Part shown: piece after piece, positions 1-64,000 of the stretch
Position numbering within the stretch: position 1 is the first letter of the stretch
Layout of the letters: every line of letters starts with the position of its first letter
The notes under the pieces: model-generated
The model's input: only the letters and a program-made list of their open reading frames with translations
What the model was told of the DNA's origin: nothing
The model's database searches: none
Position numbers and translations under genes: made by a program
Assembly (NCBI GenBank): GCA_032718475.1
Contig: JAUCBJ010004780.1
Location: 1 to 64,000, forward strand
Direction: 5' to 3'
Length of the DNA: 64,000 bases
Source: Nemertoderma westbladi
Lineage: Eukaryota; Animalia; Xenacoelomorpha

Positions 1-445
1 CTGTGTCATCGCAAAAGTCGGAGGTAATTATATGGCCTAAGTACTTAAAAGATGTGACTGTTTCTAAGATTCTGGAACCAATTCGAAAAGTACTACAAAC
101 ATTACTATTATCTCTCAAACGACTATGAAATACCATACACTTACTTTTTACGAGATTAAATACGAGATTATTTTTTCCTGCAAAATCGATACAGATGTCA
201 ATAAGTTTTTGCAAACCATATGGAGAATTTGCTACTATATTAAGGTCATCAGCGTACACAAAGTGATTGGTAGGTCTACCATTTATTTGACAGCCTACGT
301 TACTGTTACCTAGCGATAAGGATAGATCGTTAAAAAAAATATTGAAGAAAACAGGAGAGGCCAAACTTCCTTGCCGAACACCGTTAGTACAGCGAAAGGG
401 CTCTGAAGTGTGCCCCCCACCCCCCCCCCCCCCCCCCCCCCCCCC

Positions 446-1170
446 ACCGCGCGTACACAAGTTGATTAATATACCAATATACTAGAACACGAATTATATG
501 TAAGGGAATTTTACGGTCGCACAGTTTACTAAATAGTGCGTCATGATCTACGTAATCAAATGCCTTAGTGGCATCTAGGTAAGCAACAAATACATTCGAT
601 CCATGTAGCAAATAGTGATTGATAGTTTCCTTCAAGGAATAAACGCACAACTCAGTACCTAGCTTTTTTTTAAAACCGAATTGGTTGTCAGTAGTGTATA
701 GGAATACTTCTATTCGCACCAAGAATACAATTTCAAATAATTTGCTAAAAATACTAGACAGAGAAATCGGGCGATAATTACCTTTGTCTGCTGTAGACGA
801 ATTTTTGTCCTTAATTATTGGTACAATAACCGATGTAATTAGGCCTTGAGGCAAAAAGCCATGCACATTACAGGAAGTAAATAGCATAGCTAGTAAAACT
901 GAAAGTTTTTCGGATGCAAATATCACATGTTCTCCAAAAACGTTATCTATTCCGGGTGCTTTATGAGTGGAAAGTAATTTAATTGCCGAAATAATATCGT
1001 CAGTATGCACAACCATGTCCTTGGAGTACACGATTGTACTAAATTCATTAGACAGACTGTCCGGTATGGGAGCACCCTTACCGTTGTTAAAAATAGATTT
1101 ATAATGACTACCCCAAAAATCGGCTATATTTTTTGTTCCACAATTGCCATCAATATTAGTACTGTATGTT
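446..1170 (-). mobile_element. Non-LTR retrotransposon RT fragment (RTEX-like)
   Basis: KAPGID..NYRPISL..NQFGFK..YLDATKAFDYVDH RT motifs. The frame extends upstream of the ORF-track start (IADFWGSHYKSIFN) and is truncated at the poly-G run after the VYARWG codons. Confidence 0.85.
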
Positions 1171-1429
1171 AGGCGCTAAAGTTACTATTTCTCCCAGCAC
1201 TAGTACAATTATCAGTATAGCGAAATGACTCCATAGGAATCTTTTCTGTTTTAAAAAAAATAATATTTTTGGACCTCATGAGTATGCAAAAGGTCAAAAA
1301 AATATATATTATCGGTAAAACTACTACGTTGGTAATGCAACCATCTGTATACTGGTAAGCTCTCAAGTAATTATCCAGTAATCGAAGCCATTTGTATACC
1401 GCACCTACAAAGATGATATAGATAAAAAT

Positions 1430-3070
1430 GCAGCCCCATTAATATTCAATAAATGATTAATTTATGAACGGTGCAGCCATTTTACTTCTTTTACACTGCA
1501 TTGTAGAGGCCAAGTGATTTATTTAAGATTGCAGCAATTTGTAAGTTAAATTGTATAGAATTGCCTAGGAATTTGCAGCCAAAAGACAACTTCATCATAA
1601 ACGCTAGGTACAGGAAATATAACTTAGATATTGTAGCGTAGTTCTTTGAAACAGTGAAATCTATAAAGTTTTTTTACATGTAAATTAATAGGAGGGAAAT
1701 TGTTTCTGAAGTGAAATACAGTAGAAAGCTGAGTTCAAATATGTCTTCCCAATTTTTCTGAAGTTTCCCCGCTCTCAAGAATCAGTACATTAATGACAAA
1801 ATCACCATGAACATTGGCTAATCAATCACTGATGCTCCTTATACACTAACACCACAGTATGTTGGGAGCTACAGTTACTCTGAACAATGAAGATATTGAA
1901 AATGTGCAGCCAATTTACTTTTCACTAAATTATTAATTTAATGAACGTTGCAGCCATTTTACTTCTTATACATGGCATTGTATGGTCAGTAATAGGCCAA
2001 CTCGAATATTCAAAATTGCAGCTATTTGTATGTTAATAGTATAAAGCATGGCTAATAAATTTGCAGCAAAATGACACTTCGTTAAAAATCTAGGTACAGC
2101 AAGATACAGTAGTATTGTAGATACATACTATTCATAGGCTACAATAAAGTTAAAGTTTATCTTCAATATTGTCAAAATATACTGTAGGAGGTAATAAAGT
2201 ATAAGTATGGATATTATGATGTGAAATACTAAGCTGAGTCTAAATGTTGTCAGCATTCTTATAAGGTTCCCGTACTAACACTGATTAAAAATAAAAATCG
2301 AAATTAAATCACCATTACAAGAAAAACCCCATAATAAAATCTTACATTGGGCGAAGGTGTGCCTCTATATAGATTATTGATTGTTAGGCAGAGCGATCAA
2401 CATTGGCAAACAATCAATATTCTTTAAAACGTTAAAAAGGACATCGGAAAATAGATGAGGAAATTCCCAAGAAGCAAAAATTTCAGGTCGCTGGTGTACT
2501 ACTGTATGTTATCATTATCGTTTTTGACTGACAGAAATAATGACAGTCCCTCAATCATTATTATAATTAACATCGGAAATGATAACCCGACCAGGAATAC
2601 CCAGATATAAATAATCTTAAGTTAGGACTTACAATAAGGACTTACTAATACACAACACATCTACTATAGGCCCCTCCTCCAGTATTCTCCCTTCCAGTTC
2701 TCTCATAACAGTAATACCTAATGCAGCACATACATTAGTTCAAGATTTTATGCAGCCATTGTTGTGAAAATAAGCGGCAGCCAATAAGCCATTATTTATA
2801 CAAGAATATCTATATAATTCAGCAAAATATCTATATAATTCACCAAAATGTATATATCGAGATAATAATTGACCCAAAAATTTAAATTGCAGCCACTGTA
2901 GTAACCAGGCTTTTTGCAGCCAAAAGAATGCGGATATTTTAGAAAGACCATATGGCTACATTGCAGCCAAAATACAACCTGCCGCAGCCACGGTGTCACT
3001 ATGTATATATCATGATGCAACCAATAAGCCATTATTCATATAATCCATTGACACCACATGCTGCATTGTA
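1430..3070. repeat. Diverged ~480-bp tandem duplication plus TGCAGC(C)-rich tract, probably a decayed DNA-transposon subterminal region
   Basis: 1457-1740 aligns by eye with 1934-2245; TGCAGCC recurs many times up to ~3000. Confidence 0.45.
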
Positions 3071-3149
3071 CATCTATATATATACAGTATATAGTATATA
3101 TATAGTTATTTTGTTTACATGTCCTGACATTGTTTTGCGAAAGCGGGTT

Positions 3150-3827
3150 TTAAGCGATGTGCCCAGGGGGATATTGACTGTGTTGACTATAGTCTGGTGG
3201 CTGAATCTGGGGGGTGTTCTTTGCGACACCGTAACTGGGTTGTGGGGCGGCGGGTGGGTTGGTATTCGGCCAGGGATGCTGTTCTGGGTCCCTCCTACCG
3301 CCACGGTTGGCCGCCCCACTACGCGACCTAACAACGCCCAGCCTCCTGGCCTCTCTGTCAGTGCCATCCCGCCCTGCAGACAGCTCCTGGCGGTAACTGA
3401 CAACCACCAGAACGCAGTACAGATCGAGCAACCATAACAACCCGTCGACAACATTATTTGCTATGGCGGATATACCGAGACCGTGTACCCCGTAAATATC
3501 CCAAAAGTTGTAGGCTCTATAACCAACACCGTAGACGACGCTGACTAAGACGACGAATACCCAGGGGAGACACAAATGCTTCTTTTGTTTGCTGACGGCA
3601 TAGAGAAGTAACCCGGATGCGACCAGAAGTAAAACAAAATTTAACAGTTGACCAATAAGCGATCCTACTGATCCTAGTGTAGGTGGAGTTGTCGCTATTC
3701 CGTAACGCGCCAAAGTCGCCTAGGTGAACATTATGAGACCAATTGCTGTCGATATAAGCGTGTAGAAAGCGCAGTTACTGGCACCATTTTGTAAATTAGC
3801 GCAGCAGCAACTCTTTAATATTGGCAT
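3150..3827 (-). pseudogene. LAPTM/DUF4728-like four-TM protein, copy 1, with an in-frame stop at codon 36
   Basis: The true ATG is at 3827 (MPILKSCCCANLQNGASNCAFYTLISTAIGLIMFT*), with TAG at 3722-3720. The rest is in frame and closely similar to 5358-6089. Confidence 0.8.
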
Positions 3828-4037
3828 GTTGTATTGATTCTTCGATAAATGTAGTATTTATTGATGTTATTCATTATTGGCAAAAATTAATTTCATTTTA
3901 TCCCCGAATTTAATAATTAATTATGTATATTATGAAAAATAATAATTTGTATTTAATTGGCAGTAAGATGCTTATTAACATAACAATATAATAATATTAT
4001 GTTAATATAAATTATAACTGCGACCCATTGGTAGGTC

Positions 4038-4066
4038 CGTGACCTACTATATAGTAGTAGGTCATG
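4038..4066. mobile_element. 29-bp P-element-type excision footprint
   Basis: Palindrome CGTGACCTACTA-TATAG-TAGTAGGTCATG flanked by the 7-bp direct repeat GTAGGTC/GTAGGTT; absent from the paralogous site near 6320-6338. Confidence 0.7.
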
Positions 4067-4269
4067 GTAGGTTGCATTTTTTATTAAAAATGATATGTGA
4101 TAACTTCATGTCATACATAACCTTACTAAATGTCAAAGATATTCACAAAGAACCCCAAACCATAACGTTAAAACCATTTGAAATGAGTGAGGATGACTAA
4201 TAATATTATTTATATTATTACCCCGTGGTTGATAAGTAGTATGTTTCATTGTGAGAAGGATTATTAATA

Positions 4270-4660
4270 TTGTAGGGCGAGCCACGCAATAAGGTGAGCC
4301 TTAGCGTAGGGGTACCATTAATGATCCTGTAGTTCTGTTGATCTATCGTTCTGTCATGTCCAGTATTTGAACGTTAATAACTCAATCAATTGTTGATGAA
4401 ATCTAACCAAATTTGGTACACATGTAGTCTGGCAAAAGTTTAGAAATTTCCCAAGCTCAGTTTACGTGTGGCTAAGATAGAAGATAAAAGAAGCTAATAA
4501 AAAGCAGTTACTTTATTAGTTAAAGTTAATTATGTTCATCGCGGTTAAAAGGGGCATTTTCGGCGAGTCCTTTTTTATGGAAATTAATTATTTTCTACTA
4601 TAAGAGTAAATTAATTTAATTATACTTAAAATATATATCTACCCTATACCCTTTTCCGTT
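4270..4660 (-). mobile_element. Non-autonomous Helentron/DINE-like interspersed repeat
   Basis: Inverted homologue of 13300-13680; the terminal hairpin GGCTCGCCC(C/T)ACAA is shared with 49128 and 53165. Confidence 0.55.
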
Positions 4661-4699
4661 ACATTTTTGGCTTTAAGAGATGTGTTTTTATTTTAATTG

Positions 4700-5110
4700 A
4701 ACTAAACACAAATAACTTTTTTAAATGCCCCTTCTATCCAAGCTATTGTATATCCCCATAGGTTGTTCCGTTGACCGGCCCGCTTCCACACAGAACTGGT
4801 AAACTCTGGACCATCGATATAATGCTCCAAAGTGAAATGGGCCTCGTGCTCAGAGCGAATATGCGGTAGTGACATTCTCATCAAAGCTGTCTGGGTATTT
4901 TGATATTACAGTTTCCATGACAGATTTTTCGTTTGTTAATTTCAGAGCTAAGGTTGAGGAGGCAGAGCATACTTTTGAGGTGTTGAGTTTTAAGTTTATC
5001 GAGTTCTTTGAGGTTGTTTAATGTAAAGTGTTTGCCGATGCTACAGTAGTGATGAGGTAGAGGGCTGCTGGTGCTACTTTCATGTTGAGAATTTTGAGGC
5101 CGGTTTCTAT
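4700..5110 (-). mobile_element. Highly degenerate LINE C-terminal remnant
   Basis: Broken minus-strand frames read ..NMKVAPAALY..KELDKLKTQHLKSMLCL.., resembling the post-RT region of a LINE. Confidence 0.3.
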
Positions 5111-5357
5111 TGAGAGAAGAGGTACAGTACAGTAAGTGTTTTGAGGATCCAATTATTGAGTAGGCGGTGGATTTCTTAGTTGTGTGTGTTCAGTAAAACA
5201 GAGGGAAAACTGTAGAGAAAATGTTTTCAGTTTCAATTAATTTCAAAATATATTATTTTCGTAAATAAACAAAGATATATGCAGAACAGTATATAGGTTG
5301 TGATTTTTTGTTTAAATATCCTCCTGCCTTGCTGCCTTTCTTTTAGTAAAGCGGGTT

Positions 5358-6089
5358 TTAAGCGATGTACCCTGGGGGATATTGACTGTGTTGACTATAG
5401 TCTGGTGGCTGAATCTGGGTGTTCTGTGCGACACCGTAACTGGGTGGAGGAGGGGCGCCACCGCTGTACGGTGCCCCAACGCCCTTGGGCGCGTACCTCG
5501 GATCGGCGGAGTATGGGTCGTACGGCGGTGGGTTGGTATTCGGCCAGGGATGCTGTTCTGGGTCCCTCCTACCGCCACTGTTGGCCGCCCCACCACGCGA
5601 CCCAACAACGCCCACCCTGGCCTCTCTGTCAGTGCCATCCCTCCCGGCAGACAGCTCCTGGCAGTAACTAACAACCACCAGAACGCAGTACAGATCGAGC
5701 AACCAAAACAACCCGTCGATAATTGTAGTTGCGATGGGGGTTATACCGAGACCGTATACCCCGTAAAAATCCCAACCATAGATTTTATAACCAATACCGT
5801 AGACTACGCTGGCTAAGACGACGAATATCCAGGGGAGACACAAATGCATGTTTTGTTTGCTGACGGCATAGAGAAGTAACCCGGATGCGACCAGAAGTAA
5901 AACTGAAATGAAGAGTTCTCCGATCTCCAATCCTCGCGCGGGTTGAATTGTGGCTATTCCGTCACCAACAGTCGTGATCGCAAACATTATGAGACCGATT
6001 GCTGTCGATATAAGTGTGTAGAAAGCGCAGTTACTGGCGCCATTCTGTAAATTAGCGCATCCGAAGCAACAATTCTTTAATATTGGCAT
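5358..6089 (-). CDS. LAPTM/DUF4728-like four-TM protein with Pro/Tyr-rich tail, copy 2 (intact, 243 aa, intronless)
   Basis: N-terminal CCxxCxNL, four hydrophobic segments, CLPW and YCVLVVVSY motifs, and PPPY, PPSY, PPDY, PPGY in the tail. Confidence 0.85.
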   Translation of the reverse strand: MPILKNCCFGCANLQNGASNCAFYTLISTAIGLIMFAITTVGDGIATIQPARGLEIGELFISVLLLVASGLLLYAVSKQNMHLCLPWIFVVLASVVYGIGYKIYGWDFYGVYGLGITPIATTIIDGLFWLLDLYCVLVVVSYCQELSAGRDGTDREARVGVVGSRGGAANSGGRRDPEQHPWPNTNPPPYDPYSADPRYAPKGVGAPYSGGAPPPPSYGVAQNTQIQPPDYSQHSQYPPGYIA

Positions 6090-6490
6090 GTTGACTTACT
6101 GTATTGATTTTTCGTTAATATGTATGTTAATATCTATCGATATTGTTCGTTAATTGACGAAAATTAATTTCATTATGTGATACAATTTAATAATTATAAT
6201 GTATGTAATTATGCAAAATAACACTTCGTATTTACTTGGCAGTAAGCTGTATTATATTATATTATATTGGTGCTAACAATTTGGCAACTACAGTAAATCT
6301 CAATTTATTTTAACTGCGTCCCATCGGTTGGTTACATTACTAGAAATTATATGCGATAACGTCATAACCCGAACGTCATAAACTGAAACGGCAAAGAACC
6401 ACAAACAATAAAATGTTAATTACTTGTAAACTATTGGAATGAATACAGTAGTTGCAGGTGAGGGTGACTAAGAATTGCCGACTAACTAAA

Positions 6491-7675
6491 CCTTGGTGCA
6501 TGGCTCGATCCTGGTTTAACCATGACCAAGTTCATAACAAAAACTTGTAGCGCAGCCTTCTTCCACCTCCACAATATTCGACGCATCGCCAACTTTCTCG
6601 ACCAGAAGTCTGCAGGAACCATCATACACTCGCTCATATCAAGCCGTATCGATTACTGTAACGGTCTTCTCTACGGTGTACCTGGCTACCAACTTGCAAA
6701 GTTGCAACGCGTACAAAACTCGGCTGCACGTCTACTAACCAAGGTTCACAAATACGATCACATCACTCCGAGTCTCAAGCAATTACATTGGCTACCAGTT
6801 CGGAAACGCATCGAATTCAAATTACTTCTCCTCGTTCACAAGTCCCGATTGCAACGAGCACCACAGTACATCCGCGAAATGCTAACCCCGGTGACCTACG
6901 CAAACCACACAACCCGAAGGTGCACTTCACTCTCGCTCGTCGAACCGCGTTTTAACTGCCAAACTTTGGGCCGCCGGGCCTTCCCCATAGCCGCCCCCAG
7001 ACTCTGGAATAAACTCCCCACAGATATCCGTTCGATGTCCGATACACCGACCTCCAAGCGACGACTCAAAACATACCTTTTCTCCATGGCATACGCATAA
7101 TTAGTTTCGAATACCTCTAGTATTTAATTTAATTATATTATCTAATTTGCTTCATTAAACTGTCTTTTAATGCTCTAATAATGATGGTATGTATACTGCA
7201 TTGTATATCGTACAAACTTTTTTCTTTTAACCATGTATTTTAACAAGCTCTAATTAATTTTACTTATATTGAAAAAAAATTTGAACTGAACTGTTGATTG
7301 AACCGTTTTATTTATTAAAGTATTCGTAATTGTATTACTGAACTTTATGCTGATCGTTGTCATGTCACATATCTGCCTGTTTTTAATGCCCCAATTGTGT
7401 AACGATATCAAAATTTGCCGGATTTATTTTAATGCTCTAAATATTTTACATATTAGTTTATCGCTTACTTGTCTGTCTTAATATCCTAAATATTTTACTT
7501 TATCACTAATTTGTCTGTATTTGGTGCATTAATTGAGTTTCTTATTATATTCGTTTATCGTACTTTATCGCTATGTACCAATATCTCTAGATAGTGATTT
7601 AAGCGCCTTAGCGTACTGTTTAATTATTGTAAATTTGGCGCTAAACAAATTTATTTTATTATTATTATTATTATT
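6491..7675 (+). mobile_element. 5'-truncated L2-clade LINE with intact 3' UTR and (TTA)n tail
   Basis: SRIDYCNGLL..LQRVQNSAARL..HITPSLKQLHWLP motifs; (TTA)n tail ~7651-7675; 10-bp TSD ACTAACTAAA at 6481-6490 and 7676-7685. Confidence 0.92.
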
Positions 7676-8394
7676 ACTAACTAAAGATAATGAAATTTTC
7701 ACTAAATATAATTCCCACTTCACTAAAAAAATTAATTTATGAGTAAAAAAGCATTGCAAATTTTACAATCATTAAATATCATCAAAAAATATCATCACTC
7801 CAAATATCATCACTAAATGATTAGGCTCTGTACTACGTTGCATTCATTGCCTTGGCTGTCGCTTTGTCGGTCTGGGTGGTAAAACCTTCCGCTCAGGTTC
7901 CACCGTGATATGTCACCAGGAGCAATAGGTTCCAGGAGCATTCTAGGTTCCGTAGCAGAAAGGATCAGGTTTGTAAAGGAGCATAATATAATACGATCTG
8001 GAAACTACAGCGAAACGAAAGGAAAGTTAAAAAGTGCAGGTTTGTAAAGAGTTACAATCGGAAAAGAGTTACTTTCAGGCTGTAAGTTTAAAGGACAGGC
8101 TACTACGTCGTTATGTCCTGCAGCGTTAGGCCCTGGGATTTTCAAGGAAAGGAACAGGTTACTGTGACATGTTTTCTAACCCAAACGCAATAAACTAATG
8201 AATAGCACATTTCAATAGCACAGTTTATTTTGCTACAAATCAATTATAAATAAAAGTACAATTCTTACAAAAAATAATACAAATATAATTATGTAACAAC
8301 GCAGGACCTAATAACAAAAAGATATAATGACGCGTTTAAAGATGAAGTGGACCCTAATATTAAAATTAGTGGAAAATAAATAAATTTAGTTTTT

Positions 8395-8845
8395 TTAAGT
8401 TAGTTTAGTTAGTTAAGTTAGTTTAGTTAGTTAAGTTAGTTAAGTTAGTTTAGTTAGTTAAGTTAGTTAAGTTAGTTAAGTTAGTTTAGTTAGTTAAGTT
8501 AGTTAAGTTAGTTAAGTAGTTAAGTTAGTTAAGTTAGTTAAGTTAGTTTAGTTTAGTTAGTTAAGTTAGTTAAGTTAGTTTAGTTAGTTAAGTTAGTTAA
8601 GTTAGTTAAGTTAGTTAAGTAGTTAAGTTAGTTAAGTTAGTTAAGTTAGTTTAGTTTAGTTAGTTTAGTTAGTTAAGTTAGTTTAGTTAGTTAAGTTAGT
8701 TAAGTAGTTAAGTTAGTTAAGTTAGTTTAGTTTAGTTAGTTAAGTTAGTTAAGTTAGTTAAGTAGTTAAGTTAGTTAAGTTAGTTTAGTTTAGTTAGTTA
8801 AGTTAGTTAAGTTAGTTTAGTTAAGTTAGTTAAGTTAGTTTGTTT
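8395..8845. repeat. Compound microsatellite of TTAG/TTAAG/TTTAG units
   Basis: Directly visible, about 450 bp. Confidence 0.95.
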
Positions 8846-8920
8846 TAGTTATTTTAAATGATTTCAGTGAAATATGATTATACAGTATTTGGTGGATACA
8901 AAATTAAAAATAGTTGAAAC

Positions 8921-9468
8921 ATAATTAGTTTTAGTGGAAGTCCAATTATAAATAGCGGGGAATAATTAGTTTTAGTGGAAGTCCAATTATAAATAGCGGG
9001 GAATAATTAGTTTTAGTGGAAGTCCAATTATAAATAGCGGGGAATAATTAGTTTTAGTGGAAGTCCAATTATAAATAGCTGGGAATAATTAGTTTTAGTG
9101 GAAGTCCAATTATAAATAGCGGGGAATAATTAGTTTTAGTGGAAGTCCAATTATAAATAGCTGGGAATAATTAGTTTTAGTGGAAGTCCAATTATAAATA
9201 GCGGGGAATAATTAGTTTTAGTGGAAGTCCAATTATAAATAGCGGGGAATAATTAGTTTTAGTGGAAGTCCAATTATAAATAGCTGGGAATAATTAGTTT
9301 TAGTGGAAGTCCAATTATAAATAGCGGGGAATAATTAGTTTTAGTGGAAGTCCAATTATAAATAGCTGGGAATAATTAGTTTTAGTGGAAGTCCAATTAT
9401 AAATAGCGGGGAATAATTAGTTTTAGTGGAAGTCCAATTATAAATAGCGGGGAATAATTAGTTTTAGT
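8921..9468. repeat. 41-bp minisatellite, ~13 copies
   Basis: Unit ATAATTAGTTTTAGTGGAAGTCCAATTATAAATAGC(G/T)GGGA. Confidence 0.95.
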
Positions 9469-9649
9469 GAGAAGCATTACATGCTTTTTTATTTTTATTA
9501 TCGATCTCGCCAGAAATAAATTTTCAACATTTTCAATATCCATTAAAACTAGTAGAGTGAAGTAATGATTCAGGTGTTGCCCCAAACCGATCGCATTATT
9601 TACAGTTTTATTTATACCAGTTTCATACAATTAATTTGAATTTATATTT

Positions 9650-10204
9650 TCAATATTTTCCTTTTTGACAAAGTTTTTTAATTGCATTCCCTCTACCGTC
9701 ACGTCCAGATGCTAATTCATTGCTGTAACTGGTTACCACGACAACTAAGTAAATATGCAACAGACTGCTAACTCCATATCCAATTGATTCCAAAATCCTT
9801 GAAATATTATCTCTGCTGTAGAATTTTCTATCATTTACATCCAACATTTGATCTCTGTTGTATGGTTGTCGGTAATTTCCGTATAACCAGAGAGTTACGA
9901 CGCTGACCATTGAATAAAAAATCCACACCATTGACATCACAACCCACGGATAAGTTAGATATCGCTCACCGCTATTAGTTGACAATATCAGACCAATTGA
10001 AGCGACAACCAGTAGTAACTGTATCCATATCGACACATCGCCTACCACACCTAGTAACACAGTACCCGGTCCGTATGATGACGTCACATTAATGTCGGAA
10101 AGCAATCTCACTATAACTCCGAGTACGCAGGTAGTTATAGTGTATAAACCACTGTATATAACAGCGTCACGCAGATTAGCGCACCAACAACATTTATTCA
10201 ACAT
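9650..10204 (-). CDS. LAPTM/DUF4728-like four-TM protein, divergent copy 3 (184 aa, intronless, tail-less)
   Basis: MLNKCCWCANL, LLLVVASIGL, YPWV and YLVVVVTSYSNELASGRDG align with copies 1 and 2. Confidence 0.8.
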   Translation of the reverse strand: MLNKCCWCANLRDAVIYSGLYTITTCVLGVIVRLLSDINVTSSYGPGTVLLGVVGDVSIWIQLLLVVASIGLILSTNSGERYLTYPWVVMSMVWIFYSMVSVVTLWLYGNYRQPYNRDQMLDVNDRKFYSRDNISRILESIGYGVSSLLHIYLVVVVTSYSNELASGRDGRGNAIKKLCQKGKY

Positions 10205-11198
10205 TGCTATTGAGCTTAGAATAATCCATATTAAATCGCTAGGAATAATTGTATTCTATTTAATATTACAGTGGGAGGTAGGCCTAGTCGGGTACTACTA
10301 TTATTCTAGTTTCTTCAATTTCTTCAAATAGAATCAGTAAACAAATTTTTCCTTGCAGCTGCTACATTTCCTTTTTCTTTCTGACGTCAGCAATGATTTC
10401 TGAGTTGCGTAGGTTAATAAGTGGAAAATATTGATGGAACCTTTCCGCCAATGCATTGGGCTCCGGTTAATAGCGTGCGTTGCCAATGTTACAAGGCTGT
10501 CTGTCTCTCTGTCTTACTGTCCGTTAAAACATTTGAATGCGCACATCTCCCTAAAACATCACCTGCGGTGTTTTTTTTGGTCAGTGACTTAATTTCCGAT
10601 GTCAGTATTACTGTTTGATGGCGTCGTAAATAACGTAAATAAATAAAACTGAAAAATCCCGTGGTTGTAAAGTTGGCGTCCTAAAAGCAGGCGCCAATTA
10701 ATTCGGGAATTCGAAGTTGGCATAAGAAAATGATGAAAAAGTTAAAATTCCGCTGAATTAAATCAACTGCATGTAATTCAGTACCAAATTAAATAATAAT
10801 ATTATTTTTATTATTTTAAATTATTATTAATTATATTTATATGTAATATAATATATGACCTAATCTTATCAAAAGACACATGTCAGCATGTGGTATGATT
10901 GGGAAGCTTGTATAAGTTGCGTTTCTAATGTATATTAACGGTTAATGTATTGTCTGACTTCATAGTCATAATCCTATTATTAATTATTATATTATATTCT
11001 AATGATTATACACAATACAATATAACACTGTAATATTTTTATATTTGTATTTTATTAGTAACGTCACTTATTTTATTTAAATAACTTATTTATCTTATTC
11101 TTTGCCCACACACACACAGAATTCCACCACCCCCCCCCCCCCCCCCCACTCCCGCGCAGGGTGCACGAAGTTGCCTATAAGTACTCATAAGTAATGAG

Positions 11199-11330
11199 GT
11201 GTTATACAACTATGGTAACATCTTAATGCCTAGACCCAGCATCACCCTGCAGAATCGCCAACTGAAGCTTACTGGTAATTCTGGACATTGTTTCTGCAAA
11301 CAACCTTGTGGCAGCCTGCTGGTGAGAATA
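11199..11330 (+). mobile_element. Degenerate RTE LINE C-terminal fragment
   Basis: LYN..PSITLQNRQLK..GHCF resembles LYN..PSLTLEQSPLCFAGHCYR at 61089-61304. Confidence 0.45.
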
Positions 11331-11520
11331 GGAGTGGTTCACAGCTATAATGACTTCCGTCAGATGGCTCAAAGCCAACACTGCATCTTAGTGAGGTCAA
11401 TATCAATACTCATCTTCCAACTCACCAACTATCCCAACAAACCAGCCGCAAATACCCTTCACCCACCCTAAAACAGTAAAACCCACACACATACATTCAA
11501 CTTTCCACCCGCCCAAAAAA

Positions 11521-11813
11521 CCATCCACCGACCCACATTGCCACCCACCCTTCCAACCTAACCAACAAACTTCCAACCCACACAAAAACTTACCATCCAC
11601 CGACCCACATTGCCACCCACCCTTCCAACCTAACCAACAAACTTCCAACCCACATAAAAACTTACCATCCACCGACCCACATTGCCACCCACCCTTCCAA
11701 CCTAACCAACAAACTTCCAACCCACACAAAAACTTACCATCCACCGACCCACATTGCCACCCACCCTTCCAACCTAACCAACAAACTTCCAACCCACACA
11801 AAAACTTACCATC
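11521..11813. repeat. 72-bp C-rich tandem repeat, 4 copies
   Basis: Units start at 11521, 11593, 11665 and 11737. Confidence 0.95.
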
Positions 11814-12120
11814 CCCCTCATAACTCAAACCCTCGCTACCCGTTTTTTGGTAAAAACTAACCAGCATTTTAATATCCTTGATACGTGATATTAATCCTCC
11901 AATAAATACCGCGCCCCATTTCAATCTACATAGACAAACCCAAAACAAAACCCGATTGCAAATGTTTGATTGTACACTCGGTAAATTCTTTGTGGTTTGG
12001 TAACTGAAACCGTAAAATAGTAAACAAAATAGCAAATACCTCTAACTAAAATGAATTTATAACGATAGACGATACATTATCGTCTATCGTATTTTTTTAA
12101 TTGCTTCATGCATATCATAC

Positions 12121-12155
12121 ACGTTCGTGGGGACTTCGCGCAGCACGAGGCCTAG
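12121..12155 (+). mobile_element. Helitron-like 3' terminus
   Basis: GC-rich hairpin followed by CTAG|T; related motifs at ~31455, 45150-45177 and ~51800. Confidence 0.45.
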
Positions 12156-12376
12156 TTATTATATACAAATTAAAATGCAGCGACTGTATCACAAAATCAG
12201 GTTTTGAGAAATTTACCCACACCACCAATCAATCAAAGAAAGGTGGACAGTACGTGTTCACCCCTTTTAATCTCCCCCCCCCCCCCCCCCCCCCACCCTT
12301 CCCAACCACCAATACATAACCGCGACATCTACCACCCACGGAAGGGTAGCACGAACTTATTTCCAATCGCACGTTA

Positions 12377-12670
12377 AATATGCAAAGCCAGGTGGTTTAT
12401 AGGAATATAATAAACGCAGTACTCGTTTTCATTATAAGCCTCTTTGCGTTCGTCCTGTTTTGTATTTAAATATATTTCTTAAACGCAAGCTAGGACGATC
12501 TTTATAATAATAATAACTAGGGATGCGATCAATATGTGAAGCCAGGTGGTTTATATAATAATTTAGTCAACGCAGTACTCGTCTTCATTATATGCCTCGT
12601 TGCGCTCGTCGCTTGTCCTGTTTTGTCATAAAATATTTTTCCTAAACGCAGACTGACGATCTTTATACAG
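12377..12670. repeat. Diverged ~150-bp direct duplication
   Basis: AAGCCAGGTGGTTTATA...ACGATCTTTATA occurs twice. Confidence 0.8.
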
Positions 12671-13299
12671 TTATAACTATGCGAAGTTTCGAAACTGTGC
12701 GAGTAACTGTTGATACATCTATGTGGAGATGTGTGATATGTGGAGATGTGTGATACAACGCCAACGCATCTTATGCCGATGTAGTAATATGGGTATTGAA
12801 ATAATATTAAATCAATGTACACTCTTAAAGCTGCAGCGAAAAAATGTAGCTAATTTCCTAGGTTACATATAAAATAATAATATTATTTTTAAGAACATTA
12901 ATTTTACTACTTTGCAAAAATTCAATTAAAAAATAACCAGACATATACATTGTGGAATAAACTATTTCAGAAGCCTACAACAGCCATGCCATGGATTGTA
13001 TTTATGTTATTATATCTGTCATTTAACTGAGATAGCAATAGTAGTAATAGTCGAACGGTTATGCGGCCCGTCCAGCCTATAATAAACACAATTCAGTGAT
13101 TGGGCTGGAATAGCAATACTGGTTGCCTCTATTACAATTCCTCTCAGGTTAGTCTACAGCCACAACTCCCAGCAGCTAGCTCCACACCAGCAGAGACTTG
13201 ACCAATAATGGGAAGGATTAAATTTGTACTCAATAATTGTGCGGTTTAATTACGTTTAGATCAATTAAAGACACATTTATTAAAGCAAATCACTTAAAC

Positions 13300-13680
13300 T
13301 AATTAAAAACTATAATAGAATGGCGTATGGGGATTATATCTGTATAATTTTTAAGTATAATTATTTAAATCTTATACTGTAAAACAATTAATTTCCTTTA
13401 AAAGGCAGGTTGAAAATGGCGTTTTCACCGCAATCAACTTAATTAACTAATTAACTGCTATTATCTTAGCTTCTCGAAGGCCACACGGAAATTCTACTTG
13501 GAAAATTTCTAAACTTTTGCCAAACAACATGTGTACCAAGTTTGGATAGATTTCATCAAAGATTGGCCGAGTTATTAACGTTTAAAATTGAACACGACAG
13601 AACGACAGAACGACAGAACGACAGGTTGATTAATGGTACCACTACGCTAAGGCTCACTCACTTCGTGGCTCGCCCCACAA
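13300..13680 (+). mobile_element. Non-autonomous Helentron/DINE-like interspersed repeat
   Basis: Internal (ACGACAGA)n microsatellite and 3' hairpin ending GCTCGCCCCACAA; inverted homologue of 4270-4660. Confidence 0.55.
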
Positions 13681-14393
13681 GATAGTAATTTGTTGTTTAT
13701 TTGGGTGAATAGCCTAATCATTGAAACCCGGGTCCAATCTGCTTCAAATTAATATCCCAGCTGCGACATGAGTTTGATGAATACACGGTATTAATATACT
13801 CTACCCGATAAATGTTTTGTTACCATAGTTGCCATATTGTACCAATAATATGTAATATATGCCTTTCAAATATCGCCCAACCATCTGCTTTCAATCCGTT
13901 GTTATTATTATAGAAACAAAGTTCACAGTAGATATATAAGGATAATAACGAGTAGAACCATTTTATCATAGATACAAAGATTCAATAACAACTAGAGTAG
14001 GCCTGCATACTTTTCAATTTATTAATAGATATAATTATTGTAATGATGTCGCTGTCAGTCAACCCACTATTGATGCCAAAACGTTCGACAAAAGAGTCAA
14101 GTGAATTACAATCTCCCCACATACAGTACTCTATTAATAATAATTATTATTCTGGACATATAGTGACTGGAAGTGAATTAATTTGTAAGTTTGCCAGAGA
14201 CTATCCCCACCCACAATTAATCTTGCACTGGTTACACCTGCCCCGAATTGGATCATTATGATATTGGATATAATATATGTTTGCTGTTAATCGATTTCGG
14301 GCCACTTTAGAAATTCAACATTAAAGTAATTTTGAGTACCATTTTAATTATTTAGTTATCTCCAAATGTTGCGTCTGTATCTATAACTCTACA

Positions 14394-16898
14394 ATGGAAA
14401 GTCACGAAATTTTTAAACCTACTTATGGATGGCGAAAATTCCGACCGTCGTTCCTCCAAGCACTCAACTCAAATCGATGTCTTTTGTTCTTCAGTATCAT
14501 TGCTGGCGGGTTTCTCAAGACGTTTCAGTATGCCCTTACCTATGGGAACTTCTCAAACATAGAACGAAGGTTCGCTTTAACTGGCGTTCAAGTTGGAACA
14601 TTGGCTGGAGTATACTATATTTCTGCGGCTTTAGTAACTGTACCATTAAATTATGTTACTCCATACCTAAACCGCCCTAAAGTTTCAGCTATTATAATTG
14701 CTATCAGTTCTTTTGGTTGTTTCATTTGTTACATTCCTAATTTCGCTTCATTATTGTATAGTAAGGTGTTTAACAATAAACCCGAAATTCCAGCAACAAC
14801 GACTCCAAAATACGTAGACTTGTCTCAAAATAATGATTACATCCCAACTTCTACACCGCATCCCGAAGTTGTTAGTAAATCCTACCATGTGGAATTCGGT
14901 TTTATGGTTTTCGGGCAAATGATTGTCAGTCTAGGAACAGCGATCGCCTACCCTCTGATCTACTCCTATCTACATGATCGTGGTTCAGATAGATCGCTTT
15001 CCTTAAATAGGGGAGTTTTTATGGGAGGTAGTCATTTTGTTTTGGTATTTTTGTTTGTTATCGTGGCTGCGTTTCTCTCTGTTGATGGAGATTTGAATTC
15101 GACTGTGTCGGATCCCTTGGACCCCAGGTGGATCGGGGCCTGGTGGGGTAGCTACATACTGTTTAGTTTGTTAATCGTTCCGATTGCGTTTCTTATTTCG
15201 GGGTATCCAAAACAGGATCAACCAGCTGACCAACCATCAACACCTGCTGGCGGGACAAATTCTACTACAGAGGATGTTACACTCAATTTTTTAAAAGTTC
15301 TCAAAACTCCTGTTGGAGATAGGCCTACACCTGAAATCGCAAGAGAGGGTAAGCTATCAAATGGCGATAAATTTCACATAACCGCAGACATGAGTAGGCC
15401 AACACCTTTTCATGTTATCCCTCCCGAATGCAATTCAAATGCTGGCGAACAGAATAAAAGACGACATTTTATCGTTCCACCCAATACCATTGACATGTCA
15501 GCTGTAGCAGATGGGTATATTGTACCTCAAATCTGGACAAATGTAACCCTCGAAAGGGAAAGTAGTATTATTGAAAGTGAATTTAGCAACGATTATATTG
15601 AAATGAAACCCATACAAATTGATGATGAGTATATGTTAATGACCAGTCCCGAACTTCCAGTTGAAATGTCTGATGAAAAGAAGTCTAGTTTCAAAACAAT
15701 GATCAGGAAATCCCGACAATCAATTATTCAAAAACAGCGATCATTTAAACTTAAAACAATTCCCAAACAAAAACTTCGCTTGAAAAACATTGCTGTTGAA
15801 ATCTCTCAGGACTTAAAAGTTTTGCTTAAATCAAATAAACGATTTTGGTTGTTAATTATCTGTCACACTGCCGAATGTTGGATATTGTCGAGTATTTTCC
15901 CGTTTGCAGTGAAATATTACGAACAAATGTTCGGTGTGACAAGTACAAGTGGAGCACTAATACTGGGATTAATCGTTCTGCTATTCGGAAGTTTTGGAAC
16001 GATTGGCAGCGGTTATTTTATCAAAAAACGGGAATTAGAAACAACCTTGGGTGTTTTGAAAGTTTTGGGTGTTGTGATAGGCCTACAGATTCCTTTGGCC
16101 ACAATGTTCCTTGTGTGGTGTCACGGAACACCTTACCCTGGAGTCAACACCCCCTACCCATTTGGGGATACCAACAATGAATTAAATGTCAGCCTAAATG
16201 CATTCTGTAATTATGAATTAAATTGTGAAACCAAGTATTACTCTCCCATTTGCATAAAAGGCTATAATATATACTCACAATGCTTCGCCGGGTGTAAAGC
16301 AGACGCCTTTCCATGTTTTTGTTTTACACGTCATGATGATATGAATGCGACAATGATTAGATCGGGGGTTTGTACAAAGCATTGTTATCTACTTGGCTTC
16401 CATTTGACTCTGCTGGCGGTATTTTCCTTTCTTTATCTGTCGGCTGAAGGTCTTACAATGGACTTATGTCACAAATCACCAGTCCGATCTAATAAAGTGT
16501 TAGCCGGGTCTCTGTTGATGGCTGTGTCGTCGCTTTTCGCTCGCGTCCCTGCCCCTATCATAGCTGGAGCTGTTGTAGACTCACACTGTTTGTTGTGGTC
16601 GCCTTATGGCACCAACCAATCATCCAATTGTTTGGTGTATGATAATTGGGGGTTAGCTATGTCCCTATTTGGATTTGTTATCACCCCTGCGTGTGTGGCT
16701 ACTTTCTGCGTCATCGCGTTATTCCTGATATTTAAGAAACTGGAGAACCATCCTTGGATCGACATTTCGCCGGAAAGAGCAAAGAAACTGCGACTTAAAT
16801 TACATGTGGAGAGTAACTTAACTGAGACAGGAAGTGTTATATTATCAAAAAACACAATGAATTGCTCTCAACAATCGATAAACGAATATAGTGTCTAG
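14394..16898 (+). CDS. Organic anion transporting polypeptide (OATP/SLCO family), 834 aa, intronless
   Basis: IERRF, the OATP signature DPRWIGAWW, a Kazal-like Cys loop (CNYELNC..YSPIC..YSQCFAGC), PAPIIAGAVVDSHCLLW..C.VYDN, and about 12 hydrophobic segments. Confidence 0.93.
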   Translation: MESHEIFKPTYGWRKFRPSFLQALNSNRCLLFFSIIAGGFLKTFQYALTYGNFSNIERRFALTGVQVGTLAGVYYISAALVTVPLNYVTPYLNRPKVSAIIIAISSFGCFICYIPNFASLLYSKVFNNKPEIPATTTPKYVDLSQNNDYIPTSTPHPEVVSKSYHVEFGFMVFGQMIVSLGTAIAYPLIYSYLHDRGSDRSLSLNRGVFMGGSHFVLVFLFVIVAAFLSVDGDLNSTVSDPLDPRWIGAWWGSYILFSLLIVPIAFLISGYPKQDQPADQPSTPAGGTNSTTEDVTLNFLKVLKTPVGDRPTPEIAREGKLSNGDKFHITADMSRPTPFHVIPPECNSNAGEQNKRRHFIVPPNTIDMSAVADGYIVPQIWTNVTLERESSIIESEFSNDYIEMKPIQIDDEYMLMTSPELPVEMSDEKKSSFKTMIRKSRQSIIQKQRSFKLKTIPKQKLRLKNIAVEISQDLKVLLKSNKRFWLLIICHTAECWILSSIFPFAVKYYEQMFGVTSTSGALILGLIVLLFGSFGTIGSGYFIKKRELETTLGVLKVLGVVIGLQIPLATMFLVWCHGTPYPGVNTPYPFGDTNNELNVSLNAFCNYELNCETKYYSPICIKGYNIYSQCFAGCKADAFPCFCFTRHDDMNATMIRSGVCTKHCYLLGFHLTLLAVFSFLYLSAEGLTMDLCHKSPVRSNKVLAGSLLMAVSSLFARVPAPIIAGAVVDSHCLLWSPYGTNQSSNCLVYDNWGLAMSLFGFVITPACVATFCVIALFLIFKKLENHPWIDISPERAKKLRLKLHVESNLTETGSVILSKNTMNCSQQSINEYSV

Positions 16899-17650
16899 TA
16901 ATTAGGTTATTAATAAATTAAATTTTGGTCTATTTTGTAAATAATGGTTTTCTAATGTAGTTGATACAGCTGTTATATAATTATTATAAAAATCACGTTG
17001 CCTAGCATTGACTTTCAATTTCAATAGTCGCTTTGTAAACTTCAGTCATTCAGTTTCAAACATTTTGATAGTTATTGAGATTTGAATGTGTAATATATAT
17101 TTTTTTACTGGTCGAAGTTTCCATCTCCCTGATGTTCTATTTGCGGACCTACAGTAATGGGGGGCGACCAAGGTTTCTTCGGTTTTACACTGACGTATTA
17201 TTTATTAATTAATAAGTAACTAGAACTGCTGACGTCACTGTAGTCCACATAACAGAAACATCAACAAAACATATTACAACAATGTCCATGTTAACTTTTA
17301 GTTAGTTTATAAACAATACTATCTCTATAGGCTGCTTCAGGTGTACCAGTTTGGGTTTGAGGTTAATTTTGTTAGTGATAAAAAGCATTGGATATCCTTA
17401 ACCATAAGTAATCCTGCCATGTAACCCTAATCCAGCGGAATTTCAGACATAATTGACATAGACACGAAAAAGGTCGTGAATAACCAACCTGCCAACTAAC
17501 CCGAACCAAAATAAGAAACCAATTACCCAACTTACATGGCAACAGATATAACCAATAACGGTTATCCCACAAACACTTACCACCAATTATAACAGGTACG
17601 CCCCAAACAGAAAAAGAGACACTTATATGCGAGTGGGTTATATAAAGTAT

Positions 17651-18304
17651 TTATAGCTTCATCAAACCCATCACCGATTCAAAGGTTATCTTCTCTACGA
17701 TGTTTTTTGTTTTTATACTGTCGTCATGGTTACAGACTAGCACGTGCCGGTCTGAGTCTGTCCAGCGGTACCGGTCTATCCAGTATCCCAGATTGGCGAC
17801 CCCCTGGGCGGTGTCCACCGGTGTGTTTAGTAACTCACTGAGGGTCACCTTGTCTATGGTCTGGTAAGTTATACTGATTACTCGACAAATAAACCGCCGT
17901 ATAGAATCCTCGAACCCGACGATATCAGCAACTAACTCGGCGCAATCCCGGAGACTCAACCAGAAACCGATGAAGTTACAAGTCTCTAAATCGTCGTGGA
18001 GTTTAAGTATCCTAGCAACCACGGGGTGGTGCTGCGTAGCCTCGTCTATGAGACACTTACATAGCGTAAAGTCTGACGCAGGGAGGGCGGTGAGCGCTTT
18101 CAGTAGTATCTTCCGTAGCGTATCGGGTTTACTTATTCCGTTGAACTGTAAGAGTTTGAGTAGCGCGAGGTTCGCTTCCACATCGTAGGCCGCCGGTTCC
18201 CGGGCCTGGAAGTCTACGTAGCTAACTAGCGGTTCGATGTTATCCGGGTTGTATCGTTCGATACCCACTAGCTGTTTCGCTATCTGTTTCTTTTTGGATT
18301 CCAT
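17651..18304 (-). CDS. EIF3K: Eukaryotic translation initiation factor 3 subunit K, intronless
   Basis: GIERYNPDN, YDVEANLALLKLLQFN, ILLKALT.LP.SDFTLCKCLI, GFEDSIRRFI, IKTKNIVEKITFESV. Confidence 0.97.
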   Translation of the reverse strand: MESKKKQIAKQLVGIERYNPDNIEPLVSYVDFQAREPAAYDVEANLALLKLLQFNGISKPDTLRKILLKALTALPASDFTLCKCLIDEATQHHPVVARILKLHDDLETCNFIGFWLSLRDCAELVADIVGFEDSIRRFICRVISITYQTIDKVTLSELLNTPVDTAQGVANLGYWIDRYRWTDSDRHVLVCNHDDSIKTKNIVEKITFESVMGLMKL

Positions 18305-18679
18305 TATACAGTTATAATATACTGATATAGCCTAATCTGATATTTCAGTAAACAGGTACGGTCTGATGGTAGCCTACCGTACACCTTATTTCTGTATTTG
18401 GGTTAGCCTATACTGATAGGAGTCAGCTGTCAGGGTGTAGGCAAGGACTACTGAAGCGGCTTTGGTGTAGGGTATATACAGATAATGGTAGATGTGAAAA
18501 GGAACTGGTACCAGTAGGCAGTAGCAGTAACTACATAATGTTTTTATGACAACTATAATCTGCCTGCTACATTGTAACTGCACATTGATTGAGATACTAT
18601 GCTGGCTGAGCTTAATTAACAAAAATATTTTGCCACCACCATGAAATTCACAAATTGGCAAGCCCAATGCAGCCGCATT

Positions 18680-19975
18680 AAGAATGCTATACCGGATTAT
18701 CAACCTCCACCATCGCACCTCCACCACTGACCACTCCCTATCCCCATATGACATTCGCGAGATTATCAGCATCTTCAAAGCCAGTGAGTGTCCTTTAAGA
18801 GGCGTCTCAAGAAAGTCATGGGCTGTCCACCGTCCTTATTTTCTCCATTGGTCTGCCAAAGTTCTAGATTGTGTACAGGCTGGTCCTCATGGCAAAAACA
18901 ATGTCGCTGCAAAGCGGAAACGGCTTTGTTCAAGTTTCAAGCTTGGGGGAACAAATAAGACATGTGGCTTCCAAATCCTGGAAAGCCTATTCAATGCTGC
19001 CTATGCCTTTCCCTTACGTATTCAAAGGTCGAAGGTCACTTCCGGACAGTGGCGGTTCTAGGGGGGGGGGGCAAGGGGGCATTTGCCTTTCCCCAGGTAT
19101 CTTGGGGGGGGGCTTGCCCCCCCCCCCCCCTAGCGAAAGGTAATGTGGCAAATCCGTACCTGTGGGTACAGACTTTTGCTCGAAAACAGACCTCTCTGGG
19201 AAAAGACTTCTATTTTTTTCAAAATTTAGTTACTACCCGCGGCGGTCACCATTATAAAACACTCTGATATTTTTGTAAAATTCTGGAACTTTGGGAATTC
19301 GGGAAAAAATCGGGAAATTTTTTCAAAGTATAATAATTTTTTTAAATGTTTTTTTTTGTTTATTTTTTTTCATTGGGGGCTGCGACGAACTGTAGCTTGT
19401 TTCCGAAACGTCTTCTCCACCGTGCAGTGGCGTGCAGAAGGGGGGCACCTTCTAAGGGGCGCCAAAATTTGAGCAGCAGTGGCATCATAGCCAGCTGATA
19501 GTATGATGGTAGTTCCAAGTTTAGCTTATTGATGCTAGAAATTTTGTCAAGTCCGAAAAATTGATTTCAGCAAATTAAATATTTTGCCCCCCCCCCCCCC
19601 CCCCCCCCCAAGCAAAATCCTAGAACCGCCCCTGCTTCCGGATCCAGGATCCCAGGTACCGTAACAGAAGTCGTCCACATGCTCAAGCATACCATCCTTC
19701 CTTTGAGCACAATGCTCATACGATCAGACATTTCGTGAGGACTTACAAAGTTTACTGTCACAGACCAACACGAGAAGGAGCCTGTTCTAATGAGCTGAGG
19801 AGCCGTTGGGCTTCCTCAAATGATTCTGAGAGTACTCCTAAAGATCTAAGTATACGCTAGATCATTGATGAGGTATACTTGGCTGGATTTCTTCGACAGG
19901 TGGAGTTACCATCGCCCCATCATCATTATGATGGTCTTTAAGGACATGAATTCAACAAAGGCAAACATCCAGATG
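18680..19975 (-). mobile_element. Decayed RTE LINE RT remnant, interrupted by a hAT MITE
   Basis: 19640-19950 is homologous to the RTE copy at 61500-62010. Confidence 0.6.
19047..19634. mobile_element. Non-autonomous hAT element
   Basis: TIRs CAGTGGCGGTTCTAGG / CCTAGAACCGCCCCTG; 8-bp TSD CTTCCGGA at 19039-19046 and 19635-19642. Confidence 0.9.
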
Positions 19976-20724
19976 CAGGGCCGTATTTAGGGGGGGGGGG
20001 GGGGGGGCGAAGGGGCCGAGGCCCCAGGCCTCCCACCACAGGGGGGCCCCCACCACGATCCCACAACTATAGGGAACGACCGAACTACAGAGGAGCCGAA
20101 CATTTCCAGAAAAGTATACTTCATCCGTAGTTACAACCACAAGAGACAAGCCAACGAACCACCCAAACACATCTAAGCAGGAATCCATTGTTTCTAGTGT
20201 TTTACTATATGTTTTCAGAATGTGCTAAATAAAGTAATTAATAAAATAGGAAATTTCCGGAAAATGTATAGGAAATTTACGGAAAAATGTAAAGGAAATT
20301 TCCAAACATTTTCTGACTCACATCCCTACTAATATATATTTACAACTACATTCAGGTTTCTTTGAAAGGTATTTGCAATAAATAGCTTGAAAAGTTAGGG
20401 TAATGAAAACGAGAGAAAAATGTGTCTTTCAGTAAAGTATAGTCTTTGAGATTCCTCGGCGCCCCGTATGTGCAAACCCCATACAGTACAGCCCAGAGCC
20501 CCCCCCCCCCCCCCCCCAAAGTTTTCACCAAAGATACAAGTTACAGAAGGGCTGAATCTAACCAAAAAAGTAAACGAATTAGTAGGCCTATATGTACAGG
20601 TTATAAGACAGAAATATGCGCTATAAAACACTTAATAAAGATAAATTAAAAAAAAATAAAAAAATCTTCATATATAAAATTCCAATAAAAAGTCGACCGA
20701 AAACTGAAATCCTGGTATTCTGCA

Positions 20725-21035
20725 CATGGGCGGTATGATGGGGTAAATGAGCTCCAAACACCACATTGTGGCGATCGGCTGGTGATTCTTCCTTAACCTT
20801 GGTAGTTGGTTGTCTTTTTCGCCCAATCAGAAAGTTGATTGATTTCCATGCCTGGGATGATCTCCAATCGCCTGTTGTCGTCTTTGAAGACATCAACCTC
20901 CTGGTTGATAAGCTCCTGTAGATTATCAGAGTACTGCGTTCAAGGACCCACAGTAGATATAACCTTAACTGCATTCTTGACAGCTGTAGTCCGTTTGAGT
21001 AGGGACCTTTTCTGTGCCTTAGTGAGAACTCACTA
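20725..21035 (-). mobile_element. RTE LINE remnant (linker between endonuclease and RT)
   Basis: SQAWKSINFLIGRKRQPTTKVK..SPADR resembles the RTE linker; frameshifted. Confidence 0.5.
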
Positions 21036-21445
21036 AGACTACGTCTGGTATGTAGTGCTGTACAGTAGTGTAAAAAGAAACTTCTTCTAAGACACCCATA
21101 ACTTAACAACTTAAGCAACTTTTAAGAAAGGCAATAAGACATGATTGGATAGATAGATTAACCAACCTAATGTACTGTAATTAGACTTACCACAGAGGAT
21201 TCCCCCTAAAAAGCTTTATGTAACAAGGACCCCCTTAGAATTACGTAAATAAGCTACAAAGCTTTACTGTAGTGCAATTGTGCATCTAATCCTATAATTA
21301 ATTAATTAAAATTAATTAATTTCTTGTAGACTATTTTTAATATTCTGCCCAAATCATGAATTAATTATTATTATTCCTTAAAATATAAATACAGCATGTT
21401 GATTGCCCTACATCAAATAAATATCGTCATATTTTATGTTTACAG

Positions 21446-24400
21446 GATCACACCATAAAAATAACGGACCATGGTTTCGAACCCCGAATAGTAACGGTGA
21501 GACAGGGAGACAACGTATACTGGCAATGGGAAACATCGAGTTTCCAATCGGTTCTGGAGGTGTCCCATCTAGCTAAACCAGTGCACAACGGCTTCACCAG
21601 CGGTGCACCATTCCCTGGCCCAGCCGCTTACAAGTGGCAGTTTTCTAGAACAGGAGTGTTTTACTTCGTAAGGTAAATTATCTGATCGCGTGTATGTAAT
21701 ATGTATTATCTATTATATTCTTTAAACATTTATATGAAAACGTTTGCAATATATTTATACAATTCATACAATAGTCATTTATAATGACTTGAGCAACGCG
21801 GTCAACATCCAACACTGGCTTATAAGGTTATAAGATATCAAAAAGAGAATAACCAAACATAAAACAATTAAATTATGTAGATCGACCAGTATACATACAG
21901 TATTGCAAGAAACAAAGATAAGAAATATTACATGCACTATGATATACGCACGAAAGCATAACTTACTACTCTACATTTGATAATTTTAATAATAAATAAT
22001 TAATTGTTTATATAATAATTACAAAGTTTTCTATTTAATGCTTTATTCCTTTCAGTTCTGGGTTGGCTAAGCAGTTTGGTGCGGTTGTTGTAGTGGCGAC
22101 ACCCAATGTCCACCAAGTTCACGCATCAAAAGACGCAGTAACTCCAGACCCTGTAACCATAGCTACCAACGACATAGTCTGCTGGATGTGGGAAGGATTG
22201 AAACACTTCGATGTAACTGAGGCAAGTATCAAGTCAAGAGTAGTAACCAGTAGTAACCACTGTAGGGGGGAGTAGTAACCACTGTAGGGGAGAGTAGTAA
22301 CCACAGTAGGGGAGAGTAGTAACCACAGTAGGGGGGAGTAGTAACCACTGTAGGGGAGAGTAGTAACCACTGTAGGGGAGAGTAGTAACCACTGTAGGGG
22401 AGAGTAGTAACCACTGTAGGGGAGAGTAGTAACCACTGTAGGGGAGAGTAGTAACCACTGTAGGGGAGAGTAGTAACCACTGTAGGGGAGAGTAGTAACC
22501 ACTGTAGGGGAGAGTAGTAACCACTGTAGGGGAGAGTAGTAACCACTGTAGGGGAGAGTAGTAACCACTGTAGGGGAGAGTAGTAACCACTGTAGGGGAG
22601 AGTAGTAACCACTGTAGGGGAGAGTAGTAACCACTGTAGGGGAGAGTAGTAACCACTGTAGGGGAGGGTAGTAACCACTGTAGGGGAGAGTAGTAACCAC
22701 TGTAGGGGAGAGTAGTAACCACTGTAGGGGAGAGTAGTAACCACTGTAGGGGAGAGTAGTAACCACTGTAGGGGAGAGTAGTAACCACTGTAGGGGAGAG
22801 TAGTAACCACTGTAGGGGGCAGTAGTAACCACTGTAGGGGAGAGTAGTAACCATTGTAGGGGAGAGTAGTAACCACTGTAGGGGAGAGTAGTAACCACTG
22901 CAGGGGAGAGTAGTAACCACTGTAGGGGAGAGTAGTAACCACTGTAGGGGAGAGTAGTAACCACTGTAGGGGAGAGTAGTAACCACTGTAGGGGAGAGTA
23001 GTAACCACTGTAGGGGAGAGTAGTAACCACTGTAGGGGAGAGTAGTAACCACTGTAGGGGATAGTAGTAACTACTGTAGGGGAGAGTAGTAACCACTGTA
23101 GGGGAGAGAAGTAACCACTGTAGGGGCGAGTAGTAACCACTCTAGGGGAGAGTAGTAACCACTGTAGGGGGCAGTAGTAACCACTGTAGGGGAGAGTAGT
23201 AACCATTGTAGGGGAGAGTAGTAACCACTGTAGTGGAGAGTAGTAACCACTGTAGAGGAGAGTAGTAACCACTGTAGGGGAGAGTAGTAACCACTGTAGA
23301 GGAGAGTAGTAACCACTGTAGGGGAGGGTAGTAACCACTGTAGGGGAGAGTAGTAACCACAGTAGGGGAGAGTAGTAATCACTGTAGGGGAGAGTAGTAA
23401 CCACTGTAGGGGAGAGTAGTAACCATTGTAGGGGAGAGTAGTAACCACTGTAGGGGAGAGTAGTAACCACTGCAGGGGAGAGTAGTAACCACTGTAGGGG
23501 AGAGTAGTAACCACTGTAGGGGAGAGTAGTAACCACTGTAGGGGAGAGTAGTAACCACTGTAGGGGAGAGTAGTAACCACTGTAGGGGAGAGTAGTAACC
23601 ACTGTAGGGGAGAGTAGTAACCACTGTAGGGGATAGTAGTAACTACTGTAGGGGAGAGTAGTAACCACTGTAGGGGAGAGTAGTAACCACTGTAGGGGCG
23701 AGTAGTAACCACTGTAGGGGAGAGTAGTAACCACTGTAGGGGGCAGTAGTAACCACTGTAGGGGAGAGTAGTAACCATTGTAGGGGAGAGTAGTAACCAC
23801 TGTAGTGGAGAGTAGTAACCACTGTAGAGGAGAGTAGTAACCACTGTAGGGGAGAGTAGTAACCACTGTAGAGGAGAGTAGTAACCACTGTAGGGGAGGG
23901 TAGTAACCACTGTAGGGGAGAGTAGTAACCACAGTAGGGGAGAGTAGTAATCACTGTAGGGGAGAGTAGTAACCACTGTAGGGGAGAGTAGTAACCACTA
24001 TAGGGGAGAGTAGTAACCACTGTAGGGGAGAGTAGTAACCACTGTAGAGGAGAGTAGTAACCACTGTAGGGGAGAGTAGTAACCACTGTAGGGGAGAGTA
24101 GTAACCACAGTAGGGGAGAGTAGTAATCACTGTAGGGGAGAGTAGTAACCACAGTAGGGGAGAGTAGTAACAACTGTAGGGGAGAGTAGTAACCACTGTA
24201 GGGGAAAGTAGTAACCACAGTAGGGGAGAGTAGTAACCACAGTAGGGGAGAGTAGTAACCACTGTAGGGGAGAGTAGTAACCACTGTAGGGGAGAGTAGT
24301 AACCACTGTAGGGGAGAGTAGTAACCACTGTAGGTGAGAGTAGTAACCACTGTAGGGGAGAGTAATAACCACTGTAGGGGAGAGTAGTAACCACTGTAGG

Positions 24401-27400
24401 GGAGAGTAGTAACCACTGTAGGGGAGAGTAGTAACCACTGTAGGGGAGAGTAGTAACCACTGTAGGGGAGAGTAGTAACCACTGTAGGGGAGAGTAGTAA
24501 CCACTGTAGGGGAGAATAGGCTTGCCAAGTCAGTTTAATGCAAATGAGGTGAATCATTACTGATTTCTACAAAGGTCCATCAATATCTTATAATACAAGT
24601 CGTACGTTACAGGTAACCAAGGTCTATAATCTGCACAACCTGCACCAAGGGCGAACCGACAACCGACTAACTGGTCGTCGTTGCCTCGCCCGTCAATTTC
24701 CCGACAACGGAGTTCTCCACTACGCTTCCAGATCCTTCCTAACTGACGAGGTACGTCCGATAATCATCTACATAAGAATTGATAATGGACCTTGCAGTTT
24801 ATAATAATTTATCTACTACTGTACTAGTAGTGGACAACTACGACTGTTGTCTACTACTACTATACTGTACTTCCTTATGACAAGTCGATCGCTTACGCAA
24901 ATTATCCATCTTGGAGTCAGCTGGGAAAAACTTATTTGTTTCTCATGTAGGCCTACTGTAATAAATGTTAATAAATGAAGTTGTTTCCTACACTACATAC
25001 TTTATTTACTGTTTCACACTTTAATCACTAAATTGTTGAATATCTGATTACTTTATAACCTTCAACTTGATCACTTTATGTTACACTATTAGACACATTA
25101 TTTACTTTTAATAAATTATTGACAATATTTTGCGGTAATTTTCTTTCATTAGGAGTCGACGCGATCCCAACCGGTACTGAGTACAGTAATTGTTGGAACG
25201 TCGAATGGTGCCGTCTGTGTGGAACTCAGTTCCGATGCGGGATTCCAACCCCACGTCGTCACTATGAACGTGGGAGGGAGCATCTTATGGAATTGGAAGT
25301 CGCGGGCGTCTTCGGAAGAACATAACGTCATCCGAGTTGACACACCCCAGCCAGATGTTAGTCCCTTATAAATACTTAATATCTTAAAGATTTGAATGTA
25401 GTTAGAAACAGTTAACTGGTTGAATAAACTCGGTTGCGTGTGCTAAAGAAGGAGGTACCGGTACTTTAATTTTCTAAAACGTAATAAGGCCGTGATTTTC
25501 TTTTGAAATTTTAGGCCTGTCCATGTTCAAATAGACAAATCCAGGAAATTTTATAAAATGTACAGTATGTAATTTAGCTGAAACGCTATTTAGCTATCAA
25601 TGCTTTCAGAATGTTTAATAATGAGCAGAAACAGTATACAACAAATACAGTGCCGGATTAAGCCTCTGGTGGCCCTAAGGCACATTTTTGTAATTTCCAA
25701 AAATGGCCCGAAAATTGATATTTTTCCGCAAACCCTTGCAAAAGAAAAACCTGCTAAAAACAACTGAAATTGTGAAAATGTTGCGAAGGAAATATAAAGT
25801 ATTTTCGATGGATGGCTGACTGCGTGCAAATACTGTAACTACTAATTACTTTAATAATAAGTACTTTGCAAAAATAGTTTTCATCAAGAATTGTAACATT
25901 ACTAAACGGCATATTTTTCCTATAAAACCTTTGCTATAAAAAGTGTAATGATTTTGGTAGAATTTCTCAAGCTTTAATATTTTAATATATTAATGGGACC
26001 ATTACTGCATTACCCAAAATCTATTTGTTTTATTTATAAAGCTACTATTCTGATACTTTAACACAATGATCTGTGATCTTTTATATACTTTGAAAACTGA
26101 GCATAGATAGCTTCATAAACCGTTTGTTCGAAAAATATGGCACTTTTTGAGCAGGTCGGTTTTTTCAAAATTAGGTGCAAAAAAATTGTTACAAAATCGG
26201 CTCTAGAAGATCCAAATGGCCATGTTTTACAAAACCAACGAGAAGACGATAGTAGTCCTAAAAGCTGCTGAACATTTTGGTATATGTTTGATGGAAATTG
26301 AGTAAAAAATAAAATAGTAGAAGGGAATTTAGTGATGAAAAAAGTCAAAATCGACAAACTGATAAAAAGGTTGTTTTATACAGAGAGTCATAAATATCAG
26401 CAATATATTATGTTGTTGAAAAGAGCAGTTTTGAGGTCAAAAAATAATTCAATATTGAAAACCGATATCACCTTATGAAAGCCCTTCTATCAAAATACAA
26501 AAAAATTGTGCAAATTTTTGAAAATTTCATTTCTGTGGTGGTTAGAGTTGGCCCCCTTAAGGCTGACTAGGCTCCTGTAGGAATTTAGTAATTTTGATCG
26601 GATCGTGGGAATGTGTTATTTATGTTCTGTAGGGTAGGTTTTGCAGGGTACTTAAAATATCTTAACAGGACTTGCTGAGTAAAACACACCAAAAGTGTGG
26701 GCTTTGTGCAAAGATGTAATATTTCTGATCTAGATTTGGACTTGCTGAGAAAGAAATGTTGTCCGATAGAAAACATTCTCGGAAATAAGTACTTTTAGTC
26801 ACTAATTTTAATTTACCAAATTCAATTATGCTGCCCAATTATGCTTTTAGGTTTTGCAGGAATTGCACCTAAAAGGCCATCGAATGCAAAATTCAATACA
26901 CGAGGGCAGAACATCTGAATTTCGGTTAAATTAAATTACAGTAATGATAAGAAGTTATTTCTTTTTTTTATCAACAACTATTTTATCTACAATTAATTTA
27001 TCCTTTTTTTATCTATTAGGACCTATATGTATTTATAAAACTCGTTTCCGCTAAAAAAAATTAATTTCGCACTACCATATCTCCACGCCATACATTTACT
27101 ATGTACAATAAAAGGTATTAAAAAAAACCAAATATTACACATCCATGTTAGACAACCGCACCAGTTTCTTTGATGACCCGTTAAGCTATGCCATTCACGT
27201 ATCTCGAATCAACAATACCCCGGCTTGGAAACATATAAATACAATTATCGATAACAAAAGGAAGTCATATATCGTCGTGGACATAAAGAATCATAAACGG
27301 AAGTTAAGACAATCGACGAAAACAAAGTCTGCAACGTATGTTAACAAACACAACCCAGACCTATATGTGCATAACATCTATAAACTGAAACTAAGTTACG

Positions 27401-30400
27401 TCCCGGAACACCATCGGAAAGCAATGACACGATTTAGATTGTCATCACATAATCTACGTATTGAGACTGGGCGGTGGAGTAGAATACCTCATGTGCCCAT
27501 GTAATGGCGTAGACATCCAGGACGAACAACACATGTGCCCATGTAATGGCGTAGACATCCAGGACGAACAACACATGTGCCCATGTAATGGCGTAGACAT
27601 CCAGGACGAACAACACATGTGCCCATGTAATGGCGTAGACATCCAGGACGAACAACACATGTGCCCATGTAATGGCGTAGACATCCAGGACGAACAACAC
27701 ATGTGCCCATGTAATGGCGTAGACATCCAGGACGAACAATGCATGTTGACTAATTGCGAAAAGACAAAACATATACGGGACAGCTGCAGCAATATAGACC
27801 TATCACTTCCGGGTATTTACAACAAAGATTGTATTGTAGTAGCATTTAAAATTTTTCAGATTGCCATGGTTAAGAACTGATGTCATGCTTAAGGTTAATC
27901 TTAACTTGTCCTATTTATATTTATATTAATATTTACATACTTAATTTGAAATTGTTTGATAGGCTGATATTTGTATATGTTTTGGAGTTTGATATGGTGT
28001 ATTACGTTGTCAGTAATTTCGGTTAATATGGACAATTGTCAATAAACATTAGCCTACTACTACTAACAAGGACTTAGAATACATAGATTGGAATACATAG
28101 AATATATACTATGTTCTAGAAGTCCTTGCTACTAACTACAGTATTTCCAGTATATCACCACGTCATTATTTGGTTGTTCCAGAAAATGTAAGTACATAAC
28201 TACAAATAATTCCCCACAAATAAATAAAATTAAATTCATCATTGTCCATAATTAGCACTTTAATGTTTTACTGCCCATGTTTTATTATTTCCCTGCCATT
28301 AGGTCTCGAACTAATAACACAGCACCTATCGGTCGACTGAGCTAGAATTTTGCACTTTCTATCATAAATTTAGGGATAGAAAATAGTCGAAAGATGCACT
28401 TTCTTGCTCTGTTTCCGGACTTTTCAGATAAAAATATTTTTTTACAAGAATGACTCGCTGAGAAAAAATGGCCCGTATTTTCGGCTGGCCCTAAGGCACG
28501 TGCCTTACAGTACAGTATATGCCTTAAGGTTAATCCGGCACTGAACAAATACAGTATCAATACAGTATACAGAGAATAAAGTATAGTATACACAGAGAAT
28601 AATATTTTAAAATGGTGACCTATTGTTTATGTGGCTATAAAGACAAAACTTTCTTGAACCGAAAATTATCCGCCGTGGCTTTGCATGCATGTCGGTGTAT
28701 TCCTACTTTTTTGTGTTTTCAATTTCACGCAAATATTGTACGCTAACGTTCCAGATGAAGGAGCTAAACATCACCCAGGGACCGGGAGCATTTAATTCTG
28801 GACCCCCAGTAGCCAATAACAGCTTTATGTACACGTTCGCCGAACAGGGCCAATACTATATCGCCTCGCAAGGGGCGCCTGGTTTCATGAGCGTCGTATA
28901 CGTTATTGAAAGCGGTGAGTAACCGAGTAGGTACCGGTAGAAAGATATTAATATAATCTGTATTCTTTACTTAAAGTTGGTCTTACATTATTATTAAAAC
29001 GTTGGTATAATAAGTTTACAAGTTATCATTACGTTTTTTTATTTTGGTTAACTTAGCACAGTAATTGACTCTCACATGGGAACGAGCCTGTGACTTCCAC
29101 GTTGGAAGTCTGAAGTTCTAACCATTCCGATGGCAGAAGATTAAAAATGTTGATGTTCTATAAATTCCCCATATTGATGGGTTGTATAGTATTTCCGTAT
29201 TTTACGTCCTGCCAGCTAGTGGGGGCGCGGATGGGGGCGGGGGCGGTTGGGACCCTCTATCCAGTCAATATTGAAACGTACCGTCGTGGAGAAAATGCAC
29301 CTAAATATGTCATATAAGCAAAGTGTATTCAAAATTTACTGTTAAGTTTATTATTATCCAAACATATGGAACATTAACGGTGGGACACCATGACATTACA
29401 ACACCTTAAAACATTATTAATATTATTACTATTATTTATAGGGCGCGGTATACATAATGCTCCTAGGCGCGTTATTACATAAATGGTATATAAACCCTGT
29501 TGAAGGTACATTAAAACGTACTTAAAAATCTATAAATTAAAACCATGTAGGATAGGTCATATATATATACAATGAAAAAAGTAATCATCACTCATTTATT
29601 ATTTAGGTAGAAATATGTAACATGCCACTACAACCTTCTCCTCTTCCCTTAATTGATAATTAACAATGTTAATTCTTTAATGGCCCCTTGACTCCTAACA
29701 TTAATTACTAATTTTATGCAGCCACTATGCTCAATCATATTGTACTTTGGGTCGGAGTTACTATGCGAATTTGCTAAAGCCTTACCTTTACTCAATGGGA
29801 ATTTTGATATACTGTGCAAAATGAAACCACACCTTAATACTGATAATAATGATTTTATTTTTATAATATTTAAAACTTTCTGAATATCGCTTATTTTATA
29901 GTTTTCATAATAAATTATTCATTGTAAATAATTATTTATTCCCAGACGATAGAGTAGATACGCCAAGAATTAGCTCAGATAAAGCAGGTGGGATAGTAGA
30001 ACTGAATCATTGCGTCCGATTAGAATGCGACACAAAAGACGCAATCATATTGTATACAACGGACGGCACAATACCTGATTACAAGCCGGGGGTTAAGGTT
30101 AGTTACTTATTATTCCAAGGGAATTGGAAATATTATTATTTTCTCTTGCACTAACATTAGGTTAATTGTAATTTCACAACGTAGATAAAAATTAGCCCAT
30201 TAGTAAAATGAAGGCAAATGGACCATATGAAGTGAATATATATGAAGTGGTTTGGCTCCATATTATTTCTTCTTGGAAGATATGAAAAAAATTGGCAGGA
30301 GAGTAGTCTGAATTCTGTTACAATCAGAGAGTATCTGATTGCCTTGCTTATTGAACTCTATGAAGCTAGCCATGGAGCATTCTCAACCTGACTACTGGCG

Positions 30401-33400
30401 CAAAGCATCCACTGAGAGTGTCGCCTGCTGATACGCCATAGTGGGGACATTTCTGGTACTCCACTCTCCCTTACAGGAGACGCCCTCTAGATGGCGTTAT
30501 CTGGCTGCTGTCTCAGACCTTCCTCAGGGCAATGTGAGGGCACTGAGCCCTGTAAGTAGCCCCATAGCAAGCATTCCTGCCAACCCAATTATGTAATAGG
30601 GAAACATGCATATATATGTGAAACTTTTACATCAATCATGTTATGAGTAGCGCAAATAATTTATTGATTTTAATAAACTTTACAAATTTGTTTAATAATT
30701 TAACTTGAATTAGTTAATGAGAAAAGGATATTAGTAATTTCATTTGCAATAGTATTATTTCAGAAGTTATAATTTTTATTATAATACTAAAATATTTAAT
30801 TATCAATTCGTGTAAATTTATATAATTCCAATATAGGCCTACTGTATAAATAGGCCTACGCATAGGGCCTACATCAAGTAAATTCAATTTGAACTGGTTC
30901 ATATAGGGCCTAATATACTATTAATAAATGTATATTATAATATACCGGTATTTTATGCTTACAAAAAGACCTAATGAAACTTCAAAACCGAAAATTATGT
31001 TATTAAAAATGCGGCATTTATTCAGAATTTCAGATAATTTGCCAAAATTCTACCTTCTTCATAAAACGAACAACTGCAGCTGTAAATTCAAAACATCATC
31101 CACTACCTTGGTCTCCCCCACTCTGCCGCTAACGGTGCATCACAGATTGTTTTTGTCCAATATACCGTGTAACCAATCTTATTAAACTCGTCATTCGACT
31201 GCTCTCGGCCTCGACTTTCCCGACCTCTGTCACAACTCAACTCTTATGCCACTTTCTAGTTGGGTCTCCGGCAATCTGTATAATTATGATCACTGATTGT
31301 TAATTTTAGATTTATAAAGCTGATAAAGGATTCAGTCTTCGTCGATCGGGGTTCTGTATAGTTCGAGCGATGGCGTTCAAAGAAGGAGTTCTAAATTCTA
31401 ATGAGTTGATATCGAAGTAAGTCACAAAACGTCAATGTAAACTGAACATTAATGTAAGAGCCTTCGCGCAGCACCAAGTCCATATTAGCCTCATCGTAGC
31501 AAAAAATTAGTGGACCTAGCCACACCCCTTGGTGGCCGAAAGGGGAACTATATAAGTCTAAATTAGACTAAATTATAATCTTGTGATAGACTACATGTCT
31601 ACGACATAGTCATTTGGTTCCATTTCATCCGAGATTGACGTACTTATTAGAGTCCAAACATTTCCAACAATGACTACAGGCGAGGCGGTCCACTATTCTT
31701 CTTTCCTTCCCTTGGCCTTTATTTCCCCTTTCGACTCCTAGACCTACTCCCCCAGTTCCCTTTCACTCTTGCTTCCCTTTCACCTTTTCCAAATAAAATT
31801 ATACCGCTATGCACTGGCGTGGTTTCGTGGCTCCCACAATTTAAATGTAATATTCGGTAAAACCGACTGAAACATTGTTGTACTTAAGGATACCGACGGA
31901 GATGGTCTATTGATTGATTAATCACACACACAACATAAATTCTCTAGATTTAACCTTCCGCTTCAATCCTTCCTGCACTAACAGTATATTATGCTATGTA
32001 AAATCATAATCATAAATAAACATCTTATTTATTCAATTTGTAATGAGTTTGAACGGATACTGCGGTGTGTCGGGCTGATTTATTTATTTATGAACCACCA
32101 TATTATAAATACTATAAATCATTATGTATGTTCTTTTACCTTCATTGTAAGTATAATTTTAAAAATTTATTTTATACATTTACATTTCTTTAGGACAATA
32201 CCCACGAAGCTAAAAGCTGAAATCATTTTGTGTGAAGGTCGATATTGTTAACTTATTTTATGATTAGGAGATTTTTTATTATGGAAAATAAAGATCCATT
32301 GACGAGTAGCGGTGGCGAAGGAATACAATCTAATGACGAATCTACGGGAACAACCGTGGTTGGAGAGAACGGTGACGAAACGCGAGACGAAACGAGGGAC
32401 GAAACTAGCGACAAAACTAAGCCCCAAGACGAAACGAAACTGGTACGGAAACATTCGTCGCCGGCGAGACGGGAATCCCAGCCTATCGACGTTGGGTTAC
32501 TATGGAGACAAAACTGCAAACCAACAAATATACGAGCTTGGATAGCAGGGGATGGCTGTGTTAATGTTGCCTGGCAACAGTCCTCAGATAGAGAAGCATG
32601 CAAGTTGATTGGAAACTACCAGGTATGTTACCATATGGTGGGATACGGTGTAATCATAGATCTTGTCTACTAAGTCTACTTTAGGAATATAATAGTAGCG
32701 GGTGAGATGGGTAGCTGGCAGGTGGGTTACCATATGGTAGCTACAAGCTAGTGATCCGTTCCATTCACAACACTACCCCTTAATGCATATTAATGCAACT
32801 GCCCTTATCGGTTTCCACAAAACTAATGTATATTGTATCTCATTACTCTATGGGATAATTCATTGCGTACTGCAGAAATCCAAGGAGGATCCCTCCTTAC
32901 CAACACAGCATGCGATAGAACAATTATTTTATTGAGAAGGAAAGAAACTTCAATATCATTGAACTATCATAGCTGATGTTAACCTTCGACTCACGGTAAT
33001 CTATAATAATTACACTTCCTGTGTCAGGATACTTGTTCTCAGGAAAATAAGAGACAAGCTACGATAATAAGTAAAGTGGATGATGATTGATAATAATATA
33101 TGACGGATATTATGATCTAACGTCATATTATGACGTTAGCACTTTAGCAGTATGTTAGCATACAGTCGTTAGTTAGGCCTGAACTTATAGTCTAGTACCA
33201 TTCATACACAAAGTAATATGGTGGTACGTACTGTACATATTTTCATTCCAAGGTCTACATTGAAGGGATAACTTACACAGACCCACTTCCACCATCCATT
33301 ACATCGGTTCAACTGTCTGGCTTCGAAGGGGGCAAGTCTTACAACGTGCAGGTGGCGGCGTTACATCACGAAAACTTTCTACCTCCAGTATTCTCAGATA

Positions 33401-33405
33401 ATGTG
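21446..33405 (+). CDS. Partial multi-exon gene: three cupredoxin-fold repeats, a CHB_HEX_C/Fn3-associated domain, an acidic linker and an FN3 domain (554 codons visible)
   Basis: Exons 21446-21672, 22056-22221, 24613-24750, 25153-25356, 28755-28914, 29946-30097, 31310-31416, 32268-32622 and 33253-33405. All eight junctions are phase-compatible and stop-free (seven GT-AG, one GC-AG). Motifs: GFEPRIVTVRQGDNVYWQW, FNSGPP..FMYTFAEQGQYY, IILYTTDGTIP..VRAMAFKEG..S, VNVAW..YQVY..GKSYNVQVAA. Start and stop exons were not identified. Confidence 0.88.
22237..24515. repeat. 22-bp satellite (GGGGAGAGTAGTAACCACTGTA), ~103 copies, intronic
   Basis: Directly visible; variant monomers recur with a 572-bp (26-mer) period. 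Confidence 0.98.
25990..26560. mobile_element. Possible Kolobok-like non-autonomous element
   Basis: Bounded by TTAA on both sides, with weak GGG..CCC inverted ends. Confidence 0.35.
27130..28066 (+). mobile_element. 5'-truncated LINE 3' end (RTEX-like) with C-terminal zinc knuckle
   Basis: MTRFRLSSHNLRIETGRWSRIP..CPC..IQDEQH..C; AATAAA followed by a (CTA)n tail at ~28040-28066. Confidence 0.8.
27490..27739. repeat. 42-bp tandem repeat, 6 copies, inside the LINE
   Basis: Unit CATGTGCCCATGTAATGGCGTAGACATCCAGGACGAACAACA. Confidence 0.95.
28067..28128. mobile_element. 62-bp P-element-type remnant/footprint
   Basis: CAAGGACTT...AAGTCCTTG termini with a 7-bp TSD CTACTAA (28060-28066 and 28129-28135). 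Confidence 0.65.
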
Positions 33406-34349
33406 GTAAGTTGAGCTCTTTAAATATGATTATTTGAAGATATTTTATTATCTAATGGGAATGATATACAGTTATAATAATTACCAAAATCTAACAGACT
33501 AACAATAAATGACCACTTAATTAACCTATAAATTACAATAAACATTTCGTTTATATTATAAATAAATTACGTGTAACAATATTAATGTAGTACCATACCC
33601 TACATTACCCAAGCACATTTACTATTTAATGTTATAATATTAACCAAACAACATCTACAACAAACAAATTAGCACTCAATATGTGCATTCAATATGCACT
33701 ATGTGATTTACATACGTACATAGGGTATACGAAATCTAACAGGCAAGAGTGCAGATAAGCATTGCACCTCAAAAATATATGTCGTATTTAAATAAATGTT
33801 TACCATATTAGTGAAGAAGGAATGTACCAAAAATTAAATGAGTTTAACAAACAATAATCTATTCATGCATAGCTAATTGAACTAATTGTTTATTAATGCC
33901 TGCCTACCTATAAACTAAGTTAATAGCAAACACTTGCAGCAAATAATAAACATATCGTATAGGATATACTAAACGTTCATCGCATACAATACTTAACTCA
34001 CACATGCGCGCATGCATACCCACCCATAATACTTAACTCAATTACTATATAATACTGCCAATGTTACTGAGTAAATTACAATAATGTAAACAACCACAAC
34101 CTAAAAATGAATGTAACAAAAAAAACAAGTAACTACACAAAACTAATCTGACAAAATTTACAATAACATCGAATCTTTTATAAAGTTTTCTGGATTGACG
34201 ATTTGTATATTCGGACAAACATAATCAATAATCAAATAACTATAAATCGGTTAAACAGACCAATAAAAGGTCGATAATATAAATTAATGAAATAATGGAT
34301 ATCATTGAAAGACATACAATGATTGTGTCATAATTAATAAGAAATACTC

Positions 34350-36346
34350 TTAGTGTCTCGGATAGAATTCATCTAGTGTGCTCGCCGGAATTCTCTTCAA
34401 CATCTCCTTCGGGAAGATTCGCAAGAGTTGCCAACCGATATCGAGTGAGTCGAAAACCGTGCGATTCTCGTAGGCGCCCTGGGAGATAAAAGTCTTCTCG
34501 AATTTATCGAGAAACTCGAGGTAGAGAAGGTCGTCCGAGGACAGCGCCTCTTCTCCGACAACCGCCTTCATTGCCTGCACGTCCTTCCCGATCGCGTAGT
34601 TAGCGTACAACTGATTGGAGACATCCCCGTGGTCCCGACGGGTCATCCCCTCCCCGATCGCGCTCTTCATCAACCTAGACAACGAGGGGAGCACGTTGAT
34701 AGGCGGGAAGATCTGCCGGTTGTGCAGCTGTCTGTCCACGTAGATCTGGCCCTCGGTGATGTACCCGGTGAGATCGGGGATCGGGTGGGTGATGTCGTCG
34801 TTGGGCATCGTGAGGATGGGTATCTGCGTGATGGATCCGCTGCGACCCTCGACCCGACCCGCGCGCTCGTAGATGGTCGCCAGATCGGTGTACATGTACC
34901 CCGGGAACCCACGTCGACCGGGGACCTCCTCTCGCGCCGCCGAGACCTCCCGCAAGGCCTCCGCGTAGGAACTCATGTCGGTTAGGATAACCAGGACGTG
35001 TTTCTCGCATTGGTACGCGAGGAATTCAGCGGTAGTCAACGCCAAACGCGGCGTGATGATTCTCTCTATGGTGGGATCGTTGGCGAGGTTGAGGAAGAGA
35101 CAGACGTTCTCCATGGAGCCGTGCTCCTCGAAGTCCTGCTTGAAGTACCTCGCGGTCTCCATGTTGGCGCCCATGGCGGCGAACACGATGGCGAAGTTGT
35201 CGTCCTCGTCGCGTTCCATCCCCTGCCGTCGGACCAACCCCGCCTGTCGGCAGATCTGGGCCGCGATCTCGCTGTGCGGGAGACCCGCCGAGGAGAATAT
35301 CGGTATCTTCTGCCCGCGAGCGATGCTGCAACGGAACGGGTGGGTTAGTTGGCTTACTGGATATATCGTACAACGCGGATTGTATATATATTTTTTATCA
35401 TATTTACAATTGTGACATAACTGTAGTCCTGTAAACCGCATAAAACTTGAACTTGTGAGAGAAAAAACCTCATTCAGCGCAACATTATAGATACGGAATA
35501 AATAGTTAGTATTTCAGTTTCTGTCCCATTCAGGAGCAAAATATTGAAACAGATCTGTATGGGTTGTAGTTATTGGTAGGCCTACCTATGCACGGATTTT
35601 GCGAATATATCGTCAATATTGTAATCCCCTACAACACTAGACTTGTTGCAAACAGGAATATGATGCAAAAAACCGATCCAGTTAAAATCGACGAATGATG
35701 TTTTGTAATATAGGTAAGGGGAAGACTGGGTCCCGGTCTGGGTCCCGGTGGTAGACTAAATAAGCAAGCAAGCAATATCATAGCGGTACGGTATTGACGA
35801 GTTATACGACGAGCTAAAAATATCTCACCTGTTCATTGTGTCTATGGCGGATATTCCCGTCTGTATCATTTCCTCCGGGTAGGTCCGACAATAGGGATTG
35901 ATTGGCTGTCCCTGTATGTCGAGGTAATCCTCGGCTAAGATCGCGGGCCCCTTATCGATGGGTTTACCGGAGCCGTTAAACACCCGTCCCAACATATCCT
36001 CGGAGACCGGTGCGTGCAGAATGTCCCCAGTAAACTCGCACAACGTATTCTTCGCGTCGATCCCCGATGTTCCCTCGAACACCTGGACTACTGCTTTGCT
36101 TCCCGACACTTCGAGGACCTGTCCGCTGCGACGGGAGCCATCAGCCAACGTTAGCGTTACAATCTCCGCAAACTTTGGGAATTTAACGTCGTCTAGGATT
36201 ACCAGAGGTCCGTTAACTCCAGTTACCGTCCGGTACGTCAGTCGTGGTTGCGATTCGTAGTTTCGGTTCGCCGCTCGTGCATTCTCCCGCTGCATCTGTC
36301 GCTCGTTGAAATTCATTAAATCTTTATTCGGACCCATTTTAGCCAT
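34350..36346 (-). CDS. ATP6V1B: V-type proton ATPase subunit B, 497 aa, two coding exons
   Basis: Exon 36346-35829, GT-AG intron 35828-35326 (phase 2, within the Ser codon of MNSIARGQK, ACTAAC branch point), exon 35325-34350. [40 protein letters not shown] and [14 protein letters not shown] are present. A likely 5'-UTR intron lies at 36525-36412. Confidence 0.98.
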
Positions 36347-36589
36347 AAAAGTATTGAAGATGAGTTACAGAATATAAATTTTTGTTGAGTTGTTGGTGGC
36401 AGAATGGAATACTGTACAGGAATAAGAAAAACAATCTACAGACATATGAGCAAATTACTATCACACTACTGCACTACTGTATGACAGGACAGTACAAAAC
36501 GGAGAACTACAGTAGGCCTACTTACTGAACTCTAGAACTAGGCTATTTTGTATGCCGGTACGACCTATTCTGCTATTGTTATATTCTGC

Positions 36590-37760
36590 TGTTCTCACGG
36601 TGGGGCTGAAGCGGCTGAACCAACTTTTTATAAAAGAAAAATGCCCGGCCAAACTGATTTCTTTTCTAGGGGCACTTCAACGCCCTGATTCCAAAAATGA
36701 TATTTTCAAAATCTTTTGCCAGAGTCTCTTTCTTAAAATTACTAAATAAATTAGTAATACTATTTATAATAATGCTATATATATTATAAAAAATTCCCAG
36801 ACCAAATGATAGCATTTTTCGAGACTTTTAATCAACCTGGTTCCGAATCTGTTAATTTTATAATATTTCGTCGGTGTCTTTTAGAGTAATAATATTCTAA
36901 AATAATATTAAATATACCGGTATTAATATTATATAGTAGAACTGCCTAATGCTCAATTCTGCAATTGTAGTGAATATCAACTTCTCTTACTCCTATTGCA
37001 CTGATATTAGTATCATTCGAACCGCAATGGTCGATTTAGTGGGTGTTGAGTGTTGACATCATCAAAACAACGGCAGAGTTATTACTTCTCGAGATATCGG
37101 TCAAAATGTGAGCGCTGAATTACACCTAAATTTAACCTAAATTAACAAATTAACCTAAATTACACTAAGGTAAGCTAGTTAATGCAATATATCACCATCA
37201 CCATATCACTAAAAATCAGACTTCGACATAAATAACAGACTTAGGGAATATGCTTATTTGAACCGCAATGGTCGAATTAGTAGTTGTAGACTCCATCAAA
37301 ACAATAGTAGTATAAAAAAAATGATATTTTTAGTGATATGGTGATATATTGCTATTAAATTGCTGAAGTTATGTGCTCATTTATGTGAGCCAGCGCTCAC
37401 ATTTTGACCGATATCTCGAGAAACAATAACTCGATCATTGTTTTGATGGTGACAACCCACACTAAATCGATCATTGCCGTTCGAATGATACTAATATCAA
37501 TGCAATAGCAGTACGGTAAGTTGATAATCATTACAATTGAATATATTAGCCAGTTTGCTAATATAATATTATTTAATATTTAATTACTCTAAAAAAACCG
37601 ACGAAATATTATAAAATTAACAGATTCGAAATCAGGTTGATCGAAATTCTCAATAAATGCTATAATTTGGTCTGGGCATTTTTTATAATATATATAGCAT
37701 TATTATAAATAGTATTACTAATATAATTTAGTAATTTTAAGAAAAAGACACCAGCAAAAG
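36590..37760. mobile_element. Foldback/MITE-like element with ~400-bp imperfect inverted arms
   Basis: 36712-37116 is the reverse complement of 37391-37760; the right end appears truncated and I found no TSD. Confidence 0.8.
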
Positions 37761-39331
37761 CCAGTCCAGTAGGTATCATAGGTTAGCTACTGAACTATGT
37801 GCCGTATACTGCCAGACTGAATACTGGAGCCTCGTATCCATCCACTGCCATAGAGGTCCTAAATATAATAGCATACTATAATAGCGTAGTAAGTATAATA
37901 ATGTATTTTGCCCACATTGAATATTACTACGTGGCAAGTTCTTCAATGAGATATTGTATAAGTACAGTACAGTATGTTTAATACTAAACCAGACTTAACA
38001 ATAAATATTTCATTTACGGTTTGTATCATTGTAATTAAACTAATCCACTTAAACTACATACGGTAATTTTTATTTTTCTTGCATATATTAGGTGTATTAT
38101 GCCTGGTATTGTACCACATAATAATAAATATTATATGGCTTACTCGATTACTAGTAAGCATCATCACACTTTTATCACACTATCATACATACATAACATA
38201 CTTACATTATTTTGTTTTTATCTATCATACATTCTTAACATACTTACAATATTTTGTTTTTATTTATCATACATACTTACAATATTTGTTTTTATCTATC
38301 ATACATACTTATAATATTTTATTTATTTTTACTTCATCTTTGAACTATTCCAAACATTTTACTGTATGCCTACGGTGTTTCTTTTGCAATAATTATTATT
38401 TTAACTCGCCGTCCTTAACTTTTTAGGTCCGCGTAGCGAGACCTCTAGTACTCTCTCCGTTGTTGTTGGTTTGTTGTTGTTAATTTCCACTTTGGTTTTG
38501 GCGCCATACGGCGCGGTACTGAGTTCAACCCCTTATTCCGACGGTGAAAGTTTTTTTGTTGTAAGATTGATAGTAAGTCATTCAAGGTGACCTTTGCGCG
38601 ATTTCGCGCTTGTTATTCATGTAATTAATATTATATTTTGCCTGAATAATTTGATATACCCGCAATAATAAATTATACCAACTTCTATTTACGTGTAATT
38701 TTAACCTGAGTTTTCTTTTATCTATTCCAGCCAAACATCTTATTATATTTATATTGTATTTTATTTGTGCGTTACCTGCTACGTACCTTTTAATTACAAC
38801 ACTAAGGTGCTTTTAACTTAGATTGACTTTGATTTGATTTTATTTCTAATGAACGTACTACAATTTCATACATTCGAATTTACATAATGTTATTTAATAT
38901 TTACCAATAATGTTAGTGTTCTTTTTATTTATAGTGTGTACGGGCTCGATATGCCATAGCTTATTTATGCCCTATTACCATTAAACCATTAAACTAACTG
39001 ACTAACACTAGCAGCTTAATTACTGTAATATCTGAATACTTTGGAATAACGGTAACCTGAACTTTCTGAAGTTAGCAATATTCCATTCTCATTGACTCTG
39101 TGTTATACAGGATTACCCGATTACAGATTTACGATTACACGTAACGTGATTGGTTGCTGCTTAGTAGCAGCCCCTAACAGGTTTCTCAAACCACATCACT
39201 TGTTTTATACAAAATGGAATAATGTTAACTAATTATAAAATAATTGTTGAAATTTGACGTTGTACTTTACTATGAGTGACGTAAAAAGGCCAAAAAATGA
39301 TACCCCATTCCATAGCGAATAAATCGTATAC

Positions 39332-39427
39332 CGCCCTGGTAGCTCAGTGGTCTTAGGACACACACTCGGCTGATGATAACCGGAAGTTTGAAACCTAGGT
39401 ACCGGGTTCGAGCCCCAATAGGGGCGG
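39332..39427 (+). mobile_element. tRNA-derived SINE head or tRNA pseudogene
   Basis: A-box TAGCTCAGTGG and B-box GGTTCGAGCCC with disrupted stems. Confidence 0.55.
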
Positions 39428-39519
39428 TTGATATTTTTCGCTATGGAGAGCATTATCATAATGTACTATAATATTTATAAATAATGTTAACTGGAAAAGC
39501 CACGATCTAAGCACCCGTC

Positions 39520-40724
39520 ACAATCAAGGGCATAGACTGATCAGCTGATAGAGGAATTGCTTTTGGAAGATCAATACCTTTAAATGGGAATGGTGTGTAT
39601 TAAAAGTGGTTTGGGGGCGGTAGCGCTCTAACTCTAACTAAATAGTTTTGGGCAGTTGGGTGGGAGCAGCTTATTTTGAATCAAAATTATAAGTTAACGT
39701 TCTTAAGTATTTCGTTATATAGATAGGAATCCGGTAAATTGACTGATTGACAAAATTTGTAAGTGGTTTCCTCTAGGAAGCGGTAAATTGACCAAAAATA
39801 CAAAAATTTTATAAGCAGATACAGAGATAAGTGGTTTGCCATTGGAACTGGTAAAATGACAATAAAAAAGTTAAAAATGGATGCCCCCAAACAGGAACGT
39901 CCCCGTTTTTTAAGTAAATTACGAAAATTATTATTGAGCAATTATTACACAGTGTGTATTTTTAGGAATTGTGGCATTTTATGTAGGCCTACTAATTAAT
40001 ATTTTAATTTAATCAATACATCAATAATTAAATAAATTTGTTCATTATTTGGCATTTCTTAATACCGGTACTGTAATACCGGTAGTTAATTAGCAGTTTT
40101 AGTTAATTAGGTACCGGTAATTGATATATAGAATATAACAGTATAACCTTGGGATCTATATGCGAATCAGGTGTCAGGTCTCATCTTGGATCTTGTATTG
40201 TTTTTCTATCGTTATTACTGTTGTTGAATTGAATAATTCGTTTAATTTCCTGTACATAATGGGTGGAAGTAAATAGGAAAATTAGGCCTACCGTTAATCA
40301 CAAACACAGATTACATAAAACTTTAAAATTACAGAAATAATACGTTAAAATTACTAATAAAAATAAATATAACTTTAAAACGTACCTACGTACTGATGTA
40401 TATGTAACTTGTTAGCTGAGATTCTTAAAAAAAGCTCAAAATTATTAAAAGATACGAGAGACTTGCAACTTAATACAGTAATAAAAGCAACTGTATTACT
40501 ACAGTACTACTATTCAGCTATTATCTGATTATGTTAATAAACAAACTTTAACTGTTCAAAATAATAAGATTTATTAATCACCCAATCAAGGGCATACTGG
40601 CAATCTGGCATAGACTGATAGACTGATAGAGGAATTGCTTTTGGAAAAACAATACTTTTTATGGGAATGTAGGAATGGTGTGTATTAAAAGTGGCTTGGG
40701 CTTGGCAGCTTGGGGGCGGTAGCG
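39520..40724. repeat. Dispersed ~105-140-bp direct repeat pair (39520-39625 and 40583-40724)
   Basis: CAATCAAGGGCATA..GAGGAATTGCTTTTGGAA..GGAATGGTGTGTATTAAAAGTGG..GGGGGCGGTAGCG in both copies. Confidence 0.75.
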
Positions 40725-41426
40725 TAAAAAATATTACATGTATATACAATACAGCAATAGGCCTACTGCAATAGGCCTACCGGCAACCGGTACCAGCCCA
40801 GCCTACCCTGCTACAGATATCACAGTATCAGGCTGTCAGGACAGCAGGATATAGTCAATCAGTCAATAGTTGAGTTTCTTGTATTCCAGTACCGGTATTC
40901 CTATAACTGTATGTATTGAATATAAGGCTAGTACGGTAGTAAAATAAAGTAAAAGTTTAGGCCTATAGGCAAATAGGCCTACCACAGCAGCACAGTACCA
41001 GTAGGCCTACACCTGTACACAGTAGGCCTACAGAAGTAAAAACTGAAAAATATTATGGTACCGGTAGGTGTAACTGCAACTGTCTAAGGTAAATTATAGG
41101 CCTGTGCCTGTAGGCCTAGTTGTAGGGCTGTCAGGTTGTGTTTCTTGTAAGACAAGATTCATACAGGTAACATACAGACATGACATAATGCTGTAATGAT
41201 TTAGGCCTACAATGGCTGACTCCTGGCCAGCTGACTGGCTGGGCTGTGGGCTGGCTGCCCGGCACTGCCTCTGGTTCCGCTTTAAGCTGTCTGACTTCTG
41301 ACTACCGACAATACAATGACGACCGGTACCGTACTGCTGTACTGACCTTGGACAGGACTGTACAGTACATACTGACTAAGTGTAAACATGGTCCCACCTG
41401 GCGTAGTGTAGTGGCATGCAGTGTTG

Positions 41427-42935
41427 TATGGCGTCTCTTTAGGGTCAATATTCAGTGTTTTAATATTTTTTATTCAGTATAAATTTACATTCAGTAATAA
41501 TTAATATCTTTCAGTGTTCTACAATATCTTTTAGTAATTAATAAATTATCGTTCAGTAATAACTGAATTATCTTTCAGTATTTACTGAATTCATCTTTCA
41601 GTATTTACTGAATTATCTTTCAGTATTTACTGAATTATCTTTCAGTATTTACTGAATTATCTTTCAGTATTTACTGAATTATCTTTCAGTATTTACTGAA
41701 TTATCTTTCAGTATTTACTGAATTATCTTTCAGTAATACTTAATTATCTTTCAGTAACGTATTTATCTTTCAGTGATTATCTTTCAGTATTTACTGAATT
41801 ATCTTTCAGTATTTACTGAATTATCTTTCAGTATTTACTGAATTATCTCTCAGTATTTACTGAATTATCTTTCAGTATTTACTGAATTATCTTTCAGTAT
41901 TTACTGAATTATCTTTCAGTATTTACTGAATTATCTTTCAGTATTTACTGGATTATCTTTCAGTATTTACTGAATTATCTTTCAGTAATACTTAATTATC
42001 TTTCAGTAACGTATTTATCTTTCAGTGATTATCTTTCAGTATTTGCAATAGCACATCAGTATAAAATCACTCGTTATAATAAATTCCGTATAAATTCCTT
42101 TATCTCTATTGAATTCAATAGGCCAATCACAAAAAAGGCATATTCTAGAATATATAATGTTAATTTACGAAAACTGTCGACGGTGCAGTATGGCCTATGC
42201 AGTATGAAGTTACACTAGGCTACACAGTTTGTTGTTAGTTATGTATTAGCGTGATATATTTAATTAAGTGTAAGAAACTGAGGAAGAATAAACTGCAATG
42301 CCGCGTTTTTGTGGAGCATGTGGTTCAGCAAATGAACTGAATTTCTGTACTAGTTGCGGTCGTTCTCTTTTAGTGGATGATACTCCCACCATTCACAATC
42401 GCAATCTAAACGAGAATACAAATCCATCGACCTCGCCACCACCTATGCCAAATGCGTTTACAGTAGATTTGGTAAGGGAAGCTGTCCGAGCTGTCAGTCC
42501 ATACTGCTAGCACCGTCGACAGTTTTCGTAAATTAACATTATATATTCTAGAATATGCCTTTTTTGTGATTGGCCTATTGAATTCAATAGAGATAAAGGA
42601 ATTTATACGGAATTTATTATAACGAGTGATTTTATACTGATGTGCTACAGTATTGCAAATACTGAAAGATAATCACTGAAAGATAATTCAGTAAATACTG
42701 AAAGATAATTCAGTAAATACTGAAAGATAATTCAGTAAATACTGAAAGATAATTCAGTAAATACTGAAAAGATAATTCAGTAAATACTGAAAGATAATTC
42801 AGTATTACTGAACGATAATTTATTAATTACTAAGATATTGTAGAACACTGAAAGATATTAATTATTACTGAATGTAAATTTATACTGAATAAAAAATATT
42901 ACCACACTGAACATTGACCCTAAAGAGACGCCATA
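41427..42935. mobile_element. Foldback-type non-autonomous DNA transposon, IS3EU-like
   Basis: Termini TATGGCGTCTCTTT / AAAGAGACGCCATA and 6-bp TSD GTGTTG (41421-41426, 42936-42941). The long inverted arms contain 22-bp tandem repeats, and the centre holds a truncated zinc-ribbon ORF (42298-42510). Confidence 0.85.
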
Positions 42936-43110
42936 GTGTTGTGGCTAAATCCGTTGCCTTTAATTCACATCTCTCTGTATTTCACCTCTAAAAGCCGCAC
43001 GGTTTTATTATTTACGGGGTGTAATAATTTGCAAATTGATTAATTTCTCCTCCTATTTTAGGGGATGATATACTGTAAATGGGCACATTTATGTGATTTT
43101 ATCTTCCCCT

Positions 43111-43889
43111 TAACGATTGGCTGATTTGGGAGGGAATTTAAATACAAAATTATGTTGTAATAAATCCGCCCGGTAATGATTGGCTGATTTAGTGGAGTGT
43201 TTAAATACACAATTATGTTGTAATAAATCCGTCCGCTAATGATTGGCTGATTTAGGGGAGTCGTTAAATACACAATTATGTTGTAATAAATCCGCCCACT
43301 AATGATTGGCTGATTTAGGGGAGAGTTTAAATACACAATTATGTTGTAATAAATCCGTCCGCTAATGATTGGCTGATTTAGGGGAGTCGTTAAATACACA
43401 ATTATGTTGTAATAAATCCGCCCACTAATGATTGGCTGATTTAGGGGAGAGTTTAAATACACAATTATGGTGTAATAAATCCGTCCTCTAATGATTGGTT
43501 GATTTAGGAGGGATTTAAATACAAAATTATGTTGTAATAAATCCGCCCGGTAATGATTGGCTGATTTAGTGGAGTGTTTAAATACACAATTATGTTGTAA
43601 TAAATCCGCCCACTAATGATTGGCTGATTTAGTGGAGTGTTTAAATACACAATTATGTTGTAATAAATCCGTCCGCTAATGATTGGCTGATTTAGGGGAG
43701 TCGTTAAATACACAATTATGTTGTAATAAATCCGCCCACTAATGATTGGCTGATTTAGGGGAGAGTTTAAATACACAATTATGGTGTAATAAATCTGCCC
43801 GCAAATGATTGGCTGATGTAGGGGAGAGTTTAAATACACAATTATGGTGTAATAAATCTGCCCGCAAATGATTGGCTAATATAGGGGGA
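43111..43889. repeat. 63-bp tandem repeat, ~12 copies, each with a CCAAT box and a GC-box-like motif
   Basis: Unit ..ATGATTGGCTGATTTAGGGGAG..TTAAATACACAATTATGTTGTAATAAATCCG(C/T)CC.. Confidence 0.95.
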
Positions 43890-45785
43890 AATCCTTTGAA
43901 AATCCTATTCCCTAAATTGTAGGCTACCAATAGCGGTACTGCTGTACAGTATGTCATTTTCAAATAGGCTCCATTATATTTCGATAAATTATCCAATCGC
44001 TTGGGGTAGATATTATTTCAGCAAATCACTAGCGCGAGGATTTACTAACACATAATTTGTGTATTTAAGGGGGGGGGGGGGGGGGGGTACACCATTTTGG
44101 TCAAAAATATGTCGAAATTTTTTTTATGATCTATTACAGTACAGGCCACCAGAAAAAGCAGATTTCATCCAATGTGATCACATGTGAACACATTTGTTCA
44201 AGTCATCTGATTGGCAGGTTATGGCGAGTTATCTTCTAGATCACACAGCAGGAGAGGCTAACTTGCTGGGACCGACAAAGGCTTTGTGTGCCCTGCGCCT
44301 GTATGTCTGATACCAGGTAGATGAGAGAGCCCCCAGGGCGTAACATTGTGGACATGGGCTGTATTGGTAGAGAGAGAACTACATACAAGACCACATGGAG
44401 GTTCATGGAGTGTATGGGAGTGGATGGATGGAGGAGCCTAGACCATTGAATAATTACTTTAGTGCAGGGAGATGTCGCGCCATTAGTCTGACACCGAGAG
44501 GGCACTGAGAAACACCAGAAGATGCCTTAACATCACTAACTATAGGCCTGCCTACTAGACACTATTAACCGCACACTATAAAGGTAAACAAAATCCTTAT
44601 CGCCTTTCCAGCTGCAGTGAGTGACAGTTCGCGGCAAACTACAGAGAGTTTCCAGATTACTAAGCGTTTCAAAAGTATTCAATTGTATCCTTTGGCGAAA
44701 ATTTTTTGGTTGTTGCCAATTCAATTATGTTCAATTATGTTCAATTGTCCCGTTCAACAACATTACATTACACTGGTACACATTTGATAAAATGTGTTCA
44801 CAATTGTACAAATCTGCGTTTTCTGGTGGCCTGTACTGTATAATGCACCATTGAATGGTGTTTCCAAATCTGAAAACCGCTATTTAATAGCTCTTTTAGT
44901 TTTTAAGTTATAACAATTTCCATTTAGCGATTCCTATTGAAATTACTATTACTATGTATAATGAAAGGTCGATTATCTCCAAATATTTTTTTTATGAAAT
45001 TGTCAACTTCAAAACCCTACTACTTCTACAATTTTTGAGCAATTAGTAATAGTGCCTATAGGGGCCAACAAATTGTACATAGGCGTATTAAGGATTGGCA
45101 CTAAATTAACAACCTACTGTATATACTGTACTTGCAAATAAATACAATTGTCGTGTGGGCCTCAAGCCGCACCCTAGTTAACCAACAACTTTATATGTCA
45201 TTTTAAATTTTTAAATATGAAAAATAGCATTAGCGACCTTAAAAATAATATGCGTCCCTGAAATTCAAGATCGTCTGACCAGATCCTGTATTTAAAACAT
45301 CTCTGTAAATTTTACTGGTAATTTCCAAATTTATGGACTCACAACCCACAATATTGTCCTGTTCCATTTCGTTAGCAATAAATTCTATACTTTCTAATAG
45401 CTAAACTTTCCAGAATGCCTCTATAGCAGCTGTTGATTTCCCCAATGGTATACTGACATCCCGAACTTGCGAGAATCTGGGATGAATAGTCTCGTCCCAA
45501 GTTAGGCCCCGTGACGGATCATCGATAGATCCTTCCTCACCCTATATAACTGTTGATTTCCCCAACCCATAGAGCTGTGATACAACCCCCCCCCCCCCCC
45601 CCCCTCCTATTACTATCCCCGTCTTCGAAATACATTACAAAGGCTAATATTCGTTAAAATCTTATTCGTGACAAACAAAGCAGCGACTTATTACCGACAT
45701 AATTGCGATTTATACTGCCTATAGTTCTTAATCACTGAAAATAAAATCGTTGAACGTTTGAGTCACAGATATAAAATACAAACAA

Positions 45786-46361
45786 TTACCCGGTAACCAT
45801 TTCAGTTTCTTTATTTAAACTATTTTTATATTGTTCGTATAGGATTTTGTCAGACCGAAATCGGTTGACCAGTCGGGAGATTTGCTTGGGCGTCCATTGG
45901 TGCACATTTCTAGAGTCCTTCGCCATCTTCTTATAATTGCAATCTCCATAATTCTTAAGCATGTGGGAAACCAGATCTGCATCATCCTGGGTAAGTTTCT
46001 TAGCGGGCTTATTAACCGGTATCGTTCGTGAAGACATCACCTCGAGATCTTCGATTACTGATGGTTTGTTCAACGTCTTCCTGCCAGGTCGACCCTTCTT
46101 CCCAACGGTTTCATCTACGTCCATGGTCTCCAGACTGTCCATCGCCGAGGGGATCTTAAAGGCGGCAGTCTGGCTGACGTCCATCACTAATCCCATGTCG
46201 TCGAAGTTATCCTGTACCGATTTCTTGTTGTCCCAAGATTTCTTTAGGATGGGACATTGGATGGCCGGAACGCGTTTCGTTTTGTGGGCTTTGCCCCGAC
46301 GTTTCTTTTGCGAGCCGGACAACGCATTGCGTTTCACTTTTCGTTTCTTCGGCTTACCCAT
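45786..46361 (-). CDS. NOP16: Nucleolar protein 16, 191 aa, intronless
   Basis: The first ATG gives MGKPKKRK; P.IQC..LKKSWD..KSVQDNF.DMGL..D, VIEDLE and YKKMAKDSRN.HQWTPKQI follow. Confidence 0.93.
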   Translation of the reverse strand: MGKPKKRKVKRNALSGSQKKRRGKAHKTKRVPAIQCPILKKSWDNKKSVQDNFDDMGLVMDVSQTAAFKIPSAMDSLETMDVDETVGKKGRPGRKTLNKPSVIEDLEVMSSRTIPVNKPAKKLTQDDADLVSHMLKNYGDCNYKKMAKDSRNVHQWTPKQISRLVNRFRSDKILYEQYKNSLNKETEMVTG

Positions 46362-47689
46362 CAATAATAAGAACCGTTGCAATTAGATTGTTAAAATTAT
46401 AGGTAAATAATTAATATTTACGATTTAGTAAATCGAATTAGTTATTAATATTTAATTAGTTATCTAATTAACATAAACCAATATGTAGATACTACGAGTG
46501 TAATAAATACTACTAAATGCATTATACACACACTCTACTTAGCCTAGGGTAGCATCACTTATATTATAAAGAATAAGTAAGTTATAAAGGAATAGGGGTT
46601 GATCTGAAAATACAACTGTGAGACAGTGTGGGGGGGGGGGGGGGGGGGGTGACGCAAATCCCGTATCGGTGAATTAATATATCGTATCATTGTAAAATTA
46701 TAAATCAATGGGAAAGGAGCAGGTTACAGTGGCACATTGTTCTAACCAAAAAAATAAACTAAAGTCAAACAAGTTGCACTTTTAGTTTTGGTAACCATCA
46801 CCTGTTATTTTGTTCCTTTTTCCCTTGGAGAGAGATGAATTTGATTGCGTCATTTTGAAAAAATGTGGAAGGACGTCACCTGGAGGGGTGGAACCAGTGA
46901 GTCCCTTTCCCGTTATTTCCACGTCTAAATAAAAGGCCAAAGCATTAGCCAGTAAAACTTCCAATATGCACAAACAGAAACTTAGCAATATACAGACAAA
47001 GAAATTAACTAGAGTAGCTAGCAAGCTGAAGCTAGCATTCGCGTTGTTCAATCTATATCCAATTTGAACCATTACTGTATAAACTAATAACCGACATCGT
47101 ATTGTCAGGCGGGATTGGTTATGCCTACGGACATGTAAAATGTATTACGGAGCTATTCGTATTTCGCGTTGATCGCGTATGTTTGAGTTATATAATTCCG
47201 TCAAAAGGTAAAAGTAAAGAAACATTAATGTGCGCATGGAGTAGTTATTATTCAAAAACAATTAGATTTTGGGATACATTGATATATTAATAGGAATAAA
47301 GTTACAGAAAGTAGTTACTTACCCGTCTATAAAAATCTCTATAAATCTTAAATCTCTTCTATAAAAATAACTATAACACAGGCTTAAAGGTATTATCGCT
47401 GCACGTGAAATAAATATATAAACAACTGGCCGAAATCAGCAACGAGCGAAAATATTTATAACCAAATATTCATCGCAAAATTATTTCGTTAATATTAAAT
47501 TATAATTTTTGCAATTAATTATGTAATACGTACTTAATTAATTAATTAATTAATATAAATCATTAGTGATTATATTTACTGCCTCATCTATTAAATACTG
47601 TAATAAATAACTGTAACTTACTAGGCCTACCTACTAAACATTATAGTGGAATCAAATGTGAGTTAATGGTTAAAGGTATTATAAATAAA

Positions 47690-48508
47690 TTATTTGTGCG
47701 ATTTTGGGACTTCGATTGCGATTATAATAGCGATAATCGCGAGAACAATTAGGAGTATTGCGACGAGTATAAGAAGTTTCTTCCGGTGTTTAGCTTGGTA
47801 TCTCGCGGCACCGCGAAGCTGTTGGTTACCCTGCTCCACCCTGGTGTACGCCGCATCCACATTGGCCTCTATTGAGTCAACAGTCTCTCCTTGCTCGCGA
47901 ACCATATCCGACAGATCCTTCATAATCGTGTTTATATCGAGAATATCGCTCTCCAGTTCTTTAAGTTGTCGTTCCCGGTCTTCGAACGACTGTTGGTCGA
48001 GTTCTAGAATGAGTTCCTGTTGTTGGAGGCGCTCCATAGCCGCCTCTCTGGCCGCCTCATCCAGCAACCTAGCCTCCTCGTTGTCTCCATCGTAATCTTG
48101 CTCTCCCGCAGACCCATGTTGCCTAGCAGCCACTATCATGGTTGTCCGTAGTGACTGGACTACCCGCCGTTGCGTTTTGCCGTACTTCGAAGTCGCTTCT
48201 TCGAAATCCATTCGCAGCCGGTCGAGAAACAACGTCTCGTGTCGCTGCTTGGTCCCGACGTTGAGTTGCTTAAAGTTCTGGGCTGTGGTGTGTATTAGCA
48301 GGTTGGTCTCCTGCATGCTCGAGTGTATTTTGTCCCGCAGTGTTTGGCAGTCTGTTTTCGTACCGATTTGGCGTTGGTATCGCTCGATTGAGTTCGTGTT
48401 GTTGGTTATTCGCATCATGGAGCTCGTTACTCCGTCAAAAAGCGCGCTAGTTTCCTCGCCTCTCAAGGCCTCTCTGTCCGAGCTCTGCGTGGATCCGTAG
48501 TTCGTCAT
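47690..48508 (-). CDS. Endosomal Qa-SNARE, syntaxin-7/12-like, 272 aa, intronless
   Basis: Habc region (QIGTKTD...LRDK), SNARE motif LESDILDINTIMKDLSDMVREQGETVDSIEANV, and a C-terminal TM anchor. Confidence 0.95.
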   Translation of the reverse strand: MTNYGSTQSSDREALRGEETSALFDGVTSSMMRITNNTNSIERYQRQIGTKTDCQTLRDKIHSSMQETNLLIHTTAQNFKQLNVGTKQRHETLFLDRLRMDFEEATSKYGKTQRRVVQSLRTTMIVAARQHGSAGEQDYDGDNEEARLLDEAAREAAMERLQQQELILELDQQSFEDRERQLKELESDILDINTIMKDLSDMVREQGETVDSIEANVDAAYTRVEQGNQQLRGAARYQAKHRKKLLILVAILLIVLAIIAIIIAIEVPKSHK

Positions 48509-48828
48509 TTTCGTTACCGGTAATTTGTGATTAGGGTACTGTTCACCGTTCTCTAGTAGGGCAGTATGCAGTAGGGTGTACGTACGTGTCGTACAGACTA
48601 CTACACTACAGCACTACACTACACTACACACACACTACATCATACATGTACTGTTGTACTCTCTCTCAGCAACTCAGCTGCCCGATGCAGATCAGGGATG
48701 GCGTTTGGGCGTAGGTTATTAAGAACAGTAGAATAAATTATCAATTCACTGTACAGCTGTATGTACAATGTACATTGTACCAGTGCTGCAGTGCACAGTG
48801 CAGCAGTGTCAGAGTGTACACGCACAAC

Positions 48829-50943
48829 CATGGCCTACTATATATCTGTATATACGGCCTAACAGGTTGTCGATTTGGCCTAGAAAAAAGAGGCCATTGC
48901 GTTCTTCGGGTCCGACGAATTTGTACAAAAAAGTACAAAAAAATACAAAATAGTACAAAGGTATACAAAAGAGTACAATAAAGTGCAAAAATAGTACAAA
49001 AGAGTGCAAAAATAGTACAAAAGTGTACAAACGGGTGAGAAACGCTTGCAAAACGTGTATCCAAGTGTAGTTCAAATCGTTTAGAGGAGCGCACACGATG
49101 TGCAAAATAAAACAAAGCATTGTCTGATTGTGGGGCGAGCCATGCATTGAGTGGGGGCTGATCTAGCTATCTAGCAGTCAGAGAGTAGGCCCCTATTACA
49201 GTATCACAATACAATCTTATGAGTTTTAATGCAGCCTTTTGTGTTCAAAAAACACAAAAAACGGTCCCAAGCTCGCAAAATTGCAGAGGGAGAACTCAAT
49301 AAAGTTGCAGATAGAGGCGTACATACAGACATACATAGCCTACATAATGTAGCATACACAGTCTATCCTTCAGTATATGGGCTACTTTAAGACTATGACC
49401 TAAATTTTGAGTCTCAGTTATAGGAGTTTTATCTACCCACCAGCCCACTGCATAGTATTGCATTATATTGTATTACATATTATACGAACTGTAGCCTATT
49501 TCTACTTGTAAGCCAGTCAAAATCTACATGAATCAAAGTTCTGTCAATCATTTTGTAGTGACAGACTGACCACAGAACCAAGGCCGCTAGTGATTTGACA
49601 CTGACACTGTTTTTTTTTTGTACTCTTTTGTACTATTTTTGCATTCTTTTGTACTATTTTTGCACTTCATTGTACTCTTTTGTACTATATTGTATTATTT
49701 TGTACTTTTTTGTACAGATTCGTCGGACCGCGTTTCTTCCGTATAGCATCGTTTGAATGGAATTATTGTAAGCCTACTGCCTTGGGGTAAAAAACGTTGC
49801 AGAATTAGTTTTTTACAACGAAAACACAATTAACCTCAGGGCTAGACTGTATTTTTACTATGTTACTCTTTATTTACAGTAGGCAATCTATGGATGTCTA
49901 AAATGGCTGAGTCACATAGTGTGCGAAAATAATCAACATAAGTGAACTTCTATTTTCAGATATTACCCACCCAGAGAAGTTATTTGCCCGCTTTTTAATA
50001 GTGGAATAGTTACGCGACAAAATCTGAAAATAACTGCTGGTTGGGTAATAAGAACTGACACAGACAGACAGATTAGGATACAGCTATCTGTATTAGAATA
50101 CAGATAGCTGGATAGGGGGGGGGGGGGGGGGGGGACTGGACGCAATAAATTAATTTGCCAAGGCGGGTTTTGCGTCGAGTTCCCCCCCCCCCCCCCCCCC
50201 TGTCTCTATATTTTCCAGTTTTATAGCAAATTATATAAACAATAAGCACCCAGTCTGCCAGTTACTAGTTTGACTCTTTGACAGTTTGAGACAATAAAAA
50301 ACAAAATAAAAATAAAACCGTGACATCATGCATGAACCACCCCTAACTAATATCTATTATCTAGTATTCAATACGCAATTATTTAACTCTATTACAGCAA
50401 CTTTGACCGCTGTCATTGTTTAAATCCTGTTATCCCTGTATCCTGTCAGCCTGTTTTGCACCCACACCCAACTATGCAACACTTATTCACCATACTGCCA
50501 TAGTTCAATACAGCAATAAGGGCCTATTTATGGGTTATAATCTCTGTATCTACAGATCTATATGCCAGTTTTAAATATGGTTGAGCGTTGAAGCTGCCGG
50601 TCACTACAGCACTACTGGCCTAGGCGCTGCGCTAGGCCTACTTTAAAGTGTAGACTACGACTACGCTACCAGCTGACAAGGCCTGAAGGCTGCAAGGCTA
50701 CAGTTTGACGCATCGCCCACGGGTACTCCTGTACTCTGCCGCAGCTCTGTTGAGTCTGTTCTGCGGTACTGCAATGCTCTATTCTATGCTCTACAACAAA
50801 CTGCAAAATCAATACCACCAGACCACTGGACCAGTACTGCTATCAGTACTGCTGTACTGTGCAACTGTAGAAAACTGGCCTCTTTTTTCTAGGCCATATC
50901 GACAACCTGTTAGGCCGTATATATAGTAGCTTAGTAGGCCATG
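48829..50943. mobile_element. Non-autonomous P-superfamily-like element upstream of syntaxin
   Basis: ~70-bp TIRs beginning CATGGCCTACTA and including TATACGGCCTAACAGGTTGTCGAT.TGGCCTAGAAAAAAGAGGCCA; 7-bp TSD GCACAAC/GTACAAC (one mismatch). Confidence 0.75.
48908..49730. mobile_element. MULE-like MITE nested in the P-like element
   Basis: TIRs GGTCCGACGAAT.TGTACAAAAAAGTACAAAA with inverted AGTACAAAA subterminal repeats; imperfect ~9-bp flanking duplication CGTT(T)CTTC. Confidence 0.7.
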
Positions 50944-51379
50944 GTACAACACGTACAGTACAGTACACTTCCCGACTACGGCAGTACGGTAGCCTTCTGG
51001 TAGGCCTACCGGTAGGTCGTATGTCTGTATGTCAGTATGTACTTCGTATGTAAATGTTAAACTGGAATATGGCTCTTGGCTGCAATAACAGAATAATGGC
51101 TGAATGGGTCTACCCGATCAGTTGCCATCTTCCTTCACGGGTTTCGCCGTATCCGTATCCGTTCGCGGTACATGGTTGTTGGATGCGGACGACCAATCTA
51201 AACATTCTTTATAATTTAAAAAAAATTGGATAAGCCGTTCTGTTCTTGAGTGATCATCAAAGATATGTCAGACATCGGATATCTACAGTACCTATCTTCT
51301 TGACGCCGCCTAGAAAACTAACTCAGCAGCCAACCGTGATTTATTTTTGAACTGTTTTTTTTTTTCCACCAACCTACAG

Positions 51380-51751
51380 TATAATGATAATTATTATTAT
51401 GAAATAATCATAATAATTATTATGAAATGATGATAATAATTATTATTAAAAAATGATAATAATTATTATGAAAAAATAATGATAATAATTATTATGAAAT
51501 ATAATGGTAATAATTATTATAAAATAATGATAATAATTATTATGAAATGATGATAATAATTATTATAAAATAATGATAATAATTATTATGAAATGATGAT
51601 AATAATTATTATGAAATATAATGATAATTATTATGAAATAATGATAAAATTATTATGAAATACTGATAATAATTATTATGAAATTATGATAATAATTATT
51701 ATGAAATATAATGATAAAAATTATTATAAAATAATGATAATAATTATTATA
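51380..51751. repeat. AT-rich ~20-23-bp minisatellite (ATAATGATAATAATTATTATGAA)
   Basis: Directly visible. Confidence 0.9.
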
Positions 51752-52369
51752 CTGTTCGGTGATGGCTGAAAGTTGAATTGCCCAGTCTAGTACTGTATAA
51801 CACGTAGTGGGGCCTTCGCGCATCACGTGACTTGAACTTATGTTAAGTGTTAACTCGAAAGAAAGATTTGCAAAATGTAAACATGTCTCCTAGTCTCAAT
51901 AACACATAGAGGCCGACTGGGTAATTGCAATCGATTTAAGACTTCACAAAAACTCAATCTGAGGTCTAGATTATATATAAATGTAATAAGAGGTCTAGAA
52001 TATATGTAAATGTAAAAGTAAAAAAGCAGGCCTACATTTTCATCGACTATTAGGCCAGGGATTACGCACAAAGTCTGGCGACTTATTTCCAGTGCGGTCC
52101 CCCAGAACTATACTCCTCAGAGTAAACTTCAGTGCTCATTTAAGGATGCAAGGCAGATATGCGCCCTGGCTGGTCCCTTTAAAGCATTCGTACCGAAACG
52201 AAAACTGCCCTGGCCCATGCGTGGATTGTACCCACGACCTACTAGAGATGTGAATTCCATGCAACCACTACACCAAGGCGTGACCTATGTGCCAGGTATC
52301 AGGAAAAGCATTATAAACAATAATACGAAAGGGCTGACGTTTTAATTTCACACATATCTAAAATGTTTA

Positions 52370-53178
52370 ATTTCAGCCCACTAGCGGTAGACTGGAGAAC
52401 TGCCGAGAGAATACCATCCCAACAAAGATGCTACCTATGTATGGTCTACGGTCTAGCATGTCTGCCAAGTATCAGCTTGAATGGATAAAATAGAACCAAA
52501 TGAGAGAAAGTTTTTACTTTCAGACATTTCAACCTCTAGCGGCAAACTGGAGAACTGAGAACCGATCAAATTCTTCACACAGACGAACCATGTGGTCTGG
52601 TACATATTTTAACGGTTAACTGGACGGTTAATACTTTCATACATTTCGCCCTCTAGCGACATACTGGAAAACTGCAGACTGACCGATTACAGAGACCACA
52701 AAGATACAGGATGTGTTCTAGCACATATGACAACTTTCAGCTTGTATGGATCATAAATAACGGAATGGGTCAATAATTTCACTTTCAGGCATTTCGCTCT
52801 CTAGCGGAAGACAAGAGAACCATAGACTGGTTAGCCCCCTTTGAATGCCACAGCTAATGGTCTAGTACGTATCTGCCAAGTTTCAGCTTGTACGGATTAA
52901 AAGCAAAGAAATTGGAGGACATTTAATGTTTAGACATGTTGGAGACTGATGAACTGGGTTTCTTAAAGTTTTTAAAAAATCTCACCTTTTGGTCCTGTAA
53001 TAATGCCAACAAATTTTCAACACGACACGGCTTTAAATCCGACAAAGTTATTAGCATGTCAAATCGTAACGAAAACTACGTCGCGGAGTCAACAACTATT
53101 TGCCATTATTGTCCCACCCCTAACCCTAAAATTGTCAGTTCACTAAGGCTCCGGCAACGTCGTGGCTCACCCCACAAA
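52370..53178 (+). mobile_element. Helentron/DINE-like element with degenerate ~150-bp internal repeats
   Basis: CTAGCG..ACTGGAGAACTG-like units at ~52377, 52533, 52649 and 52797; the 3' hairpin ends GGCTCACCCCACAA, like 13660-13680. Confidence 0.5.
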
Positions 53179-53761
53179 GCGCGAGCTGTATAATCTTAGC
53201 ACAGTACAGCCGGTTCACTGTATTATTTACCTGTACTGTACGTACAGGTCTATAAACATGGATAAATAGGCCAGGTACAGTACCGTGAGATTTAGCCATA
53301 GTGCAGTAGTGCTGCAGTGCACTGACTACTGCTTCCTGAATACGGGCAAATACGTCCCACATACGGTAGCCTACGGTAGGCTACGGGAACTATTTCAAAT
53401 ACGTACACATACGGCAAAAAGACAGACCTACAGATAAAGCTGTAAAGAGCTGTACCGTACAAGAGCTGTATTTGCTGATTGATGGCCCAGTGCTGCAGTG
53501 CAGCAGTGTGCAGTGGGTTATAACCAGGACTGAACTGACCAGCGTCAGTAGGCCTAATCTAATACGTAGCAAGCAACGTACAGACGTCAGACGTAGGCCA
53601 GTCTGCCAGTACTGCAGTATGCTATACCTGTAATACTGTTACTGTACCGTACCAGCCTGCCAGCGTACTATATCTGTATATCTGATATCCTGATATCAGA
53701 AGCGTTTGGCCTACCGGTACCGTTATAGGCTGATAGTGCTATATGTTCGATATTCTAAAAA

Positions 53762-56608
53762 ATGGCAACTTTATCATCGAAGGAGCGAAATATGAGATAT
53801 TTCGATAAGCTGAAAAGGGAGGGACGTATGGATGACTATCGTAGAAAATCTAACACTAATAAAAGGTTGCAGAGGAGCAGAAGAAAGGAGACAATGTCAG
53901 AAGCAGAGTTGAAAAGGGAAAGAGTTAATAATAGGTTGCGTCGACGTATGTACAGGGACCGAAAACGTGATAAAGAGATCCAACGGCCATCAGCGCAAAA
54001 CGCCAGGTGAGACATTAATATATATTATATTTTTAATCTGGAATGATATATCTGTATATGTTACGTTATATTTTTTAAACCAATGTATAACACAATCCTA
54101 GGTAATAACCGGACTGGGGGCCCTCCAGTCCAAAACAATAAACAGTCACTTTACAAAATGAAGGGAAGGAGCAGGTTACAGAGGCGGGCCTTTCTAACCA
54201 AAACAATAAACGGTCACTTTACCATATCAGGGAAAGGAGCAGGTTACAGAGGCGGGATTTCTAACCAAAACAGCCGGCATGACCGGTCAGTTAGGTCAGA
54301 GTAAACAACACACAGCACAGCAGAATAGGTGGAGGGCCCTGAATCCGGATTGTACCCAATCCTATATTGGGCCTACAAAGATATCTCTCTACAGCTTTAT
54401 AACTTTTACAGTTCTGCAGTTCATTTGCAAAACTTAATGCTACCAGTATATGCAATAATTATTTTAGCAAGAGCATTACTTATTACTATCCTAATTGTTA
54501 TATATAAACATCAGGCTTAGAGGTATGTATGATTCATGTAGGATGTGTATACATAAACATAACATTTATGTATTACCGGTACGCAATACATCCATTACAA
54601 TCTAACTTACTTATCCCAGATTAGTACAGCAAACAAATTAATAAACACACGGACTAAAAATATAAAAATACCTAAAACAATAAACAAATATGGCCACAAT
54701 TATTTTCTAATCTCAACAGCTAAACTGTGGAATAAACTACTGAACTACCGAGACAAATACGAGAAAATCTTTCAGAAAAAAAAATTTCTTTCTAAACTCA
54801 AAGAACATTACACCACTCAATTCGAAAGATCTGCAATAACATAAAAAAGGAAATAAATACAAGATTAAAAACAAATGAGATTCCGTTTACAAAACCACAC
54901 AACAAAATAAAGTATAATAGTAACAATAATGGAAATAATGGATGCTTTGTATTCAACATAAATATATGTGTGTTTGTATGTCCATGATTCTTCATATGGG
55001 TGTGTGTTCATTTTTTTGGAGGGGAGGGGGGGGGGGGGTATTTTTATTTTATTTTATTTTTTGCGTGGAGAATATCTATATCGATTGTGTGTCTAATCCT
55101 GGTCCCTGTGCAAATATATAAATTATAATTATTGATATATTTTAATATGTAGGCTAAGTTACATATAGTACAGGTACCTGTACGTACAGTACATAGTGGT
55201 ACACCTAGTGCACACGGGTACTGACTATTGGTTTTATTAATTATCAGTTGGTGCTACCGTAGCATTTTAACTGCCTTCAGCCAGTTCTCTGGCTGAAGTT
55301 CTAAACCAATTATACAAAAAAATGAAAAATGAATGAATGAAAACCTTGACTGCAATTGATTGTGTAGCTTTGGTGTCCATCTATTGTACTGGTACTGTTT
55401 CTACAGCTACTACAACTTCTACTCTACTGAACGCCGCCATTCAGGATCTGTAAACCGGGACAGTACAGCACATAATGACATCAGCAGTGGCGGCTGGCGC
55501 CCTCAACCATATTTACACTAATGTAACCCTGGTGCCTGGTTGGCTAGCCTAAATCATAAATCTAATAAATTTAGCGGAAATCTTCACATTACCACAACGT
55601 ACCTATCCGATATCCCGTGCAATGTCAATAACTAATTATTACGACAACCTGCTGACCTGTTTTTATTGTAACCGTAGAGCAGAGCCGACTTATAAAATTA
55701 TAAATAAAACAACATGACGATACGATGATCGATGATTCTCAACAACTTCATAATTTCATTATTTTCCCGAAGCTACAGTTCTCGCAATTGGTTCACCATC
55801 AAGCTTTTCATAATATAATAAGGTAATAATAATACCTTTGATTAACTTGAATGAGTCGGGAGTGCCCATAATAAATTATAAATCATTATATACCGGTACA
55901 TCTTTAATTTTGTTATTTTTCAGGTTCAATATTGAAAATTCCATTCCACTGGAATTTGATTCAACGCGGAGTGAAGAAGATGAAACAGTCTGTAATATTT
56001 GCAATAAATCATTTAAAAGCAGAATCACCGTAAAGATTCACAGGAGACTAGAACACGTGTATAAATGTGACAACTGTATCTTACGGTTTGTTACCCATTC
56101 CAGTTTCCAGAGACATAAATGCGATAATGCGAATTGTAACAAATCATCAGCAACTTCCTCCAAGAACCGACAACCAAATCCTAATCGATCCCCCCAAACC
56201 CCCGTGGAAAGAACTATACATGTAAATACCGGTAAAGTAAATCAAATAACTTCTCGGAAGTTAGTTACTGTTATGGTACATCTCAACCACAAATGCGATA
56301 TGTGTTCTTCGACTTACAAATCGCCGGCTTTGCTCAAGGATCACATTGTATCTGTCCATGGTAACGACTCTAGCAATGGTAATTATTCGCAATCACCCAA
56401 ATGCGAACCTTCGTCTAAAAATAATTCTAATATTACCTGCAATACTTGCAATAAATCGTTTGCAGATCTGCTTGTCTTAGAACGACACATGATTGAACAC
56501 GAGAGTTACCTGTGCAGTGAATGCGGTATGCTATTTGCTACTAAAGGCAGCCATTCTCGGCATTATCGTAAGTGTTGCCGTTTAGGGGAAAACGATACAA
56601 CTCAGTAA
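53762..56608 (+). CDS. C2H2 zinc-finger protein with a basic helical N-terminal exon (~309 aa, two exons)
   Basis: Exon 53762-54006 ends AG|GTGAGA (phase 2); exon 55924-56608 follows TTTTTCAG in matching phase. It contains about five C2H2/C2HC fingers. GTAAGT overlaps the stop codon, so a further exon is possible. Confidence 0.8.
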
Positions 56609-57087
56609 GTTGGTAACATCGCAGTTCGATATCATCATTTTTCTGACAAAATAATAAACAATTTGCTATAGAGTATGTCAACTCAATAGGATTATTATGA
56701 CCATAGTTAGTAGGCCTATACGGTATAAACTATATAGGGAAGTTTTATTGCGATATTATTTTAGTTGTTTATGAAGCTTTTATTGAATTTATTGTATCAC
56801 TACTTTAATTAATTAATTTGGAAAACAATTTATATTGATGTAATTATGTTTAAAACCAAAAATAGCGATTTGGAGCTGAATAAATAATAAATGTTGTGCA
56901 ATCAAACTGGAATTTACCAGTTACCAAACATTCAATAGACTTTTACCTCGACGTCTGTAAACCCTTTTATTGAATCAATTTAATTAATGGTCTAAATGTA
57001 TAGTAAATACTCGTTCTATAATTTACTTTCTTTTAATTTATTCAATTTTCGTGAAGATGGATAATAAATACAATTAATTATTAAGAC

Positions 57088-57180
57088 GGGGTACCGGTAT
57101 CTCAGTGGGTTGAGCGCCGGATCTGCAATCTATTGGTTGAAGGTTCGAGCCCCGCCACGGTCCACTCAGCCGTTCATCAC
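57088..57180 (+). mobile_element. tRNA-derived SINE remnant
   Basis: A-box-like TATCTCAGTGG, B-box GGTTCGAGCCC, then GTCCACTCAGCCGTTCATC resembling a Nin/Deu-type SINE core. Confidence 0.55.
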
Positions 57181-57749
57181 CTGGGCTTACACACATAGCG
57201 ATTATAATATCAATATGATATGGTTTTCAAATCGAATTCGGGATTATTTTCGTTAATAATTTTGATATTAATTTAATATTATTTTATTACGCACAATCTG
57301 TTACCAACTAATTTTTTTTATTAAAGTTGGAATTCTCGATCCACTACATATTCGATTATGTAATTTTAACATATATTTTTATTGAGTTTTTTCCGAAAGT
57401 CGAAAGGTTTTTTTCACTCCTATAAAGAGGAGGACAGAACTAATATATTTACTTTGACTCTTGATTGGTTAGCGATGCCTTATGGCTGGCAGATAGGCGA
57501 CTTTGGACGTAATAAAAATCCATCCCTCTCCAGAGGAAAATCGACAAGGATAACAGCTGATTTCTGCCAAAAATCAAGGTGTAACCTGTTCTATTAATTT
57601 TCTTTTAGTGTTTTGGTTAGAAGAACGTGCCACTGTAACCTGCTAATTTCCCCTAATTGATAATTAAACATTGAGGCGATATCGGTTTTGCGTCCACCAC
57701 CCTCACTCTGTTCTCCCCAATACACCATAACAATGAAAAGTTTTAGAAA

Positions 57750-58358
57750 TTAGTTGTCTTTATGAATATCGTCTAATGTTAAAGAGTCGAACTTCTTATA
57801 AAACTGAATGGCGTCTGTCAGTCCGAGTCCTTTTAAATCCCCGGCCTCGGGTATGCGACAAAGTTCAGTGAACCCGAACTTCCTCCACATGTGAATGGAC
57901 GCCGAATTATTAACGAAAACGAGATTAAAGAACGCCGCTTGGTACCCCAAACCCGGGGCGATGCGTAGAAACTCCTTCCCCATGAACGAACCCAATCCTT
58001 CTCCTCTCGCCTCCTGTCCAACAACGAAACCCGCGTTACAAATGTGGGAACATCGACCTGGGAAGTTCGGTTTTACGTAGAATGCGCCGACAATGGAACC
58101 ATCCGTGGAATCCTTTAGAACAAAAACGTCGTGGGAAAGATAGTAGGCCTTAAAGTCATTAACGTCCGATAGATCGATCTGTGGGTACGATGTACCTTCC
58201 TGGATCACGTTTGCTACTAAGATATGGAGTTGGTTCGTGTCAGTATCAGCTTCGTAGTGATCTAACGTTACTCTCCTGCCGGTCTTTGATACCCAACTAA
58301 TTGGGAGGAATGATAATCGAGTTGTATTGCTGTTACGTGGTGGTATGTAGTACGCCAT
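57750..58358 (-). CDS. GNAT acetyltransferase, Mpr1 (L-azetidine-2-carboxylate acetyltransferase)-like, 202 aa, intronless
   Basis: The first ATG gives MAYYIPP; EGTSYPQ, GAFYVKPNFPGRCSHICNAGFVV, RGEGLG and GYQAAFFNLVFVNN.AS..W.K.GF match fungal Mpr1/Spt10-type GNAT motifs. Confidence 0.9.
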   Translation of the reverse strand: MAYYIPPRNSNTTRLSFLPISWVSKTGRRVTLDHYEADTDTNQLHILVANVIQEGTSYPQIDLSDVNDFKAYYLSHDVFVLKDSTDGSIVGAFYVKPNFPGRCSHICNAGFVVGQEARGEGLGSFMGKEFLRIAPGLGYQAAFFNLVFVNNSASIHMWRKFGFTELCRIPEAGDLKGLGLTDAIQFYKKFDSLTLDDIHKDN

Positions 58359-58624
58359 TTTACTTAGAAGTATCAAATAAAAATGTAAATTTATCTACTG
58401 TTATATTGAAACAATAATAATTATATTATAATCTAATGTTTTAATAAAATCAAACGAAAAATATATGAGCGAATTGTAAAATCTAATTGTTATTTTAATG
58501 TATTTACATTAATCCTCCGAACCGAACTATCAATCAGTGTTTTAATTTTTGCTTCAAACCTCAGATTAATCCAGTCCTGGGCCTACTGATCTGTAAAAAA
58601 AACTAAAATAACTCTACTCACGAC

Positions 58625-58881
58625 GGTTCGTTGGGTGAATTCTTAGCCCTCGAGTATTCATAGCCCGCGAGTATTCATAGCCCTCGAGTATTCATAGCCC
58701 GCGGGTATACATAGCCCGCGAATATTACCGGTATTAGCCCGCGAGTTAGTAAAGGAGCAGGTTAGTAAAGGAGCAGGTTTCGGAGGCGTATCGGGGGAAC
58801 CAAAACAATAAACGTTATTGTTTTGCGGGCTAAGAATACCCACGGGCTAAGAATACTCGCGGGCTAAGAATTCCTGAGACC
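58625..58881. mobile_element. MITE with inverted 18-bp subterminal repeats (Merlin- or MULE-like)
   Basis: GG..CC ends; TAGCCC(G/T)CGAGTATTCA units inverted at the two ends; 8-bp TSD CTCACGAC (58617-58624, 58882-58889). Confidence 0.8.
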
Positions 58882-59177
58882 CTCACGACCTTAGCTGGTA
58901 TAAACCTACAAACGAAATCCTGATATCTATAAATGGATCACAAAACACTGAAGTACAACAGACGATGTTAATTTGAATTTCCCTCCAATTTCACACCTTT
59001 AAGTTTTTTTTATAAGTTTACAAAGCAATTAACTCTGTAGCTACCTGGGCCGATTCATGGCAGCTTTCAATTACAATGGAAAAAATGCGAAGTACTTCAC
59101 ATAGGAAATTGTAATAACAATACTGATTTTCCGATGCTTCAAAACGAAAACGCTGAGTGATTTATTTACAGCGTATA

Positions 59178-59280
59178 AATCATACTTGCAGCATATGGGA
59201 ATCCTGAGGAAATTATTGCAGCTTTCAGATCATTGTACGATGGTTGCGGCACAATTGTGTCTAATGCTGATGGGGACACA
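59178..59280 (+). mobile_element. RTE RT fragment
   Basis: ILAAYGNPEEIIAAFRSLYDG..NADGDT matches 62090-62200 (-). Confidence 0.75.
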
Positions 59281-60215
59281 TTGTTGCTGCAGGTATAAAT
59301 CCTGCCTTTAAAATTACTTATTTTACCAATTTACCCAAAATACTGTATATTTAGTGATAAAGGACCAGTTACGGTATCATATTGATTTGTTTCTTACAAA
59401 TTATTCTTTAGTAAAGGTTCTTACGCCATCTAGTGCTATTACACCTATATTCGATCTAATTTCTACTGTAAAGGCCTACTAAACCTCAAATGGAATACGT
59501 GATGCTTATTATATCATATTATATATATATATATAATATATATTATATATATTATATTATAGCTATATATATTATAGCGTATTATATATACGTGATACGC
59601 TCGGGAAATAAAATAACTCGAGTATAGTGGAAAAGTTGTAACTTTTATTTTCCTAAGTACTAAATACTTAATTATACTAATAAAATGTATTTAATGTGAA
59701 CAATACCGTCTGTGGGTAATGGATACATGACTTGTCCACCAAAAATACTATTCAATTAATTCAGCCAATTTAGTTATATATCCAATTTGAAGTTTATGCA
59801 ATGTGTTACCCCTAGCGGCCAATATAGGAAAATATAGAAATTTTAGAAAGTAAACCATTTAAATAAGTTTGACATCAATTTTTACTAACAAATTCGGGTG
59901 ATTTTTGATGATCGAATCTTACGGCGATTGGATGAATTAAGCCTAGAGCTATACAACACACATGACACAGTTAATGTTTTACCTTGGAGCTTGGGTGTTA
60001 TTATTCCCTTGGGCAAAATAACACCTATGCAATTAATGAATTAAAGTGAAACACACCGAACATTTTCCAATTCCCTTGGGAAAAATAAATATAAACACCC
60101 CCAAAACTTTCCAAGCCCCATTTTGTAAACTCTTCCCCCAAACAATGCCCTTTTAGAATCTGTAAATAGTTGTTAAGGGACAAAAATAATCGAAATGCAT
60201 ACCATAATATGTGTA

Positions 60216-60365
60216 ACAACTTACTTATTCCCCAGAAGTTAGTTATTTTCCCAGTTATTTAACCCTTGGGCAGGAACACCCCCGGGCTTCGCCCTCGGGT
60301 TGTTTCCTGCCCCCGGGTTAACTAACTGGGAAAATAACTAACTTCTGGGGAATAAGCATAGTTGT
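60216..60365. repeat. 150-bp near-perfect hairpin, possibly the end of a Crypton-like non-autonomous element
   Basis: Arms CTTATTCCCCAGAAGTTAGTTATTTTCCCAGTTA..GGGCAGGAA centred on GGGC-TTC-GCCC. Confidence 0.8.
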
Positions 60366-60939
60366 GCTATGATTGATTTTACTCTCTTTTTGTTATTGTT
60401 TTACAGAAGAAGTCGCACTGCCCATGCAGAGGCTTTGGTCCCCGGTCAAGTTTAGTTGACTGGTGGTTATTACAGGCCTACGGTCTAAACTTAAGGAGTT
60501 AATAATTGAATTATAATATATTATTGTTGTTGCAATAAATGGTCGATACCAAAGGGAAGGCATAACAATCACAAAGAGGGTTAATAAAAATAAATTTTCG
60601 TTGAAATAATATTTAAAAAATGTCTTATCGTTCGAGTGCCAACAGGAGCGCTTCTGACAGTGACCAAACCCCTAATCTTGATGTGACTGCAATATCGATA
60701 CATTCCGACCATCCGTCCATAATCAGTGTCTGTGACGTTGAAGGGTACAACCAAACTGAACCCGAAAATCAAACAGCACAAGAAGACGCTATTCGCCAAC
60801 ACTTGGGAGAATATATAAAAGCAGTGGGGGAACAAGAGTTGATAAGGAGATTACGTGGACATCGCCCAACTAGTCCCACCACCAAGAAAATCCTAAAAGA
60901 TATCGGCCAAGACATGGATTTAGAAAGTACCCGGTCCCC

Positions 60940-63275
60940 GGACCCCAAGTACCTTACTGATCTAGACTTTGCTGATGACTTATAAGTACTCTCAGAATCA
61001 CTACTACTACGATCGGCATGCTGCATTGCAGCTGCATTATATATATATTTATATTACATATATGTATATAACTCAAGAAAGCCATGGGCTATCCACTATG
61101 CTTATTCACTCCATGAGGCCGCCAAAGCACAAGATTATGCACTGACTGGTCCTCATGGCGATAGCAATGTCCTGCAAAGCAGAGGGGGCTTTGTTCAAGT
61201 GTCAAGCTAGGGAAGAATGATGGAACACCTCCAATGGCAATGTTGTATAGAGTCTGATTGGAGATGTGTTCATTGTACTTGACACAATGAACCCGGCGTA
61301 GCATTCTTGTGAAAGTGCCATTCAGAGATTTGGTATCCTCTGCAGTTAGAGACCAGCATGGATTCCCATATAAGAGTCTGGTACTACTACTGCCATAAAT
61401 ACTTGAACCTTAAGGTTCCTTTTTATTCTATGGGACTTCCAACGCTACCCATGCCTTCCCCTTACGTATCCGAGGTCGGACCTGACTTTCTGATCCTTGA
61501 TCCCAAGTAGCAGAAGTCATCTACGTGCTCAAGCAAGCCGTTCTTAGAGCTTATGCCCGTACGATCAGACATTTCTTGAGGACTGTCTGTCTAGGTTAAC
61601 TGTCATGATTGTGGTCTTTTTGGAATTTTCAAAAAGACCATCACTAGAAGCAATCTGGTCCAATGATCAGAGGAGCCGTTGGGCTCCCTCTAGTGATTCT
61701 GAGAGTACAGTACTCCTAAGTCATCAGCAAAGTCTAGATCAGTTAGGTACTTGGCAGGATTTCCTTGACTTCTGGAGCCAGTAGGGGGTGTTACCATCAC
61801 CCCGGAATTTACAAAAAGACCATCACTAGAAGCAACCTGCTCCAATGATCAGAGGAGCCGTTGGGCTCCCTCTAGTGATTCTGAGTACTCCTAAGTCATC
61901 AGCAAAGTCTAGATCAGTTAGATACTTGGCAGGATTTCCTCGACTTCTGGAGCCAGTAGGGGGTGTTACCATCACCCCATCTTCATTAAGATGGTCTAAG
62001 GACATGCGTAGAACATAATCAACCACAATTACGAATAAGAATGGTGCAAGTATGTCACCCTGAAGGACTCCCCATAAGACTTCGAATGGATCTGTGTCAC
62101 CATCAGCAGTAGCCACAAATGTGGTGGGACCATCGTACAGTGATCTGATAGCTGCAATAACTTCTTCAGGAATCCCATATGCTGCCAGTATGCTGAACAT
62201 ACGTGGTCGGGAGACTGATTCGAAGGCTTTAAAGAAGTCAACAAAGATAATAGTATTGATAACTCTTATAATATTGATAACTTTTCGATTATCCTTCCAA
62301 GTGCCAGAATAAGCTCCATGGTCCCACGACCTTTACGGAACCCATTTTGGTTCCCACGTAACAGTCTCTCAACAGGATCCCTGATCCGATTTAATAGAAT
62401 GTTGTATAGCTTTGCAGCAATCGCGATTAAAGAGATTCCACGAAAAGATCCGCCTTTTTTTAGGTTGCCCTTGTTTGGGGCTGGGACCAACGTATTTGTT
62501 TTCAGTTCTCAGTACTCTCAGAATCACTGGAGCCCTATGGCTCCTTTGCTCATTGGAGCAGCCTGCTTCTGGTGTAGGTCTTTTTATAAATTCCAATATG
62601 AAACTGTTGACAGTGAAACTTGATAGCACTCAAAGAGATGTCTGATCGTAAAGGCATAAGCTCCAGGGATGTCTTGCTTGTGTATGTGGATGACTTCTGC
62701 TACTTGGGATCATGGATCAGAATGTCAGATACGTAAGAACAGAATAGTCTGTCCAGGATTTGGAAGTCCCATAGAATAAAACGGAACCTTAAGGTTCGAT
62801 TATTTATGGCAGTAGTAGTACCAGTACTCTTATATGGGAGTCCATGCTGGGCTCTAACTGCAGAGGATGCACTTTCACAAGAATGCTGCGCCGGGTTCAT
62901 TGTATCAAGTACAATGAACAGATCTCCAATCAGACGCTATAAAACATTGGAGGTGTTCCATTAATCTCCCCTAGCTTGACACTTGAACGGAACCGGCTCT
63001 GCTTTGCAGCACATTGCTTTCGCCGCGAGGACCAGCCATTGCATAATCTTGTGGCCTCGTGTAGTGAATAAGCATGGTGGACAGCCCATGACTTTCTTGA
63101 GACTTAAAGGACACTGGACATGAATATGTGGATGATCTAGCAAATGTCATGGGTGATAGGGAGTTGTGGCGGCGACATTTTGTCGACAAACCGGCACAGC
63201 ATTCTTAATATAATGTAATATACATAATGCAATGCAGCTGAAATGCAGCATGCCGATAGTAGTAGTAGTAGTACT
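60940..63275 (+). mobile_element. 5'-truncated RTE LINE (sense copy), split by a second RTE copy
   Basis: PKYLTDLDFADD at 60943-60980 continues at 62511 and ends in a (TAG)n tail at ~63257-63273. Confidence 0.8.
61003..62510 (-). mobile_element. 5'-truncated RTE LINE (antisense copy) inserted into the sense copy
   Basis: RGISL..AAKLYN, NQNGFRKGR, GVLQGD.LAPFLF and LTDLDFADD; (TAG)n tail at ~61003; 18-bp TSD AGTACTCTCAGAATCACT (60985-61002, 62511-62528); internal ~170-bp tandem duplication. Confidence 0.88.
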
Positions 63276-63587
63276 ATAAAGCAGAGCGGAATATACCCGT
63301 TGTAGTTTTCGTTGGGCATTGCATGGAAAGTCGGCATTAACGTCCAATTGAAACAATTTGTTGAAAAAACCACACCTTCACCTATCATAATACCAATAAT
63401 AATTAATTATTATATATATATTTATGCAAAACGACTGGCATGGAACTCTACTATTTGACTAAAGGTCAAGTCACATATCAGTTTGTATTAGTCCATTTCT
63501 ACAGGACTGTGTAATTACTGTAATACATCTTATATTGATTAGATAAACCTAGCGATAGGGTGTTTATCTATTATTAACTAATATTTA

Positions 63588-64000
63588 GGGTTATATTGAA
63601 AAATATCGAGACATGAAAAATATCGAGAGTAAAATAACGCGAGTAAAAACATCGAGTGTTGAAAAATAACGATAATATCGAGAGTTCAAAAAATATCGAG
63701 AGTAAAAATATCGAGGGTAAAAATATCGAGAGTAAAAATACCGAGTGTTGAAAAATATCGAGAGTAAAAATATCGAGAGTAAAAATATCGAGTGTAGAAA
63801 AATATCGTGAGTAAAAATATCGAGTGTTGAAAAATATCGAGAGTAAAAATATCGAGTGTTGAAAAATATCGAGTGTTGAAAAATATCGAGTGTTGAAAAA
63901 TATCGAGTGTTGAAAAATATCGAGTGTTGAAAAATATCGAGTGTTGAAAAATATCGAGAGTAAAAATATCGAGTGTTGAAAAATATCGAGAGTAAAAATA
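63588..64000. repeat. 15/17-bp tandem repeat (AAAAATATCGAGAGT / AAAAATATCGAGTGTTG), probably a MITE subterminal array; runs off the window
   Basis: Directly visible. Confidence 0.9.

Follow-up and report, generated by a model that had tools for sequence, protein, structure and literature searches.

Probable transposon excision scars crowd several fields, some beside genes, in a 64-kb window of the Nemertoderma westbladi genome

Excision footprints of cut-and-paste transposons are known from experiments, event by event. The canonical footprints of Sleeping Beauty, TACAGTA and TACTGTA, consist of the target TA, three terminal bases of the element and a second TA, and arise from staggered cuts followed by end-joining; in the available part of that report eight footprints are described, including shorter forms, and 4-base cores are not among them (bioRxiv 10.1101/659086). 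For Tc1 of C. elegans, the accessible text of the sources gives TACATA and TATGTA, a net gain of four bases (bioRxiv 10.1101/2022.08.01.502254; PMC13148408). Target duplications of five bases are described, in the accessible portion of a further source, for hAT5 and for the CMCT clade with Transib, the CMCT ends being mostly CA..TG (PMC12730594). In teleosts, hypomethylated domains carry linker 6-mers such as GCTAAC, which lie in conserved linkers at a spacing of about 200 bases and have been read as nucleosome-positioning signals, with a footprint origin not proposed in the text available (PMC5607494).

The DNA considered here is a 64-kb window, i.e. the whole stretch that was analysed (positions 1-64,000 of Nemertoderma westbladi contig JAUCBJ010004780.1), and all counts are within it unless metagenomes are named. 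For the word counts tandem repeats were masked, leaving 57,181 bases, and the observed numbers were compared with those in 100 local dinucleotide shuffles. The initial annotation had quoted several TA-x-TA strings, all of which are found where it placed them, and had expected an excess of such words over a dinucleotide-shuffled background, which in this window holds for five classes: TACAGTA/TACTGTA (71 observed against 12.4 expected), TAGGCCTA (24 against 0.8), TACCGGTA (16 against 0.7), TA-CCG/CGG-TA (16 against 6.8) and TA-GGC/GCC-TA (16 against 7.1), with none of the 100 shuffles matching the observed count of any class. When all 16 flanks with the same dinucleotide on both sides are compared, a large excess around CAG, GGCC and CCGG is seen for TA only, the other 15 flanks of the CAG core staying at or below 2.2-fold. 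Bare GGCC and bare CCGG are barely enriched (1.2- and 1.1-fold), and therefore the unit is the entire TA-core-TA word. TAGGCCTA and TACCGGTA are the top two 8-base palindromes of the window, and TA-CCGG is all-or-none, 32 of its 47 strand-counted cases ending in TA. In the GG and CC classes the 4-base cores reach 24- to 32-fold and the 3-base cores 2.2- to 2.4-fold; the CAG class is the reverse, the 3-base core being dominant and TACATGTA occurring 5 times against 2.3 expected.

As far as the available text allows a comparison, the likeness to Sleeping Beauty extends to identical 7-mers, a TA duplication around three terminal bases and a gain of five bases at one TA. In contrast to Sleeping Beauty, the putative scars of the window are natural and accumulated, they include the extra cores GGCC and CCGG with 3-base forms and are joined by a 5-base class without TA, and the shorter footprints are not enriched in the window (TACATA 82 against 75 expected, TACTA 202 against 192). 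What is shared with Tc1, judging from the accessible text, is a small insertion that remains at TA after excision, whereas the +4 form, TACATA, is the one just given as unenriched here.

The proposal that the units behave as insertions at a single TA is borne out at two sites of the window, in the second relative to outgroup copies, and in one pair of metagenome loci (L016 and L120, taken up below). The two window sites are the following, with no strand assigned here or in later lists unless it is given:

42646..42652: TACAGTA, facing plain TA in the opposite foldback arm, which matches over 138 adjacent bases
61706..61712: TACAGTA in an RTE duplicate, five bases longer than two outgroup RTE copies (19790 and 60945)

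The first is a clean, non-tandem gain of five bases relative to the opposite arm. The second had been presented as one unit against plain TA at 61886, which stands for the gain of five relative to the outgroups but not for the pairwise alignment, where the gap is 7 bases; judged by the two other RTE copies, the copy at 61706 gained 5 bases and the copy at 61886 lost 2, and the gain reads equally as a tandem duplication of AGTAC. For the GG and CC classes, the only single-TA insertions in the window are composite cases at 53461 and 36913. None of the sites was observed as empty, as occupied and as scarred.

The most clustered word class has no TA requirement. It consists of any five bases, CAG or CTG, and the identical five bases again (hereafter N5-CAG/CTG-N5, or N5), and it occurs 81 times against 1.9 expected from 40 shuffles; at flank length 6, CAG is absent from the top cores. 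The similar numbers of CAG and CTG cores (38 and 44) fit what is expected if either element end may be kept. The flanks have a loose palindromic preference, with A at position 2 in 83 of 164 and G in 6. Only 3 words belong both to this class and to TACAGTA/TACTGTA, so the two classes are distinct. Within 4.7 kb (39500-41400, 48700-51110 and 53290-53700) lie 60 of 82 N5 words, and the variance/mean per kb is 7.3, compared with 1.7-1.9 for the GG and CC classes and 1.4 for the TACAGTA class, which is spread nearly evenly along the window. Per kb, N5 density tracks that of the GG and CC classes (rho 0.44 and 0.41, p<0.001) and is weakly related to that of the CAG class (rho 0.22, p 0.08); coding DNA holds 2 N5 words in 9.5 kb.

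The duplicated target of the N5 class is five bases long and is not the TA of Tc1/mariner elements; the class works like a Tc1 scar but is not one. With hAT5 and the CMCT clade, as the accessible text describes them, it shares the 5-base target duplication. In hAT and Transib excision the flanks are sealed as hairpins and no bases of the element are known to stay behind, and the hAT flank-hairpin footprint has an 8-base duplication whose inner bases are complements of the flank rather than a fixed word. A hAT hairpin reading of the 8-base indels was considered; it fits the case at 53488 letter for letter, yet it is unspecific window-wide (the complement/complement class numbers 10 against 1.9 expected, but other classes are equally high), and it is superseded because, unlike in hAT and Transib, the N5 core is always CAG or CTG whatever the flank.

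Repeat copies also record N5 insertions in succession. The copies at 39529 and 40607 have a scar in common and then a different second insert each, one of them nested in the first. Of the inverted arms, 48821-48896 holds one 8-base insert and 50876-50951 another; with both taken out the arms align without a gap, and one of the cores is AAG and not CAG. These cases come from targeted alignments, the automatic repeat-pair pass having called no N5 scar because both copies carry inserts.

The classes are found side by side in a field next to a C2H2 zinc-finger gene, which was also compared with contigs from four sequencing runs, representing at most three samples (runs X2 and X3 are from the same sample):

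53190..53760: scar field 5' of the zinc-finger gene, with 11 TA-x-TA units and 9 exact N5 words (10 after nested collapse)
53249..53254: site that is empty in the window; a run X4 contig is 8 bases longer and reads CTATA-CAG-CTATA
53362..53383: chain of four TA units (CGG, GCC, CGG, GGC), the longest of the window; alternatively a 10-base tandem repeat
53453..53469: TA-CCG-TA, then a TA site with two fillings, 9 bases in the window and CCGG in a run X3 contig
53488..53500: N5 scar CAGTG-CTG-CAGTG, of which 8 bases (53488-53495) are missing from a run X3 contig
53549..53563: TAGGCCTA, then a 5-base tandem duplication (53554-53558) that is missing from a run X3 contig
53598..53697: five N5 scars (53598, 53607, 53652, 53669 and 53685; two overlap) and a TA pair (53640-53651)
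53729..54003, plus strand: first coding exon of the C2H2 zinc-finger gene, with ATG at 53762 and a GT..AG splice to 55921

Collapsing the TA units and N5 words removes 137 of the 571 bases of the field (24%), and 500 shuffles of the same stretch average 1.2 TA units, 0.03 N5 words and 6 bases removed. This 24%, composed of stereotyped words of 5, 6 and 8 bases, likely represents piled-up excision scars. With 11 units, the 600 bases before the zinc-finger ATG are the second densest 600-base window for TA units, the densest being 40751-41350. That a spliced gene follows the field is shown by a run X4 contig, which begins at 53729, directly after an AG, and joins 54003 to 55921 at GT..AG; the run is labelled 'DNA?', and its contig nevertheless has the spliced joint. 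In run X4 contigs, 26 bases (53324-53349) are also joined to 53721/53729, right after AG, and are possibly a non-coding first exon or leader within the scar field.

The field varies among the samples. Among the 12 of 17 indel rows listed for the compared stretch, those of 4 or more bases within the field make up four events, two of which are the 8-base N5 scar, the others being TACCGGTA swapped for another filler and a plain duplication; these allelic indels are unpolarised, and deletion at microhomology of 2 or 5 bases could have produced the short forms. Over 53366-54092 (727 bases) one run X3 contig has 34 gap letters (18 among the rows listed) and 3 substitutions, and another, over 55274-56210 (937 bases), has 9 gap letters and 14 substitutions. 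At 53461-53467, two TAs in the window enclose C and a copy of neighbouring sequence, where a run X3 contig reads TA-CCGG-TA; this reading combines three table rows (53461, 53462 and 53464), and two fillings at one TA are as expected of two repairs of a single break. At 53249 the run X4 contig may be a paralogous copy, because 53132-53358 draws contigs of about 7-fold depth, depth not being copy number. The named TA units had been expected to dominate such indel polymorphism, and they do not: they account for one of the four events listed in the field and, among well-flanked indels of 3-30 bases in 22 repeat pairs, for 2 of 22. In the zinc-finger intron, the 8 bases of an N5 scar (54735-54759) fall in a 19-base deletion of a run X3 contig.

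Further fields are recognised at four places:

39500..41400: second field, with 22 N5 scars, and 20 TA units in 40000-41420
48700..51110: third field, upstream of syntaxin, with 29 N5 scars and two inverted arms (48821-48896, 50876-50951)
36350..36620: small field 5' of V-ATPase B, with 5 TA units and 2-3 N5 scars
18305..18560: small field 5' of eIF3k, with 4 TA units and 2 N5 scars

The bases collapsed come to 20% of 40000-41420, 22% of 50400-51120, 18% beside V-ATPase B, 14% beside eIF3k and 13% beside syntaxin, and to 2-4% in three other stretches. Beside the second field, no gene or Rfam family was identified by inspection of open reading frames by eye and an Rfam search; nearby, at 39340-39430, a tRNA-like box A/box B was noted by eye, probably the head of a SINE, with no Rfam match at gathering level. 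As for the composition of the fields, they had been described as built of stacked TA units, a description that does not fit the most clustered class, with its 5-base duplication and no TA requirement.

The fields are probably hot zones where several families of cut-and-paste transposons inserted and were excised again, many times over. From the words with their sharp edges, their clustering and the several present/absent cases, we infer an excision origin. By the rule that applies to Sleeping Beauty and Tc1, the transposase would cut within the element, a few bases from its end, and joining of the broken ends would then leave the duplicated target, the end bases and the duplicated target again. 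TA-CAG/CTG-TA would derive from CAG-ended, TA-targeting elements, for which the window offers a candidate:

44137..44838: candidate donor of the TACAGTA class, 702 bases, with CAG ends, inverted repeats matching at 20 of 20 terminal bases, and a TA flanking each end

The other three donors are predicted from the words: GG-ended, TA-targeting elements for TA-GGCC/GGC/GCC-TA, CC-ended ones for TA-CCGG/CCG/CGG-TA, and a CAG-ended element with a 5-base duplication for N5-CAG/CTG-N5. The joint pile-up of N5, GG and CC words may reflect accessibility to transposase in the germline, or local hopping, and scars would be tolerated in the hot zones where whole elements are not.

The hot zones as such certainly exist; a general rule tying scars to promoters is not certain. 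The genes of the window include eIF3k, OATP, syntaxin, NOP16, V-ATPase B, a GNAT and the C2H2 zinc-finger gene, and the best matches of eIF3k, spread over many animal phyla, are about 50% identical, none exceeding 52%. OATP, eIF3k, NOP16, syntaxin and the GNAT have one open frame each and V-ATPase B has two (14394-58394), a gene set that is unusually intron-poor for an animal. Two further observations concern the gene content: a nuclear RNase P RNA gene lies at 30292-30583 on the minus strand (Rfam, 138 bits), with four TA units 250-360 bases upstream (30834-30950), and 3150-10255 holds three related minus-strand membrane-protein frames, one with a DUF4728 match and the first two about 82% alike in DNA. 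An enrichment of TA units just 5' of genes, as initially proposed, is found for five housekeeping-type genes, which were selected after the data were seen (23 units against 10.0 in unique non-coding windows, p 0.03), but not for all ten genes (30 against 20.2, p 0.13). For N5 words the 5' windows of all ten genes hold 19 against 9.1 (p 0.12), all of them at four genes; NOP16, the GNAT, OATP and syntaxin have 1 TA unit each in their first 600 bases. The chain at 51001, which had been assigned to the syntaxin side just 5' of the gene, is actually 2.5 kb from the ATG at 48508. TA units reach 5.7 per kb in the 5' windows, against 3.2 for the remaining unique non-coding DNA, 1.5 for repeats and 0.47 for coding DNA.

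These densities bear on a reading in which age and retention alone are at work: footprints would be kept in old, constrained, gene-near non-coding DNA, young repeats would be too recent to have collected them, and no targeting would be involved. The lower density in repeats than in unique non-coding DNA agrees with it, as does the insignificant 5' excess for all ten genes, but retention leaves unexplained why, among the words listed, 20000-22000 has 6 TA units and 28000-29000 has 7 with no N5 word in either, why the variance/mean of the N5 words is as high as 7.3, and why the scars of the zinc-finger field vary among present-day samples. We regard it as unlikely.

The search for donors bears on another reading, in which the words are the work of host break repair, staggered cuts in open DNA being filled with a fixed short word by oligonucleotide addition. 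Families with TA target duplications and CAG, CCG or GGC termini had been predicted, and in the window the CAG type is represented by 44137-44838 and the CCG and GGC types are not. The candidate has no frame of transposase length (its ORFs are below 100 amino acids), and no transposase was seen anywhere in the window. A scan of the 64 kb for inverted repeats and target duplications gave no TA element with GG..CC or CC..GG ends, and neither type turned up in the metagenome loci described below; for elements with a 5-base duplication, the strict scan of the window gave 0 candidates and a loose scan one weak, chance-like pair. Two candidate donors were rejected. A 303-base skip with TA..TA ends (54062-54364), found in a run X2 contig, is really the absence of a GG-ended 256-base element with an 8-base duplication (54101-54356), combined with loss of left flank, and 48855-50917, considered as a CGG-ended TA element, has arms that continue beyond TATATA, which is therefore not its terminus. 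The element at 54101-54356, presumably Merlin-like, lies in the zinc-finger intron and is missing from a run X3 contig, the run X2 contig being also without about 39 bases of left flank. Other elements of the window were noted in passing: 25648-28543 is a 2.9-kb, CAG-ended, hAT-like element with an 8-base duplication that holds a retroelement fragment and a 42-base tandem array, and the foldback at 41428-42934 has an 8-base duplication, 22-base arrays in each arm and, between the arms, a short C-x2-C frame (42292-42510); in one arm, a 4-base insert turns TGCA into an 8-base palindrome.

Outside the window, a triple TAGGCCTA pattern was estimated for 4,200 metagenome stretches against 80 in prokaryote genomes, which speaks to recurrence only, the sets differing in size and the loci being selected by motif. 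In 120 metagenome loci, likewise chosen by motif, the sequence outside the match contains TAGGCCTA 216 times against 3.6 expected, TAGCCTA/TAGGCTA 162 against 33.5 and TACATGTA 33 against 7.5. The 70 indel rows listed for repeats shared among these loci, in which some events appear twice and 9 low-complexity loci are excluded, include one clean GGCC insert (L016 versus L120, +6, in another organism) and one CTG event (L005 versus L058, +5). N5-CAG-N5 is not outstanding there, ranking fourth of 32 cores with many cases in tandem arrays.

For host repair one may thus cite the three of four classes that are without a donor in the window, the plain duplications and templated filler that the zinc-finger field also holds, and the clusters of TAGGCCTA in unrelated metagenome contigs, a scan of the 120 loci (9 low-complexity ones excluded) having found no GG-ended TA element. 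Against this, cores that are fixed on either strand, combined with a fixed duplication of 2 or 5 bases, are what element ends and target duplications give, a CAG-ended TA element is resident in the window, and a host enzyme adding CAG, GGCC or CCGG is not known to us. Host repair as the source of the words therefore appears quite improbable.

It is very improbable that the palindromes, as motifs comparable to the 6-mers of medaka hypomethylated domains, were selected in housekeeping promoters for protein binding or nucleosome positioning and were multiplied by slippage. AGGCCT resembles the ZFX motif, and in form several events (61706, 53554 and the 53362 chain) are tandem duplications, but the N5 words share no sequence beyond 3 bases and so form no motif, TA-CCGG is all-or-none, the inserts at 42646 and in L016/L120 are non-tandem, and words are lost or swapped among samples. 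The unexplained linker 6-mers of accessible fish promoters would favour such motifs, and the likeness consists in short words of obscure origin crowding accessible promoter DNA, but unlike the teleost words, as the available text presents them (PMC5607494), those of the window are indel-polymorphic and mostly less than 100 bases apart.

Repeated insertion and excision by transposons had further been thought to amplify itself, each scar supplying a new TA as a target. The stacking of TA units is in line with that idea: 14 pairs share a TA, compared with 4.7-6.9 under random re-insertion at local TAs, an excess of about twofold; 300 simulations were run for each of four block sizes, and none reached it. 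However, G directly precedes TAGGCCTA in 30 of 48 strand-counted cases, and a context preference of this kind could therefore yield an equal stacking excess. As the main cause of the fields the idea fails; TA feedback is a minor, secondary effect, because the most clustered class needs no TA. New TAs would thus contribute only a small feedback, and the greater part of the effect would have to come from germline accessibility or local hopping.

TA scars are already known in their chemistry, and what the window contributes is the occurrence of four classes in one gene-proximal field, where they take up a quarter of the length and vary among samples; in the literature searched, with most subscription journals, Repbase and supplements lying outside it, no accumulated footprint fields and no 5-base CAG scar were found. 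The N5 class points to a transposase chemistry of which no description was found. More tentatively, and as a possibility we would not yet favour, an undescribed enzyme, combining a 3-base stagger like that of Sleeping Beauty with a 5-base, non-TA duplication and homing to germline-open chromatin, might lead the traffic that wrote between a fifth and a quarter of the sequence in some promoter-side DNA, the scars forming a growing record of past accessibility and a main source of regulatory indels. Enrichments of k-mers in animal promoters, such as the fish linker words, need not be protein-binding motifs. Apparent scars account for 13-24% of the bases in several stretches near genes and for half or more of the indels listed in one such stretch; if the excision reading is true, transposition would, as a by-product, be a major source of mutation in regulatory DNA.
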